Below are positions 1-64,000 of a stretch of 64,000 nucleotides of DNA, in pieces. The first letter of the stretch is position 1. Each line of letters begins with the position of its first letter. A model generated the notes under the pieces. The model was not told the origin of the DNA. It searched no databases and was given only the letters and a program-made list of their open reading frames with translations. Both the position numbers and the translations under genes were made by a program. Location of the stretch: assembly GCA_024400505.1 (NCBI GenBank), contig JAKSMP010000001.1, positions 5,265 to 69,264 of the forward strand, written 5' to 3'. The stretch is from Bacteroidales bacterium (GTDB lineage Bacteria > Bacteroidota > Bacteroidia > Bacteroidales > P3).

Positions 1-1340
1 TGACCCCTAAAGAGTTCGGTACACTTGGCATTGCCATGATATTTGTAGGTCTTTTCAATAAGTTTGTTGATTGCGGCTTCTCAAACTCGCTGATTCGCAA
101 AAAAGATATTGAGCAAATTGACTACAACACCGCATTTATCTTCAATGTGGCAGTTAGCGTGGTTATGTATCTTGCGTGCCTTGCACTGGCTCCGTTTATT
201 TCCAGTTTTTTTAATTTTCCCGATCTTACCATTGTGTTACGTTGGCTGAGTATTGTCGTGATTATTAATGCACTAGGGATTATTCAGAAGACTCGGTTGA
301 CTAGAAATATTGATTTTAAGACCCAGACCAAAGTGTCGATCTCTTCCTCAATCATTAGCGGAATAGTGGGTATATCTGCCGCATATTGGGGGTGTGGTGT
401 GATGAGTCTAGTGTATCAGCAAATTACTCGTCAGAGTTTAAACACCGTTCTACTCTGGATCTTTAATCGTTGGCATCCCCAGATGCAGTTCTCCATTGAT
501 AGTTTCCGTCAGCAATTCTCCTATGGTGTAAAGCTATTGTTTTCTGGGTTGATAGACTTTACTTTTAATGAGGCTGCTTCGATTGTAATCGGTAAGGTCT
601 ATTCCCCCGCTACGTTGGGGCAATATTCTCGAGCCAAACAGTTCAGTTCAATCTTTTCTTCTAACTTGAGTGTTATCATTGAGCGTGTGACATTCCCTGT
701 TTTAGCTAGTTTTCAGTATAATAAAGAATTACTAGTAGCTCAGTACAAAAAGATATGCAAAAGTCTAATGCTTGTCAGTGGCTTTTTTATGATTACCCTG
801 GCCTGCACGGCCGAGTCGGTGGTGTTAATTCTGGTTGGTGAAAAATGGGCCGAGGCAGTCCTGTATCTTCCTATTATTTGTTTTAATGACATGTTCTATC
901 CTGTCAAACAAGTCAATCTCAATGCCATTATGGTAACCGGTCGTTCCGATTTGGTGTTACGGGTCACAATTATCAAGCGTTTTATCCAAGTCATCCCCAT
1001 CTTATTAGGCTTTTATAGCATTTATATGTTGCTCTATGGATTTGTGGTGTCTAGTGTACTGGGAATGGTGCTTAATGCCTATTTTGCAAGCAAATGTATA
1101 CCCTATTCGGTAGTAAGCCAGTTGAAAGATCTTCTCAAGCCCCTAGGGGTTTGCCTTATAGCTGGTGTTGCTATGTATGCGATTACATTTTTGAATCTGA
1201 ACATTTACCTCCAGTTATTGGTTCAGCTTTTGGTGGGCGTCTCAGTCTTTCTGATCACTGTGCACTTGACAAAAATTGCGGAATATTACTTCTTGAAAGA
1301 TACGTTGCTTTCAGCCCTTTCTAAGTTTAAACGTCATTGA
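1..1340 (+). CDS. wzx: Wzx-type polysaccharide/O-antigen flippase (MOP superfamily), 5-prime end off-window
   Basis: Frame is open from the window edge (TPKEFGTLGIA precedes the ATG at 36). Multi-TM protein. GFSNSLIRKK motif and overall pattern are typical of Wzx/RfbX. Confidence 0.85.
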   Translation, partial: TPKEFGTLGIAMIFVGLFNKFVDCGFSNSLIRKKDIEQIDYNTAFIFNVAVSVVMYLACLALAPFISSFFNFPDLTIVLRWLSIVVIINALGIIQKTRLTRNIDFKTQTKVSISSSIISGIVGISAAYWGCGVMSLVYQQITRQSLNTVLLWIFNRWHPQMQFSIDSFRQQFSYGVKLLFSGLIDFTFNEAASIVIGKVYSPATLGQYSRAKQFSSIFSSNLSVIIERVTFPVLASFQYNKELLVAQYKKICKSLMLVSGFFMITLACTAESVVLILVGEKWAEAVLYLPIICFNDMFYPVKQVNLNAIMVTGRSDLVLRVTIIKRFIQVIPILLGFYSIYMLLYGFVVSSVLGMVLNAYFASKCIPYSVVSQLKDLLKPLGVCLIAGVAMYAITFLNLNIYLQLLVQLLVGVSVFLITVHLTKIAEYYFLKDTLLSALSKFKRH

Positions 1341-1354
1341 TTTTGAATATAAGT

Positions 1355-2445
1355 ATGAAAGATTCGAAATGTGTTTTTGGGGCATGGTGTGCACAGCGTA
1401 AATTTGGGCGATGATCTTTTCTTCACTGCCATACTAGCGAGATACCCTTCCACCCAATTCTATGTATATGCGCCAGTGGTCTATAAACAAATATTAGCTC
1501 CTTATCCTAATTGTAAGGTCTTGTGTGATTCAGATAAGAGATTGTGCTTCTTGGCAAGGTTTTGCAAATTGTTTCATTTGCCCAAATCTTTGGATATTAT
1601 ATATTATTTTAAATTTAATTCAAGTTTTTTTGATTGCTGGTGGAGCCTTGTTTATGGAGGGCAAAAGCAACCTGCCACAGTTGGTTCGTCGGCTTAACCT
1701 AATTCGCTTTTTCCACCGCCGCCTACAAATAGTCATAAACGGAACCAATTACGGGCCGTCGGTAACAGACACGTGGCAGCATACTGTGGCAAATACATTG
1801 CAGAAGGTGGACGACGTATGCTTTAGGGGCAAACCATCGTTTGAACTATTTCGTCAATTACCCAATGTAAGGTGTGCTAACGGTATTGTCATGCATATAG
1901 ATATGAGTGGAACTGTTCAGAAAAATAAGTCCATTAGTATTAATATCAGGAGTGTTGACAAATGGCCTTCACTGAAACCGTTGAAGCAACAATATCTTGA
2001 GAATACAAAGTCGATAATAGAACATTATCAACAAAAAGGATTTGCAGTAAATCTAGTCTCTTTCTGCAACACCTATGGTGACAACCAGATTACTGATGAG
2101 TTGTTTCAAATGCTGGATAATACTGAGTATGTTCACATACTTAATTATACGGGTAATATATCTGAATGCTTGGCAGCTATCAGTTCATCTGAATTCATAT
2201 TGGCGACTCGTTTTCACGCTATTGTTTTGGGATTGGTATTTGGGTTGCGGGTGTTGCCCATTTCGTACAGTATCAAAAGCGAAAATATGTTGAGGTCAAT
2301 GAACATCTGGTCGCCAATATATGATTATGCTGCATTTTGTGCTGCCCCTGTGGAAATGTTGTTGAATTCGACGATTGATAATTTTGTGATAGACAAGACT
2401 GTCAACAACCAGTTTGATTATCTAGACAAAATCTTAATAAAATAG
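1355..2445 (+). pseudogene. Polysaccharide pyruvyl transferase (CsaB/WcaK family), frame broken at homopolymer T runs
   Basis: N-terminal part (VNLGDDLFFTAILARYP) is in ORF 1371..1697. The remainder (IAGGALFMEG ... ATRFHAIVLGLVFG) is in ORF 1525..2445. The switch point is a T7 run at 1625-1631. A second possible shift lies at the T5 run 1374-1378, after the ATG at 1355. Confidence 0.65.
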
Positions 2446-2450
2446 CAATT

Positions 2451-3020
2451 ATGAAACCACAAGTTCTGATTCGTAAGGCGTTTAATTTTATTCCTTTCTT
2501 AGTTCACCATCTGCCATTCGTTTTTAAGTGGTGGTTGCTCAATATTGCTAGAAGGTCGCCATGGTGTCATATGTTTTTGACACTTCCCAACTTATGTTGG
2601 AAAATTTGCGGCGTGAAGATGGGTAAGAATGTTAGAATCGGGCAGGATGTGTATCTGGATGTCAATTATGCACGATATATTACTATCGAGGACGATGTGT
2701 GGATAGCCAGCCATGCAGCCGTTTTTGCTCACCGTCGCATTATGGATGATTATCATGTGGGTGACAGATACAAAAACTGCGAACAAAAGCCTAGGCCCGT
2801 CTTGATTAAAAAAGGTGCCTGTGTAGGTATTGGGTCCTTGGTTACCCCCGGTGTTACCATAGGAGAGGGCTCTGTGATTGGAGCTGGTGCTGTTGTTGTA
2901 AAAGACATCCCTGATTGGTGTCTGGCAGCAGGCTCACCTTGTAAGGTAATGCGAGAGTTACCTAAAAAAGGGTATCGATATAATAAGGAAACAAAACAAA
3001 ATGAACCGATATCGGAGTAA
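2451..3020 (+). CDS. Hexapeptide-repeat (LbH) O-acetyltransferase, WbbJ/maltose-acetyltransferase-like
   Basis: C-terminal LbH repeats: [38 protein letters not shown]. Paralog of 9813..10412. Confidence 0.8.
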   Translation: MKPQVLIRKAFNFIPFLVHHLPFVFKWWLLNIARRSPWCHMFLTLPNLCWKICGVKMGKNVRIGQDVYLDVNYARYITIEDDVWIASHAAVFAHRRIMDDYHVGDRYKNCEQKPRPVLIKKGACVGIGSLVTPGVTIGEGSVIGAGAVVVKDIPDWCLAAGSPCKVMRELPKKGYRYNKETKQNEPISE

Positions 3021-3032
3021 CGTTACAATAGT

Positions 3033-3878
3033 ATGCGTGGTTTAAGAATTATTGTCAATGCTGATGATTTAGGCTATAGCGTCGATGTCGATGCGCAAAT
3101 TGAACGTTGCATTCAGCATGGTATTGTCACTTCGAGTTCTTTGATGGCCAATGCTCCAGGCTTTGATGACGGTGTGCGTATAGCCAAAATGTATCCAAAC
3201 GTATCCATTGGTGCGCACCTCAACTTGGTTGAATTTGCCCCATTGACTAATTTGGATGTCTTTCAGCGATACGGAGTGGCAGATGCTTCGGGTAATTTTA
3301 TAGAAGGAGCTATCTTCTACACCGCCATTGATGATGTGCTGTCGCAGGCTGTTTTTGATGAATGGGATGCTCAATTGAACAAAATAAAACGGTCTGGCGT
3401 TGTGATAGACCATGTGGATAGTCATCAACACACACATGCACTGTTAGGTTTGCATGATACTCTGTGTAAGGTGATGGATAAACACCAGATTACACGTGTT
3501 CGTAGAAAAATAGTGCCGTCAATTCCCATTATGCTATTCGGCAAGAAAACTATAAAAGTGACCTTGGATAAGAGTAATGCTGTTGTTGGGAAGAAAAGAA
3601 ATGTTTTGGTTAGGCGGTTTCAATTATTATCTGTCATAGCATCTAGTATCAAATGGAACATGGTTATGTCAAGAAAATATCAATTGACTGATTCATTTTC
3701 CTCGTTTAGGGAGTTCTATATGAATCGATCTTTAATGATTTCGGGTGGTCGAAATGCTGTAATAGAGCTAATGTGTCACCCAGGTCAGCCCCCTTTTGAT
3801 TGTGAAACTCAGTTGTTAGCAAGTGATAGGAAATGGATAACTAGTCGTGATAAGTTAGTAAACTATAAGATTGTGTAG
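3033..3878 (+). CDS. ChbG/HpnK (YdjC-like) carbohydrate deacetylase
   Basis: N-terminus IIVNADDLGYSVDVDAQIERCIQHGIVTSSSLMANAP and the HVDSHQHTH metal-site motif. Confidence 0.75.
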   Translation: MRGLRIIVNADDLGYSVDVDAQIERCIQHGIVTSSSLMANAPGFDDGVRIAKMYPNVSIGAHLNLVEFAPLTNLDVFQRYGVADASGNFIEGAIFYTAIDDVLSQAVFDEWDAQLNKIKRSGVVIDHVDSHQHTHALLGLHDTLCKVMDKHQITRVRRKIVPSIPIMLFGKKTIKVTLDKSNAVVGKKRNVLVRRFQLLSVIASSIKWNMVMSRKYQLTDSFSSFREFYMNRSLMISGGRNAVIELMCHPGQPPFDCETQLLASDRKWITSRDKLVNYKIV

Positions 3879-3880
3879 CA

Positions 3881-4840
3881 ATGAAAATTTCGATCATTAT
3901 CCCAGTATTCAATAAGGCTGTTTTTTTAGAATCTTGCCTTCAGTCGGTTATTTGTCAGATAGCCGCCCAAGAGGATGCCTTTGAAATTGTGCTTGTTGAT
4001 GATGGGTCGACGGATGAGTCAGAAGATATTATTCAACGTTATGCCAGCCAGTTTCGATATATAGTGACTTTATCGCAACCGAATTCAGGTGTGTCTGTGG
4101 CACGCAATAACGCCATTAGGGCTGCTACGGGTGATTATGTGTTGTTTTTAGACTCAGATGATGAATTGCTACCTGGGTCACTTCATCAGGTTTATGGGTT
4201 TCTAATGGAACATAGCGAAGTAGATATGCTGGTGACTAGGCAGTTGAGATGCATTGGCGATCAAGAACGATTGGTAAGTGCGCCCAACTTGGAAGTGGGA
4301 AAGTCTTATTCGGGTGTAGAAGCGTATCACCATAAATACGTTCGAACCAATGCGGGTGGAGGAATATGTAGTACCGCTTTTTTGAGGAAGAATCAGCTTC
4401 AATTCCCCGTGGGTATTAGGAATGCTGAAGATACCATTTTCTTTGGTCTGGTTCAGGCTCTGGCAGGTTCGGTGGTTTATCTAGACATATTGCTGTATAA
4501 AATTAATATGCTAGAAGATAGTGCGTCTCGTACCGATGAAACTAAGTTGGCTCATCGGCATGCCGAAACGGTAAATGCTATGGCCGAGATTCGTAATCGT
4601 ATTAGTTGTACAGAAGAACAAAAAGGGATTCTTGAATATATCTTATATCAGTTGCTTAGTAATACGATAGGCCATTTTGTTCGCTCTAAGGAATTGAGGT
4701 ATCGCAATTTTTGTAAAGAAGTTCATCTTGGGCAAATTTTCCCTATTGTGACGCAGCATATGTGTAAGATGAGAAAAAAGGCCAAGATGATGAATTTTTC
4801 TGTTAGGCTGTTCTATATATTAAGTTGGCTAAAGAGGTAA
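3881..4840 (+). CDS. Family 2 glycosyltransferase
   Basis: ISIIIPVFNKAVFLESCLQSV ... VLVDDGSTDES ... FLDSDDEL (DXD) motifs. Confidence 0.85.
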   Translation: MKISIIIPVFNKAVFLESCLQSVICQIAAQEDAFEIVLVDDGSTDESEDIIQRYASQFRYIVTLSQPNSGVSVARNNAIRAATGDYVLFLDSDDELLPGSLHQVYGFLMEHSEVDMLVTRQLRCIGDQERLVSAPNLEVGKSYSGVEAYHHKYVRTNAGGGICSTAFLRKNQLQFPVGIRNAEDTIFFGLVQALAGSVVYLDILLYKINMLEDSASRTDETKLAHRHAETVNAMAEIRNRISCTEEQKGILEYILYQLLSNTIGHFVRSKELRYRNFCKEVHLGQIFPIVTQHMCKMRKKAKMMNFSVRLFYILSWLKR

Positions 4841-4855
4841 TCGTTAGAATACTCA

Positions 4856-5989
4856 TTGTATGAATATTATTTTTGCATTGATATGAAGGGAAAATTGTGC
4901 TATGTTGGTAAGACTGCCCCTCTATATCGTGAGGGTATTTTCACTATGATGGATAGTACCTTTGACATCGATTGGTATTTTGGTGAAACCAAATCCGATA
5001 TCAAGGAAATGGATATTTCGAAGTTGAAGCACACAAACTACTATTGGGTGTTGGGTGATTCTTCCAAAGTTAGTTGGAAAGTTGGTGTTATTTCATTGCT
5101 ATTCAAAAATAAGTATCAGTCGATAATGATGCATGTTGAGACAAGAGCAATCTCGGATTGGTTGTTTGTGCTCTTGAAAAGTTTGTTTTTCCCCAAGAAG
5201 AATTTATATACTTGGGCTCATGGATGGTATGGCAAGGAGTCCCGTTTTGAGGCAGCTGTCAAGTTGTGGATGTATCGTCGGTTGACCAAGATTTTTGTGT
5301 ATGGTCAATACGCCAAAGATTTGATAGTGCAACATGGAATATCCGAAGAAAAGGTGATAGTGATTCATAATTCATTGAACTACGATAAGCAAAAAGAAAT
5401 CCGCGATACGCTACAGCCTTCTGATATTTATAGGAATCATTTCGGTAACGAGCGGCCTACGTTAATCTTCATTGGTCGATTGACTAAAGTTAAAAAGTTG
5501 GATCAGGTATTGCAAGCTTTACTGCAACTTAATGCTAAAGGAGAAATATACAACCTAGTGTTGGTTGGTGGTGGAGAAGAAAAGGCATCATTAGAAAAAC
5601 TATCAGTTGAAATGGGTTTGGGTTCGCAAGTCTGGTTCCATGGTCCGTCGTATGACGAGCGAACAAATGCGGAACTATTGTTTAATGCAGATTTGTGTGT
5701 TTCGCCAGGTAATGTTGGTTTGACGGCTATGCATGCTATGGTATATGGTTGCCCAGTCGTTACACATGATTCTTTTCAATGGCAAATGCCAGAATTTGAG
5801 GCTGTTCATGAGGGTGTAACTGGAACTTTTTTTGAGATGGATAATGTGGATTCGTTGGGTGAATCAATTTCGATATGGATTAATAATTCATATGGGAAAA
5901 GGGAACAAATTAGGCAATCTTGCTTTACTGAAATCGATAGTAAGTGGAATCCCTATGTTCAGATTCAAATTTTAAAAACTAATATTTGA
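4856..5989 (+). CDS. Family 4 (GT-B) glycosyltransferase
   Basis: C-terminal GT-B signature: [14 protein letters not shown] ... [25 protein letters not shown]. The TTG at 4856 is the ORF-track start; the ATG at 4883 is an alternative. Confidence 0.8.
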
Positions 5990-6609
5990 CAATGAATCTA
6001 TCATATGTTTATGCGAAACTATTCAAAAAGTTACATGGGAAATGCGTTCTGAATAGTCAGGTCAATAAAGGGGCTGCAATCGGCACTGGTTGTAATGTGG
6101 TAAGAAGTACTCTGGGACGGTATTCATACATTGGGCATGATAGCCAATGTGTTAATACAGAAATCGGTTCATTTTGTAGTATAAGTGATCATGTTTTTAT
6201 TGGTGGCGCAGAGCATCCACTGGATTGGGTAAGTACTTCGCCCGCCTTTGAGAATGTGGGAGGCAGTTTAATTAATACACGATTTGCATTGCATGAAGTT
6301 CCTGATACGCCAAGAACCCACATTGGAAGTGATGTCTGGATTGGGCACTCGGTGATTATTAAAGCTGGAATTCATATTGGAGATGGTGCAGTTATTGGTG
6401 CTGGTGCCGTAGTGACGAAAGATGTTCCTTCATATGCAATTGTTGGAGGAGTCCCCGCTAGGGTAATAAAATATCGGTTTTCCGAAGAAACAATACAAAA
6501 ACTGCTTTCTCTCAAATGGTGGAATCTATCAGACTCCACTATTCAAAAAGTATCTACATATGCCACTGATGTAGAAAAATTTATTGTTGAATTGTCCAAG
6601 ATTGATTAA
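5986..6609 (+). CDS. Hexapeptide acetyltransferase (CatB/Vat-like)
   Basis: LbH repeats: [49 protein letters not shown]. The likely ATG is at 5992. Confidence 0.8.
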
Positions 6610-6612
6610 TGT

Positions 6613-6744
6613 ATGAAAGTATCTATAATAACAATCTGTTATAACAACGAAAAGGAAATTCGTGCCACCATTGAGTCTGTCTTGTGTCAGATGCATCCCG
6701 ATATTGGGTATATCGTGGTGGATGGTGCATCAGAGAATGCTTAA
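6613..6744 (+). pseudogene. Truncated 43-codon copy of the 5-prime end of the GT2 gene at 9046
   Basis: 6613-6732 aligns base-for-base, with about 10 mismatches, to 9046-9165 (MKVSIITICYNNEKEIRATIESVL...). It then diverges and stops at 6742-6744. Confidence 0.8.
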
Positions 6745-6801
6745 TTGTCGTTTGGAAGATCCTAAAATAGCTTGGTGACCTTGTATAATTACACTACAAT
6801 G

Positions 6802-6809
6802 TATGTTTG
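6802..6809 (+). promoter_or_regulatory. Candidate Bacteroides-type -7 box (TAtgTTTG) for the inserted cassette
   Basis: TATGTTTG matches the TAnnTTTG consensus, 76 nt upstream of the HNH gene ATG. Confidence 0.3.
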
Positions 6810-6884
6810 CAAATGTCTTGTTTGTAGATTCTTTATCGTTTTGGTCGGTTAGTTAGTTGTGTTTGATTTTTCAAAATTGTATCT

Positions 6885-7253
6885 ATGCTTTTATCAGACG
6901 AAACTATTATTCAAGTTTGGAATAAAGCTCGCAAGATTGATGGCTATAATCCTGATATTTTCCGCCAAGATGCGTGCGGGGCATGGATTGTATTTAATAA
7001 GTATGGTCTGCGGGACAATGACTATGGATGGGAAATAGATCATGTTTTCCCGTCTGCATTGGGTGGTGATGATGATATCAATAACCTACGAGCCCTTCAT
7101 TGGAAGAATAATGCCAGCAAAGGCGATGACTATCCTTCTTATATCGCTAGGGTTACTTCCGATGGGACTAAAAATGTTGGCTGTTACAAGTCATTTACAG
7201 TCAATGCCGTTCTGCGTACCTTTATTCAAAGAAAATATATAGATAAATTCTGA
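6885..7253 (+). CDS. Small HNH endonuclease
   Basis: HNH core: EIDHVFPSALGGDDDINNLRALHWKNNASKGD. Stop is 3 nt before the next ATG. Confidence 0.75.
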   Translation: MLLSDETIIQVWNKARKIDGYNPDIFRQDACGAWIVFNKYGLRDNDYGWEIDHVFPSALGGDDDINNLRALHWKNNASKGDDYPSYIARVTSDGTKNVGCYKSFTVNAVLRTFIQRKYIDKF

Positions 7254-7255
7254 TC

Positions 7256-8167
7256 ATGCTTAAGTCTGTTGTTGTTTCTAAACTATTCGGTTACTATGAC
7301 TATAATATCGACCTATCCGTTTCAGAAAGTGATAAGATTCGATTTATCACAGCTCCGAATGGATATGGCAAGACCACTATTTTACGTTTGATTAATGGTT
7401 TGTTCGGGCATCGGCTAGATGAGTTTTTCCTTGTTCCATTTGCGTCAGTTGAATTTATCGTTGACGATGCTGTGTTCTGCGCACGGCAGAATTCCTTACC
7501 CTCTGAACAGACTGATCAGGATGCTGACGATGAACGGATTGTTACTTTTGAATTTGGGTCTGTCGCAGGGACTCATGACTCAATACTATTGCGCTTAGTG
7601 GATTTGAAAAATCCAACCCCAGAGATTGAGCATGTATTGAATCAAATATATTTGTTTTTCTCATCTGAAACTTGTCGATATATTGACGATAAAAGACTGC
7701 TGCACGAAGCTACAGATTCATCTGAATTGCTTCGTCTGGCTGATTTGTTAAAAGATAAACAACTGCATCTCTCAGAGTCTATTACTAAGCAGTTGAATGT
7801 CTTGCAAAAAATTGTTGACAGATGTGATTTTGCAAATAAGATTTTTGAATTAAGTCCACGGTTTGGTTTCCGGTTTGTTGCGAAAGATGAGAACCAGACA
7901 AAGTTAACAATGTTTGATCTTTCTTCTGGCGAACAACATATCTTGTTACTTACACTATATATGCTTTTTGATGCTCCCGAGAAGGCTATAGTGCTTATAG
8001 ATGAGCCTGAAATGTCGCTTCATCTTTCCTGGCAGGGTGATTATCTGAAAAATCTACGTGAGATTGTGAATTTGCGCAATATTCAATGTGTCGTTGCCAC
8101 GCATTCACCATTTATCTTTGCCTCAGAGTACGATATTTCTGTTGATTTGTTTGAACTTACCCACTAG
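7256..8167 (+). CDS. Short ABC-type (SMC/OLD-like) ATPase, AriA/PtuA-like
   Basis: Walker A APNGYGKTT, signature LSSGEQ, Walker B VLIDEPEMSLH, H-loop VATHSP. Only 303 aa. Confidence 0.8.
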   Translation: MLKSVVVSKLFGYYDYNIDLSVSESDKIRFITAPNGYGKTTILRLINGLFGHRLDEFFLVPFASVEFIVDDAVFCARQNSLPSEQTDQDADDERIVTFEFGSVAGTHDSILLRLVDLKNPTPEIEHVLNQIYLFFSSETCRYIDDKRLLHEATDSSELLRLADLLKDKQLHLSESITKQLNVLQKIVDRCDFANKIFELSPRFGFRFVAKDENQTKLTMFDLSSGEQHILLLTLYMLFDAPEKAIVLIDEPEMSLHLSWQGDYLKNLREIVNLRNIQCVVATHSPFIFASEYDISVDLFELTH

Positions 8168-8176
8168 TATCAAGCC

Positions 8177-9049
8177 ATGGCACAACAATCTTTAAGGTTG
8201 GCAGCACAGTCGATGCAGCCACAGCCGGTTAAAGCTTATATTGGCCAGTGTATGAATTCACCAAAGCGCCAAATGGTGTTTTGTTTGGTTGAAGGCTCAT
8301 TTGACAAGCATATTTATGAAAGTCGTCTCAATCAGTCTGATATCGAAGTTCTAATAGCATTTGATGACAGTTTGCATCATAATCGCAATTCTGTCGAATT
8401 TTTGACTGGGGAACTTCGCGATAACTATCCGGCGGGTCGTTTCATTGGAATTAGGGACAAGGATTATCTACCATTTTTGGGGCAACAAGTCCCAGTAGGT
8501 GTGATTGTAACAGATCACCGAGATATTGAAATGACAATATTGTCATCCTCTGATACCGTTGCGGCGATTCCTGATTTAGCACTATGTTTGCCCGATGTGC
8601 TCCAGCATTGCTTTCATTTCGGTCATATACGAATTTTTGCTGAGTCACGGAACCTTCGGAATAAAGTAAATGAAAAACTGAAAATAGTAGCAATATACGA
8701 TCAGAAGGCTAAATTATATGTTAGTGATGTAATCGGTCATTTGCGTTCCAACTATTTCTCAAAGGTGGATAGCGAATCTAATTGTGCCGAACTAGATTCT
8801 TTTATCAATCTACATGAGTTGAATAAATGTTCGGTATATGATGTGTGCAGGGGTCACGATGTCGTTGGATTGTTGGAGTGGGTTTATGGGAATAATTTCT
8901 CTAGGACAGAGCTTGAGTCTCAGATGATCCAAAATTATCCTGCTGGAACTTTCTACCAAACAAATATGTTTCTGCAAATTGAATCTTATTGTAGTCAGTT
9001 TGGGATTGACGCAAAAATCATAAACGAAAATAATTTGAATAAAGCATGA
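8177..9049 (+). CDS. DUF4435/TOPRIM-like nuclease, AriB-like
   Basis: TOPRIM-style acidic motifs: FCLVEGSFDKHIY (Glu) and IGIRDKDYL (DxD). Stop TGA overlaps the ATG of the GT2 gene at 9046. Confidence 0.6.
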   Translation: MAQQSLRLAAQSMQPQPVKAYIGQCMNSPKRQMVFCLVEGSFDKHIYESRLNQSDIEVLIAFDDSLHHNRNSVEFLTGELRDNYPAGRFIGIRDKDYLPFLGQQVPVGVIVTDHRDIEMTILSSSDTVAAIPDLALCLPDVLQHCFHFGHIRIFAESRNLRNKVNEKLKIVAIYDQKAKLYVSDVIGHLRSNYFSKVDSESNCAELDSFINLHELNKCSVYDVCRGHDVVGLLEWVYGNNFSRTELESQMIQNYPAGTFYQTNMFLQIESYCSQFGIDAKIINENNLNKA

Positions 9050-9813
9050 AAGTATCAATAGTCACAATCTGCTATAACAACGAAAAGGAAATTCGTGCCA
9101 CCATTGAGTCTGTCTTGAGTCAGACGCATCCCGATATTGAGTACATCGTGGTGGATGGTGCATCAAAAGATAATTCGTTGTCGATAATAAATGAATATAA
9201 GGACAGGATTGCCGTTATCATCTCCGAACCCGACCATGGCATGTATGAGGCTTTGGACAAAGGCTTCCAACGCGCTACGGGTGACGTGATTGGCATGATT
9301 CATTCGGGTGATAGGTTGCATGACGAAAACGTGATAGCCGATATCGCCAAGTTCTATGAAACCCACGATGTGGATATGACTTATGGCCATAGTCGCATCG
9401 TTAATGCTCAAGATGTGGCTCAACGTATCAACAAAAGTCCTGAATACAGCATGGGGTTGATTCGCAGGGGCTGGATGCCTTCGCATCAGAGCATCTATTG
9501 CAAGAAAAAAGTGTTTGACCTTTGTGGCTATTATCGTAATGATTTAGGCGGAGGCGGCGATTATGAATGGTTTATCCGTTCGTTCTACAAGCATGGAAAG
9601 GAGCTGAAGATTGCCCGCGTGGATAGATTTGTGGTGAAATTTGCGTTGGGCGGTCAGAGCACTTATAACTATAGCCACAAGTTGTCGAAGAAACATTTTG
9701 ACTATGTGAAGAGATGTTGGCAGTTAAATGAGTTGAAGCCTCCCTGCGGCATCGTATACTGGATGTTCTCGCGCAAGGTTAAACAGTTTGTACTAGCAAA
9801 ATTATCCAAATAA
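9046..9813 (+). CDS. Family 2 glycosyltransferase (intact copy)
   Basis: VSIVTICYNNEKEI ... YIVVDGASKDNS ... GMIHSGDRL motifs. Confidence 0.85.
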   Translation: MKVSIVTICYNNEKEIRATIESVLSQTHPDIEYIVVDGASKDNSLSIINEYKDRIAVIISEPDHGMYEALDKGFQRATGDVIGMIHSGDRLHDENVIADIAKFYETHDVDMTYGHSRIVNAQDVAQRINKSPEYSMGLIRRGWMPSHQSIYCKKKVFDLCGYYRNDLGGGGDYEWFIRSFYKHGKELKIARVDRFVVKFALGGQSTYNYSHKLSKKHFDYVKRCWQLNELKPPCGIVYWMFSRKVKQFVLAKLSK

Positions 9814-10412
9814 TGGCTGATAATAATTCAAAGAAATTGAGTCTTACGTATAGGATGATGCGTAAGATTGGCATGAACTATTCTGAAGAGGAGTATGGTC
9901 AGGTTACGCTGTGGACTGTAATCAAGAGAGTGTATAAGACTTATAGGGATAGTTTTCTGCTGAAATATATGATGAATTCGTGGCTGCTATCTCCTCTGGG
10001 TCCAAGAAAACTGCGACCTTGGGTGTTGAAGAAGATCGGTTGCCACGTGGGTAAGGATGTGTTTGTGGGCGATTCAGTAAAGATTGATGCCGGGCATGCT
10101 GATTTGATATATATTGATGATCACGCCCATATTGCTGGTGGCACGAGACTTTTGTGTCATCAGCGCGATTTGAGCGACTATCATGTTGGGGATGACTATG
10201 CTAAACTCGGTTATAAGTTGAAGCCTATTCATCTGTGCAAGGGTTCACTTGTAGGTATGGAGAGCTTTGTGATGCCTGGAGTGACCATAGGAGAAGGTGC
10301 TATCGTAGGCGCTGGTTCTTTGGTGACAAAAGACGTACCAGCCTGGACTATAGCCACAGGTCGTCCGGCCAAAGTTGTAAAAACGATTACACCGAGAGAA
10401 ATTGAGCAATGA
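9813..10412 (+). CDS. Hexapeptide O-acetyltransferase (WbbJ-like)
   Basis: LCKGSLVGMESFVMPGVTIGEGAIVGAGSLVTKDVPAW. Paralog of 2451..3020. Confidence 0.8.
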   Translation: MADNNSKKLSLTYRMMRKIGMNYSEEEYGQVTLWTVIKRVYKTYRDSFLLKYMMNSWLLSPLGPRKLRPWVLKKIGCHVGKDVFVGDSVKIDAGHADLIYIDDHAHIAGGTRLLCHQRDLSDYHVGDDYAKLGYKLKPIHLCKGSLVGMESFVMPGVTIGEGAIVGAGSLVTKDVPAWTIATGRPAKVVKTITPREIEQ

Positions 10413-11284
10413 AAATATTGACTTTTGATATCGAGGAGTGGTTCCTGAATCAGGAATATTTTGGTAATGACCCAAACTTGGTTAAGCAATACGACAGTTA
10501 TCTGAACCAATTGTTGGATAAGCTAGACGAACGGGAACAGAATGCTACCTTTTTTTGTGTGGGTGGTATGGCCCGTGAGTTTCCGGATGTGGTGAAGTTA
10601 ATCGCCTCCAGAGGCCACGAAGTGGGCTGCCATTCCGATAAGCATGCATGGCTCAATACATTCACTAGAGATGAATTGATGGAGGACACTCGCCAAGCCG
10701 TAGATTCATTGGAGCAGTTGTTGGGTACCAAGGTGATAAGCTATCGTGCTCCAGCCTTTACAGTTGGTGACAAAAATAAGTATGCTCTAGAGGTTCTGGC
10801 AGCTTGTGGAATCCAGTATGACGCTTCTATTTTCCCGGCAGTGCATTCGTTGGGTGGATTTGCGGATTTCAAGTGCAAAACGCCCTGTATTATTCGCTTT
10901 GGCGGAATCGATATTAAGGAATTTCCGATATGTACAACCCAATTGCTAGGACATGAAGTGGCTTATTCCGGTGGTGGGTACTTCCGCTTCTTCCCTTTAT
11001 GGTTCGTGAAAAAGGAAATGCATAATAGCGACTATTCAATGACCTATTTCCATATCGGTGATCTGGTGAAAAGCGAGCCGATAAGTAAGGATATGTTTGC
11101 TGAATATTATAAGATGGATCCTACCCTAAAAAATAGAGCAGTTCGTTATCTGAAGTCAAATATTGGAAAGTCCGGTTCATTTAATAAGTTGATGGGTTTG
11201 TTGGACAAATTCAGGTTTTCGAATGTTAAGACTGTTGCCACTCAAATAGACTGGAGTACTATGCCCATTATCGACTTAAAGTAA
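10409..11284 (+). CDS. Polysaccharide deacetylase (NodB fold, DUF3473-type)
   Basis: MKILTFDIEEWF start, ATFFCVGGMAREFPDVV, HEVGCHSDKH metal motif. Confidence 0.75.
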   Translation: MKILTFDIEEWFLNQEYFGNDPNLVKQYDSYLNQLLDKLDEREQNATFFCVGGMAREFPDVVKLIASRGHEVGCHSDKHAWLNTFTRDELMEDTRQAVDSLEQLLGTKVISYRAPAFTVGDKNKYALEVLAACGIQYDASIFPAVHSLGGFADFKCKTPCIIRFGGIDIKEFPICTTQLLGHEVAYSGGGYFRFFPLWFVKKEMHNSDYSMTYFHIGDLVKSEPISKDMFAEYYKMDPTLKNRAVRYLKSNIGKSGSFNKLMGLLDKFRFSNVKTVATQIDWSTMPIIDLK

Positions 11285-11562
11285 GTTTCGGAAGGCTTTT
11301 GGTGCTCGTTTTGTCGTTATAATGGTGCCCCTTTGTGAGCATTGTTCCTTATTATGGTAATGACGATTGGGTCGAAGAATTGAGTTTGTCGTACATCAAG
11401 GTCTCATTCTATTGGCCAGTAATGGCAGTGAATGAAGGTGTACTTGTATATGTTTTCCTAATTTGATTACTCTATGAGTATGATGTTTTTATGAGACCAA
11501 AGTAAACTATATATTCATTAATTTCCGTTAAACTTATTCAATTTTCTAAGCATAGGTGTTTT

Positions 11563-12198
11563 ATGAAAACTTTTACACAATATCAGAAGCTATACATAGT
11601 GTTGGTAAAGCGTCCTATAGGATTTTTAGGTGCATTTATCGCATTGATTTTGTTGTCACCAGTATTTTTGTTTACAATAGTTCTGCTTCATTTCGCAAAT
11701 AAAGGGGCTGGGGTATTCTTTACACAGGATCGGCCGGGTAAAAATGAAAAGATATTTAAGGCTCTGAAATTTAAGACGATGACGGATGAACGTGATTCGG
11801 AGGGTAATCTTTTACCGGATGAAAAACGCCTCACTCCAGTCGGCAGGTTTATCCGATCAACTTCGATAGATGAGCTGCCACAATTGATAAATATTCTTAA
11901 AGGTGATATGGCTTTTATCGGTCCTCGCCCATTGTTAGTGAAATATCTTCCTTTGTATAGTCCTGAGCAACGTCACCGTCATGACGTTACCCCAGGTATG
12001 AGTGGGTGGGCACAAGTAAATGGGCGGAATAACATTCTATGGTCAAAGAAATTTGAACTGGATATATATTATGTTGAGCATATAGGATTAATGATGGATT
12101 TGAAAGTGTTTTTTACCACAATAAAAAATGTTTTTTTGAGAAAGGATATCAATTCGGCTACATCTGCAACGATGGAACCTTTTAATGGAAATAATTAG
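11563..12198 (+). CDS. Undecaprenyl-phosphate sugar phosphotransferase (PglC/WbaP C-terminal type)
   Basis: One N-terminal TM, then KFKTMTDERD ... DELPQLINILKGDMAFIGPRPL ... PGMSGWAQVNGRN. Confidence 0.85.
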   Translation: MKTFTQYQKLYIVLVKRPIGFLGAFIALILLSPVFLFTIVLLHFANKGAGVFFTQDRPGKNEKIFKALKFKTMTDERDSEGNLLPDEKRLTPVGRFIRSTSIDELPQLINILKGDMAFIGPRPLLVKYLPLYSPEQRHRHDVTPGMSGWAQVNGRNNILWSKKFELDIYYVEHIGLMMDLKVFFTTIKNVFLRKDINSATSATMEPFNGNN

Positions 12199-12850
12199 AC
12201 GTGTTACTATGAGAGATATTCTTATTTATGGCTTTGGTGGTCTTGGGAATGAGGTCGCTTGCATAATTAGGCATATAAATTGTGTGTCCCCAACCTGGAA
12301 TTTGTTAGGATATATTGATGATGGTGTTGCTGCTGGGACAGAATGCAAATATGGAAAAGTGTTGGGAAATTTGGAAACGCTGAATTCTTGGACGGCCCCT
12401 GTTTCAGTTGTGATTGCAATTGCAAATTCTCAGTACTTAGAAAAAATATCAAGCAGTATTAATAATCCTTTGATTGACTTTCCTAATATTATTGCCCCTA
12501 ATGTATTCTTTTTTGATCAAGAGAGTGTTCAATTTGGGAAGGGTAATATCATTACTTTTAATTGTCGGTTAAGTTGCAATATCAGAATTGGCAATTTTAA
12601 CGTTCTGAATGGGAATGTTTCATTAGGACATGATGATGTTGTAGGCGATTTTAATGTTTTGTTCCCAGAAACAAGAATTAGTGGTCAGACATCAATCGGA
12701 AATCGGAATTTTTTTGGCGCAAGAACTTTTGTAGCTCAGTGTCTGCGTATTGGTAATGATTGTAGGTTCGGTGCTGGAGCTTTTGTATTAAGAAAAACTA
12801 AGGATGGATGCCTTTATATGGGCAATCCTGCTAAAATAGTTGTAATTTAA
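12185..12850 (+). CDS. NeuD/PglB-family amino-sugar acetyltransferase
   Basis: Rossmann-like N-terminus ILIYGFGGLGNEV plus C-terminal LbH repeats. The likely ATG is at 12209 (MRDILIYG). Confidence 0.75.
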   Translation: MEIIRRVTMRDILIYGFGGLGNEVACIIRHINCVSPTWNLLGYIDDGVAAGTECKYGKVLGNLETLNSWTAPVSVVIAIANSQYLEKISSSINNPLIDFPNIIAPNVFFFDQESVQFGKGNIITFNCRLSCNIRIGNFNVLNGNVSLGHDDVVGDFNVLFPETRISGQTSIGNRNFFGARTFVAQCLRIGNDCRFGAGAFVLRKTKDGCLYMGNPAKIVVI

Positions 12851-13090
12851 ATGTTAAAAGATATGAATATTCAAGATTTTATCGAAAAATTTGCTGAAGC
12901 AATAGAAATTGAAGCTAGTGGTCTCACTTCTGATACTGAGTTTAGAACTTTGGATGATTGGGATTCTTTGGCATACATTTCCGTCATCGCAATGTTGGAT
13001 GAAGAGTATGATACTCAGATTGAGATGGCCCAGTTCAAACAATTGAAAACTTTAGGCGCAATTGCTGAGTACATTGAGAATAATAAGTAG
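12851..13090 (+). CDS. Acyl carrier protein
   Basis: 79 aa, acidic, with the LDDWDSLAYISVI phosphopantetheine Ser motif. Confidence 0.8.
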   Translation: MLKDMNIQDFIEKFAEAIEIEASGLTSDTEFRTLDDWDSLAYISVIAMLDEEYDTQIEMAQFKQLKTLGAIAEYIENNK

Positions 13091-13104
13091 ATCTCGTATT
13101 AGAT

Positions 13105-14256
13105 ATGGCCTTTTTAAGATATAAAGGAATCGGTATCACTGCTATGGCAGCAGCATTGCCTAAGCAGGTTATCCATAATTTAGAATATACGGATTTTTTC
13201 CCAGAAGACCAAGTAAAGGAGGTTGTGGAAAAAGTTGGAGTCTTTGAGCGTCGTTTTGCTGATAGTCTGACCTGCTCTTCTGACTTGTGCTTTGCTGCTG
13301 CCCAGAAATTGTTTCTGGATAATGATATTAACCGAGACGAGATTGATCTTCTTGTATTCATTAGTCAGACTCCAGATTATCGTATGCCCGCTACCAGCAT
13401 TACGCTTCAGCATCGTTTGGGGTTGAATAATTCTTGTATAGCTTTTGATATCAATTTAGGATGCTCTGCTTTTATTTATGGCATGAGTGTCGTCTATGGT
13501 ATGATGCAGTCAGGAATGATTCGAAAGGCTTTGATTCTTGATGGCGAAACTCGTAGCAAGGTATATGGCCCCCGTGATCGAAGGAGTGCTTTCATTTTTG
13601 GAGATGCAGGTGTTGCAGCATTGGTCGAGCGTGATGATAAGTTTGGGGAGACTACATTCTCTCTCAATTCTGATGGGTCTCGAGCAGATCTCATCATGAT
13701 TAAGGCGGGCGGTTATCGTCATCCGTCTACTCCCGAGACTCTAAAGGAACGTGTTGTTGACGAGTATGGAAACATGCGTTCGGAAGAGCAGGGTTATATG
13801 AAGGGTGGCGATGTGTTTAACTTCGTGATTCGTGAGATTCCTCGTGATATCAAGAAAACAATTACAGAGGCTGGAATGACCGTTGATGACATTGACTACT
13901 TCTGCTTTCATCAGGCCAATAACTTTATCAATGCATATATAGCTAAAAAAATGAAGTTGAATGGGGCTCGTATACCCCATACTATTGAAAAGTACGGAAA
14001 TACCTCTAGCGTTTCAGTTCCTCTGACTATTGTAAGTGAGTTGAAGGATAAGCTTGACGGGTCAAATACACTCATGATGAGTGCTTTTGGAGTGGGGATG
14101 ACGTGGGCTACAGGCATAGTCTCTTTTGTTGATACAAGAATATCTGATATTGTAGAGGTTGTGGCTGGTCAACCTTGCGATGAAGTTCTCTGTCGTGAAT
14201 ATACCCCTATCGAAGGCGCGTCGGAAGAATCTGAAACCCATCCAAAAAGAGACTAA
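13105..14256 (+). CDS. 3-oxoacyl-ACP synthase III (FabH-like KAS III)
   Basis: INLGCSAF active-site Cys, FCFHQANNF His, GNTSSVSVPL Asn motifs. Confidence 0.85.
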   Translation: MAFLRYKGIGITAMAAALPKQVIHNLEYTDFFPEDQVKEVVEKVGVFERRFADSLTCSSDLCFAAAQKLFLDNDINRDEIDLLVFISQTPDYRMPATSITLQHRLGLNNSCIAFDINLGCSAFIYGMSVVYGMMQSGMIRKALILDGETRSKVYGPRDRRSAFIFGDAGVAALVERDDKFGETTFSLNSDGSRADLIMIKAGGYRHPSTPETLKERVVDEYGNMRSEEQGYMKGGDVFNFVIREIPRDIKKTITEAGMTVDDIDYFCFHQANNFINAYIAKKMKLNGARIPHTIEKYGNTSSVSVPLTIVSELKDKLDGSNTLMMSAFGVGMTWATGIVSFVDTRISDIVEVVAGQPCDEVLCREYTPIEGASEESETHPKRD

Positions 14257-15026
14257 TGAGTTATAATCCGTTTAGTTTACAAAATAAAGTTATCATTGTC
14301 ACTGGGGCTTCGTCTGGTATTGGTGCCCAATGTGCCATTGATTGTTCCAAGATGGGGGCAAAAATAGTGCTGGTTGGGCGTAATCAAGAACGACTCAATG
14401 GTACATTGTCTCTTTGTGAAGACTCGTCAAAACATACGGTGCTTCCATTGGATCTGACCAATGGCGCAGCCCTCAAAGATTCAATTAAGTCTGTTGTGGA
14501 AACAATGGGAAGAATCTCTGGTGTGTTGAATTGCGCTGGAATGTCTTCTGTTACTCCGCTAAAGTTGGTCAATGATGAATTGATGGACAATTTCTTTAGC
14601 ACAAATGTGTACTCGGCGATTAATTTAACTAAGGAGGTCTCCCGGGTCGGCATTTTTGATAAAGAAAAGGGGTGTAGTGTTGTTTTCTTCTCTAGCATTA
14701 TGGGACTCTGTGGTGAAAAAGGGAAAACATTATATAGTGCCACCAAAGGTGCACTGATAGCTGCTGCTCGCTCTATGGCTTGCGAATTGGCAAAAAATAG
14801 AATCCGTGTAAATGTTGTGAGCCCGGGTGCTATAGAAACGCCTATCAATGCAAATCAACCTTATATGAATGATCCTGACTTGAGGAAACATCTAGAGGAT
14901 AAGCATCTTTTGGGCATAGGAACCTGCGCTGATATTTCAAATGCGTGTATCTATTTACTAAGTGATGCGTCTAAATGGGTCACGGGTCAGAATCTAATTG
15001 TTGATGGAGGCTATACGGCGAAGTGA
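14256..15026 (+). CDS. SDR oxidoreductase (FabG-like ketoreductase)
   Basis: VTGASSGIG cofactor motif and YSATKGAL catalytic motif. Confidence 0.85.
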   Translation: MSYNPFSLQNKVIIVTGASSGIGAQCAIDCSKMGAKIVLVGRNQERLNGTLSLCEDSSKHTVLPLDLTNGAALKDSIKSVVETMGRISGVLNCAGMSSVTPLKLVNDELMDNFFSTNVYSAINLTKEVSRVGIFDKEKGCSVVFFSSIMGLCGEKGKTLYSATKGALIAAARSMACELAKNRIRVNVVSPGAIETPINANQPYMNDPDLRKHLEDKHLLGIGTCADISNACIYLLSDASKWVTGQNLIVDGGYTAK

Positions 15027-15051
15027 AAATAATTATCAATATTAATTCAAG

Positions 15052-16173
15052 GTGTTAAATATCATGCCAAATACAAAACATATAATAAAGTCAGTTTTGA
15101 CCAACCATCGGATGAAACGAGCTGCAAAAATGTCAAAATCACAGCGTATCATGTTCCCTCCTCTGACAAAGAATGAGTGGAATGAGGTGAAGAAAATCTG
15201 GGGGGGGGTAAAAATGGACAGTTCTACACTCAAAATCTTTCCTAAAGGATATCAGATTTACAAAGGGCTTGAAGGATTTGATCCCCAATATTGTCCAAGT
15301 ACAATCTTCGAACCCTATATTTTGCGTGGTTTGAATTTACCTGTTCATGTTATGGGAATGGAACATAAAGCTATTTTGGACATGATATTCCCAGGAATTA
15401 AGCAGCCTATTACTGTGATTAAACGTATTAATGGCACTTTCTTTGATAAGGAGAGAAATATTCTTGATATTCAAGCTGCCTACAAGTATGTTTCAAGCCA
15501 GGATGCTTTATGTATCAAGCCGACTGCTTTTTCTGCTGGCGGCAATTCCGTGAAGAAAATCGTAGGGAGTGCATTAGACTTTCGTCAATTTGAGGAGATT
15601 GTTCTTGAATATGGTGAGAATTTTATTGTGCAAGAGATCCTTCATCAATCACCCAAAATGTCAAGGCTTTCAGCTACATCATTGAACACATTTAGGGTCT
15701 CATCGTTGTTCATCAATGGTAAGTGCTCAATTTGCACTATTATATGCAGAATTGGTCGAGGTGATTCATTCGTTGACAATGGTGCCAAGGGAAACTATAT
15801 TGTAGGTGTGGATTTTGACGGTCAATTCCGCGAGTACGCATACGATTTTGCTTATGATCGATTTTCTCAGACAGATACAGGAATAAAGTTTGGCGATATC
15901 AAAATTAATGAGATAGCTGAACTTGTTAAACTTGTTGAAACTTTTCACCCTAAGTACATTCCTAATTGTGGATTTTGTGGCTGGGATTTTGCACTCGATG
16001 AAAATAACAGTTGGAATCTTATTGAGGTGAATTTGTATGCACCTGGTATCGAGTTCGAACAAATTTGTCCTGGGAAGTCGTTATTTGGTGAAAGAACTGG
16101 TGAAGTAATAGAATATGTTAATCACCATCAGCCGTCTTTACTTGCAATTATGACTAGTCTAGGTTATGCATAA
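15052..16173 (+). CDS. Sugar-transfer-associated ATP-grasp ligase (ATPgrasp_ST-like)
   Basis: IKPTAFSAGGNSV ... FIVQEILHQSPKMSRLSATSLNTFRVSSL ... WDFALDENNSWNLIEVNL. Paralog of the next gene. Confidence 0.6.
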   Translation: MLNIMPNTKHIIKSVLTNHRMKRAAKMSKSQRIMFPPLTKNEWNEVKKIWGGVKMDSSTLKIFPKGYQIYKGLEGFDPQYCPSTIFEPYILRGLNLPVHVMGMEHKAILDMIFPGIKQPITVIKRINGTFFDKERNILDIQAAYKYVSSQDALCIKPTAFSAGGNSVKKIVGSALDFRQFEEIVLEYGENFIVQEILHQSPKMSRLSATSLNTFRVSSLFINGKCSICTIICRIGRGDSFVDNGAKGNYIVGVDFDGQFREYAYDFAYDRFSQTDTGIKFGDIKINEIAELVKLVETFHPKYIPNCGFCGWDFALDENNSWNLIEVNLYAPGIEFEQICPGKSLFGERTGEVIEYVNHHQPSLLAIMTSLGYA

Positions 16174-17281
16174 TTTAATTACATATGATATTATGAAAAA
16201 TTCATTTAGGCACTTTTATTTTACTCATATTGATCCTAGAAGAATTGTTAGTAGGATTAATGACGGAAAACGTGATTTGAATAGTGCAATTGCTAGAGGT
16301 ACACCAATTTTAGAGGATCAAAGAAATGTAATTCTTGATTTTTGGAAGCCTTATACAAGAACATTTATTGAGAAAAAATCGTTTGATATTCGTTGGTTTG
16401 ATGTATACAACAAGACAAACCTTTTCGGGAATGATTTGAAATTATATATACCGGATGGCTATTACTATAGTGTAATTGACACTTTTTTTAATGACCCATT
16501 GCGTTGTAAATATATGGATGATAAGAATCTATATGATCTTTATTTCCATGATGTCAATCAGGCCAAGATGATCTGTCGAAAAGAAAAGGGTCTATTTCTT
16601 GATGGTGAGTATAGGGTGATTACAATGCAAGATGCCGTTAACCTATGTAGTAAGTGTGGTCAAGTAATTATCAAACCATCTGTTGAATCTTGGGCAGGGG
16701 CAGGGATCAAAAAGTGGAATGCTGAGAATGACAATATTTCTGTATTGGTTGACGCATTGAGCACTCCTGGGTCATTTGTGATTCAAGAAATCATCAAACA
16801 ACATTCTTGTTTATCACAATTCAATGCTACTTGTGTGAATACCATGAGGCTTGTGACCTTGTTCTTTGAAGGTGAGGTTCATGTGGTAACGGCAGTTGCA
16901 ATTATGGGTGGAAAAGGTGCTTTTACAAATCATCTGCATAGAGGAGGCTTAATTTGTGGTATACACTCGGATGGGAGCCTGTTCCATACTGCTTTTGATG
17001 GAAATTTAAATATGTACAAACAGCATCCGAATGGGCCTATCTTTTCTGATTGTAAGATTCTAAATTTTAATAAATGTGTTGATCTGGTTAAGTCATTATC
17101 ACCAAGATTATTTGGAATGTCTAAACTTACTGCGTGGGATATTACCATTGATGAGACCGGAGAGCCTTTATTAATTGAGGCAAATTTCGAGTATGGGGGA
17201 ATTGTTCAAAAGGCAGGTGGCCCAATTTTTGGAGAGATGACAGAGTCAATATTAAAGACTGTTCATAAGGGTAAGGTTTAA
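16166..17281 (+). CDS. Sugar-transfer-associated ATP-grasp ligase, second paralog
   Basis: IIKPSVESWAGAGI ... FVIQEIIKQHSCLSQFNATCVNTMRLVT ... HPNGPIF ... AWDITIDETGEPLLIEAN. Confidence 0.6.
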   Translation: MHNLITYDIMKNSFRHFYFTHIDPRRIVSRINDGKRDLNSAIARGTPILEDQRNVILDFWKPYTRTFIEKKSFDIRWFDVYNKTNLFGNDLKLYIPDGYYYSVIDTFFNDPLRCKYMDDKNLYDLYFHDVNQAKMICRKEKGLFLDGEYRVITMQDAVNLCSKCGQVIIKPSVESWAGAGIKKWNAENDNISVLVDALSTPGSFVIQEIIKQHSCLSQFNATCVNTMRLVTLFFEGEVHVVTAVAIMGGKGAFTNHLHRGGLICGIHSDGSLFHTAFDGNLNMYKQHPNGPIFSDCKILNFNKCVDLVKSLSPRLFGMSKLTAWDITIDETGEPLLIEANFEYGGIVQKAGGPIFGEMTESILKTVHKGKV

Positions 17282-17673
17282 GTTGTAACTGTAATCTTTT
17301 AAGTACAGGGCAATTATTGATGACATTAAATTGAATGATGGAAAGCGTGTTGACTATATCATTTTGCTATCAGAAATAATCCGTATTGTACGAAGGTTTT
17401 ACCCGTCCAGTCGTCCTTCAAAATAACTAAATGGTTTCATAGTATATAATATGGGTGCACCACCGATACCTCAATACATCCCAAAGAAGGATGTCTTCTA
17501 AACTGAGAGTGGGCTCTCGTTTCTTACCAAATGTCTTTGCTGAATTTCTTCAATTCTGCTTCAGTTTTTGGGTGTTACTTAACTTTCTTTAAAACCTTGC
17601 ACCTTATTGTATTAATTGTTGCATGTATTATTTGAATTTAAGCTGTTATGGGCTGTTGTAAATTGGTTTTTCT

Positions 17674-18486
17674 ATGATGAAGTTTATACTCAATTTTTTC
17701 AAATATATCAAATGGTGTAAGTCTGGTGGCTATGCTCAGTCTAATATTTCGTTGATAAACTGCCCGGATGTCCTTAAAGGGAAAAAGGTCTTAGTGACAG
17801 GAGGCAGCGATGGTATAGGTTTGGCGATTGCTAAGAAGTTTATTTCATCGGGAGCATCTGTTGTGATTACGGGACGGAGCATAGAGAAATTGGCTAGGGC
17901 TTCAGCTGAAATTGATTCGGATAATTTGCACGTTTTACAGTGGGATATTTGTAATATCAATCTCATCAAGTCCAACATAAACCGCATTCAGGACCTATTG
18001 GGTGGGATTGATATCGTTGTTAATAATGCGGCGTTTGTCCCTAGTCGTTTTGAAGATCCATTTACCTACGATAAAACAATGGATACAAATGCGAAATCAG
18101 TGTATTGGATCTGTTATTATTTTGCTGAATATATGAAATCCACAAATGGTTTGGCTGGAGGTAAAATAATAAATATATCTTCCTTGAATGCTTTTGAACA
18201 TGGTATGAGTCCTTATTTTATCTCCAAAAGAGCGGTCAATGCAATAACGGAAGGTTTCGCTAAAAAATATTCTCCTTATAATATTATTGTTAATGGGATT
18301 GCCCCAGGATTTTGTAATAGTAATATTAATAAAACCACACAAGGTAATGATTATTGTGAACGGTCAGCAAATGGTTGTATAGTATATCCCTCACAGATTG
18401 CCGAATTGGCATGTTTCTTGGCCTCTGGTGCTTCAAATGGAATTATTGGTCAAACGATTGTATGTGATAATGGCGCATTACTATGA
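17674..18486 (+). CDS. SDR family oxidoreductase
   Basis: VTGGSDGIGLAIA and YFISKRAV motifs. Confidence 0.8.
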   Translation: MMKFILNFFKYIKWCKSGGYAQSNISLINCPDVLKGKKVLVTGGSDGIGLAIAKKFISSGASVVITGRSIEKLARASAEIDSDNLHVLQWDICNINLIKSNINRIQDLLGGIDIVVNNAAFVPSRFEDPFTYDKTMDTNAKSVYWICYYFAEYMKSTNGLAGGKIINISSLNAFEHGMSPYFISKRAVNAITEGFAKKYSPYNIIVNGIAPGFCNSNINKTTQGNDYCERSANGCIVYPSQIAELACFLASGASNGIIGQTIVCDNGALL

Positions 18487-19343
18487 TAATGAATGATAAC
18501 CAAGAGAGAAGAAATGCATTTCCTCCAATTGGGATAGGTACTTATTCCTTAAAAAATGAGGAGTTACAACATATTCTTGAATCAAGCGTGAATCTAGGAT
18601 ATCAATTAATTGATACTGCATATAAGTATCGTAATGAATTTGCAATTGGCCAAGTGTTGCGTGATATTCAGATAGAAAGAAGTAGGGTGTGGCTGGAAAC
18701 AAAGGCCGGTCCAGAACTTATTCTGGGTCGGAAAAGGTTTCTGAGGTTAGATAAGAAGTCTGTTGGGAAGGTGTTAAATGAGGCATGTCATAGGCTTTGT
18801 ACAGATTATATTGATGTATTCCTACTCCATTGTGTTTTTGCTGGATACAAGGACTCTTTTTGCGAGTTGCTAGAATATAAAAAAATGGGACAAGTCCGTT
18901 TTGTTGGTGTGTGCAATATTTCACTTGAACAATTGGAGAACTTATATGAAGATGTTGGAATTTACCCGGATGTGGTTCAGGTTGAAATCCATCCGTATTA
19001 TACTAATTTGAGACTGCGAAAGTATTGTCAAGAACATGGGATAATGGTAGAAGCTCGTTCTCCATTTGCGCATGGTGATGCATGGGAATCATGGTTGCGA
19101 GAACCTGTTTTAGTCAAATTAAAAGAGAAATATCAGGTGTCGATTCCCCAACTTATTCTGCGATGGTTATCTCAAAATAATATTATCGCTTTGCCTAGGA
19201 CAGTTAATTACGGTCATTTAAAAGAAAATTTAAGATCATTAGAATTCAATATTTCAGAAGAGGATATGAGTCTAATAGAATCGCTAAATAGAAATCAATC
19301 TTATGGCTTTATATCTTCTAAAAATCGTAAGAGATGTAAATAA
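18483..19343 (+). CDS. Aldo/keto reductase
   Basis: GIGTYSL ... LIDTAYKYRNE ... IHPYY ... AKR pattern. Confidence 0.85.
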   Translation: MIMNDNQERRNAFPPIGIGTYSLKNEELQHILESSVNLGYQLIDTAYKYRNEFAIGQVLRDIQIERSRVWLETKAGPELILGRKRFLRLDKKSVGKVLNEACHRLCTDYIDVFLLHCVFAGYKDSFCELLEYKKMGQVRFVGVCNISLEQLENLYEDVGIYPDVVQVEIHPYYTNLRLRKYCQEHGIMVEARSPFAHGDAWESWLREPVLVKLKEKYQVSIPQLILRWLSQNNIIALPRTVNYGHLKENLRSLEFNISEEDMSLIESLNRNQSYGFISSKNRKRCK

Positions 19344-19380
19344 TGTGTACGGTGAGAATGAATGTGGATGTCAGGCTGAT

Positions 19381-19983
19381 ATTGATGTTTGCGATGTTCA
19401 TTCCAGCCTTGGCCGGGAGATGGGGACGTATATCTTGCTCTCTGCTCACCGTTGAGAGAAAAATAGCGATACCGAGAAGAACTTCCTGTCACTCTTTACT
19501 GCAATCAATAAGATGGCAGTGAAGTACGACATGCCAATCCTGTATAGCTGCCACCCTCGCAGTCGTAAGAGACTGGAGGCTACTGGCTTCAAACTGGATG
19601 AGCGTGTGATTATGCATGAGCCTCTAGGTTTCCATGATTACAATTGCCTTCAGATGAATGCCTTTGCTGTGGTGTCTGATTCGGGTACTTTGCCCGAGGA
19701 AAGTTCTTTCTTTACCTCTGTAGGCCATCCATTCCCCGCAGTGTGCATCCGTACTTCTACTGAGCGTCCAGAGTCGTTAGATAAAGCTGGTTTTATCCTT
19801 TCGGGCATTGATGAGAAAGGCCTGCTCCAGGCCGTGGATACTGCAGTAGAACTGGTTCGTGATGGCGATTACGGTCTGCCTGTCCCCAATTACGTTGACG
19901 AGAATGTCTCAACTAAGGTGGTGAAGATTATCCAGTCCTATGTCGGTGTCGTCAACAAGATGGTTTGGCGGAAGACCGAATAA
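19381..19983 (+). pseudogene. UDP-GlcNAc 2-epimerase (WecB) remnant: lacks the N-terminal half and carries an in-frame TGA
   Basis: The frame reads ...GTYILLSAHR*EKNSDTEKNF...MPILYSCHPRSRKRL...VVSDSGTLPEES. The TGA at 19453-19455 sits where the HREEN motif is expected. There is no N-terminal Rossmann half. Confidence 0.7.
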
Positions 19984-19997
19984 CGAAACTATGGTGG

Positions 19998-20052
19998 CCA
20001 CGAATAACGCGAATCGGACGAATTGGTATTCGTGATATTCGAGCGATTCGTG
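19998..20052. repeat. 55-nt imperfect-palindrome ACGAAT element, copy 1
   Basis: CCACGAATAACGCGAATCGGACGAATTGGTATTCGTGATATTCGAGCGATTCGTG. The arms pair around TGGT. Confidence 0.8.
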
Positions 20053-20129
20053 ATCAATGAATAAATACAGATATCAGAGGCATATGCAGATATCGTAATC
20101 TGTTAGCATAGCTTGATGATTTGAGTTGA

Positions 20130-20184
20130 CCACGAATAACGCGGATCGGACGAATTGGCATTCGTGATATTTGAGCGATTCGTG
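20130..20184. repeat. 55-nt imperfect-palindrome ACGAAT element, copy 2
   Basis: Same sequence with 3 mismatches, 132 nt downstream of copy 1. Confidence 0.8.
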
Positions 20185-20202
20185 TTCTCATATTAGCATT
20201 CT

Positions 20203-21282
20203 ATGGAGTCTGCAATAGAGACCCTTTTTGATTTGATTCGTGTTGCCCTTGGCAATGCCGAGTGGAGTTCCATCAGAAAGCCTGATGATTGGAAGTCTGT
20301 TTATAATCTTTCAAAACGGCAGGGGGTGTTGGCGTTGGTTTGTAGTGAGGATTTTATATCTCACGCTCAGGAGCTAGGCCTTGATTGGATGCTTCTATAT
20401 GAGTGGATCGGACAAAGAACTGTTGTCGAAGACACAAATCGTGCAAAGCTGTCAGCAGCCAACAAGTTGGCGAATCTTTGGGTAGAATCAGGCTTGCGAC
20501 CAGTCGCTCTGAAGGGTTTTTCTTATGCCCAATATTATCCTGAGCCGTTGCATCGTGTTTGTTCTGATTTAGACAGCTATTTATTTGATCGTTGGGAAGA
20601 TGGTAATAGATTGGTCGAACAACAGGGCATTGAGGTCTCTCGAAGCTATTATAAGAATTCTTCGTTCGATTTCCATGGTCTGTTTGTAGAAAACCATCGC
20701 TTTTGTTCGCCAATCCGTGGGGGAAAACATCGGAAATCATACGAAGGCTTTTTGCAATCTTTGTTGTCTTCGCAGCCGTGTTCCGTAATTGCAGGAATAC
20801 CATTTTTATCCCCGTCGCCATTGTTCAATTGCTTGTTCTTTATCTCCCATGCCCAAAACCATTTCTTAAATGAAGGTGGCATCCAGTTACGTCATGTGTG
20901 CGACTGGGGTGTGTTGATGAAGACATATCAAGAGGATTCAAAACTATGGGAGCAATTCCTAGATAATTGTGGCCAATTCGGATTTTTGAAGTTCGCCTAC
21001 TCAATTTCTCAGGTCTCATGTCGGGTGTGTAGCGTGAAAATCCCATTCGATTGTCCATCCAATGATGAATCAGATTTTGCGCTGCTCAAAGAAATTGTGA
21101 ACCCCACATGTGTGCAAGTCGAATTTTCGAAAGGTTGGCAGACTCGATGGCTTTTGGTAAAATCCATGTGGGGATCTAGATGGAAATATAAACTATACTC
21201 AGAGCAAAATATCCTAACCACATTCTTACAGATGGTTGGTGCATTTGTTCTTGAAAGACATCCCTCATTAGATGATCATTAA
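20203..21282 (+). CDS. Uncharacterised nucleotidyltransferase (NTP_transf_5-like), common in Bacteroidales CPS loci
   Basis: N-terminus LFDLIRVALGN...W..VYNLSKRQGVLALV matches my recollection of this family. Confidence 0.6.
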   Translation: MESAIETLFDLIRVALGNAEWSSIRKPDDWKSVYNLSKRQGVLALVCSEDFISHAQELGLDWMLLYEWIGQRTVVEDTNRAKLSAANKLANLWVESGLRPVALKGFSYAQYYPEPLHRVCSDLDSYLFDRWEDGNRLVEQQGIEVSRSYYKNSSFDFHGLFVENHRFCSPIRGGKHRKSYEGFLQSLLSSQPCSVIAGIPFLSPSPLFNCLFFISHAQNHFLNEGGIQLRHVCDWGVLMKTYQEDSKLWEQFLDNCGQFGFLKFAYSISQVSCRVCSVKIPFDCPSNDESDFALLKEIVNPTCVQVEFSKGWQTRWLLVKSMWGSRWKYKLYSEQNILTTFLQMVGAFVLERHPSLDDH

Positions 21283-21667
21283 TACTCAATTATTAGATTC
21301 TTTGACCGAACAGGCCAAAGCTAATCCCCGCCTGCGTCAAGCCTATGACTTGCGCACTACCCCCGACGACAACAGCCAACGTATCCTCAATGCGATGGAA
21401 CCGGGAACGGTACTTCCGATTCATCGGCATCGTGGCTCGACGGAAACCATCACAGTGCTGCGTGGTAAGGTTGTCCAACATCTTTACGACGCCGAAGGCC
21501 GTCTGCAAGAAAGCATCGTGATGGCACCAGCCAGTGCAGTCGTAGCCATGTCTGTAGAAGTGGGGCAGTGGCACAAGGCCGAAAGCCTCGAATCCGGCAC
21601 CGTCATCCTAGAATGCAAAGACGGCAAATACACCCCATTGACAGAAGAGGATATCTTGCATGAATAG
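21272..21667 (+). CDS. wbuC: WbuC-family cupin
   Basis: 131 aa with RILNAMEPGTVLPIHRH ... ETITVLRGK ... GQWHKAESLESGTVILECKDGKY. Confidence 0.75.
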   Translation: MIINTQLLDSLTEQAKANPRLRQAYDLRTTPDDNSQRILNAMEPGTVLPIHRHRGSTETITVLRGKVVQHLYDAEGRLQESIVMAPASAVVAMSVEVGQWHKAESLESGTVILECKDGKYTPLTEEDILHE

Positions 21668-22034
21668 TGAGGAATGGTTAGTACGTAATGTGTGATTCCG
21701 AGGTTCTTTGATCGTTTGACCTCAGATCAAGGCACGTCTCAAGATAACTTGAATGTCTATTTTTCGGATTGAAGTATTATTTGTCAATCAATTGGATTGC
21801 AAGTTGCGGATGAGACAGGAATGAATATTCGGAACTTATAGCATTCACAAGCAATCTAAGGAATAAATGAGCGTTTCTGTACTTATGGGTACAGGCGATC
21901 ACTCATGACTAAGATTTGGAATATAATCCGTAAGTTTATCTGCCAGACATTGTTCCGAATTGTGTCCTTGCTCCGGTTTGTAAGGTAATTATCGTCTATG
22001 TGTATTCAAGATCGGTAAGGGAGGCTTCATAGGC

Positions 22035-22318
22035 ATGAAATGCTACTTTGATGACTTGTGTGTAGAGAATATCATAATAGGTGACAATGTAATTATTAGC
22101 TATGGCGTTTATTTTGTATGACATGGCAAGAACCAATCGCACAATAAAAAATTATCAAGGACAGAGCCGATATCAGAATGCGTGCGAATATTACTGCAAG
22201 GTATGTTATCGTTATTGGCGAAAGCGCAGTTGTAGGAGCGAGCACCTTGGTCAATAAATCAGTTCCCGATGGTGCGACCTGTGTGGGTGTGCCTGGAAGG
22301 ATTTTGGAGAAGAAATAA
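22035..22318 (+). pseudogene. Decayed hexapeptide acetyltransferase remnant
   Basis: Fragments MKCYFDDLCVENIIIGDNVIISYGVYFV* and ...ANITARYVIVIGESAVVGASTLVNKSVPDGATCVGVPGRILEKK* lie in different frames. Confidence 0.55.
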
Positions 22319-22364
22319 AGCCCCTTGCAGAATCTGGCTCATCCGTCAAAGACTGCAAGGGGCT
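22319..22364 (+). terminator. 12-bp stem hairpin after the acetyltransferase remnant
   Basis: AGCCCCTTGCAG (22319-22330) pairs with CTGCAAGGGGCT (22353-22364). The loop is 22 nt and there is no clear T tail. Confidence 0.35.
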
Positions 22365-22499
22365 TGATGTCAAAAGCCGGCGAGTGTCGCGATGCGACTC
22401 ACGCTGGCTTAATCTGAGACATAACATATTCACCTGCACAAGTGACCGATTGGTTCCGTGCGATATGGGCAGGTGGGACAATATATACAATCAAAGATT

Positions 22500-23084
22500 A
22501 TGGATGAGAACATCAAATCTATCTACATAGAAATAGAAGAACGTTATGTAAAGATTGCTTGGACTCATAAGATTCAAGAAATTCAGGCCGGTTTATACTT
22601 AAAGAAAAGTAATTGTAATAAGTGGTGTATGGCAATATTTAATGGCGTTACAACTACTACTGCTTTTGTTACAGTTGTTACAAGTTTATTAGAAAGTATA
22701 GATGCAGACTGGGTCATGCCAGTACTTACATCTGTACTAGCTGTTATCTCTACCATTCTTACATTGAGATATAAGGATAGTGTATTAGATGAGAGTGCAT
22801 CGGCCTGTAAACAATATGCTGCTAAATGTCGCAATCTTCGGAACAAATACGAGGCTCTTCTGACGGATATTATGACTGGAAGATTTGTAAATGTTGAGGT
22901 GATTAGTTCCAAACGTGATTTGATGACGGAAGTGGAAAATGAACTGTTTGCAGGAGATATAGCCCCACATACAACAGAAAAAGCTGTTGCAATTGCAAAA
23001 AAAGCTTTGTTAGAAAATGGAGATTCGTTGACAACAGAATCGGAAATAAAAGCTATTGTACCTCAACATTTGCAAGTGTTATAA
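22500..23084 (+). CDS. SLATT-like 2TM effector protein
   Basis: Two adjacent TM helices (WCMAIFNGVTTTTAFVTVVTSLL and WVMPVLTSVLAVISTILTL) followed by a helical tail. Sits 15 nt upstream of the SMODS gene. ATG at 22500. Confidence 0.6.
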   Translation: MDENIKSIYIEIEERYVKIAWTHKIQEIQAGLYLKKSNCNKWCMAIFNGVTTTTAFVTVVTSLLESIDADWVMPVLTSVLAVISTILTLRYKDSVLDESASACKQYAAKCRNLRNKYEALLTDIMTGRFVNVEVISSKRDLMTEVENELFAGDIAPHTTEKAVAIAKKALLENGDSLTTESEIKAIVPQHLQVL

Positions 23085-23099
23085 ATAACTACAGAGTAT

Positions 23100-23906
23100 A
23101 TGTACACAGTTACCAAAAGAGGCGAAGTTATAAGCAGGGTGCAACGCAGTTTAATCTCTTTAAGGTATCGAAAAATAACAAAAGCTATAAACACAGAGTT
23201 CTGGGGGTCCACGAGTGAAACTGAGCATAGTTTTTATGTGGGCTCTTATGGACGAGGTACAGCTATTGACACAAGTGATATTGATATATTGGTAGAATTG
23301 CCAAAAGATGTATTTCAACGTTTCGATGCTCACAAAGGGAATGGCCAATCAAGATTGCTTCAAGCAGTAAAAGCTGCTATTGAAAGCACCTATTCAAGAA
23401 GCATGGTGCGCGCAGACGGACAGGTGATAGTCGTTACCTTTTCTGATGGAATAAAGTTCGAAATCTTACCTGCTTTTAGACATATTGTTTTTGGGTATTG
23501 GGATGGTACCTATGAATATCCAGACTCAAATATGGGTGGTCGATGGCTGACAACAAATCCAAAAGCAGAACAAGATGCAATGAAATCTCGAAATGAGTAC
23601 AGTAATGGGCTTTTATATGATACGTGTAAACACATGAGGTACATCCGTGATAATTATTTTAGTGGCTACCATCTTCCGGGTATTGTAATTGATAGTTTTG
23701 CTTATCATTATATAAAAGATTGGCATTGGTTAAGTGAAGGTGAATCACCTTCGGATAAACCAACTGGCACTTACGAGAAAGGTCTATACCAAACATGTCC
23801 ATCATGCAGTTTTAATCTGAATGCTCCTGGAAGTGAAATGAAGGTCGACACTTCCAGGTGTATTGATGTGCTGAATAAAGTTTTGAATTTTATGTCCAAA
23901 GATTAA
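23100..23906 (+). CDS. SMODS/CD-NTase-type nucleotidyltransferase
   Basis: Pol-beta NTase core: YVGSYGRGTAIDTSDIDILVELP, plus the downstream acidic strand ADGQVIVVTF. Confidence 0.7.
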   Translation: MYTVTKRGEVISRVQRSLISLRYRKITKAINTEFWGSTSETEHSFYVGSYGRGTAIDTSDIDILVELPKDVFQRFDAHKGNGQSRLLQAVKAAIESTYSRSMVRADGQVIVVTFSDGIKFEILPAFRHIVFGYWDGTYEYPDSNMGGRWLTTNPKAEQDAMKSRNEYSNGLLYDTCKHMRYIRDNYFSGYHLPGIVIDSFAYHYIKDWHWLSEGESPSDKPTGTYEKGLYQTCPSCSFNLNAPGSEMKVDTSRCIDVLNKVLNFMSKD

Positions 23907-23957
23907 TTGTTAAATCCACACTCGCTAAGCGGATGTGGGCTTAAGATAGAGATGTCT

Positions 23958-24233
23958 TACTTCTTTCTCAAATCAAGGATGACTTGATGTCTGTTCTTTG
24001 ACTTGTACTTACGACAACTCACATGAATCCAGTAGTCACAACCGTTTGGTGCCTCCATGACCAACAGATCAAAGTCGATGTAGCGCTCGAGGAAGTCGAA
24101 CCAATTCTTGGCAATGTCTATATCAGTGTGCTGACGGTTGTATTCCCATGAGGTGTAGGGATCGAGAGGGATGTGGTTAGTATCGCCCTGATAGTAGGAG
24201 GCTTCTTCGTTTCTCCTCTGGGTGTGATTTATG
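23958..24233 (-). pseudogene. Start-less open frame, unidentified gene remnant
   Basis: The minus frame reads ...YYQGDTNHIPLDPYTSWEYNRQHTDIDIAKNWFDFLERYIDFDLLVMEAPNGCDYWIHVSCRKYKSKNRHQVILDLRKK*. There is a stop upstream and no initiator codon. Confidence 0.3.
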
Positions 24234-24399
24234 GCTCCGTCCTAACTGCTGTAGGTCTCCTGCTGCTGTTTAGCGTGATCGAGAAGATACCCGAAGCCAT
24301 AAAAGGCTGGGAAATCAGTCAAGATCAGCAAAGAAGACTTTTCCGCAGAAGTCGGTACTGAAACTAAAGAAAGTTACCCGAACTTACCCTATGACAAGC

Positions 24400-24439
24400 C
24401 CTTTCCGTACATTCGCTCGTGCGGGCGAATGTACGGAAA
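24400..24439. repeat. Perfect 16-bp stem hairpin
   Basis: CTTTCCGTACATTCGC, 8-nt loop, GCGAATGTACGGAAAG. Confidence 0.85.
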
Positions 24440-24562
24440 GTGTGATGCCGTACCGTCTGCGAGTGTCGAGCAAAGCGCATCTCTCGCCGGCTTTCCAGCT
24501 TATGGAAGCTTGAACCGGATCGTTACCGGTTGCTGGAGCTAATAATAAAACAGCATTCTTAT

Positions 24563-27500
24563 ATGGCTAAGATTTATAATCCCAAAAGTAAACCAGTCTA
24601 TCATATAGTTCAACAGTTTTTGAATGCTCGTTTTGATAATAAAGAGTGTTCAAGAGTTGCTGCAAATTTGAAGTATGACGTGACAGGCAGAGTAATAGGT
24701 CAATCCTTAAATGACTTATTCCGCGTTTCTCCTCGTTATAAGGAATTGCTATGGGGTAATCAATTTCCTCGGTCAATTAATGACTTGGGTGAGGGGAATA
24801 GTTATTTTTTCAAATCAAATTCAATTTTCGCTGACATTGATTGGCTATACGTTCAAATTAGTAAGTATCATTCAGAAATATCAAAATTTGTAACGATACG
24901 AGATAAAGTAGAACAGTCAATTTTATTAGGACATTACGATACTGCCCATGCTTTATTGAAGGATATTCATAATGAGTTCGGAGAAAGCATTTGGTATTAC
25001 GAGATGAAAATGTTAGTCTATAGCTATTCTGGAAATGAAAGGCTAGCTCTTGAAATGCTAAGTGAGGTGAACAGGCATAAGGAAAACTCCAAATACGGTT
25101 TTGTTCCTTTCTTACTTTCTTATTTATTCAAGAGATGTTCAAAGTCGTACTCTGCCTATGCATATGACTCAGAGTTAGAGGGACGATTTAAATTAAATAG
25201 AACTGATTTTCAAAAGGATAGGTATGTTTATTATCTATTTAGACTTAATCTATATAAATCAAATGTTGTAGACGATTTGTCTCCTGTTCTAATCATGGAA
25301 GCGACAAATTCGTTGATCGATAGATATCAGTCTGTTATCAATATTTTGCGTCTGTCTTTTGCTTACTCAGATAATAATGCTATTAAAACATTATATGCTT
25401 TATATGCTTCAAAATTCTATAGGAAGACGAATGATAGACTATTGACTCCTATGGTTGCATATAGAAATATGAATAATCTACATTCAGATTATTACAATCT
25501 AAGATTGATTAATCTCTTAGATGATTATTATCGTGGTAATTATACATCCTGTATAGATAAGTGCAAGTCTTATGTGGTTGAAGACGTCCCAAACTTTGAC
25601 ATAATAAAAATATATTGTCGATCATTAATAGCATTGAAAGAAAAATATTCACAGATATGCACGAATGCTGAGTCAATATTAAATCAAATAGCGTATTATT
25701 CCTTCAAAATTATGTCAGAGACTGAGTACGAAGATAATATACATCGTTTGTATCAGTTGAATAAAAACATTTATGGGCTCTCTTTCGCCTCTGGACTAAG
25801 TTGTTTTATTGAATCAGAGTCCAATCACAAATCAAATAGTATTCATTCTGCTATTTCTTTGTGTTGTTATGATCCTTTGTTCTGTAATTATTTGGATGAA
25901 GATGATGCAAAACATAGATATGTACAGTTGGGCAAGGAACAGTTCGGCTCAATTGGAATTCTAGATTATGTAACTGATAGAATTAATAAAACTGTTTCAA
26001 CAAATACATACGTAACCAAGTATATACGAGATATTGATGCTGCGGTAAACTCTTTTAATGAGGGTCTATATGAGGATGCGCTTGATAAATGGAAAGTCAT
26101 ATTAGAAGATAATAAGGAAACACTTCCTATTGTTCAATCTGCTATAGAGTACATTTATCGGTGCTATGAAGAGCTAGATAAGAAACAAGAAGCAATTAGT
26201 CTATATGTAAAACACTATTTAAAAGGGAAATCATATGTTTCACATATTGATACTAAATTATTGACGACGCAATTATATAAAGACAAGTATAAGAAAGGTG
26301 TTAAAAACGGATTAGATCTTCAGTTGTTTGTCTTCATAAATGAAAACGAGGAAGAACGGAAAAGTGCAGTATTGGAAAGATTCTGTTTGTACCATGACGT
26401 TAATAAAGTCTCTGATTTGATTCCTGAGATTGAGTCAACAGAAAAGCGAGATAAGTTAGAGTTGTATTTGTATCTATTGGCATCTGATGATATTCTTCGA
26501 CACATGCCTTATGTGACAAGTACAAAAAAAATGTTGGACGAGCAGCAAATCCTAGCACAATATCTTTCTTCTCTAAGTGATTCAAAACATCTAAAACAGT
26601 ATGTAGAATTACAACAGGAGATAATTGAAACTATGATTGTATATCAGAACGTTAGAAAGATTGACGAAAGTAAGATATTTGTCAATCAAGGCGCTCTGTT
26701 TAGGTATGAATATAAAGAATATGAAAGTCTATATCAGCAGTTTAAAAATCAACTGGCGTTATCTGGAGAGACAAATCAGTACTATATTGTAAACACGCTC
26801 TCTTCAAGTGAATATCAAACAACAGACCCGACTCTCATTCATGCTCCAGTTCGTTTTACAAGCAAAAGTTTTATAGATTCTGCCTGTCAAGTTTTTTCGG
26901 TGCTAAGAGAGAAATTCCTTTTTAGCAAATTCGGATTAAAGACATATTTAAGTACGAGAATACGTCACGGTGTATTCGAAGGTGTTCTTCGTTCTGGATT
27001 TGACAGCTTACATCTTTTGTTGCTAACCGAGAATAATAGATATGTTCCCATTAGTTATTGGGGTGATAGATATGGCTTATTAAGTACTGAGCAAAGTGAA
27101 TTAATGAGAATACTTGGAAAGTTTTCTTCTGGCGTCAATTATACAATCGACCAATTCAAGGAAGATGTTTTACAGGTAAAAGTCTCTGACAATGAGCCTG
27201 GGTTATTTGATTTCAGACTTTCCCCTGACGACATGTGTTATGCAACTGTATCTGCAGAAACCAGATCCAATAGTTTTGAAGAGTTCTGTTATTTAATAAT
27301 GGAATATTTGCTTAATATGACGAATAAAAATCTCATAAATGTGCGTAATAAAATAGAAGAAGATCTGAAGAATTCATTTATGAGGTTAGTTGACAATCTT
27401 GAACAGGATGTTCAACAATTCTCAAAACTGCATTTTTATAGTGATTTAAAATTAGCCGTAATTAGTGCGCGTTCTGAGGTGAATCAAAAGATTGCTCAAG

Positions 27501-28009
27501 TAGAAAAATGGTTTTATCTGCAAGATGCAAAATTCGATGATTTTTCACTTCTTAGACAAATGAGAGTTGTTTGGAAAGTGACATCAAAAATGTATCCTAA
27601 TGATAGTTCCTCAATACGCATTGAAGGCGATGAGTTTGATGTTAAGATTAAGGCAGCTTATTTGATACATATATCAGACATCTTGACTATTTTCTATAAT
27701 AATATGTTGAGTTATAGTAAGTCATCGGATATGAGCTCTTTTTTCGTTAGCCTTAGCCAAGAAAATAACATTATTAATCTTCACTTCGAAAATGAGATTA
27801 AAGAAGATGAAGATCAACTAAATGCTAAATTTGAGGATATGTTAAAATCAGATTCTAGACTACAAGTAGAAGGAAGAAGTGGACTGGTTAAAGTAAGGAA
27901 AATCATAAAATATGATTTAGGTTGTGAGCAAAATGAACTCTCAATAAAGGCATTAGATGGAAAATGTATAGCAGAAGTTTTCGTTGATAAAAAAGAAATT
28001 TGCGTATGA
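24563..28009 (+). CDS. dtcA: Detocs DtcA-like sensor: large helical-repeat N-terminal region plus C-terminal GHKL/HATPase_c
   Basis: 1148 aa from the ATG at 24563. The C-terminus has an N-box-like ILTIFYNNMLSYS and a G-box-like EGRSGLVKVRKI. The long helical region looks TPR-like. Stop overlaps the next ATG (ATGA). Confidence 0.65.
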   Translation: MAKIYNPKSKPVYHIVQQFLNARFDNKECSRVAANLKYDVTGRVIGQSLNDLFRVSPRYKELLWGNQFPRSINDLGEGNSYFFKSNSIFADIDWLYVQISKYHSEISKFVTIRDKVEQSILLGHYDTAHALLKDIHNEFGESIWYYEMKMLVYSYSGNERLALEMLSEVNRHKENSKYGFVPFLLSYLFKRCSKSYSAYAYDSELEGRFKLNRTDFQKDRYVYYLFRLNLYKSNVVDDLSPVLIMEATNSLIDRYQSVINILRLSFAYSDNNAIKTLYALYASKFYRKTNDRLLTPMVAYRNMNNLHSDYYNLRLINLLDDYYRGNYTSCIDKCKSYVVEDVPNFDIIKIYCRSLIALKEKYSQICTNAESILNQIAYYSFKIMSETEYEDNIHRLYQLNKNIYGLSFASGLSCFIESESNHKSNSIHSAISLCCYDPLFCNYLDEDDAKHRYVQLGKEQFGSIGILDYVTDRINKTVSTNTYVTKYIRDIDAAVNSFNEGLYEDALDKWKVILEDNKETLPIVQSAIEYIYRCYEELDKKQEAISLYVKHYLKGKSYVSHIDTKLLTTQLYKDKYKKGVKNGLDLQLFVFINENEEERKSAVLERFCLYHDVNKVSDLIPEIESTEKRDKLELYLYLLASDDILRHMPYVTSTKKMLDEQQILAQYLSSLSDSKHLKQYVELQQEIIETMIVYQNVRKIDESKIFVNQGALFRYEYKEYESLYQQFKNQLALSGETNQYYIVNTLSSSEYQTTDPTLIHAPVRFTSKSFIDSACQVFSVLREKFLFSKFGLKTYLSTRIRHGVFEGVLRSGFDSLHLLLLTENNRYVPISYWGDRYGLLSTEQSELMRILGKFSSGVNYTIDQFKEDVLQVKVSDNEPGLFDFRLSPDDMCYATVSAETRSNSFEEFCYLIMEYLLNMTNKNLINVRNKIEEDLKNSFMRLVDNLEQDVQQFSKLHFYSDLKLAVISARSEVNQKIAQVEKWFYLQDAKFDDFSLLRQMRVVWKVTSKMYPNDSSSIRIEGDEFDVKIKAAYLIHISDILTIFYNNMLSYSKSSDMSSFFVSLSQENNIINLHFENEIKEDEDQLNAKFEDMLKSDSRLQVEGRSGLVKVRKIIKYDLGCEQNELSIKALDGKCIAEVFVDKKEICV

Positions 28010-28455
28010 ATAGAATTTTGATCGTTGAAGATTTGCCAGAAAAGGCAGACGAAATAAAGGTGGTAATTGCAAAAGCATTTCCAAATATTGAAATTGAAGA
28101 GAGGACTTCTTATCATTCTGCAATTGAGGAGATTTACCAAAATCATCCTCGGTATAAGCTAATTCTCCTTGATATTTCAATGTCTACATTTGATGTTAAT
28201 GTAGAAGAAAATGGAGGTCTGCCAGAATCCTTAGCTGGGAAAAGAATACTTCAGGGAATGTATTTGCGGGACATCCCAACCAAAGTAAAAGTGGTAACCA
28301 TGTATGAAAGCTTTGATGGTAAAAGTATCAAGGAACTTGATAGAGAACTAAAAGAAGATAATCCAGATAGCTATGATGGATTCATTTTCTTCTCTTTCAA
28401 AAAGAGTGAATGGAAAAAGCAGTTAGTTGAATATTTAAACACAGTCATATGTTAA
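28006..28455 (+). CDS. dtcB: Detocs DtcB-like stand-alone receiver (REC) protein
   Basis: ILIVEDLPEKADEI ... YKLILLDISM (acceptor Asp) ... KVKVVTMYES. No output domain. Confidence 0.7.
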   Translation: MNRILIVEDLPEKADEIKVVIAKAFPNIEIEERTSYHSAIEEIYQNHPRYKLILLDISMSTFDVNVEENGGLPESLAGKRILQGMYLRDIPTKVKVVTMYESFDGKSIKELDRELKEDNPDSYDGFIFFSFKKSEWKKQLVEYLNTVIC

Positions 28456-29705
28456 GGGTTTTATTACTAGATGATTCTGAAAAGAAGATTGCTGATGTGA
28501 AAAAAGTTTTGCTAGACGTTTGTGGTTTGCAAGATCAAGAAATTGATATTGCAAAGAGTGTTTCTTCTGGAAGAAGAAGTGTTGCCAAAGAGTACTATGA
28601 TATTGTTCTTTTGGATTTGGTTTTACCCATGTATGATGGTGAAAATCCGATAGAAGATGGAGGTCTTAGTTTTATCCGCCAAATTTCATCAGCAGGTGAG
28701 ACTGTGAAAATGCCGACGCAGATTATTGGTCTCACAGAAAAAGAAGATGCATATGAAAAGGAAAAAAAGGAATTTGAAGAATTACTCTTCAGTGTGATTA
28801 CTTGTAAACAGAAAGATACATCATGGATATCACAATTGGCTCAGGTTGTCAATTTTGCAAATAGAAGCAAGAATTCGATTTTAAAAAGTTTAACGATAAG
28901 AACAAAATACGATGTCGGAATAGTATGCGCTCTGCCGGAAGAATATAAGCAATTAATAGCTGCTTTTGGCGGAGAAGAGAAGTGGTCAAAGATTACTGTA
29001 GAAGAGGACGTGCCATTTATATTCCGAGAAACAATCCTCACAACAGCCAACAATAATGATGTCAGAATTGTATCTACTATGGCTGGTCGACCAGGAGTAA
29101 TACCAACAAGCGTTGTTACAACATTATTGTATTCAATGTTTCATGTTGATACTGTATTTATGACGGGATTTTCTGCTGGTTTTCCATCAAAGAATTTAAA
29201 ACTAGGTGATATCCTGATAGCATCATCAATAGAGGATTATGCATCTGGGAAATTGGTAGATGCAGGAGGGTCAATAAAACTCTTAAAAGAAATGCATCAA
29301 ATTGAAACTTCGACATCTTTATCTTTGAAAATGCAAGAAATGATTGAGGATGATGTAACTCAATCTATTATGATGAGTAAACTAAAGAAGTCGAATTTGG
29401 TAGTAGAAGAGAGAGACTCTTATCAGCTGCATATGTCCGCAACTTGCTGCGGTCCTTTTGTGGTTACGTCTACCGAAGCTGTTGATGAACTAAAGAAAAC
29501 AGATCGTAAACTTGAAGGACTTGACATGGAGGGCTTTGGATTGTATTTGACCTCTAAAATATTGACAGGAAACAAACAAAAAGGAGCAATGTGGATAAAA
29601 GGCGTTGGTGATTTTGCTAATCCTGAAAAATCCGACGGTTATCATAAAACATGTTCTTTTGGTAGTGCCACAATTCTATACCGCTTCATTAAGGAAATGA
29701 TGTAA
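28449..29705 (+). CDS. dtcC: Detocs DtcC-like response regulator with PNP/nucleosidase (PNP_UDP_1-like) effector domain
   Basis: N-terminal REC (VLLLDDSEKK ... YDIVLLDLVLPM). C-terminal phosphorylase-fold motifs: KYDVGIVCALPEEYKQL, FMTGFSAG, GLDMEGFGL. Confidence 0.7.
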   Translation: MLRVLLLDDSEKKIADVKKVLLDVCGLQDQEIDIAKSVSSGRRSVAKEYYDIVLLDLVLPMYDGENPIEDGGLSFIRQISSAGETVKMPTQIIGLTEKEDAYEKEKKEFEELLFSVITCKQKDTSWISQLAQVVNFANRSKNSILKSLTIRTKYDVGIVCALPEEYKQLIAAFGGEEKWSKITVEEDVPFIFRETILTTANNNDVRIVSTMAGRPGVIPTSVVTTLLYSMFHVDTVFMTGFSAGFPSKNLKLGDILIASSIEDYASGKLVDAGGSIKLLKEMHQIETSTSLSLKMQEMIEDDVTQSIMMSKLKKSNLVVEERDSYQLHMSATCCGPFVVTSTEAVDELKKTDRKLEGLDMEGFGLYLTSKILTGNKQKGAMWIKGVGDFANPEKSDGYHKTCSFGSATILYRFIKEMM

Positions 29706-29709
29706 TAGT

Positions 29710-30000
29710 ATGGACATAATCTTCTTTGTACTAATCCGTGTCGCCATCGGTGCGCAAGAGAGCCTCTCTCGCTTGCCATAGGCACACGAGTGAGGCGAGT
29801 TATATGAGCTGGCGCAAAAGCAGTCGCTGGTAGGTGTCTGCTTCGCTGCCCTTCAGCGGCTTGGCTTTGATTCGGATGTGGGCTTTGCCCGAATCGGCAT
29901 GAGCGAGATGTTGTATCTAACTTGGGTGGGTATGGCTGCAACGATTCAGCAGAAGGATGAAGTGGTGATAAATACTATTATGAGCACTATGGTTTTGTAA
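29710..30000 (+). pseudogene. NTP_transf_5 N-terminal remnant with two in-frame stops
   Basis: MDIIFFVLIRVAIGAQESLSRLP*AHE*GELYELAQKQSLVGVCFAALQ... parallels the N-terminus of 20203..21282. TAG at 29779, TGA at 29791. Truncated after about 95 codons. Confidence 0.6.
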
Positions 30001-30091
30001 GGGATATTCAGATCTGTCTTTAACGATGTGTAACAATCGTCATCTTCGATGGTGTACAGATTGCTATGTAATGCGATTTGCAGAAATCTAT

Positions 30092-30273
30092 TTTACGACA
30101 CCGAAGGCCGTCTGCAAGAAAGCATCGTGATGGCACCAAGTAGTGAGGTCGTAGCCATGTCTGTAGAAGTGGGGCAGTGGCACAAGGCCGAAAGCCTCGA
30201 ATCTGGCACCGTCATCCTCGAATGCAAAGACGGCAAATACACCCCATTGACTGAAGAAGAGGTCATGGGTTGA
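30092..30273 (+). pseudogene. Duplicate 3-prime fragment of wbuC
   Basis: 30092-30260 aligns to 21483-21650 at roughly 93 percent identity (YDTEGRLQESIVMAPSSEVVAMSVEVGQWHKAESLESGTVILECKDGKYTPL). Confidence 0.8.
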
Positions 30274-30314
30274 GAACGGTATTGTAATAAGACTGACTGG
30301 CAAATACTAAAACA

Positions 30315-31187
30315 ATGGCAAAGAAAGAAAAAAATATAATAGTTCTTATTGTTATCGGATCTTTGATTCTGGCTCTATTAATAAATCTATTGCTCTCGTC
30401 TAAATGGGGCTTTATCCCTACATGTTTTTCTTCTAAGGATTGGCTTGGCTTTTGGGCTACTTACGCCACTGGTATTTTTGCTGTTATTATCGGCTATTAC
30501 GCTATTGTTGCGTCAAACAGGAATAGTCGGCAGGCTATTGTACAGCAAAGCGAAATTCTTATCCGACAAAAAAGTGATGAGATATTTCATGAAATCTATA
30601 CTGAAGTAAAGCATCAGGTTCGTCTAACGAACCTGGTTAGATTCACCTCAACTTTATCTACCATAAATGAGGATTGTATTCCTCAACTGAAGCAAGATGT
30701 TTTGGAAAAAAGTTCCTCTATCTCAGAACGTCACCTCCAATGGGTTTTAATAAAAAGTTTATACCTGAATTCTGAATATGTTTTGCAGATTGCAGAAGAA
30801 TACAATAAGGTGTGGAATGCGGTTTCTCAAAAAATGTCGGAATGTTTAAATCTGGAAATAAAGTTGTTTGATTATTTGGAAGAAATAAAGTCTGTGGATC
30901 AGCATATATCAATTCTCTCCAAGTTATTGGACGTGCAGAAATCAATGACTATTAACGAATGTAGGGAACTTGAGATTTCTGAATACGAGAAACAAAAGGA
31001 AGATGTAATAACGAAAAAGGGCCGGTTGATTCGGCAATACGAAGAGTTAGTTCCTCGGTTGAATCAAAGTTTATCGAGTATGCAAAATATTCAAGATGAG
31101 TTATTGACCGCTTCGGTGAAGTTCCTCGGTCAACTAAGTGGTTTTACGTTTATCCCCTCTTCAGATTCGAGAACTATTCGACATTAG
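30315..31187 (+). CDS. Hypothetical 2TM + coiled-coil protein
   Basis: Two N-terminal TM helices (IIVLIVIGSLILALLINLLL and ATGIFAVIIGYYAIVA), then about 220 aa of helical, heptad-rich sequence. No family recognised. Confidence 0.55.
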   Translation: MAKKEKNIIVLIVIGSLILALLINLLLSSKWGFIPTCFSSKDWLGFWATYATGIFAVIIGYYAIVASNRNSRQAIVQQSEILIRQKSDEIFHEIYTEVKHQVRLTNLVRFTSTLSTINEDCIPQLKQDVLEKSSSISERHLQWVLIKSLYLNSEYVLQIAEEYNKVWNAVSQKMSECLNLEIKLFDYLEEIKSVDQHISILSKLLDVQKSMTINECRELEISEYEKQKEDVITKKGRLIRQYEELVPRLNQSLSSMQNIQDELLTASVKFLGQLSGFTFIPSSDSRTIRH

Positions 31188-31281
31188 ACTCTTGGGGATA
31201 CCCGTATCGAGAAAAAGCGATATATAAACCTAGACTTGGTCAACATCCTAATTCTACCTGGTAATACGTAGTCAATTAAAT

Positions 31282-31575
31282 ATGCTTGTACAACCAATAG
31301 AGCGATTTTCGAATGATGGGAAGACCCCAACAACAATTCCAGTCTTAAAACGTAGTTGTTATTGGGTGGATCATTCAATGTCTGTTTCGGGTGATGCCCC
31401 CAAAGAACTAATCCATATTTACAGATATACACAAGATAATAAGTTTCACAAGAAAAATCGGAAACATTGGCCGCTGTTTATTGCAAAGACGGGGCACGTG
31501 TATTCGTTACGTAAAGAAATGATAATAAAATGCCTTGAATATCGTTATTATAAAATAAAAAGTTTAATGCAATGA
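31282..31575 (+). CDS. Hypothetical protein, translationally coupled to the next gene
   Basis: 97 aa. Stop overlaps the ATG of 31572 (ATGA). No family recognised. Confidence 0.4.
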   Translation: MLVQPIERFSNDGKTPTTIPVLKRSCYWVDHSMSVSGDAPKELIHIYRYTQDNKFHKKNRKHWPLFIAKTGHVYSLRKEMIIKCLEYRYYKIKSLMQ

Positions 31576-31955
31576 GCATAATGAATAAACTTAAAATGTT
31601 ATGGCATGATAGCGAACAGACTAATGTCGGTGCAATCAATGGCAAGTATGGTCGTTTTGACCTTATGAAGGATGACTTGTTGATTGGAGTGTTGGAATAT
31701 GCAAATGATTCTTGGACATTCAAATATTCTCCTGACTTTATCAAACAAACTGAATTCGCCCCACTGGTAAATTTCCCCGATTGTCAAAAACTTTATACGA
31801 CTGGAACTGATCAGTTGTGGCCTTTCTTTTCATCTCGTATCCCAGGCATGGCGCAACTGAGATATGCAAATGATGATCAGAAGGATATTCTTACGCTTTT
31901 GCAAAAATATGGTCGTCATGTGATTGCAAATCCGTATGTACTGATTCCTGTCTAA
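31572..31955 (+). CDS. HipA N-terminal-domain-like (HipS-like) protein without a kinase partner
   Basis: 127 aa. LIGVLEYANDSWTFKYSPDF ... LWPFFSSRIPG resembles the HipA N-subdomain pattern (VG.L...F.Y ... FF.NLLPEG). Confidence 0.45.
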   Translation: MSIMNKLKMLWHDSEQTNVGAINGKYGRFDLMKDDLLIGVLEYANDSWTFKYSPDFIKQTEFAPLVNFPDCQKLYTTGTDQLWPFFSSRIPGMAQLRYANDDQKDILTLLQKYGRHVIANPYVLIPV

Positions 31956-32031
31956 TTTGAGTTGACTTTATCATTTTTATATAGCAGCTGGGCTCCATTA
32001 AGGAGTCCAGCTGCTTGCGTTTTAGGCTAAG

Positions 32032-32328
32032 TCAAACACCTGGAGATGGGGGACAATGCTTCTCATGCAGCTTGTCCACTATGGGGCATTGGAGTCGGTG
32101 CTTGCAGGTGTTGATGGCCTCGATGGCGGTGCGGAGACGCCGCACTTCTTCTTTTAACGGCTCGTAGATGTTGTGTTTGAATTCGTCGATGTATTGGACG
32201 GAGAGGTTCAGCTCCTCTCGGCGGGTCTCTGTTTGGCTTTTGCGAAGCTCTTGCTGGAACTTCTTCTGTCGCATCAGCCAGCCGTTGTCGGCAAGGGCCT
32301 GGATAATGGTTTTAAATGGTTCTTTCAT
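32032..32328 (-). CDS. Hypothetical small helical protein
   Basis: 98 aa, charged and coiled-coil-like. A heptamer array starts 19 nt upstream of its ATG. Confidence 0.45.
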   Translation of the reverse strand: MKEPFKTIIQALADNGWLMRQKKFQQELRKSQTETRREELNLSVQYIDEFKHNIYEPLKEEVRRLRTAIEAINTCKHRLQCPIVDKLHEKHCPPSPGV

Positions 32329-32346
32329 GTTTGATTTGTTCTTTTT

Positions 32347-32515
32347 TAGGTAGGAGGTGTGAATAGGTAGGAGGTGGGAATAGGTAGTAGGTAGTAGGTA
32401 GCAGGTGGGAGGTAGTAGGTAGCAGGTAGCAGGTAGTAGGTAGCAGGTAGGAGGTAGCAGGTGGGGCGGGGACCGGTGGGGGGCAGGTAGTAGGTGGGGG
32501 CGGGGGCCGGTGGGA
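32347..32515 (+). repeat. Heptamer tandem array (NAGGTAG)n plus GGGGCGGGGACCGGTGGGG motifs
   Basis: Read directly: ...TAGGTAGTAGGTAGTAGGTAGCAGGTGGGAGGTAGTAGGTAGCAGGTAG... Confidence 0.95.
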
Positions 32516-32580
32516 TGGGGTGCAGAGTGGATTGTACAGAGTTTAGGGTGGAGAGGGCTGGCGCAGGTGGGCTGGATGGG

Positions 32581-32698
32581 GAACCGCGAAAGACGCGAAA
32601 GGCACGAAATTTTTTCTTTAAGCTGCTAACGTGTTGGGCTTGCTGGAGCAAGCTAAGGACACGAAAATTTTTAGCGTTATTTAGCGTTTTTATCGGTT
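32581..32698 (+). repeat. CGAAA-hairpin core element, copy 1 (MITE-like)
   Basis: GAACCGCGAAAGACGCGAAAGGCACGAAA ... GCTTGCTGGAGCAAGC ... TTTAGCGTTATTTAGCGTTTTTATCGGTT. The arms are imperfect inverted repeats. Confidence 0.9.
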
Positions 32699-32758
32699 GT
32701 ATTTTTTTAGCGGTTGTGATTGGTGATTTGTGGTGAGAATTAGGTCTCCCCCTAAAAA

Positions 32759-32807
32759 CCTACTACCTGCTACCTACTACCTGATTTACCTACTACCTGA
32801 TCTACCT
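32759..32807 (-). repeat. Inverted short heptamer array (CTACCTN)n
   Basis: CCTACTACCTGCTACCTACTACCTGATTTACCTACTACCTGATCTACCT. Reverse complement of the array at 32347. Confidence 0.9.
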
Positions 32808-32820
32808 TGCTCTCGTTCAA

Positions 32821-33612
32821 TTACTCTTCTTCGTCGCTGCCATTCGTGGTTCCGCCGCCGCCACTATTGGCTGTGAAGATGGCGGTGAGGGCCATGTCGC
32901 TATTGACTACAATACTGCGTGAGGCTTGGGTGTTGCCATCGCTCCAACGGGTGAAGGTGAAGCCGCTGGCCGCCGTGGCTGCTATCGCCGCTGTGGCTCC
33001 ACTCTCGTATTGTCCGCCACCTGTCACTGTACCACCATTGGCTGGCGATGCGCTAAGGGTTAACGTCTTTCTTCCAGTAGGCGTGGGTGTCGGAGCCGGG
33101 TCGTCAGGATTTTCTTCCACCGGTCGTGACCCTGCTGCCCGCTTGGCCGCAGCCAATGTCTCGGCGGTGGATCCTTTGGTGAGTACTTCGTGGAATGTGG
33201 CATCTTTGCGCAGGTCGGCAAACTTGCTGCCTTTGCTCCACACTACGTTCACTTTCTTGATGTTGATGGAACTGAATTCGTCCATGTATTCAGCCCCCAT
33301 ACTCACCAACGAGAGACGGAAGCTGCCGAGGTCGCCCAACTCCACTGATTTGCCGGCTAGGAGCTGCTCTCGCAAGCAACTGACGGCTTTCTTGAGGATG
33401 GCTTGCACATCGGCTGCATCGTATGAACAGCCATGGTCGGCGATGTGGTTGGAGAAGGACTCGAGGTCCATGGTTTCAATGCTCTGGGCGTTGCCGTAGT
33501 AACGGAATATGGCACCAGGGAATGTTTCGACCTTCAGGTCGGGATTTGCTTTTTTGGCCACTTGGAACTCTGCGATGTTCGTGAGTCGTGGCGCTACACT
33601 GTAAAGAATCAT
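32821..33612 (-). CDS. Bacteroidales HU-related DNA-binding protein with C-terminal Listeria/Bacteroides repeat
   Basis: HU-like core LLAGKSVELGDLGSFRLSL, a Pro/Thr linker, then GGTVTGGGQYESGATAAIAATAASGFTFTRWSDG. Confidence 0.7.
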   Translation of the reverse strand: MILYSVAPRLTNIAEFQVAKKANPDLKVETFPGAIFRYYGNAQSIETMDLESFSNHIADHGCSYDAADVQAILKKAVSCLREQLLAGKSVELGDLGSFRLSLVSMGAEYMDEFSSINIKKVNVVWSKGSKFADLRKDATFHEVLTKGSTAETLAAAKRAAGSRPVEENPDDPAPTPTPTGRKTLTLSASPANGGTVTGGGQYESGATAAIAATAASGFTFTRWSDGNTQASRSIVVNSDMALTAIFTANSGGGGTTNGSDEEE

Positions 33613-33649
33613 GTTGTTTTAAAATTTTAAAAATTGTTATTGTTTTTTT

Positions 33650-33724
33650 AGGTAGGAGGTAGCAGGTAGGAGGTAGTAGGTAGCAGGTAGTAGGTAGTAG
33701 GAGGGCGGGAGCCGGTGGGGGAGG
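33650..33724 (+). repeat. Heptamer array plus GGGCGGGAGCCGGTGGG
   Basis: Read directly. Starts 38 nt upstream of the minus-strand HU-like start. Confidence 0.95.
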
Positions 33725-33838
33725 GAACCGCGAAAGACGCGAAAGGCACGAAAATTTTTCAGGTCGCTAACGTGTTGTGCTTGCTGGAGCAAGCTAAGGC
33801 GCGAAAATTTTTAGCGTTATTTAGCGTTTTTAGCGGTT
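33725..33838 (+). repeat. CGAAA-hairpin core element, copy 2
   Basis: Same consensus as copy 1. Confidence 0.9.
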
Positions 33839-33845
33839 GGGGAAA

Positions 33846-33970
33846 TAGGTAGTAGGTGTGAATAGGTAGTAGGTAGCAGGTAGAAGGTAGTAGGTGGGGG
33901 CGGGAGCCGGGATTTTTTTAGGTAGGAGGTAGTAGGTAGGAGGTAGTAGGTGGGCGGGAGCCGGTGGGGG
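33846..33970 (+). repeat. Heptamer array, two blocks each ending in GGGCGGGAGCCGG
   Basis: Read directly. Confidence 0.95.
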
Positions 33971-33975
33971 AAAGG

Positions 33976-34092
33976 GAACCGCGAAAGACGCGAAAGGCAC
34001 GAAATTTTTTTCAAGTTGCAAACGTGTTGGGCTTGCTGAAGCAAGCGAAGGTTACGAAATTTTTTTAACATTGTTTTGCGTTTTTAGCGGTT
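33976..34092 (+). repeat. CGAAA-hairpin core element, copy 3
   Basis: Same consensus with a degenerate right arm. Confidence 0.85.
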
Positions 34093-34099
34093 AGAAAAT

Positions 34100-34282
34100 T
34101 AGGTGGTAGGTGTGAATGGGTAGGAGGTAGCAGGTAGGAGGTAGTAGGTAGTAGGAGGGCGGGGGCAGGTAGTAGGTAGCAGGTAGAAGGTAGTAGGTGG
34201 GGGCGGGAGCCGGTGGGAGGGGGGCAGGTAGTAGGTAGCAGGTAGGAGGGAGTAGGGGGGGGCGGGGCCGGGAGTGGGGGGT
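34100..34282 (+). repeat. Heptamer array with three G-rich motifs
   Basis: Read directly. Confidence 0.95.
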
Positions 34283-34462
34283 GGTCTGTGTTGTGTCTTC
34301 ATTTGTTTACTTTTCATTTTAACTGCGTGTAGGATTAATTGGTACTTTTTTGTTTTGTTTTGCAAAGATACGACTTTTAACATTCGCTGGTCGTGCGTTA
34401 TGATGCGATTGGGTGCTGTGGTATGAGATAAAGTGAGATTACTTTGATCCTTCCTGCCTAAA

Positions 34463-34699
34463 TCAGGGGCTGCCGAGGTAGGAGACGATGAGGGCGACTT
34501 CTTTGGAGGTGTAGTATTTGCTGTATTTGTTGTACCCGATATCGTCCAGTGCTTTGCTAAGCGGGGCACAGCGTTTGATCCAGAGCGTGAGCCGGTTGAC
34601 TGCTGAGCGTGAGTCCGCCAGGGGAAAGTAGCAATGTGCAAGTGCTTGTTTGCTGTAGGTCCTGATAGGGAACGGTGGTGTGGTGAAGTTGTCTTCCAT
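34463..34699 (-). CDS. DUF4248 domain protein
   Basis: 78 aa from the ATG at 34699: YSKQALAHCYFP ... AVNRLTLWIKRC ... GYNKYSKYYTSKEVALIVSYLGSP. Confidence 0.7.
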   Translation of the reverse strand: MEDNFTTPPFPIRTYSKQALAHCYFPLADSRSAVNRLTLWIKRCAPLSKALDDIGYNKYSKYYTSKEVALIVSYLGSP

Positions 34700-34782
34700 G
34701 TGTATTTCTGTTTTTTGTTCATTATAGGTTAGGTGGACTGAGGGGTCAGGTCGTCTCGCCGTACTTGTTAGGTCGTATCGGT

Positions 34783-35829
34783 CTAGGCGTCCATGGTGTT
34801 TGAAGTTTTTGACTCTAGGAGTAGTTCTACCAAGTCGATCTTGCGCTCTTTCTGGTCGGGAGTGGATAGGCGTTCGAGTATGTCGGAGGTGTAGATGGCT
34901 AGTCCTGTCTTGCTGCTGATTTCTGCCGCATGCTTCCGCCAAAGGGCGTAGGCTTTCCCTTCGGGATCGGTGTCGGGGAAGAGTATGATTCGATAGCCGC
35001 TGCCTTGGAAGGGGGTGAAGAGTTCTGCATGGAGGTTGTTCATCCCGCCCGTGGCCATCCAGATGGCCCGGGGGATCAACAGCGAACAGATGACGGCCGT
35101 CTTCTCACTCTCTACTATGGCTATCGGCTGGCCGTCTTCGTGTCTCGCATGCTTTGAGATGAGGTGCAGGCCGAAGAGGCAGCGGGTGGCATGGTGGCTC
35201 TTGGGTAGTTGTCCGCGCCGTTTCAATACCGAAGTGATGGTGTAGGGGGCATGGCTCTGGCTCCGGTGACCATCGGGTCGATACTGCATCACCTTGCCTT
35301 CATGCACCTGTTGCTGCTCGTCCACCTGCCAGAAGATGACTCCCCCATCATGCGTGGCTCCAAGATGGTATCTGGCTACCGCCTCTTCCATCTGGTCGGC
35401 GGTGAGGATGCCCGATTGTACCATGGACCAGCAGAACGTGTTTCTGCCCGACTGACACCGCGACAGGTACAAGGCCGGGAGGTAGTCGTTTGTTGGCTGC
35501 GCTTTCGGCAGCGATGGGGTGGTGCGTGGCTTCGGCATGGGTTTGATCTGTTTTGTCAGGCTTATGTCTTCTTCGATATTGAATTGCTCGGAGAGCCATC
35601 GGCAGGCTTCGATGAAACCGAGGTTTTCTTTGGCCATCACGAGGTTGATGGTGCTGCCTCCTTTGCCACAAGAAAAGCAGTACCAGAGGTTCTCGCTGAC
35701 GTTGAAGGTGAGGCTTGGGTGTTTGTATTCGTGAAGAAAACAATTGCATTTGTGGTGTCGGACTTCTATTCCGAGTGCATTCGCCACTTCTTCGATGGGG
35801 ATGGTGCGTATTTTGTCTAGATTGAACAT
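34783..35829 (-). CDS. CHC2 zinc-finger / Toprim DNA primase-like protein
   Basis: From the ATG at 35829. CHC2 finger: CFLHEYKHPSLTFNVSENLWYCFSCGKGG. Toprim: VESEKTA and LFPDTDPEG. The longer ORF-track version runs into repeat sequence. Confidence 0.75.
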   Translation of the reverse strand: MFNLDKIRTIPIEEVANALGIEVRHHKCNCFLHEYKHPSLTFNVSENLWYCFSCGKGGSTINLVMAKENLGFIEACRWLSEQFNIEEDISLTKQIKPMPKPRTTPSLPKAQPTNDYLPALYLSRCQSGRNTFCWSMVQSGILTADQMEEAVARYHLGATHDGGVIFWQVDEQQQVHEGKVMQYRPDGHRSQSHAPYTITSVLKRRGQLPKSHHATRCLFGLHLISKHARHEDGQPIAIVESEKTAVICSLLIPRAIWMATGGMNNLHAELFTPFQGSGYRIILFPDTDPEGKAYALWRKHAAEISSKTGLAIYTSDILERLSTPDQKERKIDLVELLLESKTSNTMDA

Positions 35830-35844
35830 GGGGTAAGGGGGTGT

Positions 35845-35972
35845 TAGGTAGTAGGTGTGAATAGGTAGTAGGTAGTAGGTGGGGCGGGAGCCGGTGGGAG
35901 GAGGGTGGAGGTAGTAGGTAGTAGGTAGTAGGTAGCAGGTAGTAGGTGGGGCGGGAGCCGGTGGGAGGGAGG
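35845..35972 (+). repeat. Heptamer array plus G-rich motifs
   Basis: Starts 16 nt upstream of the minus-strand primase ATG. Confidence 0.95.
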
Positions 35973-36089
35973 GAACCGCGAAAGACGCGAAAGGCACGAA
36001 ATTTTTTCTTTAAGCTGCTAACGTGTTGGGCTTGCTGAAGCAAGCGAAGGCACGAAAATTTTTAGCGTTATTTAGCGTTTTTAGCGGTT
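35973..36089 (+). repeat. CGAAA-hairpin core element, copy 4
   Basis: Same consensus. Confidence 0.9.
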
Positions 36090-36096
36090 GAAAAAT

Positions 36097-36193
36097 TAGG
36101 TGGTGGGTAGCAGGTAGCAGGTGGGGCGGGAGCCGGTGGGAGGAGGGTGGAGGTAGTAGGTAGCAGGTGGGGCGGGAGCCGGTGGGAGGGAGG
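36097..36193 (+). repeat. Heptamer array plus G-rich motifs
   Basis: Read directly. Confidence 0.95.
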
Positions 36194-36299
36194 GAACCGC
36201 GAAAGACGCGAAAGGCACGAAATTTTTTCTTTAAGCTGCTAACGTGTTGGGCTTGCTGAAGCAAGCAAATGTTACGGAAATTTTTAGAGTTTTTGCGGT
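36194..36299 (+). repeat. CGAAA-hairpin core element, copy 5
   Basis: Same consensus with a degenerate right arm. Confidence 0.85.
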
Positions 36300-36378
36300 A
36301 TGGATTGGTGGTTTGTGATGTGGGGTTCGGGGATGTGATTGGTGTTTGTGATGAGAGTTAGGTTTTCCCAATAAAATA

Positions 36379-36404
36379 CCTACTACCTGCTACCTACTAC
36401 CTGA
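36379..36404 (-). repeat. Inverted heptamer block
   Basis: CCTACTACCTGCTACCTACTACCTGA, preceded by GTGATTGGTGTTTGTGATGAGAGTTAGGTTTTCCCAATAAAATA. Confidence 0.9.
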
Positions 36405-36460
36405 TTCTTTTGCGGTTGTGATTGGTGTTTGTGGTGAGAGTTAGGTTTTCCCAATAAAAT

Positions 36461-36496
36461 ACCTGCTACCTACTACCTGATATACCTACTCCCTGA
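36461..36496 (-). repeat. Inverted heptamer block, second copy of the about 95-bp right-end module
   Basis: ACCTGCTACCTACTACCTGATATACCTACTCCCTGA, preceded by the same GTGATTGGTGTTTGTGGTGAGAGTTAGG module. Confidence 0.9.
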
Positions 36497-36568
36497 TTCA
36501 TTGCCTGAGTCCTTCTACTTTTTCGCTCGGCTTTCCCTACTTCCCCCGGTATCCCCTAGAGGGGATAC

Positions 36569-37714
36569 CTAGGGGGCAGGCTGGCCGCCTGCTTCGGAGG
36601 CGGGGTCCCTTAGCCTGGGTCCCCGCTTGTAGTACACGCAGTCTTCGCTCTTGACAATTTTCTCGATAATGAGGTCTTGTAGGGCCTTGTAGCGGACTCT
36701 GCCATACCAGTTGAGGTTCTCGATATTTGTGAGTTCTTGGAATTTCTGCTCCAGTTCGTATGCTCGTAGTTGGGTGGTGTCGTCTGGTAGCAGGGTGGAG
36801 AACACTTTCACGGCATTCACTTCTCCTCCAATCATATATTCTCTGTTGATGGGTAGGTGGGCGGTAGCCTTCTTTTTGGAGAGTGCTGATGGTGGAATAT
36901 TGGTTAGTTCGGGCAGACCTTGATCGTTGACGGTGAAACGGAGGGTGTCGAGGATGTCGTATTTGCGGGTCATCACCTGTTTCCAAGAAAAGATACGGTC
37001 GGCGTCTTTCTCGCACTCATATACCTCGAACGACTTGTAGGTCAGCTCTGTGCCAATCCATCCGCGGAGGTTTTTGTCTTCCGAAGCTTTGTTTTGGTGC
37101 AGCACACACACGATGCAGCATCCCTGTTCTGAAGCAAGGTGCATGAGCCGTTCGATGACCTCTTGCGACAGCACGCCGTCGTTGATGTCGTTCACCAGGT
37201 CTCGTATGCCGTCCAAGATTACCAAGTCGGGTTTGTCGTGCCGGATGGCTACCTCTAGCAGCGGCATACGATCCTGCCAGAATTCTGCTCGCACGTTGTA
37301 CACATCGCATCGTTCCGCAAGGAATGAGTCTATGGCACTGCTATCTTGGCACATGCGTAGTACTCGGTCGCGTAGGATTTCTTGTGTGGACTCCTCACTC
37401 TGCTCGGTGTCGAACCACAGCAGGTGAAGCGGGTCGGCCTCGATACGCCGGACTGAGAGCGACTCTTCGCAAAGGCAGAGGCTCATGAGGATGGAGGTGA
37501 GAAATGTCTTGCCCGACTTGGCTCGGCCAGTCACCGCCACCAGTTCGCCTCGTGGGAAACAGGGTTTGTCGAACAGGCGGAAGAGGAACCGCCGTTGTGG
37601 GATCACGGTGGTGGGGGTGATGCGTCGTCGTTCAAGCCGCCTGATCCGTTCTTGGATCTCGGGATCGGTCCCTGCGAGGGCTATCTCGTCTTGAATTAGT
37701 TGTTGCAGGTCCAT
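36569..37714 (-). CDS. AAA_25/RepA-DnaB-like ATPase (putative replicative helicase or loader)
   Basis: Walker A VTGRAKSGKTF, Walker B DLVILDGIRDL, and VCVLHQNK. Confidence 0.7.
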   Translation of the reverse strand: MDLQQLIQDEIALAGTDPEIQERIRRLERRRITPTTVIPQRRFLFRLFDKPCFPRGELVAVTGRAKSGKTFLTSILMSLCLCEESLSVRRIEADPLHLLWFDTEQSEESTQEILRDRVLRMCQDSSAIDSFLAERCDVYNVRAEFWQDRMPLLEVAIRHDKPDLVILDGIRDLVNDINDGVLSQEVIERLMHLASEQGCCIVCVLHQNKASEDKNLRGWIGTELTYKSFEVYECEKDADRIFSWKQVMTRKYDILDTLRFTVNDQGLPELTNIPPSALSKKKATAHLPINREYMIGGEVNAVKVFSTLLPDDTTQLRAYELEQKFQELTNIENLNWYGRVRYKALQDLIIEKIVKSEDCVYYKRGPRLRDPASEAGGQPAP

Positions 37715-37822
37715 TGATATACTTTTTTCTTCAAAAATTGTTTATTTTGCAAAAGTACATACGCTGCCTGACATAAGAGGCCATATATGACCCTGCTAGG
37801 CATCGAGGAAAAATGATAAACT

Positions 37823-38337
37823 ATGAAGAAAGAATCTTGTATTCAACTTCCCTCGTTCGGGATTGCGCTGCAAAAGGTATGCGACTCGTTGGGCATCCAT
37901 GCAGCAATGGTGAAGGACTATGGCTTGTCGCTATCTACCTTCAAGAGAATGAAAAAAGGGCACCTGTCCGTACCGATCACCTGGCTTTGATGTTGCGCAT
38001 CATCCGTGATAGTTGCTTGGAAACGGAGTTTCCGTTGATTGCCATGGAACTGGTGGCGGGGCTGGTGGGGACGGATGCGAGTTTTGGCGAGAAAAATACA
38101 ATCCTAGCCTCGGCAGGTGGGGCAGGATTGGTGTCTAAAGGGGATTATGCTGAGCAAAAATTCCCTCATTGTGCCCGCTCTACGGCGCTCAAGAAGCTGG
38201 CAAATACTATTCGGTCGAATCCGCGGTTGGCATCGGCGCTGCGTGACGCAGGCTACAGCCCAAACTCCCATACGCTCACGCTGAGGCAGGTGAGGGTAAT
38301 TGAGGAGGGTTGGAGGGAGGTGGCAGGTAGTAGGTAG
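37823..38337 (+). pseudogene. HTH/DUF4248-like gene, apparently frameshifted in a poly-A run
   Basis: The ATG at 37823 gives MKKESCIQLPSFGIALQKVCDSLGIHAAMVKDYGLSLSTFKRMKKGHLSVPITWL*. The remainder (...RDAGYSPNSHTLTLRQVRVIEE) continues in the frame of ORF 37813..38337. The switch is plausible at the A-run near 37951. Confidence 0.4.
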
Positions 38338-38855
38338 TAGGTAGCAGGTAGTAGGTAGTAGGTGGGAGGTAGTAGGTAGCAGGTAGGAGGTGGGGCGGGA
38401 GCCGGTGGGATGGGGGCCGGTTGTTAGGTAGCAGGTAGGAGGTGGGAGGTAGCAGGTGGGAGGTAGCAGGTAGCAGGTAGTAGGTAGTAGGTGGGCGGGA
38501 GCCGGTGGGAGGTGGTAGGTGGGAGGTGGTAGGTAGTAGGTGGGGCGGGGGCCGGGATTTTTTTAGGTAGGAGGTAGCAGGTAGTAGGTAGTAGGTGGGC
38601 GGGGGCCGGTGGGGGAGGTAGCAGGTTGTTAGGTAGCAGGTAGGAGGTAGCAGGTAGTAGGTGGGCGGGAGCCGGTGGGGGGCGGGTTGTTAGGTAGCAG
38701 GTAGGAGGTAGCAGGTAGTAGGTGGGGCGGGAGCCGGTGGGAGGGGCGGGAGCCGGTGGGGGGGGGGGGGGGGGGGGTGGGGGGGGGGGGGGTGGGGGGT
38801 AGCGGGTGGGGGGGGGGGGGGGGGCCGGGGGGGGGGGCGGGAGCCGGTGGGATGG
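38323..38855 (+). repeat. Longest heptamer array (about 530 bp) with many GGGCGGGAGCCGGTGGG motifs and an internal poly-G block
   Basis: Read directly. Its first TAG (38335-38337) is the stop of the upstream ORF. Confidence 0.95.
38758..38837 (+). repeat. Poly-G block: G20, G14, G6, G17 and G11 runs
   Basis: Counted directly from lines 38701-38821. Confidence 0.9.
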
Positions 38856-38928
38856 GGTGCAGAGTGGATTGTACAGAGTTTAGGGTGGAGAGGGTTGGGC
38901 ACAGGTGGGTTGGATGGGGAACCGCGAA

Positions 38929-39032
38929 AGACACGAAAGACACGAAATTTTTCAAGTCGCTAACGTGTTGTGCTTGCTGGAGCAAGCGAAGGCGCGAAAT
39001 TTATATAGCGTCATTTGGCGTTTTTAGCGGTT
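38929..39032 (+). repeat. CGAAA-hairpin core element, copy 6
   Basis: Same consensus. Confidence 0.9.
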
Positions 39033-39039
39033 AGAAAAT

Positions 39040-39256
39040 TAGGTGGTAGGTGTGAATAGGTAGTAGGTGTGAATAGGTAGTAGGTAGTAGGTAGTAGGTA
39101 GTAGGTAGTAGGTGGGCGGGAGCCGGTGGAGGAGGGTGGAGGTAGGAGGTAGCAGGTAGCAGGTAGTAGGTGGGCGGGAGCCGGTAGCAGGTAGGAGGTA
39201 GCAGGTAGGAGGTAGCAGGTAGCAGGTAGTAGGTGGGGCGGGAGCCGGTGGGGGGA
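39040..39256 (+). repeat. Heptamer array plus G-rich motifs
   Basis: Read directly. Confidence 0.95.
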
Positions 39257-39361
39257 TTTGCTAGCGAAAGAGTATCAGGTTTTAGGAGGCTTTTGAGGGG
39301 ATTGTGTTGTTGTGTCAAGGTTGGGATGGTGACACATCGCTTATATTTCGAAAAAAAAACG

Positions 39362-39369
39362 TATATTTG
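39362..39369 (+). promoter_or_regulatory. Candidate -7 box TAtaTTTG
   Basis: Matches Bacteroides TAnnTTTG. It lies 59 nt upstream of the ATG at 39428 in an AT-rich leader. Confidence 0.35.
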
Positions 39370-39427
39370 CAATTTACTTTATTTAGTATAAATATTATAA
39401 TAAAATATTAATCAAATATTTGCAGTT

Positions 39428-40705
39428 ATGGCAGAACGTAATATGATTTATCTGTGTCTGGCTCACATGAGCGAGAACACGATGGAAGAGAAGTATGTAC
39501 AAGAAGCTTTTGACACCAATTGGGTAGTGCCTATGGGTCCTAATGTTAATGCTTTTGAGCAGGATCTAGCTACTTTTGTGAATGGCAATGCCGATGGTTC
39601 TAATCTCGACCGCAAGGTAGTATGTCTTTCCGCTGGTACCGCAGCCATCCACCTGGCTTTGATCGCTTGTGGCGTAAAGGCTGGCGATGAGGTGTGTGTT
39701 CAATCTTTCACGTTCTGTGCATCATCACACCCCATCACCTATCTCGGTGCCAAACCTGTGTTTATCGGTTCGGAGAAGGATACTTGGAACATGGATCCAG
39801 AGTTGCTCGAAAAGGCTATCCTCGACCGTAAGGCTAAAACTGGCCATTATCCCAAGGCCATCATTCCAGTGGCTCTCTATGGTATGCCTTACCAGATTGA
39901 CAAAATTATGGCCATCGCCAACAAATATGGTATTCCCGTAATTGAAGATGCTGCCGAAGGCATGGGCTCTCGCTTTGATGGCAGAGTGCTTGGCTCCTAC
40001 GGCAAATATGGTATCCTCTCTTTCAATGGCAATAAGATGATCACCACCTCTGGCGGTGGTGCTATGATTTGTCAGAGCCCCGAAGAGGCCAACGAGATTA
40101 TGTGGTATGCTACACAGGCTCGCGACGCTTATCCTTACTATGAACATACCGCTATCGGATATAACTATCGTATGAGCAATGTGTGCGCCGGCATCGGTCG
40201 CGGCCAGATGACGGTATTGGACGAACATATCGCCCATCACAAGCATGTACAAGCTCTTTATGAAGATTTGTTGAAGGATGTTCCTGGTATCCACATGCAC
40301 TGCCAGCCAGCAGATCCTCGTTATGATGCCAATTTCTGGCTCTGCGCAGCCACCATTGACCCTGACGTGCATGTCCAAGGCCAAGAGAATGCGTATAAAG
40401 AGGTAATCAAGACAGCCGTGGGCGGTGCCGCCGGCGTCATCCATGCCGTGGATTCTGCCACTACCGACTGCCAGCCCAACGAGAACGTGGAGGCACTTCG
40501 TGTGTTTATGCTGGACAAGAAAGTAGAGTGTCGTCCCCTTTGGAAACCCATGCACAAACAGCCTGTTTATGCCTCTGCAGATGTATATACCAACAACATA
40601 GAGGAGGACCTCTTCAAAATCGGTTTCTGCCTTCCCGCAGGTCCCATGGTCACCGATGACGACGTGAAGTACATCGTTGAATGCATAAAAGAAGCAATCA
40701 GTTAA
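39428..40705 (+). CDS. DegT/DnrJ/EryC1/StrS-family PLP aminotransferase
   Basis: FEQDLATFV, VCVQSFTFCASSHPI, IEDAAEGMGS and SFNGNKMITTSGGG (Lys) motifs. Confidence 0.85.
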   Translation: MAERNMIYLCLAHMSENTMEEKYVQEAFDTNWVVPMGPNVNAFEQDLATFVNGNADGSNLDRKVVCLSAGTAAIHLALIACGVKAGDEVCVQSFTFCASSHPITYLGAKPVFIGSEKDTWNMDPELLEKAILDRKAKTGHYPKAIIPVALYGMPYQIDKIMAIANKYGIPVIEDAAEGMGSRFDGRVLGSYGKYGILSFNGNKMITTSGGGAMICQSPEEANEIMWYATQARDAYPYYEHTAIGYNYRMSNVCAGIGRGQMTVLDEHIAHHKHVQALYEDLLKDVPGIHMHCQPADPRYDANFWLCAATIDPDVHVQGQENAYKEVIKTAVGGAAGVIHAVDSATTDCQPNENVEALRVFMLDKKVECRPLWKPMHKQPVYASADVYTNNIEEDLFKIGFCLPAGPMVTDDDVKYIVECIKEAIS

Positions 40706-40733
40706 TAGTTGCAATTGGCTTATGAATAATATT

Positions 40734-40883
40734 GAACCGCAAAAAACGCAAAAGACACGAAATTTTTCAAGTCGCTAACGTGGAGGCTTGCTAGAGCAAG
40801 CAAAATCACGAAAGAATGTAGGTCACAGAATCCTACTCTTTGGAACAAAGAGAATTTTGCGTTTTTTAGCGTTTTTCGCGGTT
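40734..40883 (+). repeat. CGAAA-hairpin core element, copy 7 (long variant with CTCTTTGGAACAAAGAG insert)
   Basis: Same arms plus an internal palindrome. Confidence 0.85.
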
Positions 40884-40972
40884 AAAAACAAAAAACAGGT
40901 TGCTATGATTGTTCCACAGAGAAATAGCACCGTTGTGAGATGATTATTTAAGTGTTTACGGTATCAAGAGCT

Positions 40973-41365
40973 ATGAGCAATGGAATTCTTTATCCCAAAG
41001 AATCGTATGAAATAGTAGCTGCAATTATAGAAGTTCACAAGCAATTGGGCTGTGGTTTTTTGGAAATGGTATATCAAGATGCGCTAGAGGTTGAGTTCAA
41101 TCTGAGAAATATTCCATTTGAACGTGAAAAGAAACTGGCAGTGCAATATAAGGGAAATGTGTTAAAATCTTATTATGTGGCAGATTTTATATGTTTTGGC
41201 CATATCATTGTTGAATTAAAGGCGGTGGATGAAATATCAAATATTCATGTTGCTCAGGTTCTAAATTATCTAAAGGTTACAGGTTTTAAACTTGGATTGC
41301 TTGTGAATTTTAATGAAGTTTTTGTCCAACCGAGAAGGATCGTATTGTCTCAAAGTTCAAGATAG
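40973..41365 (+). CDS. GxxExxY protein (PD-(D/E)XK-like)
   Basis: ESYEIVAAIIEVHKQLGCGFLEMVYQDAL ... YVADFICFGHIIVELKAV ... LNYLKVTGFKLGLLVNF. Confidence 0.8.
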   Translation: MSNGILYPKESYEIVAAIIEVHKQLGCGFLEMVYQDALEVEFNLRNIPFEREKKLAVQYKGNVLKSYYVADFICFGHIIVELKAVDEISNIHVAQVLNYLKVTGFKLGLLVNFNEVFVQPRRIVLSQSSR

Positions 41366-41473
41366 ATTTATATCTAGAGGCTAGTACTTTGATTCTTGAT
41401 TTTGGCACCTGATTAACTGAATTCGAAAATGGTATGTTGATTTTATTGAATTCCAAAACAAGAAATTTATAAA

Positions 41474-42787
41474 ATGAATGAAAAACACCTATTAGAACGA
41501 AAGAACGGATTGACATTCATCCTCATCACCAGCCTTTTTGCGCTGTGGGGATTTGCCAATGATATCACGAATCCGATGGTGGCTGCGTTCCAGACACTGA
41601 TGGAACTGAGCACTGCAAAGGCGTCACTGATCCAGTTCGCCTTCTATGGCGGTTATGCCACCATGGCGATTCCAGCCGCTTTGTTTATCCGCCGATTCTC
41701 CTATAAGAAGGGAATTCTGTTGGGTTTGGCTTTATATGCCATAGGGGCATTCCTCTTTATCCCTGCAGCAGCACAGCAGAGCTTTATGTTTTTCTGCTTC
41801 TCATTGTACATCCTGACGTTCGGCTTGGCATTTCTTGAAACCACAGCTAGTCCGTATATCATGTCATTGGGTGATAAGGAGAATGCCACCCGCAGATTGA
41901 ACTTGTCACAGGCGTTCAATCCGATGGGGTCGCTCTTGGGTATGGCTACGGCTTCGATGATTGTGCTACCCAACCTGCTCTCCGACCGCCGCGACGAGAT
42001 GGGCAATATCTTATTTTCCACCCTAGGTGAGCCTGAAAAGGCAAGCATCCGGCTGCATGACCTGGCCGTGATACGCAACCCTTACGTGGCTCTTGGTGTG
42101 GTGGTACTCGTCATGTTAATCGTAATTGCACTTTTGGTGAAAAACGAAAAGACACAGATTGGTCAGCAGCCAGCAATCAACAGCGTGTCTGCTACATTGA
42201 AACGCTTGTGGAGGAATAAGTTATATCGCGAAGGGGTGGTGGCTCAGGTGTTCTATGTGGCTGCTCAGATTATGGTGTGGACTTTTATCATCCAGTATGC
42301 CGACAACTTGGGCATCGACAAGGCCACGGCTCAGAACTATAATATTTTGGCCATGGTGCTGTTCTTGTGCGGACGCTTTGTATCTACTTTCTTGATGAGA
42401 TGGGTGAATGGCCGCAAACTCTTGGTGACCTTCGGCGTTGGAGCTGCCCTTTGTGCGCTGGGTGCCATACTCATCGTGGGTATGCCGGGACTGTATTGTT
42501 TGATAGGCATCAGTTTGTTTATGAGTTTGATGTTCCCCACCATCTATGGCACAGCTTTGGAGGATGTGTCGTTAGAAGATGCAACTCTGGGGGCCGCATT
42601 CTTGGTGATGGCGATTGTGGGCGGTGCGTTGATGCCTCCGTTGCAAGGCATGATTATTGACTGTGGCACCATCCTAGGCCATCCCGCTGTGAACGTGAGC
42701 TACTGCTTACCGTTCCTCTGCTTCGTTGTGGTGACATGGTATGGGGTAAAAGGTGTTAAGCAGTTAGAGCATAGATCAAAATTATAA
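41474..42787 (+). CDS. fucP: L-fucose:H+ symporter family MFS permease
   Basis: 12 TM. WGFANDITNPMV ... SLIQFAFYGGY ... FLETTASPYI ... RLNLSQAFNPMGS aligns with my recollection of E. coli FucP. Confidence 0.8.
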   Translation: MNEKHLLERKNGLTFILITSLFALWGFANDITNPMVAAFQTLMELSTAKASLIQFAFYGGYATMAIPAALFIRRFSYKKGILLGLALYAIGAFLFIPAAAQQSFMFFCFSLYILTFGLAFLETTASPYIMSLGDKENATRRLNLSQAFNPMGSLLGMATASMIVLPNLLSDRRDEMGNILFSTLGEPEKASIRLHDLAVIRNPYVALGVVVLVMLIVIALLVKNEKTQIGQQPAINSVSATLKRLWRNKLYREGVVAQVFYVAAQIMVWTFIIQYADNLGIDKATAQNYNILAMVLFLCGRFVSTFLMRWVNGRKLLVTFGVGAALCALGAILIVGMPGLYCLIGISLFMSLMFPTIYGTALEDVSLEDATLGAAFLVMAIVGGALMPPLQGMIIDCGTILGHPAVNVSYCLPFLCFVVVTWYGVKGVKQLEHRSKL

Positions 42788-42844
42788 AAATTTTTATTTT
42801 ATTATAATAATTATATGTAATGAGCGTTATTTAATTAATTTTTC

Positions 42845-44833
42845 ATGACAAATTCATGGGAAATGAAGGTTATGATAAGAATATTGCGCAAAATATCAAA
42901 CTGGTACTTTTCTAAAGGTGCTCTGCCTTATTGGATTATCTTGGTTATCGACCTCGTGATTGTGATGGCTTCGGCTTATGTGGGAGCTTATTTCGTTTGG
43001 GGCGGCGGCGGCGTGACCAATCGTTTTTGGTCGCTGTTCAGAGGTATGTTTGTGGCAGAGGTTTTCTATTTGCTGATTTTCCGTTACCTGCATACTTATA
43101 CGGGCGTTATCCGTTTTTCTACTTTGAAGGATATTGCCGTGGTGTTGCTATCCAATCTCTTGGGCGCTGCCGTCACTTACTTGTTGGGTCGTATCTTCCA
43201 TGCTTTGGGGTGGCATTATGTGCAGCTTCTTTCATTGAAAGGCTGTGTGGCTTTGTTCTTCTTCTGTTCCATCGCCATGTCCTGTTTGCGTGTGGTAGTG
43301 AAGCTGGTTTATGATGGCTATATTCGCGACGATAAGGCTCGCCGTGTGTTCATTTATGGTGTGAAAGATGGCGGAGCCGCCATTGCTAGCAGCCTAATGA
43401 ATGAACATCCCCAGCGTTTTTGTGTGTCGGGATTTGTGAGTCCCGATGGCTCTTATGAAAGCAAATGGTTGATGGGTGTTCAGGTGCGTCGTGTGGGTCC
43501 CAATCTGGTGAAGCACATGCGTGATGAACATGCCAATATCTTGGTCGTGTCGCCCAATCGTGAGGATGAATTCCGCGCCAATGCCGAACTGGTGGATACG
43601 ATGATCCAGTCAGGAATCAAGATTATGATGTTCACCGGCGTGTCGGATTGGGATGAAAACTCCCAGCTGAACAACCCAGTTTTGCGTGAGGTGGATATTG
43701 AAGAGTTGTTGCCTCGTGAGAAAATTGAGGTGGATTTGGATACCATCGGACAGATGCTCAAGAATAAGTGCATCATGATTACGGGTGCGGCTGGCTCTAT
43801 CGGATCTGAGATTGTGCGTCAGGTGGCTACTTTTGGACCTTCAAAACTCGTTTTGGTGGATCAGGCCGAGACACCTATGCACGACATTCTGCTGATGATG
43901 AATAATCAATTCAGCTATCTGAATAGTGTGGTAATGGTTACCAGCATCACCAACAAGACTCACATGGAACAGCTTTTCCGCCAGCATCGTCCAGAATATG
44001 TGTTCCATGCTGCTGCCTACAAGCATGTGCCAATGATGGAGGATAACCCCGCTGTGGCTGTGCAAAATAATGTGTATGGCACCCGTGTGGTTGCCGACTT
44101 GGCTGTGAAGTATGGCGCAAAGAAGTTTGTGATGGTGTCCACCGATAAAGCTGTGAATCCTACCAACGTGATGGGCTGTTCCAAGCGTATCTGCGAGATC
44201 TATTGTCAGTCTCTCAACAAAGCTATCGTGGAAGGACAATGCCCCATTGAGTTGGCAGAAGGTTTGGATAAGCCTTGTACGCAGTTTGTGACCACCCGTT
44301 TTGGCAATGTATTGGGTAGCAACGGTTCTGTGATTCCCATCTTTAAAGAACAGATTAAGAAGGGCGGTCCTGTCACGGTGACTCATCCCGATATCATTCG
44401 TTTCTTTATGCTCATTCCCGAAGCTTGCCGACTGGTGTTGGAAGCTGGCACAATGGGCATGGGGGGCGAGATTTTTGTCTTTGACATGGGCGAGCCTGTC
44501 AGAATTGCCGACCTGGCCAAGCGCATGATCAAGCTCTCTGGTGCACAGAATATTGAGATTAAGTTCACCGGCCTCCGCCATGGTGAGAAACTCTACGAGG
44601 AGGTGCTTAACGAGAAGGAGCAGACCAAAGAGACCCACCATCCGAAGATCAGAATCGCCAACGTGCGCGAATACGAATATGCTGAAGCTCTCCGCAACGA
44701 GGAACGCCTGCTGGCTGAATCTTTTACTCATGACGATATGGCTATCGTGAAGATAATGAAGGAAATCGTGCCGGAGTATAAGAGCCAGTCCTCGAAGTAT
44801 GAGGTGCTGGACGGGAAGACGGAGGACAGGTAG
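42845..44833 (+). CDS. CapD/WbpM/PglF-like membrane-anchored nucleotide-sugar 4,6-dehydratase
   Basis: N-terminal TM helices, then ITGAAGSIGSE, YKHVPMME, STDKAVNPTNVMGCSKR. The stop TAG lies inside a heptamer array. Confidence 0.85.
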   Translation: MTNSWEMKVMIRILRKISNWYFSKGALPYWIILVIDLVIVMASAYVGAYFVWGGGGVTNRFWSLFRGMFVAEVFYLLIFRYLHTYTGVIRFSTLKDIAVVLLSNLLGAAVTYLLGRIFHALGWHYVQLLSLKGCVALFFFCSIAMSCLRVVVKLVYDGYIRDDKARRVFIYGVKDGGAAIASSLMNEHPQRFCVSGFVSPDGSYESKWLMGVQVRRVGPNLVKHMRDEHANILVVSPNREDEFRANAELVDTMIQSGIKIMMFTGVSDWDENSQLNNPVLREVDIEELLPREKIEVDLDTIGQMLKNKCIMITGAAGSIGSEIVRQVATFGPSKLVLVDQAETPMHDILLMMNNQFSYLNSVVMVTSITNKTHMEQLFRQHRPEYVFHAAAYKHVPMMEDNPAVAVQNNVYGTRVVADLAVKYGAKKFVMVSTDKAVNPTNVMGCSKRICEIYCQSLNKAIVEGQCPIELAEGLDKPCTQFVTTRFGNVLGSNGSVIPIFKEQIKKGGPVTVTHPDIIRFFMLIPEACRLVLEAGTMGMGGEIFVFDMGEPVRIADLAKRMIKLSGAQNIEIKFTGLRHGEKLYEEVLNEKEQTKETHHPKIRIANVREYEYAEALRNEERLLAESFTHDDMAIVKIMKEIVPEYKSQSSKYEVLDGKTEDR

Positions 44834-45015
44834 CAGTTTTTTTAGGTAGCAGGTTTTTAGGTAGCAGGTAGCAGGTAGTAGGTAGCAGGTTATTAGGTAG
44901 TAGGTGGTAGGTTTTTAGGTATGGGTAGTAGGTTATTAGGTAGTGGGTTATTAGGTAGTAGGTAGCAGGTAGTAGGTAGTAGGTAGTAGGTTTTTAGGTA
45001 GTAGGTGGTAGGAGT
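44828..45015 (+). repeat. Degenerate heptamer array (TTTTTAGGTAG / TTATTAGGTAG variants)
   Basis: Read directly. Confidence 0.9.
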
Positions 45016-45075
45016 GGGATTATTATTGGATGAATGATATTGGTGCTGACTCTGTCAGCGGTATTCTTGTCTGTC

Positions 45076-45229
45076 AACCGCGAAATACGCGAAAGGCACG
45101 AAATTTTTTCTGGATGATAACGTGAAGGCTTGCTGGAGCAAGTAAAGAACACGAAAAATTGAAGCTGACTTTGGCTGACTCTTTGGAACAAAGAGTTATT
45201 TTTAGCGTTATTTAGCGTTTTTCGCGGTT
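45076..45229 (+). repeat. CGAAA-hairpin core element, copy 8 (long variant)
   Basis: Same consensus with the GACTCTTTGGAACAAAGAGT insert. Confidence 0.9.
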
Positions 45230-45441
45230 AAGATATAGTAATGGTAACGTATAAAAATTGTTTCTCTAGCCGAGCAAGCTCGGCCAGAAGGACTGAAAGA
45301 AATTATCAGAAATGTTCCAGAAATTATTAATAATTAGTGATTTCTGATAATAATGATTCTCGAAAGGTTCAGTTTGACAGTTTCGCTTGCACTACTGAAA
45401 TTATCCAATTAATAGTGGTTGTCTAATGCAGTAGGCAGGTG

Positions 45442-45595
45442 GAACCGCGAAATACGCGAAAGGCGCAAAATTTTTCAGGACGCTAACATGAGGGCTTGCT
45501 GGAGCAAGCAAAGAACACGAAAAATTGCAGCTGACTTTGGCTGACTCTTTGGAACAAAGAGTTCTTTTTAGCGTTATTTAGCTTTTTTCGCGGTT
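45442..45595 (+). repeat. CGAAA-hairpin core element, copy 9
   Basis: Near-identical to copy 8. Confidence 0.9.
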
Positions 45596-45808
45596 AAGAT
45601 ATAATAATAGCAACGTATAAAAATTGTTTTCTAGCCGAGCAAGCTCGGCCAGAAGGACTGAAAGAAATTATCATAAATGTTCCAGAAATTATTAATAATT
45701 AGTTATTTCGGATAATAATGACTTTCTCGAAAGGTTCAGTTTGTCAGTTTCTCTTGCGATACTGACATTATCCAATTAATAGTGGTTGTCTAATGCAGTA
45801 GGCAGGTG

Positions 45809-45927
45809 GAACCGCGAAAGACGCGAAAGGCGCAAAATTTTTTCAGGACGCTAACATGAGGGCTTGCTGGGGCTAGAAAAAATGCGAAAACGAACTTGGT
45901 ATGGTCGTTTTCGCGTTTTTTTGCGTT
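45809..45927 (+). repeat. CGAAA-hairpin core element, copy 10 (right half degenerate)
   Basis: The left arm is identical; the right arm diverges after GCTTGCTGG. Confidence 0.75.
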
Positions 45928-45961
45928 ATACTTGCAGTTGGGAAATTGGATTCTCGATGGG

Positions 45962-46444
45962 CTAATCGATTGTTCTTTTGGCGGCTTGTTTGGCTTTGAT
46001 GCGGGCAACGGCGCCGGCTTCGTTGGTGGCCCATTGGTCTTCGGGAATGGCAAGGGCACCTTCCATGATCTCAGGGTTGGTTGGACGGGGCCGCTTCTTC
46101 CAGCATTCATTCTCATATTCTGCGATGGCAGTAGGGTATTGGGCTTTCAGAACCTGGAATTGTCTGAACAATTTCCGTTCATAGTCATTGTCGTGGTTGT
46201 AAATATCTTGGAGGAAGTTGTTCCAAATGCTGCGGATATTGAATCGGACAAGCATCCACCATATCGTGCCTACCGACCAGATGACAGCAATGGCCATATA
46301 TGACATTCGCAATCCAAGCGAGCGGCGGCGGAATGCCGTGCCATAGTAGAAAAGAATAGCACCTAAGCCAATGATGATGATGGCTGCTGCAATGATCATC
46401 AACAGTTTTGCAAGATTACTTTTAAGGAAAGGAGTACGTGACAT
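45962..46444 (-). CDS. Hypothetical membrane protein
   Basis: 160 aa from the ATG at 46444, with two TM helices (LLMIIAAAIIIIGLGAILFYY and MAIAVIWSVGTIWWMLV). The longer ORF-track version overlaps rhaM and is unlikely. Confidence 0.5.
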   Translation of the reverse strand: MSRTPFLKSNLAKLLMIIAAAIIIIGLGAILFYYGTAFRRRSLGLRMSYMAIAVIWSVGTIWWMLVRFNIRSIWNNFLQDIYNHDNDYERKLFRQFQVLKAQYPTAIAEYENECWKKRPRPTNPEIMEGALAIPEDQWATNEAGAVARIKAKQAAKRTID

Positions 46445-46455
46445 AGTATTATTAG

Positions 46456-46788
46456 TTATTTTAGTTGGTATATTTTTTCCATCAAATGCCATTTGTCGGT
46501 AGAGGGGGCGTTGGGATCGCATCCTTGGTATTCGGCCACAAAAGCCTCCCATTCTGCCTGTCGTGGGAGTTGGGCGAGGCGGTCCATGTCTTTCTCCCAG
46601 TCGAAATCGTCCACGGTATCGCAAATCATAAACACCTGGTTGCCGAAGCGGTAGATCTGCATATCCAGGATGCCCACTTCGTGCTGGCCTTGCATAACCT
46701 CGGGCCATACTTGCGCATGCACCTCTACATATTTTTTTATCAATTCTTCGTCGTCTCGCAGAGACAACGTCTGGCAATATCGTTTCAT
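46456..46788 (-). CDS. rhaM: L-rhamnose mutarotase family protein
   Basis: 110 aa. MKRYCQTLSLRDDEELIKKYVEVHAQVWPEV ... WEAFVAEYQ is typical of the RhaM/DUF718 fold. Confidence 0.75.
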   Translation of the reverse strand: MKRYCQTLSLRDDEELIKKYVEVHAQVWPEVMQGQHEVGILDMQIYRFGNQVFMICDTVDDFDWEKDMDRLAQLPRQAEWEAFVAEYQGCDPNAPSTDKWHLMEKIYQLK

Positions 46789-46916
46789 TCTCTCTTCGTT
46801 TTCAAAAATAACGTATGCTACTTATTTTTATTGTATAATTCGTTGGCGGAAGTCGGAGAGTTATTAAGCATGTGCATAAGGATTTCTGATTTCCATCGGG
46901 TGGTACCTAGATAATA

Positions 46917-49775
46917 TTAACTGGCAGGGGTGTCTGCCAAAAAATGTTTCATGATTTCTATGGGGTGGACGGCCTTGATGCCGGTGCCATCGAGGATTTG
47001 CTGACGGCAGGAGGTGCCGGGAGCGGCCACCAGGGTTGGCGTTTCGGTGGGCTCTTTAAGGGCTCGGCGTAGGGTGGGGAAGAGGAGCATCTCGCCAATC
47101 TCGATGGAGGTCTTGTAATGCTCTTTCTCATAGCCAAAAGAACCGGCCATGCCGCAGCAACTGCTGGGAATCACATGGAGTTTGCATCCGGCGAGTAAGC
47201 GCAGCATGGCGGCAGTCTTCTCAATGCCGACCAATGATTTCTGATGGCAATGGCCGTGCAGCCAGATCTCCACTGCATCGGATTTGAACTGCTTTGCTGT
47301 GATGTTGCCCCGAGCCACTTCGCGCATGATAAACTCATCGTAGAGGAGGCAGTTCCTGCCCAGCGCTTCGGCATCTTGGCGCATAGAGGCTGGCACTAGG
47401 TCGGGGTATTCGTCGCGGAAAGAGAGGATACAGCTGGGTTCGATACCCACCAATGGGGTGTCCTCGGTGATCTTGTTGCGGAGCAGCCGTACATTCTTGG
47501 TGGCATATTTGGCGGCCAAGTGGAGGCAGCCTTTGGAAATGGCGGCTCGACCGCTTTCCACGGTGCGGGGAATAATCACCTTATAGCCCAAAGCTGTGAG
47601 TAGCGAGGCAAAGGTGTGGCCCAACTCAGCTTCTTGATGGTTGGTAAATTCGTCAGCGAAAAGATAAACGGTTCTCTGCGTTTGTGCATTTTGTCTCCGG
47701 ATGGTGCGATCATGTTTCACCAATTGGCGGATGGCGCGATCATGTTTCACCAATTGGCGGATGGTGCGGGGCGAGAGGGCGGGAATGGCGCGCTCTGGTG
47801 CAAAAGCAACGAGCCGTTTGATGATGGATGATGACCAATTCCAGCGGGCCATAGCGTTGTAGATGGGATATACGATATGCCCTAGTTGCTCGATGGCGGC
47901 CATGCGGGCCACCATCCAACTGCGGAAGGGGGTGCCGTGCTGGCTGTACAACTGTTGCAGCACCCGAGCACGGATGCGGGTCATGTCAACATTGGAAGGA
48001 CATTCGCCTTTGCAACCCTTGCATGCCAAGCAGCTGTAGAGCATCTCTTCAAGTGCCTTGCGGTCGTCGGTGTCGGATCCAATGCCGCGGGTGAGCACCT
48101 CGCGCAGTACATTGGCTCTGGCACGGGTGGTCATCAATTCATCGCGAGAGACTTTGAAGGCGGGGCACATCGTGCCACCGATGGTGTTGCTTTTGCGGCA
48201 ATCGCCAGCCCCGTTGCATTGCTCAATGAGGCACATGAGGTCGTGGTCGGCGCAAAGGTATTGCTGGTTGACATCGTAGCGCAGCGATTCGTCCATGCGT
48301 GGGGCATCCACGATTTTGTTCATATTGAAGACCCCGTCGGGATCCCAGCATTGCTTCACCTGTCGCATGAGCTGATACACCTCTTGGCCGTACATGATGG
48401 GGATGAACTCGGCGCGGAGCCGTCCGTCGCCATGCTCGCCACTGAGGCTGCCATGATGTTTTTTTACCAGTTGTGCGCTCTCCAAGGCCACTTGGTGGAA
48501 TCGTTCGCGGTCGTGGGCATCCTTGATATTGAGGATGGGACGGAGATGAAGTTCGCCGGTGCTGATATGCCCGTAATAAACGCAACTCATCTCCATGCGC
48601 TGCATCAGCTGTTCAAATTCTTCGAGGTATTGCGGGAGGCGTTCGGGTGCCACGGCGGTATCTTCGATGACACCGATGGGTTTGTTGTCGCCTTTGACAC
48701 CGGTGAGCACACCGAGGCCAGCTTTGCGGAGTGCCCATACTCGGCTGATGTCCTTGCCATAAACTCGGCTGCAGTGGTAGGCAAGTCCTTCGTTGAGGAG
48801 ATCTTGCTCCATGGCGTTGGCTTGCTCGTCCATGGTGGTGCCGTTGAATTCGGCGATAATCAATGCGGCGGGTTCGCCTTCGATAAAGAATCGGTTGCGA
48901 TCTTGGGTGTGGTTGTTGCGGCACAGCTCCAGTATCTTTCCGTCCATGAGCTCCACGGCCACAGGCTGGTGGCGCAGTGCCACGAGGTTGGCCAGATAAC
49001 TCTTGGGCAGCGAGTCGCAATGGGCGCAAAGCACCATCTGCTCCTGAGGAGGCAGTGGGTCGAGGGAGAGTTTGATGGCGGTGATGAAGCACAGCGTGCC
49101 TTCGCTACCTGTGATAATCTTGGTGAGGTCGATATCGCCTTCGATGGCTTCGTCGATGGCGTAGCCGCAACTGCGCCGCTGCAGCGACTTGTCGGGGAAG
49201 TTGTCTGCAATCAGTTGTCTGATTTCAGGGTCGTTCTTCCATTGTTCCAGCTGGGCATAAATCTGTTGCAGGAGCGGACTCCCTTCGCGTTTGGCGGTAG
49301 AGAAATGCGAACCGTCGCTGAGGACGCCTTGCAGTTCAAGCACATGGTGGCGGGTGCTGCCATAGACCAGCGAATGGGTGCCGCATGAGTTGTTGCCCAC
49401 CATGCCGCCGATGCAGCATCGGTTGGAGGTGGAAGTCTCGGGGCTAAAGAAAAGACCGTGCGGTTTGAGGAAGATATTCAGTTCGTCGCGCACCACGCCG
49501 GGTTCCACCCATACGGTACGTTGCCCCTTGTCGAACTTGAGTATGTGATTGAAATGTTTGCTGATATCCACCACGATGCCATTGCCCACCACTTGGCCGG
49601 CGATGCTGGTGCCTCCGGCACGAGGGATAAGGTGGGTATGCAGGCGGCGTGCCTCGTTGAGCAATTCTACAATTTCTGCTTCGTTCTTGGGATAAGCCAC
49701 CCCCATGGGCATCTCGCGATAGGCAGATGCGTCGGTGGCATAGGCGATGCGGTGGAGGATATCGGTGTGAATCAT
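46917..49775 (-). CDS. Fused FAD-linked oxidase (GlcD-like) / Fe-S cluster-binding (GlcF-like) oxidoreductase
   Basis: N-terminal FAD PCMH domain (PRAGGTSIAGQVVG), central CxxCxxCxxxCP clusters (CLACKGCKGECP), C-terminal CCG domains. Confidence 0.85.
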   Translation of the reverse strand: MIHTDILHRIAYATDASAYREMPMGVAYPKNEAEIVELLNEARRLHTHLIPRAGGTSIAGQVVGNGIVVDISKHFNHILKFDKGQRTVWVEPGVVRDELNIFLKPHGLFFSPETSTSNRCCIGGMVGNNSCGTHSLVYGSTRHHVLELQGVLSDGSHFSTAKREGSPLLQQIYAQLEQWKNDPEIRQLIADNFPDKSLQRRSCGYAIDEAIEGDIDLTKIITGSEGTLCFITAIKLSLDPLPPQEQMVLCAHCDSLPKSYLANLVALRHQPVAVELMDGKILELCRNNHTQDRNRFFIEGEPAALIIAEFNGTTMDEQANAMEQDLLNEGLAYHCSRVYGKDISRVWALRKAGLGVLTGVKGDNKPIGVIEDTAVAPERLPQYLEEFEQLMQRMEMSCVYYGHISTGELHLRPILNIKDAHDRERFHQVALESAQLVKKHHGSLSGEHGDGRLRAEFIPIMYGQEVYQLMRQVKQCWDPDGVFNMNKIVDAPRMDESLRYDVNQQYLCADHDLMCLIEQCNGAGDCRKSNTIGGTMCPAFKVSRDELMTTRARANVLREVLTRGIGSDTDDRKALEEMLYSCLACKGCKGECPSNVDMTRIRARVLQQLYSQHGTPFRSWMVARMAAIEQLGHIVYPIYNAMARWNWSSSIIKRLVAFAPERAIPALSPRTIRQLVKHDRAIRQLVKHDRTIRRQNAQTQRTVYLFADEFTNHQEAELGHTFASLLTALGYKVIIPRTVESGRAAISKGCLHLAAKYATKNVRLLRNKITEDTPLVGIEPSCILSFRDEYPDLVPASMRQDAEALGRNCLLYDEFIMREVARGNITAKQFKSDAVEIWLHGHCHQKSLVGIEKTAAMLRLLAGCKLHVIPSSCCGMAGSFGYEKEHYKTSIEIGEMLLFPTLRRALKEPTETPTLVAAPGTSCRQQILDGTGIKAVHPIEIMKHFLADTPAS
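47701..47768. repeat. 30-bp in-frame tandem duplication inside the oxidase gene
   Basis: ATGGTGCGATCATGTTTCACCAATTGGCGG then ATGGCGCGATCATGTTTCACCAATTGGCGG then ATGGTGCG. Encodes IRQLVKHDRA/IRQLVKHDRT. Confidence 0.9.
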
Positions 49776-49851
49776 GATTGACGTTGGATTCGATGTTAAC
49801 GTTGTTGTTGACGTTAACTTTATAATTCGAAACTCATTTGATAGATCAGAA

Positions 49852-50976
49852 CTAAGAATTCTTAATGATTGTCTCTAAGATTTTTTCAGCGGCGTGGGCG
49901 TCGCCAAAGAGGTGGGGGAATCGCACGGGATGGTCAATAAGGGTGTGGTAGCCATCGATGATTCGCTGGTAGTCGGCATCGGCGATGAAGCCGGCACCAT
50001 GGTTGACAATCTCTACCCATTCGGTCTCGGGACGGAGGATGACGCATGGTTTCTCGAAGAAGAAAGCCTCTTTCTGTACCCCACCGCTATCGGTCATCAC
50101 TATCTTGGCGTGCTGTTCCAGCATATTGATGTCGAAGAATGATGCTGGTGGGATGATGCGGATATGGTGGGTGAGCTGCGTTGAATGGTGTTGCTCCAGA
50201 ATCTTTTTAGTGCGGGGATGAAGTGGTAGCACCACGGTGATGTGTTCTTGTTCGGCAATATCGGAGAGTGCGTGGAAGATGGCCTGCAGCCGTTCGGGGT
50301 TGTCGGTGTTGTTGTCGCGATGGACGGTGGCAAGAATATAATTGTTGGGTTGGATGTCGAGGTCTTGCAGGATGGTGCTGTGCTGCTGGGCAAGGGAGGC
50401 AAAGTAGATAGAGTTGTCGTACATGACATCGCCGCAGTTGCACACCAGGCGGTGGCGGCCATCGGCAAAGGTGGCTTGAGAATCGAAAAATCCTTCGTGA
50501 CGGAGATTCTCTACAGCTGTCTGGGTGGGGGCGAAGCAGATGCTGGACAGTTGGTCGCACACGATGCGGTTGACCTCCTCGGGCATGGCCATGTTGAATG
50601 AACGGAGTCCGGCCTCGATGTGATAGACAGGGATATGCAGCTTGGATGCGGCCACGGCACCAGCCAGGGTAGAGTTGGTGTCGCCGTAGAGGATGATGCC
50701 GTCAAAATGCCCCTGAAGTAATACCTCCTCGATGCCGCTGATCATCTTGGCAGTTTGAACCCCATGAGCGCCCGAACCCACACCCAGGTTGAAGTGGGGC
50801 TGGGGGATGCCCAGTTGGTCAAAGAAGACCTGTGACATATTGGCATCATAATGCTGGCCCGTGTGCAGTATCGACTCCTGAATGGTGGAGGAAAAGGCAT
50901 TGCTGATGGCGCGGGAGATGGCGGCGGCTTTGATGATTTGCGGACGAGCGCCGATGACGGTGAGGAGTTTCAACAT
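49852..50976 (-). CDS. wecB: UDP-N-acetylglucosamine (or UDP-GlcNAc3NAcA) 2-epimerase, non-hydrolysing
   Basis: MLKLLTVIGARPQIIKAAAI ... HTGQHYD ... GDTNSTLAGA ... HIEAGLRS ... TDSGGVQKEA. Confidence 0.9.
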   Translation of the reverse strand: MLKLLTVIGARPQIIKAAAISRAISNAFSSTIQESILHTGQHYDANMSQVFFDQLGIPQPHFNLGVGSGAHGVQTAKMISGIEEVLLQGHFDGIILYGDTNSTLAGAVAASKLHIPVYHIEAGLRSFNMAMPEEVNRIVCDQLSSICFAPTQTAVENLRHEGFFDSQATFADGRHRLVCNCGDVMYDNSIYFASLAQQHSTILQDLDIQPNNYILATVHRDNNTDNPERLQAIFHALSDIAEQEHITVVLPLHPRTKKILEQHHSTQLTHHIRIIPPASFFDINMLEQHAKIVMTDSGGVQKEAFFFEKPCVILRPETEWVEIVNHGAGFIADADYQRIIDGYHTLIDHPVRFPHLFGDAHAAEKILETIIKNS

Positions 50977-50987
50977 ATAATAATGTA

Positions 50988-52238
50988 TTATTTATTGCTT
51001 TGGATAAATTGGATAAACTGGCTGGCCAGGGTGGCGTAGTTGAGATGGGTGAGGGCATAGGAGCGGCCGAGGTTTCCCATCTCTTGGCGTTGGGCAGGGG
51101 AGAGGTCGGCCAGGCGAACAATGGCTGCTGCCACCTGAGCGATATTCTCAGCCTCCACTTGCAAGCCACAACCTACACGCTCGACAAGGCTGCCGGGTTC
51201 GTCCACCGAAAAAATGATGGGGCGGGCAGCCACCATATAGTCGGTCACCTTGTTGAAAGAGGTACCATATTGATGCAAGATGCTGTGCACACCACCAGCA
51301 TAGCAGATGTCGAATGACTGGATGATAAGTGGAATGACGCGTTTCTCGACAGGGGGTAAGAAGTAAAAATGCTGAAGGTCATATTGTTTGGCCAAAGCGA
51401 TGAGTTCGTCCTTTTGTGGCCCTTGACCAACCAAGACAAAGGCAATATCGTGGCGGCTGCGCAATGAGTTGGCGGCATGGACAAGCACCTCCATGGCGGT
51501 GGATTGTGTGTGACCACCGGCGAAGCCGATGATGGTTTTTCCCTGCTGGCGAAGTTGGAGGAAGAGCTGCTGATGCTGTTGTGGGATTTGGACAGTGGTG
51601 TCAATCTGCTCCCATTCTTCAAGAAGAAATCCGTTGGGCACGCAGGCAAACTTGTATTCGGGCAAGCCGTGGCGGCGCATGTGGGGATAAGTCTTGTCGG
51701 GGATGGAGATGACATGGTCGCAATGCTTGTAGGCATAGTTCTCGGCCCATTGCAACACTTGGATGAAAGGATGCCAAGGCTTGTAACCGCCGATAATCAT
51801 GGGGGAGAGGGGCCATAGGTCATGCACCTCTAGCACCAATTGAGCATGTGCCTTGCGGGCAAGCGCATGGCAGGCGTAGATGTCGAGATTGTGGACCGAT
51901 GAAGCAATCACCACGTCGGGTTGACATGCCAGCAATTCCTGTTGGTGTTGACGCACACCGTGTGAAAATTCAAACATGGTGAGCACTCTGCGGATGCCGT
52001 TGCCCTCGTACTGCTGGGTGGAAAGCCAGATGTACTGAATGCCGTCAATTACCTCGTGGGAGGTTTGAGGCTGTTGTTTGCGCAGATGGGAGAACGAAGC
52101 TCCCACGATGGTGACTTTGTGCCCTTGGCGAACCCATTCGCGCCCCATATAATAAGAGCGGAACTCCATGCCATACTGGGGTGCGCCAGCATAGTGGCTG
52201 ATCATGAGTATGGAAAGCGGGCGTGACGTGGAGGGCAT
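50988..52238 (-). CDS. Family 4 glycosyltransferase (WbuB-like)
   Basis: GT-B fold with the N-terminal ILMISHYAGAPQYGMEFRSYYMGREW motif typical of WbuB-like enzymes. Confidence 0.8.
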   Translation of the reverse strand: MPSTSRPLSILMISHYAGAPQYGMEFRSYYMGREWVRQGHKVTIVGASFSHLRKQQPQTSHEVIDGIQYIWLSTQQYEGNGIRRVLTMFEFSHGVRQHQQELLACQPDVVIASSVHNLDIYACHALARKAHAQLVLEVHDLWPLSPMIIGGYKPWHPFIQVLQWAENYAYKHCDHVISIPDKTYPHMRRHGLPEYKFACVPNGFLLEEWEQIDTTVQIPQQHQQLFLQLRQQGKTIIGFAGGHTQSTAMEVLVHAANSLRSRHDIAFVLVGQGPQKDELIALAKQYDLQHFYFLPPVEKRVIPLIIQSFDICYAGGVHSILHQYGTSFNKVTDYMVAARPIIFSVDEPGSLVERVGCGLQVEAENIAQVAAAIVRLADLSPAQRQEMGNLGRSYALTHLNYATLASQFIQFIQSNK

Positions 52239-52241
52239 GGA

Positions 52242-53435
52242 CTAGAGCACGTTAATAAGATTCTCAGCCACAGAACGGATTTCCTCGCGGGAGATGTAAG
52301 GATGCATGGGGAGTGCGAGGACGCTGTTGGAGAGACGTTCTGCAACAGGGGTGAGTGCAAAAGAGTGTACCTCCTTGAAGGCGGTCTGTTTGCTCATGGG
52401 GGTGGGATAATATACCATAGTGGGGATGCCTTTGGCCTTGAGTTTGGCCTGAAGGGCAGCCCGGTTGAAAGATCCGTTGCCAGAAGGAACGCTCAGTTGG
52501 ATGGTGTACTGCGCCCAGCTGCTGCCATAATTCTCTGGGATATATGGGGTGGTAATTTGGATTTCTTTCTTGATGAACTTGGTCATGCCGTTGAGCAATT
52601 GGGTGTAATACTCGGCGGCTTTGTTAACGGCGGTGAGTTCTTGCTCACGGAAAGCCTTGAATTTCACCCGCAAAATGGCAGCCTGGAGGGTGTCGAGGCG
52701 GGAATTGAGACCGATGCGGACATTGTCGTATTTGAAGCTGCCTTTGCCATGCACACGGTAAGATTCAATGAGCGAAGCCCATTCGTCGTTGTCGGTGAAC
52801 ACAGCACCGCCATCGCCATAGCAACCCAGGGGCTTGGCGGGGAAGAAAGAGGTGGTGGAGATGTCGCCGAAAGAGCAGGCTCGGTGGAGCTGGAAACCAT
52901 CGCCCTCGGCATTGGGCAGACGGATGCTGCCGCCAAATCCTTGGGCACCATCCTCGATGACAAACATCCCTTCGCGTTTGGCGATGGTGCGGATTTCGGG
53001 GAAGTTGGCTGGCAGACCGAAGAGGTCAACAGCAATCACAGCCTTGGGACGAAGGGTCATGTGGTCGTGTACAGAGCGGATGGCATCTTCGAGACTCTTG
53101 GGGTCGATATTGAAAGTGCGGGGATCGACATCCACGAACACGGGGGTGGCACCTTCGAGCGATACAACCTCGGCTGAAGAGAAGAAAGTGAAGTCGGGCA
53201 CAAAAACGGCATCGCCTTTGCCAACCCCCAGGGCTTTGAGTGCTAGGGTGAGGGCGTCGGTGCCATTGGCGCAGGAGAGGCAATGCTTGACGCCTACATA
53301 CTCGGCAAGTTCTTGCTCCAATTCTCTTACAGGATTGCCCATGATGAAAGCACCAGATGCTGCTACGTCGAGCATGGCTTGGTCGATATCGGTTTTGAGT
53401 ACTTGATACTGCTTCTTGAGGTCTCTAAATTCCAT
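52242..53435 (-). CDS. wbpE: DegT-family aminotransferase, WbpE-like
   Basis: CLSCANGTDAL, IEDGAQGFGG, TSFFPAKPLGCYGDGGAVFT and NSRLDTLQAAIL closely follow my recollection of the P. aeruginosa WbpE sequence. Confidence 0.8.
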   Translation of the reverse strand: MEFRDLKKQYQVLKTDIDQAMLDVAASGAFIMGNPVRELEQELAEYVGVKHCLSCANGTDALTLALKALGVGKGDAVFVPDFTFFSSAEVVSLEGATPVFVDVDPRTFNIDPKSLEDAIRSVHDHMTLRPKAVIAVDLFGLPANFPEIRTIAKREGMFVIEDGAQGFGGSIRLPNAEGDGFQLHRACSFGDISTTSFFPAKPLGCYGDGGAVFTDNDEWASLIESYRVHGKGSFKYDNVRIGLNSRLDTLQAAILRVKFKAFREQELTAVNKAAEYYTQLLNGMTKFIKKEIQITTPYIPENYGSSWAQYTIQLSVPSGNGSFNRAALQAKLKAKGIPTMVYYPTPMSKQTAFKEVHSFALTPVAERLSNSVLALPMHPYISREEIRSVAENLINVL

Positions 53436-53468
53436 AATTGAAAGATGATATTTGATATGTTGAGATTG

Positions 53469-54584
53469 TTATTTTTCTATTGTTGAGAGGGTGTCGTAGA
53501 GGTTGAAAAGTACTTGCTCCTGGGTGGCCCAGTTGTATTTCTCTTTCACCGCTTTGCGACCGTTTTCGCCCATTTGCTGGGCCAATTGGGGATGGGAGAT
53601 GAGGTGGTTGATGGCATCGGCTATGCGTTGGGGGTCGTGGGGATCGATGCAGATGCCGCATTGGTTGCCCTCGATAATCTCGCGCCAGAGTTCGAAATCG
53701 GTGGCGATGACAGGAATGCTCGCCATCATGTATTCAAACATTTTCAGCACTCCCAAGGTGCCTTTGCGATAGCCCACATTGGGGGAATAGTCCAACAGCA
53801 CCAATCCGATATCGGCTCGCTGATAGATGCTGCCCACCTCCTCGGGTGGCAAAACGCCCAGATACTCCACCCGTTGCCACATTTCCAACGATTGGAGTCG
53901 TTGGAAATAGTCCTGAATGAACACTCTGCCAGCCAACAAGTAGCGGGCGGGTGTGTGGGCCAGGCTGCGGATAATCTGCTCATGCATGTAGCGTTCGGCT
54001 ATCTCACCGGCAAAGCATACCGTAGGCTCTTTGCTGGCGAGGGGGGTATGGGTGGGTAGATTATTGAAGTTTGGGTAATTGGTGACCATCACGCTGCGGG
54101 GATTGATGCGCTGGAGTCGTTGCAAGATGGTGGGGGTGACTGTTACCAAGGCATCATAGCGGGATAAGAGCCGGCGCTCGCGGGCGGCATAAAGATGCGA
54201 GAGTATGGGGCGAGACCATCGGGGGAGGTATTCCTTGGTGAGTAGCTGCATGGGCACATCCTCGTGGGAGTCGAAGATGACGCGTTTCCCACGACGCTGC
54301 ACTTGGAGTCCGACGGAGATGAGTTCGGGGTCGTGGAAATGGTAGATGTCGGCATCGGCTTGGAGGGCTCGTTTCAGCACACGACGGAGATAAAACTGCC
54401 GTTTCAGTCGGCTGACGGGCAGGCTAACCCCCATGCGGCGAACGCCATCCACGATGTCGTCGGGGATATTAGGGGCGATGAGCACTACCTCAAAACGTTT
54501 CGCCAACGACTTGCACTCCTTGTGGAAGATGCGCACGTCGTTGGCGGGGTGGACGCTGGTGACATGACAAACTCTCATGGCCAT
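53469..54584 (-). CDS. Family 4 glycosyltransferase
   Basis: GT-B C-terminal E-x7-E region: ADIGLVLLDYSPNVGYRKGTLGVLKMFEYMMASIPVIATD. Confidence 0.8.
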   Translation of the reverse strand: MAMRVCHVTSVHPANDVRIFHKECKSLAKRFEVVLIAPNIPDDIVDGVRRMGVSLPVSRLKRQFYLRRVLKRALQADADIYHFHDPELISVGLQVQRRGKRVIFDSHEDVPMQLLTKEYLPRWSRPILSHLYAARERRLLSRYDALVTVTPTILQRLQRINPRSVMVTNYPNFNNLPTHTPLASKEPTVCFAGEIAERYMHEQIIRSLAHTPARYLLAGRVFIQDYFQRLQSLEMWQRVEYLGVLPPEEVGSIYQRADIGLVLLDYSPNVGYRKGTLGVLKMFEYMMASIPVIATDFELWREIIEGNQCGICIDPHDPQRIADAINHLISHPQLAQQMGENGRKAVKEKYNWATQEQVLFNLYDTLSTIEK

Positions 54585-54594
54585 GTATAGCGGG

Positions 54595-55590
54595 TTAGTA
54601 TTTCATATCAGACCATCCAAAGGGGTGATCCGAAAGGGGCATCTTGGCCAGGGGATGGTAGTCGCCGGTGAGTCCGATGGGAGTGGAGTGTCGGATGTCG
54701 CTCACAATCTGGATGCAATTGCGTGCTTCGCTGATGCGGAATCCGTTGCCAGCCAGAATTTCTTTATAGCTGGTGGTGTGCAGCTCGGTGAATCCCTGGC
54801 TGAATTCAAATTCGTCGCCGTCGATCATGATGGTACGATAGGTGCGTTTCTCACCTTGTACAGCATTTTCGGGCAGGCAGTCGGCATTGATGCTAAGGAA
54901 ATAACGGACACGTGCCTGGGCAAATTCGAGGTAGCCAGCCACGCGGTCGTGCGACATCACATGGACGATATTCTGCTGCACGGGTCCGAAGATCCACTGG
55001 AGCATATCGTAGAAATGCACGCCGATGTTGGTGGCGATGCCGCCGCTCTTGTGCACATCGCCCTTCCACGAAGAATAGTACCACTTGCCGCGGGAGGTGA
55101 TGTAGGTGAGGTCCACATCGTACTTCTTGTCCTTGGGACCTTCTTCAACCTTTTTCTTGAGGGCCACGATGGACTCGTGCAAGCGGAGTTGGAGGATGGT
55201 GTAGGCTTGGTGGCCAGTTTCCTTCTCCAGATCCACGAGGTTGTCGATATTGTAGGGGTTCAGCACCAGGGGTTTCTCGCAGATGACGTTGCAGCCGAGG
55301 CGCAAGCCGTAGCGGATGAAAGCGTCATGGGTGTAGTTGGGGGTGCAGATAGAAAGCCAGTTGAGGGGATTGTTGGTGTGCTGCTGCTTGGAGCAGAAGC
55401 GGTCGAACTGTTCCTGCTCGGTGAAGAAGGAGCAGTTGGGGAAAAAACTATCGAGGCGACCCACGCTGTCGAATCTGTCATAGGCAGCGATGAGATCGTT
55501 CTGTGTGTCGGCGATGGCTTTGAGGTGGCGGGGAGCGATGTAGCCTGCTGCTCCGATTAATGCGAAATTTGCCATAGTTGTTTTGTTCAA
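54595..55590 (-). CDS. wbpB: Gfo/Idh/MocA oxidoreductase, WbpB-like UDP-GlcNAcA 3-dehydrogenase
   Basis: NFALIGAAGYIAPRHLKAI ... ICTPNYTHD ... CEKPLV ... DLTYITSRGKWYYSSWKGD ... ATNIGVHFYDML matches my recollection of WbpB almost motif for motif. Confidence 0.85.
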   Translation of the reverse strand: MNKTTMANFALIGAAGYIAPRHLKAIADTQNDLIAAYDRFDSVGRLDSFFPNCSFFTEQEQFDRFCSKQQHTNNPLNWLSICTPNYTHDAFIRYGLRLGCNVICEKPLVLNPYNIDNLVDLEKETGHQAYTILQLRLHESIVALKKKVEEGPKDKKYDVDLTYITSRGKWYYSSWKGDVHKSGGIATNIGVHFYDMLQWIFGPVQQNIVHVMSHDRVAGYLEFAQARVRYFLSINADCLPENAVQGEKRTYRTIMIDGDEFEFSQGFTELHTTSYKEILAGNGFRISEARNCIQIVSDIRHSTPIGLTGDYHPLAKMPLSDHPFGWSDMKY

Positions 55591-55599
55591 TTAGCGTTG

Positions 55600-56874
55600 T
55601 TATAATCTACCATCGACCAACTCGCGTGGCATGATGGCTTTTACATCGTAGATGACGTGGTTGGGTTCCAGGAGCTGGTTGAAATCAATCTCCATCTCGC
55701 GGAATTGGCGGTGGGCCACAGCCACGATGGCGGCAGCATAGCGGTCGTGAGGAAGTTCGTTGACGATATCGATGCCGTATTCGTGCTTCACGCGCTCAGG
55801 CGAAGCCCAGGGGTCGAAGACGGTGATGTCGGCATTGTATTCTTGCAAGGCACGGTAGATGTCGATGACGCGGGTGTTGCGCACATCGGGGCAGTTCTCC
55901 TTGAAGGTGAATCCCATGATGATGATTTTGGAACCGAGCACCTGGATGCCCTTCTTGAGCATGAGTTTGATGGTTTGGTCGGCCACGTAGGCACCCATGC
56001 CATCGTTCATGCGGCGGCCAGCGAGGATGATTTCGGGATTATAGCCCATGCGCTGGGCGCACTGAGCCAAGTAGTAGGGGTCCACCGAGATGCAATGTCC
56101 GCCCACCAGGCCGGGATTCATCTTGATGAAATTCCACTTGGTGCCGGCTGCCTCCAGCACATCGTTGGTGTCGATGCCCATGAGGGTGAAAATTTTGGAG
56201 AGCTCGTTGACAAATGCGATGTTGATGTCGCGCTGACTGTTCTCGATTACCTTGGCAGCTTCGGCCACCTTGATGCTGGCTGCGCGGTGGGTGCCGGCAG
56301 TGAGCACGGAGTCATACACGCGGTCGATAATCTCGGCAACTTCGGGGGTGGAGCCAGAGGTGATTTTCTTGATTTTCTCGACGGTATGAACCTTGTCGCC
56401 GGGGTTGATGCGCTCGGGACTATAGCCAGCGAAGAAATCGACATTGAATTCAAGACCGGAAACACGTTCCACCACGGGAAGGCATTCGTCTTCGGTGACA
56501 CCGGGATAAACGGTGGACTCATACACCACGATATCGCCTTTGCTGATCACCTTGCCCACAGCCTCGCTAGCACCATAGAGAGGGGAGAGGTCGGGGGTGT
56601 TGTTGCGGTCCACGGGGGTGGGAACAGCGACAACATAAAAGTTGCATTTGCGAATCTCTTCGAGGTTGGAGGTGCATACAAAGCCATGGTTGTTGATGGC
56701 ATCTTGCAGCAATTCGTCGGAGACCTCCAATGTAGAGTCGTGGCCAGCCATTAAGGCTTCAACGCGAGCCTTGTTCATGTCGTAGCCAACAGTAGTGTAC
56801 TTGGTGGAGAAAAGTCGGGCTAAAGGCAGTCCCACATACCCCAAACCGATGACAGCGATCTTGATGTCTTGCAT
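55600..56874 (-). CDS. wbpA: UDP-N-acetyl-hexosamine 6-dehydrogenase (WbpA/WecC/TviB family)
   Basis: IAVIGLGYVGLPLA, STVYPGVTE, GYSPERINPGD and GGHCISVDP motifs. Confidence 0.85.
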   Translation of the reverse strand: MQDIKIAVIGLGYVGLPLARLFSTKYTTVGYDMNKARVEALMAGHDSTLEVSDELLQDAINNHGFVCTSNLEEIRKCNFYVVAVPTPVDRNNTPDLSPLYGASEAVGKVISKGDIVVYESTVYPGVTEDECLPVVERVSGLEFNVDFFAGYSPERINPGDKVHTVEKIKKITSGSTPEVAEIIDRVYDSVLTAGTHRAASIKVAEAAKVIENSQRDINIAFVNELSKIFTLMGIDTNDVLEAAGTKWNFIKMNPGLVGGHCISVDPYYLAQCAQRMGYNPEIILAGRRMNDGMGAYVADQTIKLMLKKGIQVLGSKIIIMGFTFKENCPDVRNTRVIDIYRALQEYNADITVFDPWASPERVKHEYGIDIVNELPHDRYAAAIVAVAHRQFREMEIDFNQLLEPNHVIYDVKAIMPRELVDGRL

Positions 56875-56962
56875 ATTACAATTAATATATATAATTATTA
56901 TTTACTTGTTTTTTAATAAAATGCAATGATTGTGATGCAATGAAAAACAATCTTTGCATCTG

Positions 56963-56970
56963 CAAAGATA
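56963..56970 (-). promoter_or_regulatory. Candidate -7 box TAtcTTTG for the minus-strand glycan operon, inside an 8-bp inverted repeat
   Basis: The minus strand reads TATCTTTG. TCTTTGCA-tc-TGCAAAGA spans 56951-56968. About 90 nt upstream of the ATG at 56874. Confidence 0.35.
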
Positions 56971-57019
56971 CATTTTTTTTGTGTATTGACAATATTTTTT
57001 AGTAATTCACTACAACAAT

Positions 57020-58294
57020 TTAATGCCCGGCCGATGGCTGATAAACCTCCGATTTGGCAGGCAGCAGCCACAAGCCATACCACCAACAGATAAAGAGTAG
57101 TCCCATTTGGCGGGCAAGCGATACCTCGAAAAAGAGGCTGCCAGCATATACGATGGTGAACAGCAGCATGGACAAGTTTCGGGGGTGGCGGAAAGCCAGC
57201 ACAGCAGGGAGCAACACGATGGCGAGCAAGGTGATGAGTCCCACGAGTCCGGTGGCGAGGGTTGTTTCAAGGTATTGGTTGTGGGTGTTGTATTCCTCAT
57301 GCAAGAACCCTTCGGCAAAATTGTGGTTGACATAGCTCTGATGCAGCTGTTGCCAATAGCCATCGCAGCCTAGGCCCAGGACTTCGTGACCATTCAGCAC
57401 TTCTAGTCCGCAAGCCCATAGCGTCTGTCGCGAATCGCCTTTGTTGCCAGCTGCCATCTGCTGGGCTGAATAAACAATGCGCCAGTAGAGTCGGGGTGCA
57501 GCCAAATAGGTGATACCTACGAAAATAAACAGCGCAGCTGCCAACAAAAGAGTGGCGCGCCATTGGTGGCGCACAAAAGCCAAATGGAGGATGCACACCA
57601 AGCACAAAGCCGCTTCAATCAAGAGACCCGAGCGAGACCCCATGATGACCATATAGAGCGAAAACACCACCATGTCAGCCACGGCAATCCAGCGCAGCGT
57701 GTGCCATTGGCTGCGGTGCCAGTTGCGCACTACGATGGGATAGAGAAAAGCAACGGCCGAGATGAGGTAAAGGGCAAGATAATTGTGGTGGAGCGGGTCG
57801 AAATGGAAATCGATGAGATCGGCCAAAGGGATTCCTTGAGCTGCGCGGATGGCAGCACGGATGGCCATGAAAAAGAATCGGATGGTGAGGGTGGCTGCCA
57901 AGAGATACACCATCAGATGGCGGCGATGGGGCGTGAGATAATGGAGGTTGCTGGCAAGGAAAATGGCAGGCAGCAACAGCAATGGCAGCATGGTGACCAT
58001 GGTTGTGGACCAAGCTTCGCCGGGGTTGGCGCTATAAAGTGTGCTGATGGCATAGATGGCATACAGCACCATCATCAGAATGAGGCCGATACGCTGAGGG
58101 CGGTGGAAGCAGGGGTTGCCCACTTGATGGGTGGCTATTGTCTTGACAATGGTGTTGATGGTCAAGGCCATGAAACCCCATAGACCAAGATGCCAGTCGA
58201 TGGCAATGGCAACGGTGAGGAATAGAAAGAGCGAGTATTCAATCTGCTCAAAGCGGCTCAAGCCCGAAAATGGTGAGGTGATGAAGTGCTTCAT
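57020..58294 (-). CDS. O-antigen ligase/polymerase family membrane protein (Wzy_C-like)
   Basis: About 11 TM helices, with a periplasmic loop containing HNQYLETTLATG. ATG at 58294 (the ORF track starts at the TTG at 58321). Confidence 0.7.
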   Translation of the reverse strand: MKHFITSPFSGLSRFEQIEYSLFLFLTVAIAIDWHLGLWGFMALTINTIVKTIATHQVGNPCFHRPQRIGLILMMVLYAIYAISTLYSANPGEAWSTTMVTMLPLLLLPAIFLASNLHYLTPHRRHLMVYLLAATLTIRFFFMAIRAAIRAAQGIPLADLIDFHFDPLHHNYLALYLISAVAFLYPIVVRNWHRSQWHTLRWIAVADMVVFSLYMVIMGSRSGLLIEAALCLVCILHLAFVRHQWRATLLLAAALFIFVGITYLAAPRLYWRIVYSAQQMAAGNKGDSRQTLWACGLEVLNGHEVLGLGCDGYWQQLHQSYVNHNFAEGFLHEEYNTHNQYLETTLATGLVGLITLLAIVLLPAVLAFRHPRNLSMLLFTIVYAGSLFFEVSLARQMGLLFICWWYGLWLLPAKSEVYQPSAGH

Positions 58295-58357
58295 GAAAAA
58301 GGGTTCAAAATATTTTTGCAAAGGTACAAAAAAAAACGCAAACCGCCATTTTTTTAG

Positions 58358-58365
58358 TATCTTTG
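58358..58365 (+). promoter_or_regulatory. Candidate -7 box TAtcTTTG
   Basis: TATCTTTGCAA lies 52 nt upstream of the ATG at 58417. Confidence 0.35.
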
Positions 58366-58416
58366 CAAGCCAATTGTTGAAGAATAAGTGAAATACAAAA
58401 TATTATAAATCAATAT

Positions 58417-59367
58417 ATGCTGATATCAATTTTGGTGCTGTTGGCGGTGGAGTTTCTCTATTTTGCTGTTGCCAAACATTTCCATATTGTGGACAAGCCC
58501 AACGAGCGTAGTTCGCATAGCAAGCCGGTGCTGTTGGGGGCGGGGGTGATCTTTTATTTTGCCGTGCTCATCTATTCGGCCTTTCATCAATGGGCGTATC
58601 TTAGTTTCTTGATTGGTGCCAGTATTTTGGCTGTGGTGAGTTATGTTGACGACCTCCGTCCGCTCCCCAGTTGGCTTCGCCTGATAGCCCAGTTGGGGGC
58701 TGTGTTCATTGCATTCCACACCCCTATATCCACCCTGCAGATTTGGCAGATGATATTGATGGTGGTGTTTTTTGCTGGCGTGCTGAATGTGTATAATTTC
58801 ATGGATGGCATCAACGGTATGCTGGCCGCATTTTCGTTGGTGGTGGTGTCCACTTTTGGCTATATTGCTTTGTTTCAGCATCCCTTTGTGAGTTTGGAGT
58901 TTGTGATGCTGGTGCTTGCCGCCATATTGATATTTGGCTTTTTCAATTTCAGAAAGAATGCACGCTGTTTCTCGGGCGATGTGGGCAGTATAGTGATGGG
59001 TTTGATTGTGCTTTTTCTGTTGGTGCAATATGACATAGCCATGCCCGACATGGGCGAGAACGTGAGCTATCTATGTTTTATCATCGTGTTTCTGGCCGAT
59101 GGTTTGCTGACCATTGCCAAGCGATTTCTCAACGGCAAGAATGTGCTTGAAGCGCATCGCGAACACTTATACGAAACGTTGGTCAACGACCTCCATGTTC
59201 CGCATCTAAGGGTGTCGGCCTCGTATGCGTTGCTGCAATTGGCGATAAATGTAGGCTATTTCTGCGTGAACGACAAGAACCTTTATACTTTTTTGGTGGC
59301 CTTTGTGCTGGTGCTCGCCTACGGATTGTTTTTCAATTATTACCGCAGGAAAGCAGGGGACAGGTAG
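58417..59367 (+). CDS. MraY/WecA-family polyprenyl-phosphate HexNAc-1-phosphate transferase
   Basis: Multi-TM. HIVDKPNERSSH, YVDDLRPL and NVYNFMDGINGM motifs. The stop TAG lies inside a heptamer array. Confidence 0.85.
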   Translation: MLISILVLLAVEFLYFAVAKHFHIVDKPNERSSHSKPVLLGAGVIFYFAVLIYSAFHQWAYLSFLIGASILAVVSYVDDLRPLPSWLRLIAQLGAVFIAFHTPISTLQIWQMILMVVFFAGVLNVYNFMDGINGMLAAFSLVVVSTFGYIALFQHPFVSLEFVMLVLAAILIFGFFNFRKNARCFSGDVGSIVMGLIVLFLLVQYDIAMPDMGENVSYLCFIIVFLADGLLTIAKRFLNGKNVLEAHREHLYETLVNDLHVPHLRVSASYALLQLAINVGYFCVNDKNLYTFLVAFVLVLAYGLFFNYYRRKAGDR

Positions 59368-59550
59368 TAGGTAGCAGGTAGTAGGTAGAAGGGAGTAGGT
59401 AGTAGGTAGTAGGTAGCAGGTAGTAGGTAGCAGGTAGTAGGTAGTAGGTAGAAGGGAGTAGGTAGTAGGTAGTAGGTAGAAGGGAGTAGGTGGGCGGGAG
59501 CCGGTGGTAGGTAGCAGGTAGCAGGTAGCAGGTGGTAGGTTGTAGGTGGC
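59361..59550 (+). repeat. Heptamer array filling the convergent intergenic gap
   Basis: Read directly. Contains a thrice-repeated higher-order block GTAGGTAGAAGGGAGTAGGTAG and one GGGCGGGAGCCGGTGG. Confidence 0.95.
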
Positions 59551-60194
59551 TAGTTCAATAGGGGGGTGAGGTGTTGGCGAAGGTCGTCGCAACCGCGGAA
59601 AACGATGCCTTGCATGCCTAGCGAGATGGCGGCTTGGACATTGTTGGGGTTGTCGTCAATAAACAGGCACTCCTCCGCTTTGAGGTTGAATCGTTGCATC
59701 AGCAGCTCAAAGATTTTGGGGTTGGGCTTGATCAGTTTCACATCGCCAGACACGATATAGTTGTCAATCAGTTGCAAGATTTCAAATCGTTCGCGGGACT
59801 GAGGGAAGGTCTCCATCGACCAGTTCGTCAGTCCGTAGATGTGTGTGTGCGGCTGTGCTTTTAGTTGGGCAACAAGGTCTCTCATGCCTGGCACTTCGCC
59901 GGGCAATCCTGCCTCCCAGTTGTCAAAATACATGGCCAAAGGTTTTGCATATTGAGGATGCCTTGCCTGATATTCGGCAATCACCTCACGCTGCGGTTCG
60001 CCCGCGTCAATGCGGTTGCGCAAGTCGGCATCGCAGATATGCTCCCAAAAGTAGGAAAAGGCTTTGTGGTCGCAGCCAAAGTAGGGGAGGAACGATCGCA
60101 CGGGTTCCCACCGCACCAACACGTTTCCAAAGTCGAAAATGATGTTCACTAGTGTAGATTGTAGCGTTTGAGGTTGGCCATTATCGATTGGCAT
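59550..60194 (-). CDS. HAD-superfamily hydrolase (subfamily IA)
   Basis: Motif I IIFDFGNVL, motif II GLTNWS, motif IV FIDDNPNN. Confidence 0.8.
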   Translation of the reverse strand: MPIDNGQPQTLQSTLVNIIFDFGNVLVRWEPVRSFLPYFGCDHKAFSYFWEHICDADLRNRIDAGEPQREVIAEYQARHPQYAKPLAMYFDNWEAGLPGEVPGMRDLVAQLKAQPHTHIYGLTNWSMETFPQSRERFEILQLIDNYIVSGDVKLIKPNPKIFELLMQRFNLKAEECLFIDDNPNNVQAAISLGMQGIVFRGCDDLRQHLTPLLN

Positions 60195-61314
60195 ACATGT
60201 CTTCGTAGTACTTCATATAGTCGCCCGAAGTGACGTTGTCCATCCATTCCTGGTTGTCGAGATACCACTTGACGGTCAGCTCTATGCCCTCTTCGAATTG
60301 CAGGCTTGGCTCCCAGCCCAGCTCGCGTTGGAGTTTGGTGCTGTCGATGGCGTAGCGCATGTCGTGTCCGGCGCGGTCGGTCACATAAGTGATGAGGTCC
60401 ATGTCCTCGCCCTCTTTGCGGCCCAGCAGGCGGTCAACGGTGTTGATGAGCACGTGGATGATATCGATATTCTTCCACTCGTTGAAACCTCCGATGTTAT
60501 AAGTCTCGGCCACCTTGCCTTGATGGAAGATGGTGTCGATGGCGCGGGCGTGGTCCACCACATAGAGCCAGTCGCGCACATTCTCGCCCTTGCCATAAAC
60601 GGGCAATGGTTTGCGATGACGGATATTGTTGATGAAGAGGGGGATGAGTTTCTCGGGGAATTGGTAGGGGCCGTAGTTGTTGGAGCAGTTGGTGACGATG
60701 GTGGGCATGCCATAGGTGTCGTGGAATGCGCGCACGAAGTGGTCGCTGCTGGCCTTGGCTGCGCTATAGGGGCTGTGGGGCTGATATTTCAGGTCTTCGG
60801 TGAAGAATTTCTCGCCATAGGCCAAGTGCTGGTCGCTGGAAGCCTTGGTGGAGAAGGGGGGCTTCACACCCTCGGGGTGGGTGAGCTCCAGAGCGCCGTA
60901 AACCTCATCGGTGCTGATATGGTAGAATCGTTTGCCTTCCCATTTCTCGGGCAGGCTCTCCCAGTAGAGCTTGGCAGCTTGCAGCATCGAGAGGGTGCCC
61001 ATCACGTTGGTCTGTGCAAAAGTGAATGGGTCCTTGATGGAGCGGTCCACATGGCTTTCGGCGGCCAGGTGGATGATGCCATCCACATGATTGTCCTGCA
61101 TCAGTTTCAGCACACCTTCAAAGTCGCAGATGTCCATCTTCACAAATTTATAGTTGGGCTTGTCCTCGATATCCTTCAAGTTGGCCAAATTGCCGGCATA
61201 GGTGAGCTTGTCGAGGTTGATGATATTATATTCGGGATATTTGTTCACAAAAAGGCGCACCACATGACTTCCAATAAAGCCTGCGCCGCCCGTGATGATG
61301 ATATTTCGTTTCAT
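60181..61314 (-). CDS. rfbB: dTDP-glucose 4,6-dehydratase
   Basis: ITGGAGFIGSH, HLAAESHVDRS, YSAAKASSDH and CSNNYGPYQFPEKLIP. Confidence 0.9.
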   Translation of the reverse strand: MKRNIIITGGAGFIGSHVVRLFVNKYPEYNIINLDKLTYAGNLANLKDIEDKPNYKFVKMDICDFEGVLKLMQDNHVDGIIHLAAESHVDRSIKDPFTFAQTNVMGTLSMLQAAKLYWESLPEKWEGKRFYHISTDEVYGALELTHPEGVKPPFSTKASSDQHLAYGEKFFTEDLKYQPHSPYSAAKASSDHFVRAFHDTYGMPTIVTNCSNNYGPYQFPEKLIPLFINNIRHRKPLPVYGKGENVRDWLYVVDHARAIDTIFHQGKVAETYNIGGFNEWKNIDIIHVLINTVDRLLGRKEGEDMDLITYVTDRAGHDMRYAIDSTKLQRELGWEPSLQFEEGIELTVKWYLDNQEWMDNVTSGDYMKYYEDMYANR

Positions 61315-61473
61315 ATCAGTAATATATGTTGTTCTTAAATGGAATAACTGTTTTGCAAATATACAAATTATTTATCAAACACTTGCCTGTTGGGATTGTT
61401 TATGACAAAAAAAGTGAGCCGTGTGTTGCGGCTCACTCTTTGTATTTTTTTTTATACAGCAAGTGTCAAGGAA

Positions 61474-63378
61474 TTATCCAATCATGCTGACGCTGCGCTT
61501 GACGAACTCGGTGAGGGCTTCGCCTTTGAGCAGACCGTTGGCCAGCAGGGCGAGGTCGGTGAGCTGGTGGACGAGCTGTTTTTGCTTGTCGGCATCGGCT
61601 TCGTTGAGCACCTGTTCCACGAGTGGGTGGTTGACGTTCACCACCAGGTTGTAGCTCTCGGGCATGTCGCCATAGAAATTCATGCCGCCGTTGCTGGTGG
61701 CTGCCATCTCTTTGTAGCGGCGCATCCACTCGCTCTGGGTGATGAGCATGGGTTGGTCGTCGCTTTCGAGGCTTTCCATCTGCACGGTGAAACGCTGTTT
61801 GTCAAGTTCGTTTTCGATGATGGGTTTGAGCTTGTCTTGGTCTTCCTGGCTCATCTTGGTGGGGATGGCATCGTCGTGGGGGATGAGTTTCTCCACGGTG
61901 TCGGCATCCACGCGCACAAAGCGGCTCTTCTCCTTCTTCTGCTCCAGCATGTTCACAAAATGGGGGGTGAGGAAGCTGTCCATGATCAGCACATCGTATC
62001 CCTTGGCTTTGGCCTTGGCAATGTAGGCGTGCTGCTCTTCGGCGTCGTTGGCATAGAGGTAGCACACGTTCTTGTCCTTGTCGGTCTGCAGGGGGGCGAT
62101 CTTCTCGCGGTAGTCGTCAAGGCTGAAGAACTGGCCTTCGGTGTTCTTGAGGAGGGTGAACTTCATGGCGCGGTCGCAGAACTTCTCCTCGGTGAGCATG
62201 CCGTACTCCACAAATATCTTGATGTCGTCCCATTTGTTCTCAAAGTCTTTGCGGTCGTTCTTGAACATCTCCTCCAGTTTGTCGGCCACCTTCTTGCTGA
62301 TGTGGGAAGAAATCTTCTTCACATTGCTGTCGCTCTGCAGATAGCTGCGGCTGACGTTGAGGGGGATATCGGGCGAGTCGAGCACGCCGTGGAGGAGCAT
62401 CAGATAGTCGGGCACCACACCTTCCACGCTGTCGGTGACAAACACCTGGTTGCAGTAGAGCTGAATCTTGTTGCGGGTGGGGTCGATGGTTTTCTTCACC
62501 TTGGGGAAATAGAGGATGCCGGTGAGGTTGAAGGGGTAATCGACATTCAGATGAATTTGGAAGAGAGGGTCTTCGAAATTCATGGGATACAGTTCGTGGT
62601 AGAACTTGTTGTATTCCTCGTCGGTGAGGTTGGCTGGGCTTTTGCGCCAAGCGGGGTCGGTGTTGTTGATGATGCGGGGCTGCTTTCTCTCCACGCGTTT
62701 GGGGCGCTTGGTTTTGCCGCCGTTGCCGTCATCCACCTCGTCAAATTCGGTCTCGCTGTCCACCCAGTTGCTCTCTTCGCCAAAACGGATGGCCACAGGC
62801 ATGAAACGACAGTATTTCTTCAGGAGCGAGAGAATCTGATGCTCTTCGAGAAATTCTTTGCAGTCGTCGGCTATGTGGAGCACGATGTTGGTGCCGCGGT
62901 CGGTGTGCTTGGGGTCTTCCACCATCTCGTAGGTGGGGCTGCCGTCGCAGGACCAGTGCACAGCGGGGGCATCCTTATAGCTCTTGGTGTAGATCTCCAC
63001 CTTGTCGGCCACCATAAAAGCGGAGTAGAAACCCAAGCCAAAATGGCCGATGAGGTTCTCCTGCACGTCTTTGTATTTGTCAAGGAAGTCGGTGGCACCG
63101 CTGAACGCAATCTGATTGATGTATTTCTCCACCTCTTCGGCGGTCATGCCTATGCCGCGGTCCTTGATGGTGAGGGTTTTCTTGTCCAGCACCACCTCCA
63201 CAGTGAGGTCGCCCATCTCGCCTTTCACCTCGCCGCGAGACGAGAGCGCTTTCAGTTTCTGCGTGGCATCGATGGCGTTGGACACCAGTTCGCGCAGGAA
63301 TATTTCGTGATCGGAATAGAGGAATTTCTTGATGACCGGGAAAATGTTTTCGGTCTGTACGTTCAAATTGCCGTTCAT
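61474..63378 (-). CDS. htpG: Hsp90-family chaperone HtpG
   Basis: ENIFPVIKKFLYSDHEIFLRELVSNAIDA ... GHFGLGFYSAFMVA. Confidence 0.9.
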   Translation of the reverse strand: MNGNLNVQTENIFPVIKKFLYSDHEIFLRELVSNAIDATQKLKALSSRGEVKGEMGDLTVEVVLDKKTLTIKDRGIGMTAEEVEKYINQIAFSGATDFLDKYKDVQENLIGHFGLGFYSAFMVADKVEIYTKSYKDAPAVHWSCDGSPTYEMVEDPKHTDRGTNIVLHIADDCKEFLEEHQILSLLKKYCRFMPVAIRFGEESNWVDSETEFDEVDDGNGGKTKRPKRVERKQPRIINNTDPAWRKSPANLTDEEYNKFYHELYPMNFEDPLFQIHLNVDYPFNLTGILYFPKVKKTIDPTRNKIQLYCNQVFVTDSVEGVVPDYLMLLHGVLDSPDIPLNVSRSYLQSDSNVKKISSHISKKVADKLEEMFKNDRKDFENKWDDIKIFVEYGMLTEEKFCDRAMKFTLLKNTEGQFFSLDDYREKIAPLQTDKDKNVCYLYANDAEEQHAYIAKAKAKGYDVLIMDSFLTPHFVNMLEQKKEKSRFVRVDADTVEKLIPHDDAIPTKMSQEDQDKLKPIIENELDKQRFTVQMESLESDDQPMLITQSEWMRRYKEMAATSNGGMNFYGDMPESYNLVVNVNHPLVEQVLNEADADKQKQLVHQLTDLALLANGLLKGEALTEFVKRSVSMIG

Positions 63379-63738
63379 AGTTATCTTAATTATTTTGTTT
63401 TTATATCGATGTTGAAAAAAATAGAGTCCTCGGAGCGAGAGAGAACCGTATCAAGTGCCATTGCAACTTTTGTGCCACACTGCAGGCGGTGACAAAATGG
63501 CAGAAAACAAGTCGTGAGTGTAGATCCTTGCCGTTCTCGGTAGGCGATATATGGTATCTGATGAGCAAGCGTCAGGCCTCCGTCTCCAACCAAAAAATCA
63601 GAAATAATCTTAGTGCAGCCCTGCCCAGGTGAGTGCCAAGAGGAAATAAAAAGTGGTGGGTGGGCAATAAGAACGCCATATCCGCGTTACATACCTACAT
63701 AAAAAGCGCACTCGTTAAACTCTAATACCCTGCAAGCA

Positions 63739-64000
63739 GTGATCATCAACAATCAGATTCTAAACGGCAAAACACTTGCCGCCACTATCAAAAACGAACT
63801 CGCCGAAGAACTGAAACATTATCTCGCCCGGGGCTATCGTCCGCCCCGCATGGTGGTGGTGTTGGTGGGCGAGGATGCTCCCAGCATGACCTATGTGGCC
63901 AGCAAAGAGAAATCCAGCATCGAAATAGGATTCACCTCCTCGGTGCTTCGTCTGCCCGAAGACATCACCGAGGACGAACTGCTGAAAGTGGTGGATGCGC
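63739..64000 (+). CDS. folD: Bifunctional methylene-THF dehydrogenase/cyclohydrolase FolD, 3-prime end off-window
   Basis: The frame reads (V/M)IINNQILNGKTLAATIKNELAEE...PRMVVVLVGEDAPSMTYVASKEKS. The GTG at 63739 is the first plausible start after the TAA at 63715. Confidence 0.7.
   Translation, partial: MIINNQILNGKTLAATIKNELAEELKHYLARGYRPPRMVVVLVGEDAPSMTYVASKEKSSIEIGFTSSVLRLPEDITEDELLKVVDA

Follow-up and report, generated by a model that had tools for sequence, protein, structure and literature searches.

The (NAGGTAG)n arrays of the window (the whole 64,000-nt stretch of DNA analysed here) are, by analogy with published systems, lineage-specific G-rich heptanucleotide simple-sequence repeats (SSRs), of the class of the cyanobacterial STRR/GGGGA(C/T)T and Xanthomonas GGGAATC repeats. 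They would thus be a new example of known G-rich heptamer repeats, here in an uncultured gut-type Bacteroidales. It appears rather probable that they are generated by slippage and tolerated only in non-divergent intergenic spacers, with a possible effect on expression; a dedicated function would not be required to explain them.

TRF detects tandem arrays of period 7, 14 or 21 at ten sites of the window (Table 1). A sequence-only reading of this DNA had announced ten long arrays with the G-rich strand always on +; TRF and word counts confirm this for all ten, and add three short arrays of opposite orientation that had been missed. The estimate of about 2 kb of arrays holds for the window (~1.9 kb summed) but not for the flagged interval 32347-39256, which contains only ~1.5 kb of that. 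Eight of the ten long arrays are concentrated in 7 kb, a crowding that slippage alone leaves unexplained. The window has 133 AGGTAG words on the + strand and 17 on the - strand, where ~23 per strand would be expected, and the dimer AGGTAGNAGGTAG is present 91 times (86 on the + strand) versus 0.00 expected from 100 dinucleotide shuffles. The first base of the heptamer is T in 64 cases, C in 41, G in 25 and A in 3; slippage alone does not account for the near-absence of AAGGTAG units.

Table 1. Repeats and associated features of the window (last column, coordinates of the TRF call)
Feature	Position	Strand	Description	TRF
Array 1	32347-32514	+	G-rich heptamers, two variant caps; 18 nt 5' of minus-strand start 32328	32347-32514
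Non-heptamer segment	32515-32582	+	Common to 38852-38920	
TIR module M	32583-32700	+	AACCGCGAAAGACGCGAAAGGCACGAAA ... GCTTGCTGGAGCAAGC ... TTTTTAGCGTTATTTAGCG...GGTT	
Module M, further copies	33727-33839, 33978-34093, 35975-36090, 36196-36290, 38921-39033, 40735-40886, 45076-45230, 45443-45596, 45810-45935			
Short reverse array after HU gene	32758-32807	-	G-rich on -; begins 13 nt past HU stop (32821)	
Array 2 plus cap	33649-33719	+	37 nt 5' of HU start 33612	33649-33701
Array 3	33845-33968	+	Two blocks, each closed by a cap; flanked by two TIR modules	33863-33951
Array 4	34099-34281	+	Three blocks; strongly different among six samples	34119-34271
Bacteroidetes -7 promoter motif TATCTTTG	34363-34370	-	Conserved in other samples and one relative	
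Array 5	35846-35965	+	Two capped blocks; 17 nt 5' of primase start 35829	35862-35947
Array 6	36098-36186	+	Two short capped blocks; 46-nt higher-order repeat	36106-36194
Two short reverse arrays	36377-36403, 36460-36497	-	Within 83-nt tandem unit; downstream of AAA_25 stop (36569)	
Array 7, longest	38318-38851	+	~9 blocks; own TAG is the DUF4248 stop (38337)	38318-38851
Array 8	39040-39252	+	Three capped blocks; upstream of DegT promoter at 39362	39040-39234
Array 9	44828-45015	+	T-rich spacers, no cap; first TAG is the stop of a CapD-like gene	44828-45012
Array 10	59361-59550	+	Fills GT4/HAD convergent spacer; first TAG is the GT4 stop; one cap	59362-59547

The array block consists of a short spacer, (NAGGTAG)2-8 and a cap, a constant polarity that slippage alone leaves unexplained. 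Punctuation by a 17-mer, as proposed earlier, is borne out: GGGCGGGAGCCGGTGGG is present in 14 exact copies and its looser form in 21, all on the + strand, with 0 copies of either on the - strand of the window. What had escaped attention is that the cap, TAGGTGG-GCGGGAG-CCGGTGG, amounts to three heptamer units in degenerate form; in array 10 it lies in heptamer register and 16 of its 21 positions match TAGGTAG-GAGGTAG-CAGGTAG. Canonical G4 motifs (13 on +, 1 on -) are found only in the 17-mer caps and their G-rich tails. The G4 potential that had been suggested therefore applies to these caps and tails and not to the heptamers, whose units contain only GG.

Within the window the arrays are strictly intergenic, and they are missing from both of its divergent spacers as well as from 12 of the 12 spacers in its low-GC half. 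In 8 of 8 cases the array set adjoins the ORF lying to the 5' side of its G-rich strand, the arrays being anchored either on the stop codon (sense) or 17-37 nt upstream of the start (antisense). The distances to three minus-strand starts (32328 to 32347, 33612 to 33649 and 35829 to 35846) and the contact with the 3' ends of three + genes had been correctly described; TAGs of the arrays themselves are the stops of these three genes, at 38337, 44833 and 59367. The GT4 protein is untruncated, its alignment to homologues reaching within 3-15 residues of both ends. The + strand of the arrays has stops in every frame, as had been stated, but the - strand, held to be stop-free, is open save for the spacer motifs.

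Arrays of AGGTAGN are found across many phyla. Among 72 such arrays in other phyla, 53 lie closer to the 5' than to the 3' ORF (p = 8e-5), and 32 of the 36 arrays lying <=50 nt from the 5' ORF follow a co-oriented ORF. The 5'-ORF anchoring observed here matches the rule published for the G-rich heptamers of Xanthomonas and Nostoc (PMC4692102). Throughout the window + is also the G-rich (leading) strand, so that for the + bias of the arrays a replication-linked cause is inseparable here from ORF anchoring.

Seven short-read assemblies made independently from other samples, and a sister NCBI assembly, show the same array junctions; thus the arrays are not an assembly artefact. Array flanks are >97% identical between samples while the arrays themselves diverge in steps of 7 nt and 28 nt or by entire blocks, in agreement with the hypervariability suspected from the sequence. 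Array 10 is 28 nt (four units) shorter in sample SRR28795469, the reverse array behind HU lacks one unit in a comparison of strains, and array 4 differs in block content in six samples, with just six variable sites in ~200 flanking columns. Synteny breaks within array 2 in sample SRR28795469, and short-read contigs terminate within arrays or modules.

In relatives with 42-45% identical primases the gene order of the AAA_25-primase-DUF4248-HU cluster is kept, with spacers of 151-154 nt and 275 nt; these homologous clusters contain no heptamer arrays. The spacers of this genome measure 740-850 nt versus about 150-275 nt in these distant relatives, an enlargement that the arrays and a separate TIR-module family would have produced. 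Because the same cluster is compact and array-free in relatives, the arrays are, on this sequence comparison, a lineage-specific inflation of the spacers and not iterons of the module. The HU promoter is ~750 nt from the start codon here versus 165 nt in a relative, with arrays 2-4 plus two modules between promoter and gene. Since this Bacteroidetes-type promoter, GTCGTATCTTTGCA, conserved in the relative, lies upstream of the arrays preceding HU, these should be transcribed, in C-rich sense. The earlier idea of leaders of minus-strand genes stands in this part.

Replication slippage together with unequal or ectopic recombination would add and remove units and blocks, since strains differ by 7-nt and block-sized steps, and selection would restrict the arrays to non-divergent intergenic spacers. 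With a TAG in each 7-nt unit, a duplication beginning at a stop codon would leave the protein as it is, and arrays would thus be anchored on stops (sense) or just outside starts (antisense). The stop-codon argument does not cover antisense arrays upstream of start codons. As they inflate the cluster spacers, the arrays probably end up in C-rich RNA, as leaders or between cistrons. This would likely lead to long RNA helices wherever arrays of reverse orientation pair, to caps prone to form G4 on the lagging-strand template, to breakpoints for recombination, and to a leader length which, changing from strain to strain, could tune expression.

The arrays could also be cis-regulatory contingency tracts on the model of the 7-bp repeats that precede the hmw adhesin genes of H. 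influenzae, their lengths in the 5' leaders of the HU, primase and 98-aa genes and in the 3' UTRs of + genes tuning or switching expression through G4 caps or RNA helices. We regard this as rather unlikely. The HU start codon is indeed separated from a conserved promoter by arrays, array length varies between strains, a single strand holds 13 G4 motifs, and the surroundings are capsule/LPS loci, which are classic targets of phase variation. Inverted arrays are predicted to form strongly stable RNA helices (z = -8.2 and -10.7), the reverse array 32758-32807 pairing with array 1 and those at 36377-36497 with arrays 5 and 6 in minus-strand RNA, but such predicted stability is automatic for any inverted repeat. 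Arrays are also present in the convergent spacer 59361-59550 and at 3' ends, positions at which they affect neither a promoter nor a start codon; at 70-530 nt they far exceed the few-unit windows typical of switches, and the Xanthomonas and Nostoc analogues showed no link to surface or adaptive genes (PMC4692102). According to PMC12721329 and PMC8262952, hmw1A/hmw2A have a phase-variable upstream heptanucleotide SSR, which resembles the present arrays in its 7-bp tandem repeats in the promoter/5'-UTR, differing in number between isolates; there, individual loci have been shown to affect transcription of the adhesin genes, whereas the arrays here are numerous and also found at 3' ends.

Interleaved with the arrays is a second repeat family, undescribed by the reading that had seen the heptamers, namely 10 copies of a 118-155 nt module with terminal inverted repeats (TIRs). 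BIME/REP and BOX elements are mosaic intergenic repeats of this kind, in which a hairpin or TIR module accompanies variable tandem sub-repeats, and likewise break assemblies. That arrays and TIR module M spread jointly, as one composite mobile element of the MITE/BIME/BOX-like mosaic type, seems improbable, even though the TIRs are clear and a 254-nt composite tandem at 33662-34217 alternates arrays with modules. At 5-6 junctions the array start motif comes right after the right TIR and the cap right before the left TIR, and a cap-U1-M segment is common to spacers 32475-32700 and 38812-39033; the paralogous stretches 32475-32561 and 38812-38898 are 89% identical, which shows an exchange of larger blocks between spacers. 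However, the arrays lie outside the TIRs, an array without module is found at 59361-59550 and modules without arrays at 40735, 45443 and 45810, no target-site duplication is visible, no transposase is present, and 151 other loci with AGGTAGN arrays showed no module beside them. The P. gingivalis BrickBuilt MITE (PMC4596501), to which this arrangement may be likened, also comes from a Bacteroidales host and consists of modular dispersed intergenic repeats, a hairpin/TIR module with variable tandem sub-repeats, that break short-read assemblies; its minisatellite (22-23 nt units) is inside the TIRs, whereas here the 7-nt arrays are outside, and arrays and module each also occur alone.

It is very unlikely that the arrays are protein-binding iterons, as the sequence-only reading had envisaged for a primase/helicase/HU module, or replication/recombination sites for the adjacent AAA_25/primase/DUF4248/HU-HIG proteins, or that the caps are Chi-like polar signals. 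Eight of the ten arrays surround this module, their polarity is that of the G-rich leading strand, and the cap includes GCCGGTGG, the E. coli Chi with one base changed. But besides the array-free modules of relatives, arrays are found at the unrelated CapD and GT4/HAD genes, in many phyla AGGTAGN arrays exist without these module genes, GCCGGTGG is confined to the arrays within the window, which a genome-wide Chi word would not be, and orientation is unrelated to local GC skew in 100 other loci (53 to 47).

The reading of the arrays as a whole as an assembly or sequencing artefact, or as cryptic coding sequence on the stop-free minus strand, is hardly credible and largely refuted: the 84-nt G-run closing array 7 (38758-38841), of uncertain accuracy, resembles a consensus problem and may be a consensus error, and minus-strand ORFs of 70-200 codons span the arrays, one with an ATG start 46 nt after a promoter, but the junctions recur in the independent assemblies, the ORFs lack consistent starts, each unit gained or lost would shift the frame, and a search of 5.8 billion proteins with the array-encoded peptide gives only six matches, all weak and of low complexity, the one locus checked being eukaryotic-looking.

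As heptanucleotide SSRs, the arrays join a phenomenon already described (PMC4692102, PMC4679880), although the earlier statement that no function is described was fair. Heptamers are the commonest class of bacterial long SSR, as PMC4679880 cites from Mrazek 2007. Rehm et al. 2015 (PMC4692102) described G-rich heptameric SSRs in Xanthomonas (GGGAATC) and Nostoc/Anabaena (GGGGA(C/T)T, STRR-type), with which the present arrays share the 7-nt unit with one G-rich strand, the many intergenic arrays, rarely between divergent ORFs, the conserved positions with variable length and sequence in close relatives, and inverted pairs in some cases; no function is assigned to either. In contrast to these, NAGGTAG has only GG and G4 motifs come only from the block-closing cap, the arrays reach ~530 nt whereas 4 units are preferred there, members of the TIR-module family alternate with them, and the host is an uncultured Bacteroidales bacterium. 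MacGregor 2015 (PMC4679880) described TAACTGA heptamer repeats, unrelated in sequence to NAGGTAG, in marine Beggiatoaceae, cyanobacteria and some Bacteroidetes. Unlike the present arrays, the Beggiatoaceae sets have 2-6 copies, mostly forward and just upstream of starts (PMC4679880). Both are intergenic heptamers containing stop codons with a sporadic phylogenetic distribution; there too draft contigs stop within the repeats, the spacers of relatives are shorter and repeat-free, and some Bacteroidetes have long mixed-heptamer spacers (PMC4679880).

All ten array sites claimed by the sequence-only reading were recovered by Tandem Repeats Finder (TRF), at periods of 7, 14 and 21, and are visible in the sequence itself. 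Array DNA sums to ~1.9 kb and is spread over 27 kb within the window, which is 64 kb out of one 87.9-kb MAG contig. The AGGTAG hexamer core occurs 133 times on the + strand and 17 times on the − strand, for ~23 per strand expected from base composition. The two-unit word AGGTAGNAGGTAG has 91 copies, 86 of them on +; the mean over 100 dinucleotide-preserving shuffles is 0.00. The unit variants are TAGGTAG (64), CAGGTAG (41) and GAGGTAG (25), AAGGTAG being almost missing (3). The arrays are made of head-to-tail 7-nt units and their length is far above chance, as in heptanucleotide repeats of the LSSR/STRR type. The earlier reading placed the G-rich strand on + in every long array, which is correct; three short arrays, then overlooked, lie in reverse orientation (see table).

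Arrays are built from blocks. Each block opens with a short spacer, which is a T-run, GGTTGT or GGAGGAGGGTG, continues with 2–8 heptamers and ends in a G-rich cap. The 17-mer GGGCGGGAGCCGGTGGG is present in the window in 14 exact and 21 relaxed copies, on the + strand in every case. In array 10 the cap is in the heptamer register (TAGGTGG-GCGGGAG-CCGGTGG) and matches TAGGTAG-GAGGTAG-CAGGTAG at 16 of 21 positions, the five mismatches all being changes to G or C. What had been taken for “punctuation” is thus three heptamers in degenerate form, propagated within higher-order repeats of 46–59 nt. The G-quadruplex potential noticed earlier belongs to the caps and their G-rich tails and not to the heptamers themselves: among the canonical G4 motifs (13 on +, 1 on −), the 13 on + are all in caps or G-rich tails and none is in heptamers. 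The NAGGTAG units differ in this respect from the quadruplex heptamers of Rehm et al., where each unit brings a G3-4 tract and four units give a G4; here each unit has GG only.

Features of the window discussed in the text (positions in nt)
Feature	Position	Strand	Description
Array 4	34099-34281	G-rich on +
Array 10	59361-59550	G-rich on +	no module
Short reverse-orientation array	32758-32807	G-rich on −	TRF + word counts
Short reverse-orientation array	36377-36403	G-rich on −	TRF + word counts
Short reverse-orientation array	36460-36497	G-rich on −	TRF + word counts
Cap consensus			(T/C/G)AGGTGGG(G)CGGGAGCCGGTGGG, block 3' end
Cap plus tail			GGGGCGGGAGCCGGTGGGAGGGAGGG
G-run	38758-38841		84 nt, ~81% G, within longest array
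Modules	32583-45935		ten copies, e.g. 35975-36090, 40735-40886, 45076-45230
Modules without array	40735, 45443, 45810
Composite tandem of arrays and modules	33662-34217		254 nt
Long tandem repeat	45054-45935		366-367 nt, ~2.4 copies
PDDEXK_3/GxxExxY gene	40952-41365
ORF with partial DUF4248 match	37813-38337		174 aa
ATG ORF (MKSKQMKTQHRPPP...)	34236-34308	−	reads into array 4
Conserved HU promoter	34370		GTCGTATCTTTGCA
SLATT_4 and SMODS genes	22500-23906		adjacent
E. coli Chi octamer GCTGGTGG	1636, 10134, 38061, 48965, 50144, 54769, 61563, 61693	+
E. coli Chi octamer GCTGGTGG	51292	−

The arrays are real. An assembly artefact is ruled out by seven independent Logan assemblies (short-read assemblies of other samples) and a sister NCBI assembly, which share the genes and whose contigs run into the same arrays and end there. 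The only suspect stretch of array sequence is the 84-nt G-run, possibly a consensus error from long reads. The hypervariability proposed earlier is borne out by 7-nt and block-sized differences among samples: copy number differs at conserved positions, by indels of 7 and 28 nt and by whole blocks, between flanks 97–99.8% identical. For instance, the DUF4248 downstream flank (~200 nt) has six variable columns in six samples, and from the first array base on, after the DUF4248 gene, these samples diverge in block content and length. In sample SRR28795469 array 10 is shorter by four units (28 nt) and the reverse array following the HU gene by one unit. In the same sample (its locus 1-1303 compared with window 33613-34462) the HU gene is 98.5% identical and is preceded by only a five-unit array, beyond which lies unrelated DNA with a divergent ADP-ribosylglycohydrolase gene 129 nt upstream of HU. 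Synteny therefore breaks inside the array, either at a rearrangement breakpoint or in a chimeric short-read contig.

The position of the arrays relative to genes follows a rule. Followed along its G-rich strand, each of the eight array sets has an ORF adjoining it on the 5' side, at distances of 0, 0, 0, 13, 17, 18 and 37 nt, plus 71 nt, slightly beyond the 50-bp bin. Three sets begin, in sense, on a stop codon; as claimed earlier they stand at the 3' ends of three + genes, whose stop codons they supply. Two reverse sets lie, also in sense, 13 and 71 nt after the stops of minus-strand genes, and the last three are antisense, 17–37 nt upstream of minus-strand starts, the individual distances (18, 37 and 17 nt) agreeing with the earlier reading. 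The opposite array ends are 170–950 nt from the next ORF, with the exception of a 182-nt convergent spacer that is fully filled. All arrays are intergenic, in aligned or convergent spacers, and none is in the two divergent spacers present in the window. The same rule was described for the GGGAATC repeats of Xanthomonas and the GGGGA(C/T)T repeats of Nostoc, for which the 5' neighbouring ORF is the closest; these repeats are under-represented between divergent ORFs, are transcribed, vary in length among relatives and have no known function (PMC4692102). The first TAG of array 10 serves as stop codon of the GT4 gene. In alignments of the GT4 protein with homologues, only a few residues are left over at either C-terminus; array 10 therefore starts at the native gene end and the protein is not truncated.

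The rule was also tested on other genomes. A genome-collection scan for four AGGTAGN units gave arrays from many phyla, at least 151 loci. Among the matches listed, 72 arrays are flanked by two ORFs, and in 53 of these the 5' ORF is the nearer (binomial p = 8e-5); 32 of the 36 arrays within 50 nt of that ORF follow a co-oriented ORF.

The most economical reading takes the arrays for heptanucleotide simple-sequence repeats. Among long SSRs of bacteria, heptamers are the most frequent class according to the summary of Mrazek 2007 in PMC4679880. Slippage, together with unequal or ectopic recombination, would create and reshape the arrays, since they display 7-nt and block-sized polymorphism, higher-order periods and segments common to several spacers. 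Because TAG recurs every 7 nt, a duplication starting at a stop codon would be invisible to the protein, thus giving a simple selective reason for stop-codon anchoring. In the window the GC skew is positive on the + strand for all genes, whichever their orientation. Judged by the GC skew usual in bacteria, the G-rich array strand is then leading-strand sequence, hence lagging-strand template, and this would favour slippage; within this window the lagging-strand effect and ORF anchoring are inseparable. A replication-strand explanation is rejected for other genomes, where the orientation of AGGTAGN arrays does not follow local GC skew (53 to 47, 100 loci among the matches listed). In predicted minus-strand RNA the short reverse arrays pair with long arrays, enclosing modules of a second repeat family, with minimum free energies of −125.5 and −200 kcal/mol (z = −8.2 and −10.7). 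Any inverted repeat gives a strong predicted helix. Side effects of the arrays through such helices, or through the G4-prone caps, are plausible.

The arrays are thus real, striking and hypervariable, and belong to an already described heptamer-repeat class. What is new is the NAGGTAG unit, the architecture of blocks and caps, the occurrence in a Bacteroidales host and alongside a TIR module family, and the extension of the published positional rule to AGGTAGN arrays across phyla. The G-rich heptamer class, hitherto studied in Xanthomonas and cyanobacteria, reaches gut-type Bacteroidales, and the rule bears on how and why bacterial heptamer repeats arise, a long-standing small puzzle. Arrays and modules are sites of short-read assembly breaks, strain differences and synteny breaks, which makes them relevant to the quality of MAGs and to the typing of strains.

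On one side of the flagged interval is a low-GC capsule-type locus (1-32 kb), on the other are more polysaccharide genes. It carries on the minus strand genes for an AAA_25 ATPase, a Zn-ribbon/DUF6371 primase, DUF4248 and HU-HIG, plus a DUF4248 gene on +. Outside its own species the primase has homologues of at most 48% identity, and three fetched loci with primase homologues 42–45% identical were compared. In two of them (L226 and L227) AAA_25 is followed after 151–154 nt by the primase, then in L227 by an overlapping DUF4248, a 275-nt spacer, an HU-sized gene and an amidase; in L229 the order is primase, ORF, HU-HIG and amidase, the fetched stretch being without AAA_25. No heptamer array is present in these three loci, just a few 8-11-mer repeats. 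The corresponding spacers measure 739 and 850 nt in the window. Between DUF4248 and HU the relative shares the Bacteroidetes-type promoter GTCGTATCTTTGCA, on the minus strand in the window; it is ~165 nt from the HU start codon in the relative versus ~750 nt in the window, where arrays 2–4 and two modules separate them. The short array-free spacers of the relatives and the greater distance of a conserved promoter suggest that arrays and modules are lineage-specific insertions or expansions inside transcribed spacers. Here they lengthen spacers several-fold within a conserved cluster beside capsule loci, and are possibly relevant to variation near surface-polysaccharide genes.

It is possible that leader-located arrays have a contingency or regulatory role. 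This role, like the structured leaders of minus-strand genes proposed earlier, agrees with the leader location that the promoter implies for HU. It does not fit arrays that lie at 3' ends or fill the convergent spacer. A minus-strand ATG ORF starts 46 nt past the HU promoter and extends into array 4, so that any gain or loss of a unit would alter its length and frame; although unlikely to be a gene, it could be a variable upstream ORF.

The earlier inventory of repeats was right as to the arrays but incomplete, a second repeat family being interleaved with them. These modules (118–155 nt) have terminal inverted repeats (TIRs) of 28–30 nt, each made of three 9–10 nt sub-repeats of (CGCGAAAnA) type (AACCGCGAAAGACGCGAAAGGCACGAAA ... 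TTTTTAGCGTTATTTAGCGTTTTTAGCGGTT), around a central GCTTGCTGGAGCAAGC hairpin. Long variants carry an extra terminator-like hairpin, CTCTTTGGAACAAAGAG, then a T-run. One copy is immediately upstream of the PDDEXK_3/GxxExxY gene, and the long tandem repeat in the convergent spacer after a CapD-like gene associates, in each copy, a module with ~200 nt of AT-rich sequence containing a GCCGAGCAAGCTCGGC hairpin. The modules gave no match by plasmid BLAST or in Rfam; their TIR word has only partial look-alikes in viral contigs, and neither module nor 17-mer is in any of the 151 AGGTAGN loci listed from the genome-collection scan. The array-module junctions suggested a composite mobile element. But the TIRs bound just the module, the arrays being outside, there is no target-site duplication at eight junction pairs, and arrays and modules each occur independently. 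A MITE or mosaic intergenic element does not fit either, as no TIRs and duplications enclose a whole unit with its tandem repeats.

Constant block polarity (spacer, heptamers, G4-prone cap) co-occurs in the window with a 5'-ORF anchoring that the G-rich heptamers of Xanthomonas and Nostoc, though unrelated, also show; AGGTAGN arrays from dozens of unrelated lineages, among the matches listed, mostly start where a co-oriented gene has its stop codon. We consider it unlikely that together these features betray an undescribed general process or function. This could be a polar mechanism, transcription- or translation-coupled or polymerase-specific, that would start and extend stop-containing heptamers at ORF boundaries, or a selected “all-frame stop / 3'-UTR” element that would insulate neighbouring genes. 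If true, either would explain the arrays in place of neutral slippage.

Iterons for the primase/HU module, proposed earlier, are contradicted by homologous clusters that are array-free and by arrays at unrelated genes. Replication-origin iterons do not fit either: the units are of 7 nt and not 17–22 bp, the loci are multiple and unlinked, and AAA_25-primase homologues exist without arrays. Coding on the stop-free strand is unsupported, the encoded peptide having only six weak low-complexity protein matches, one at a eukaryotic-looking locus. A known RNA family was discarded, Rfam giving nothing at gathering thresholds in the window and nothing at E ≤ 1 in 32000-46200. A scan for sigma-70 promoters and intrinsic terminators gave 17 terminator-like sites for 14.6 expected, not an enrichment, and none inside arrays. 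At least 50 single metagenome matches to the heptamer/cap junction, on contigs of ~66% GC without arrays, are due to chance, as are the single 17-mer matches in viral contigs. No papers were found on the exact repeat sequences or accession numbers. A Chi-like role of the cap is contradicted by GCCGGTGG, which is not found outside arrays in the window. The E. coli Chi octamer itself has 9 copies in the window for 1.94 ± 1.28 expected, 8 of them on the G-rich (+) strand and every one outside arrays. This Bacteroidales lineage may use a strand-skewed Chi-like word, or the excess may simply come from GC skew.

The ORF at 37813-38337 matches DUF4248 in residues 108–166 only and its last residues are array-encoded. 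Its first 100 residues match no family, which may point to an internal true start or to a decaying gene. In the low-GC half (35–42% GC, 1-32 kb), a polysaccharide locus, arrays or modules are in 0 of 12 spacers; the SLATT_4 and SMODS genes there form a CBASS-like defence pair. In other Bacteroidales and one viral contig, spacers of tandem 7-8-mers start directly after stop codons: (TAGGTAG)n with (GAAGACA/G)n and (AAAGTTGA)n, in L036 (Bacteroidales MAG CSSed10_131; 100-470 and 2560-2743), L227 (3630-3740) and one more locus, L029 (4410-4730). Some spacers of this group hold inverted array pairs, (AGGTTATA)n...(CCTCAAAA)n or (TAGGTAG)14...(CTACCTA)n, giving long hairpins.
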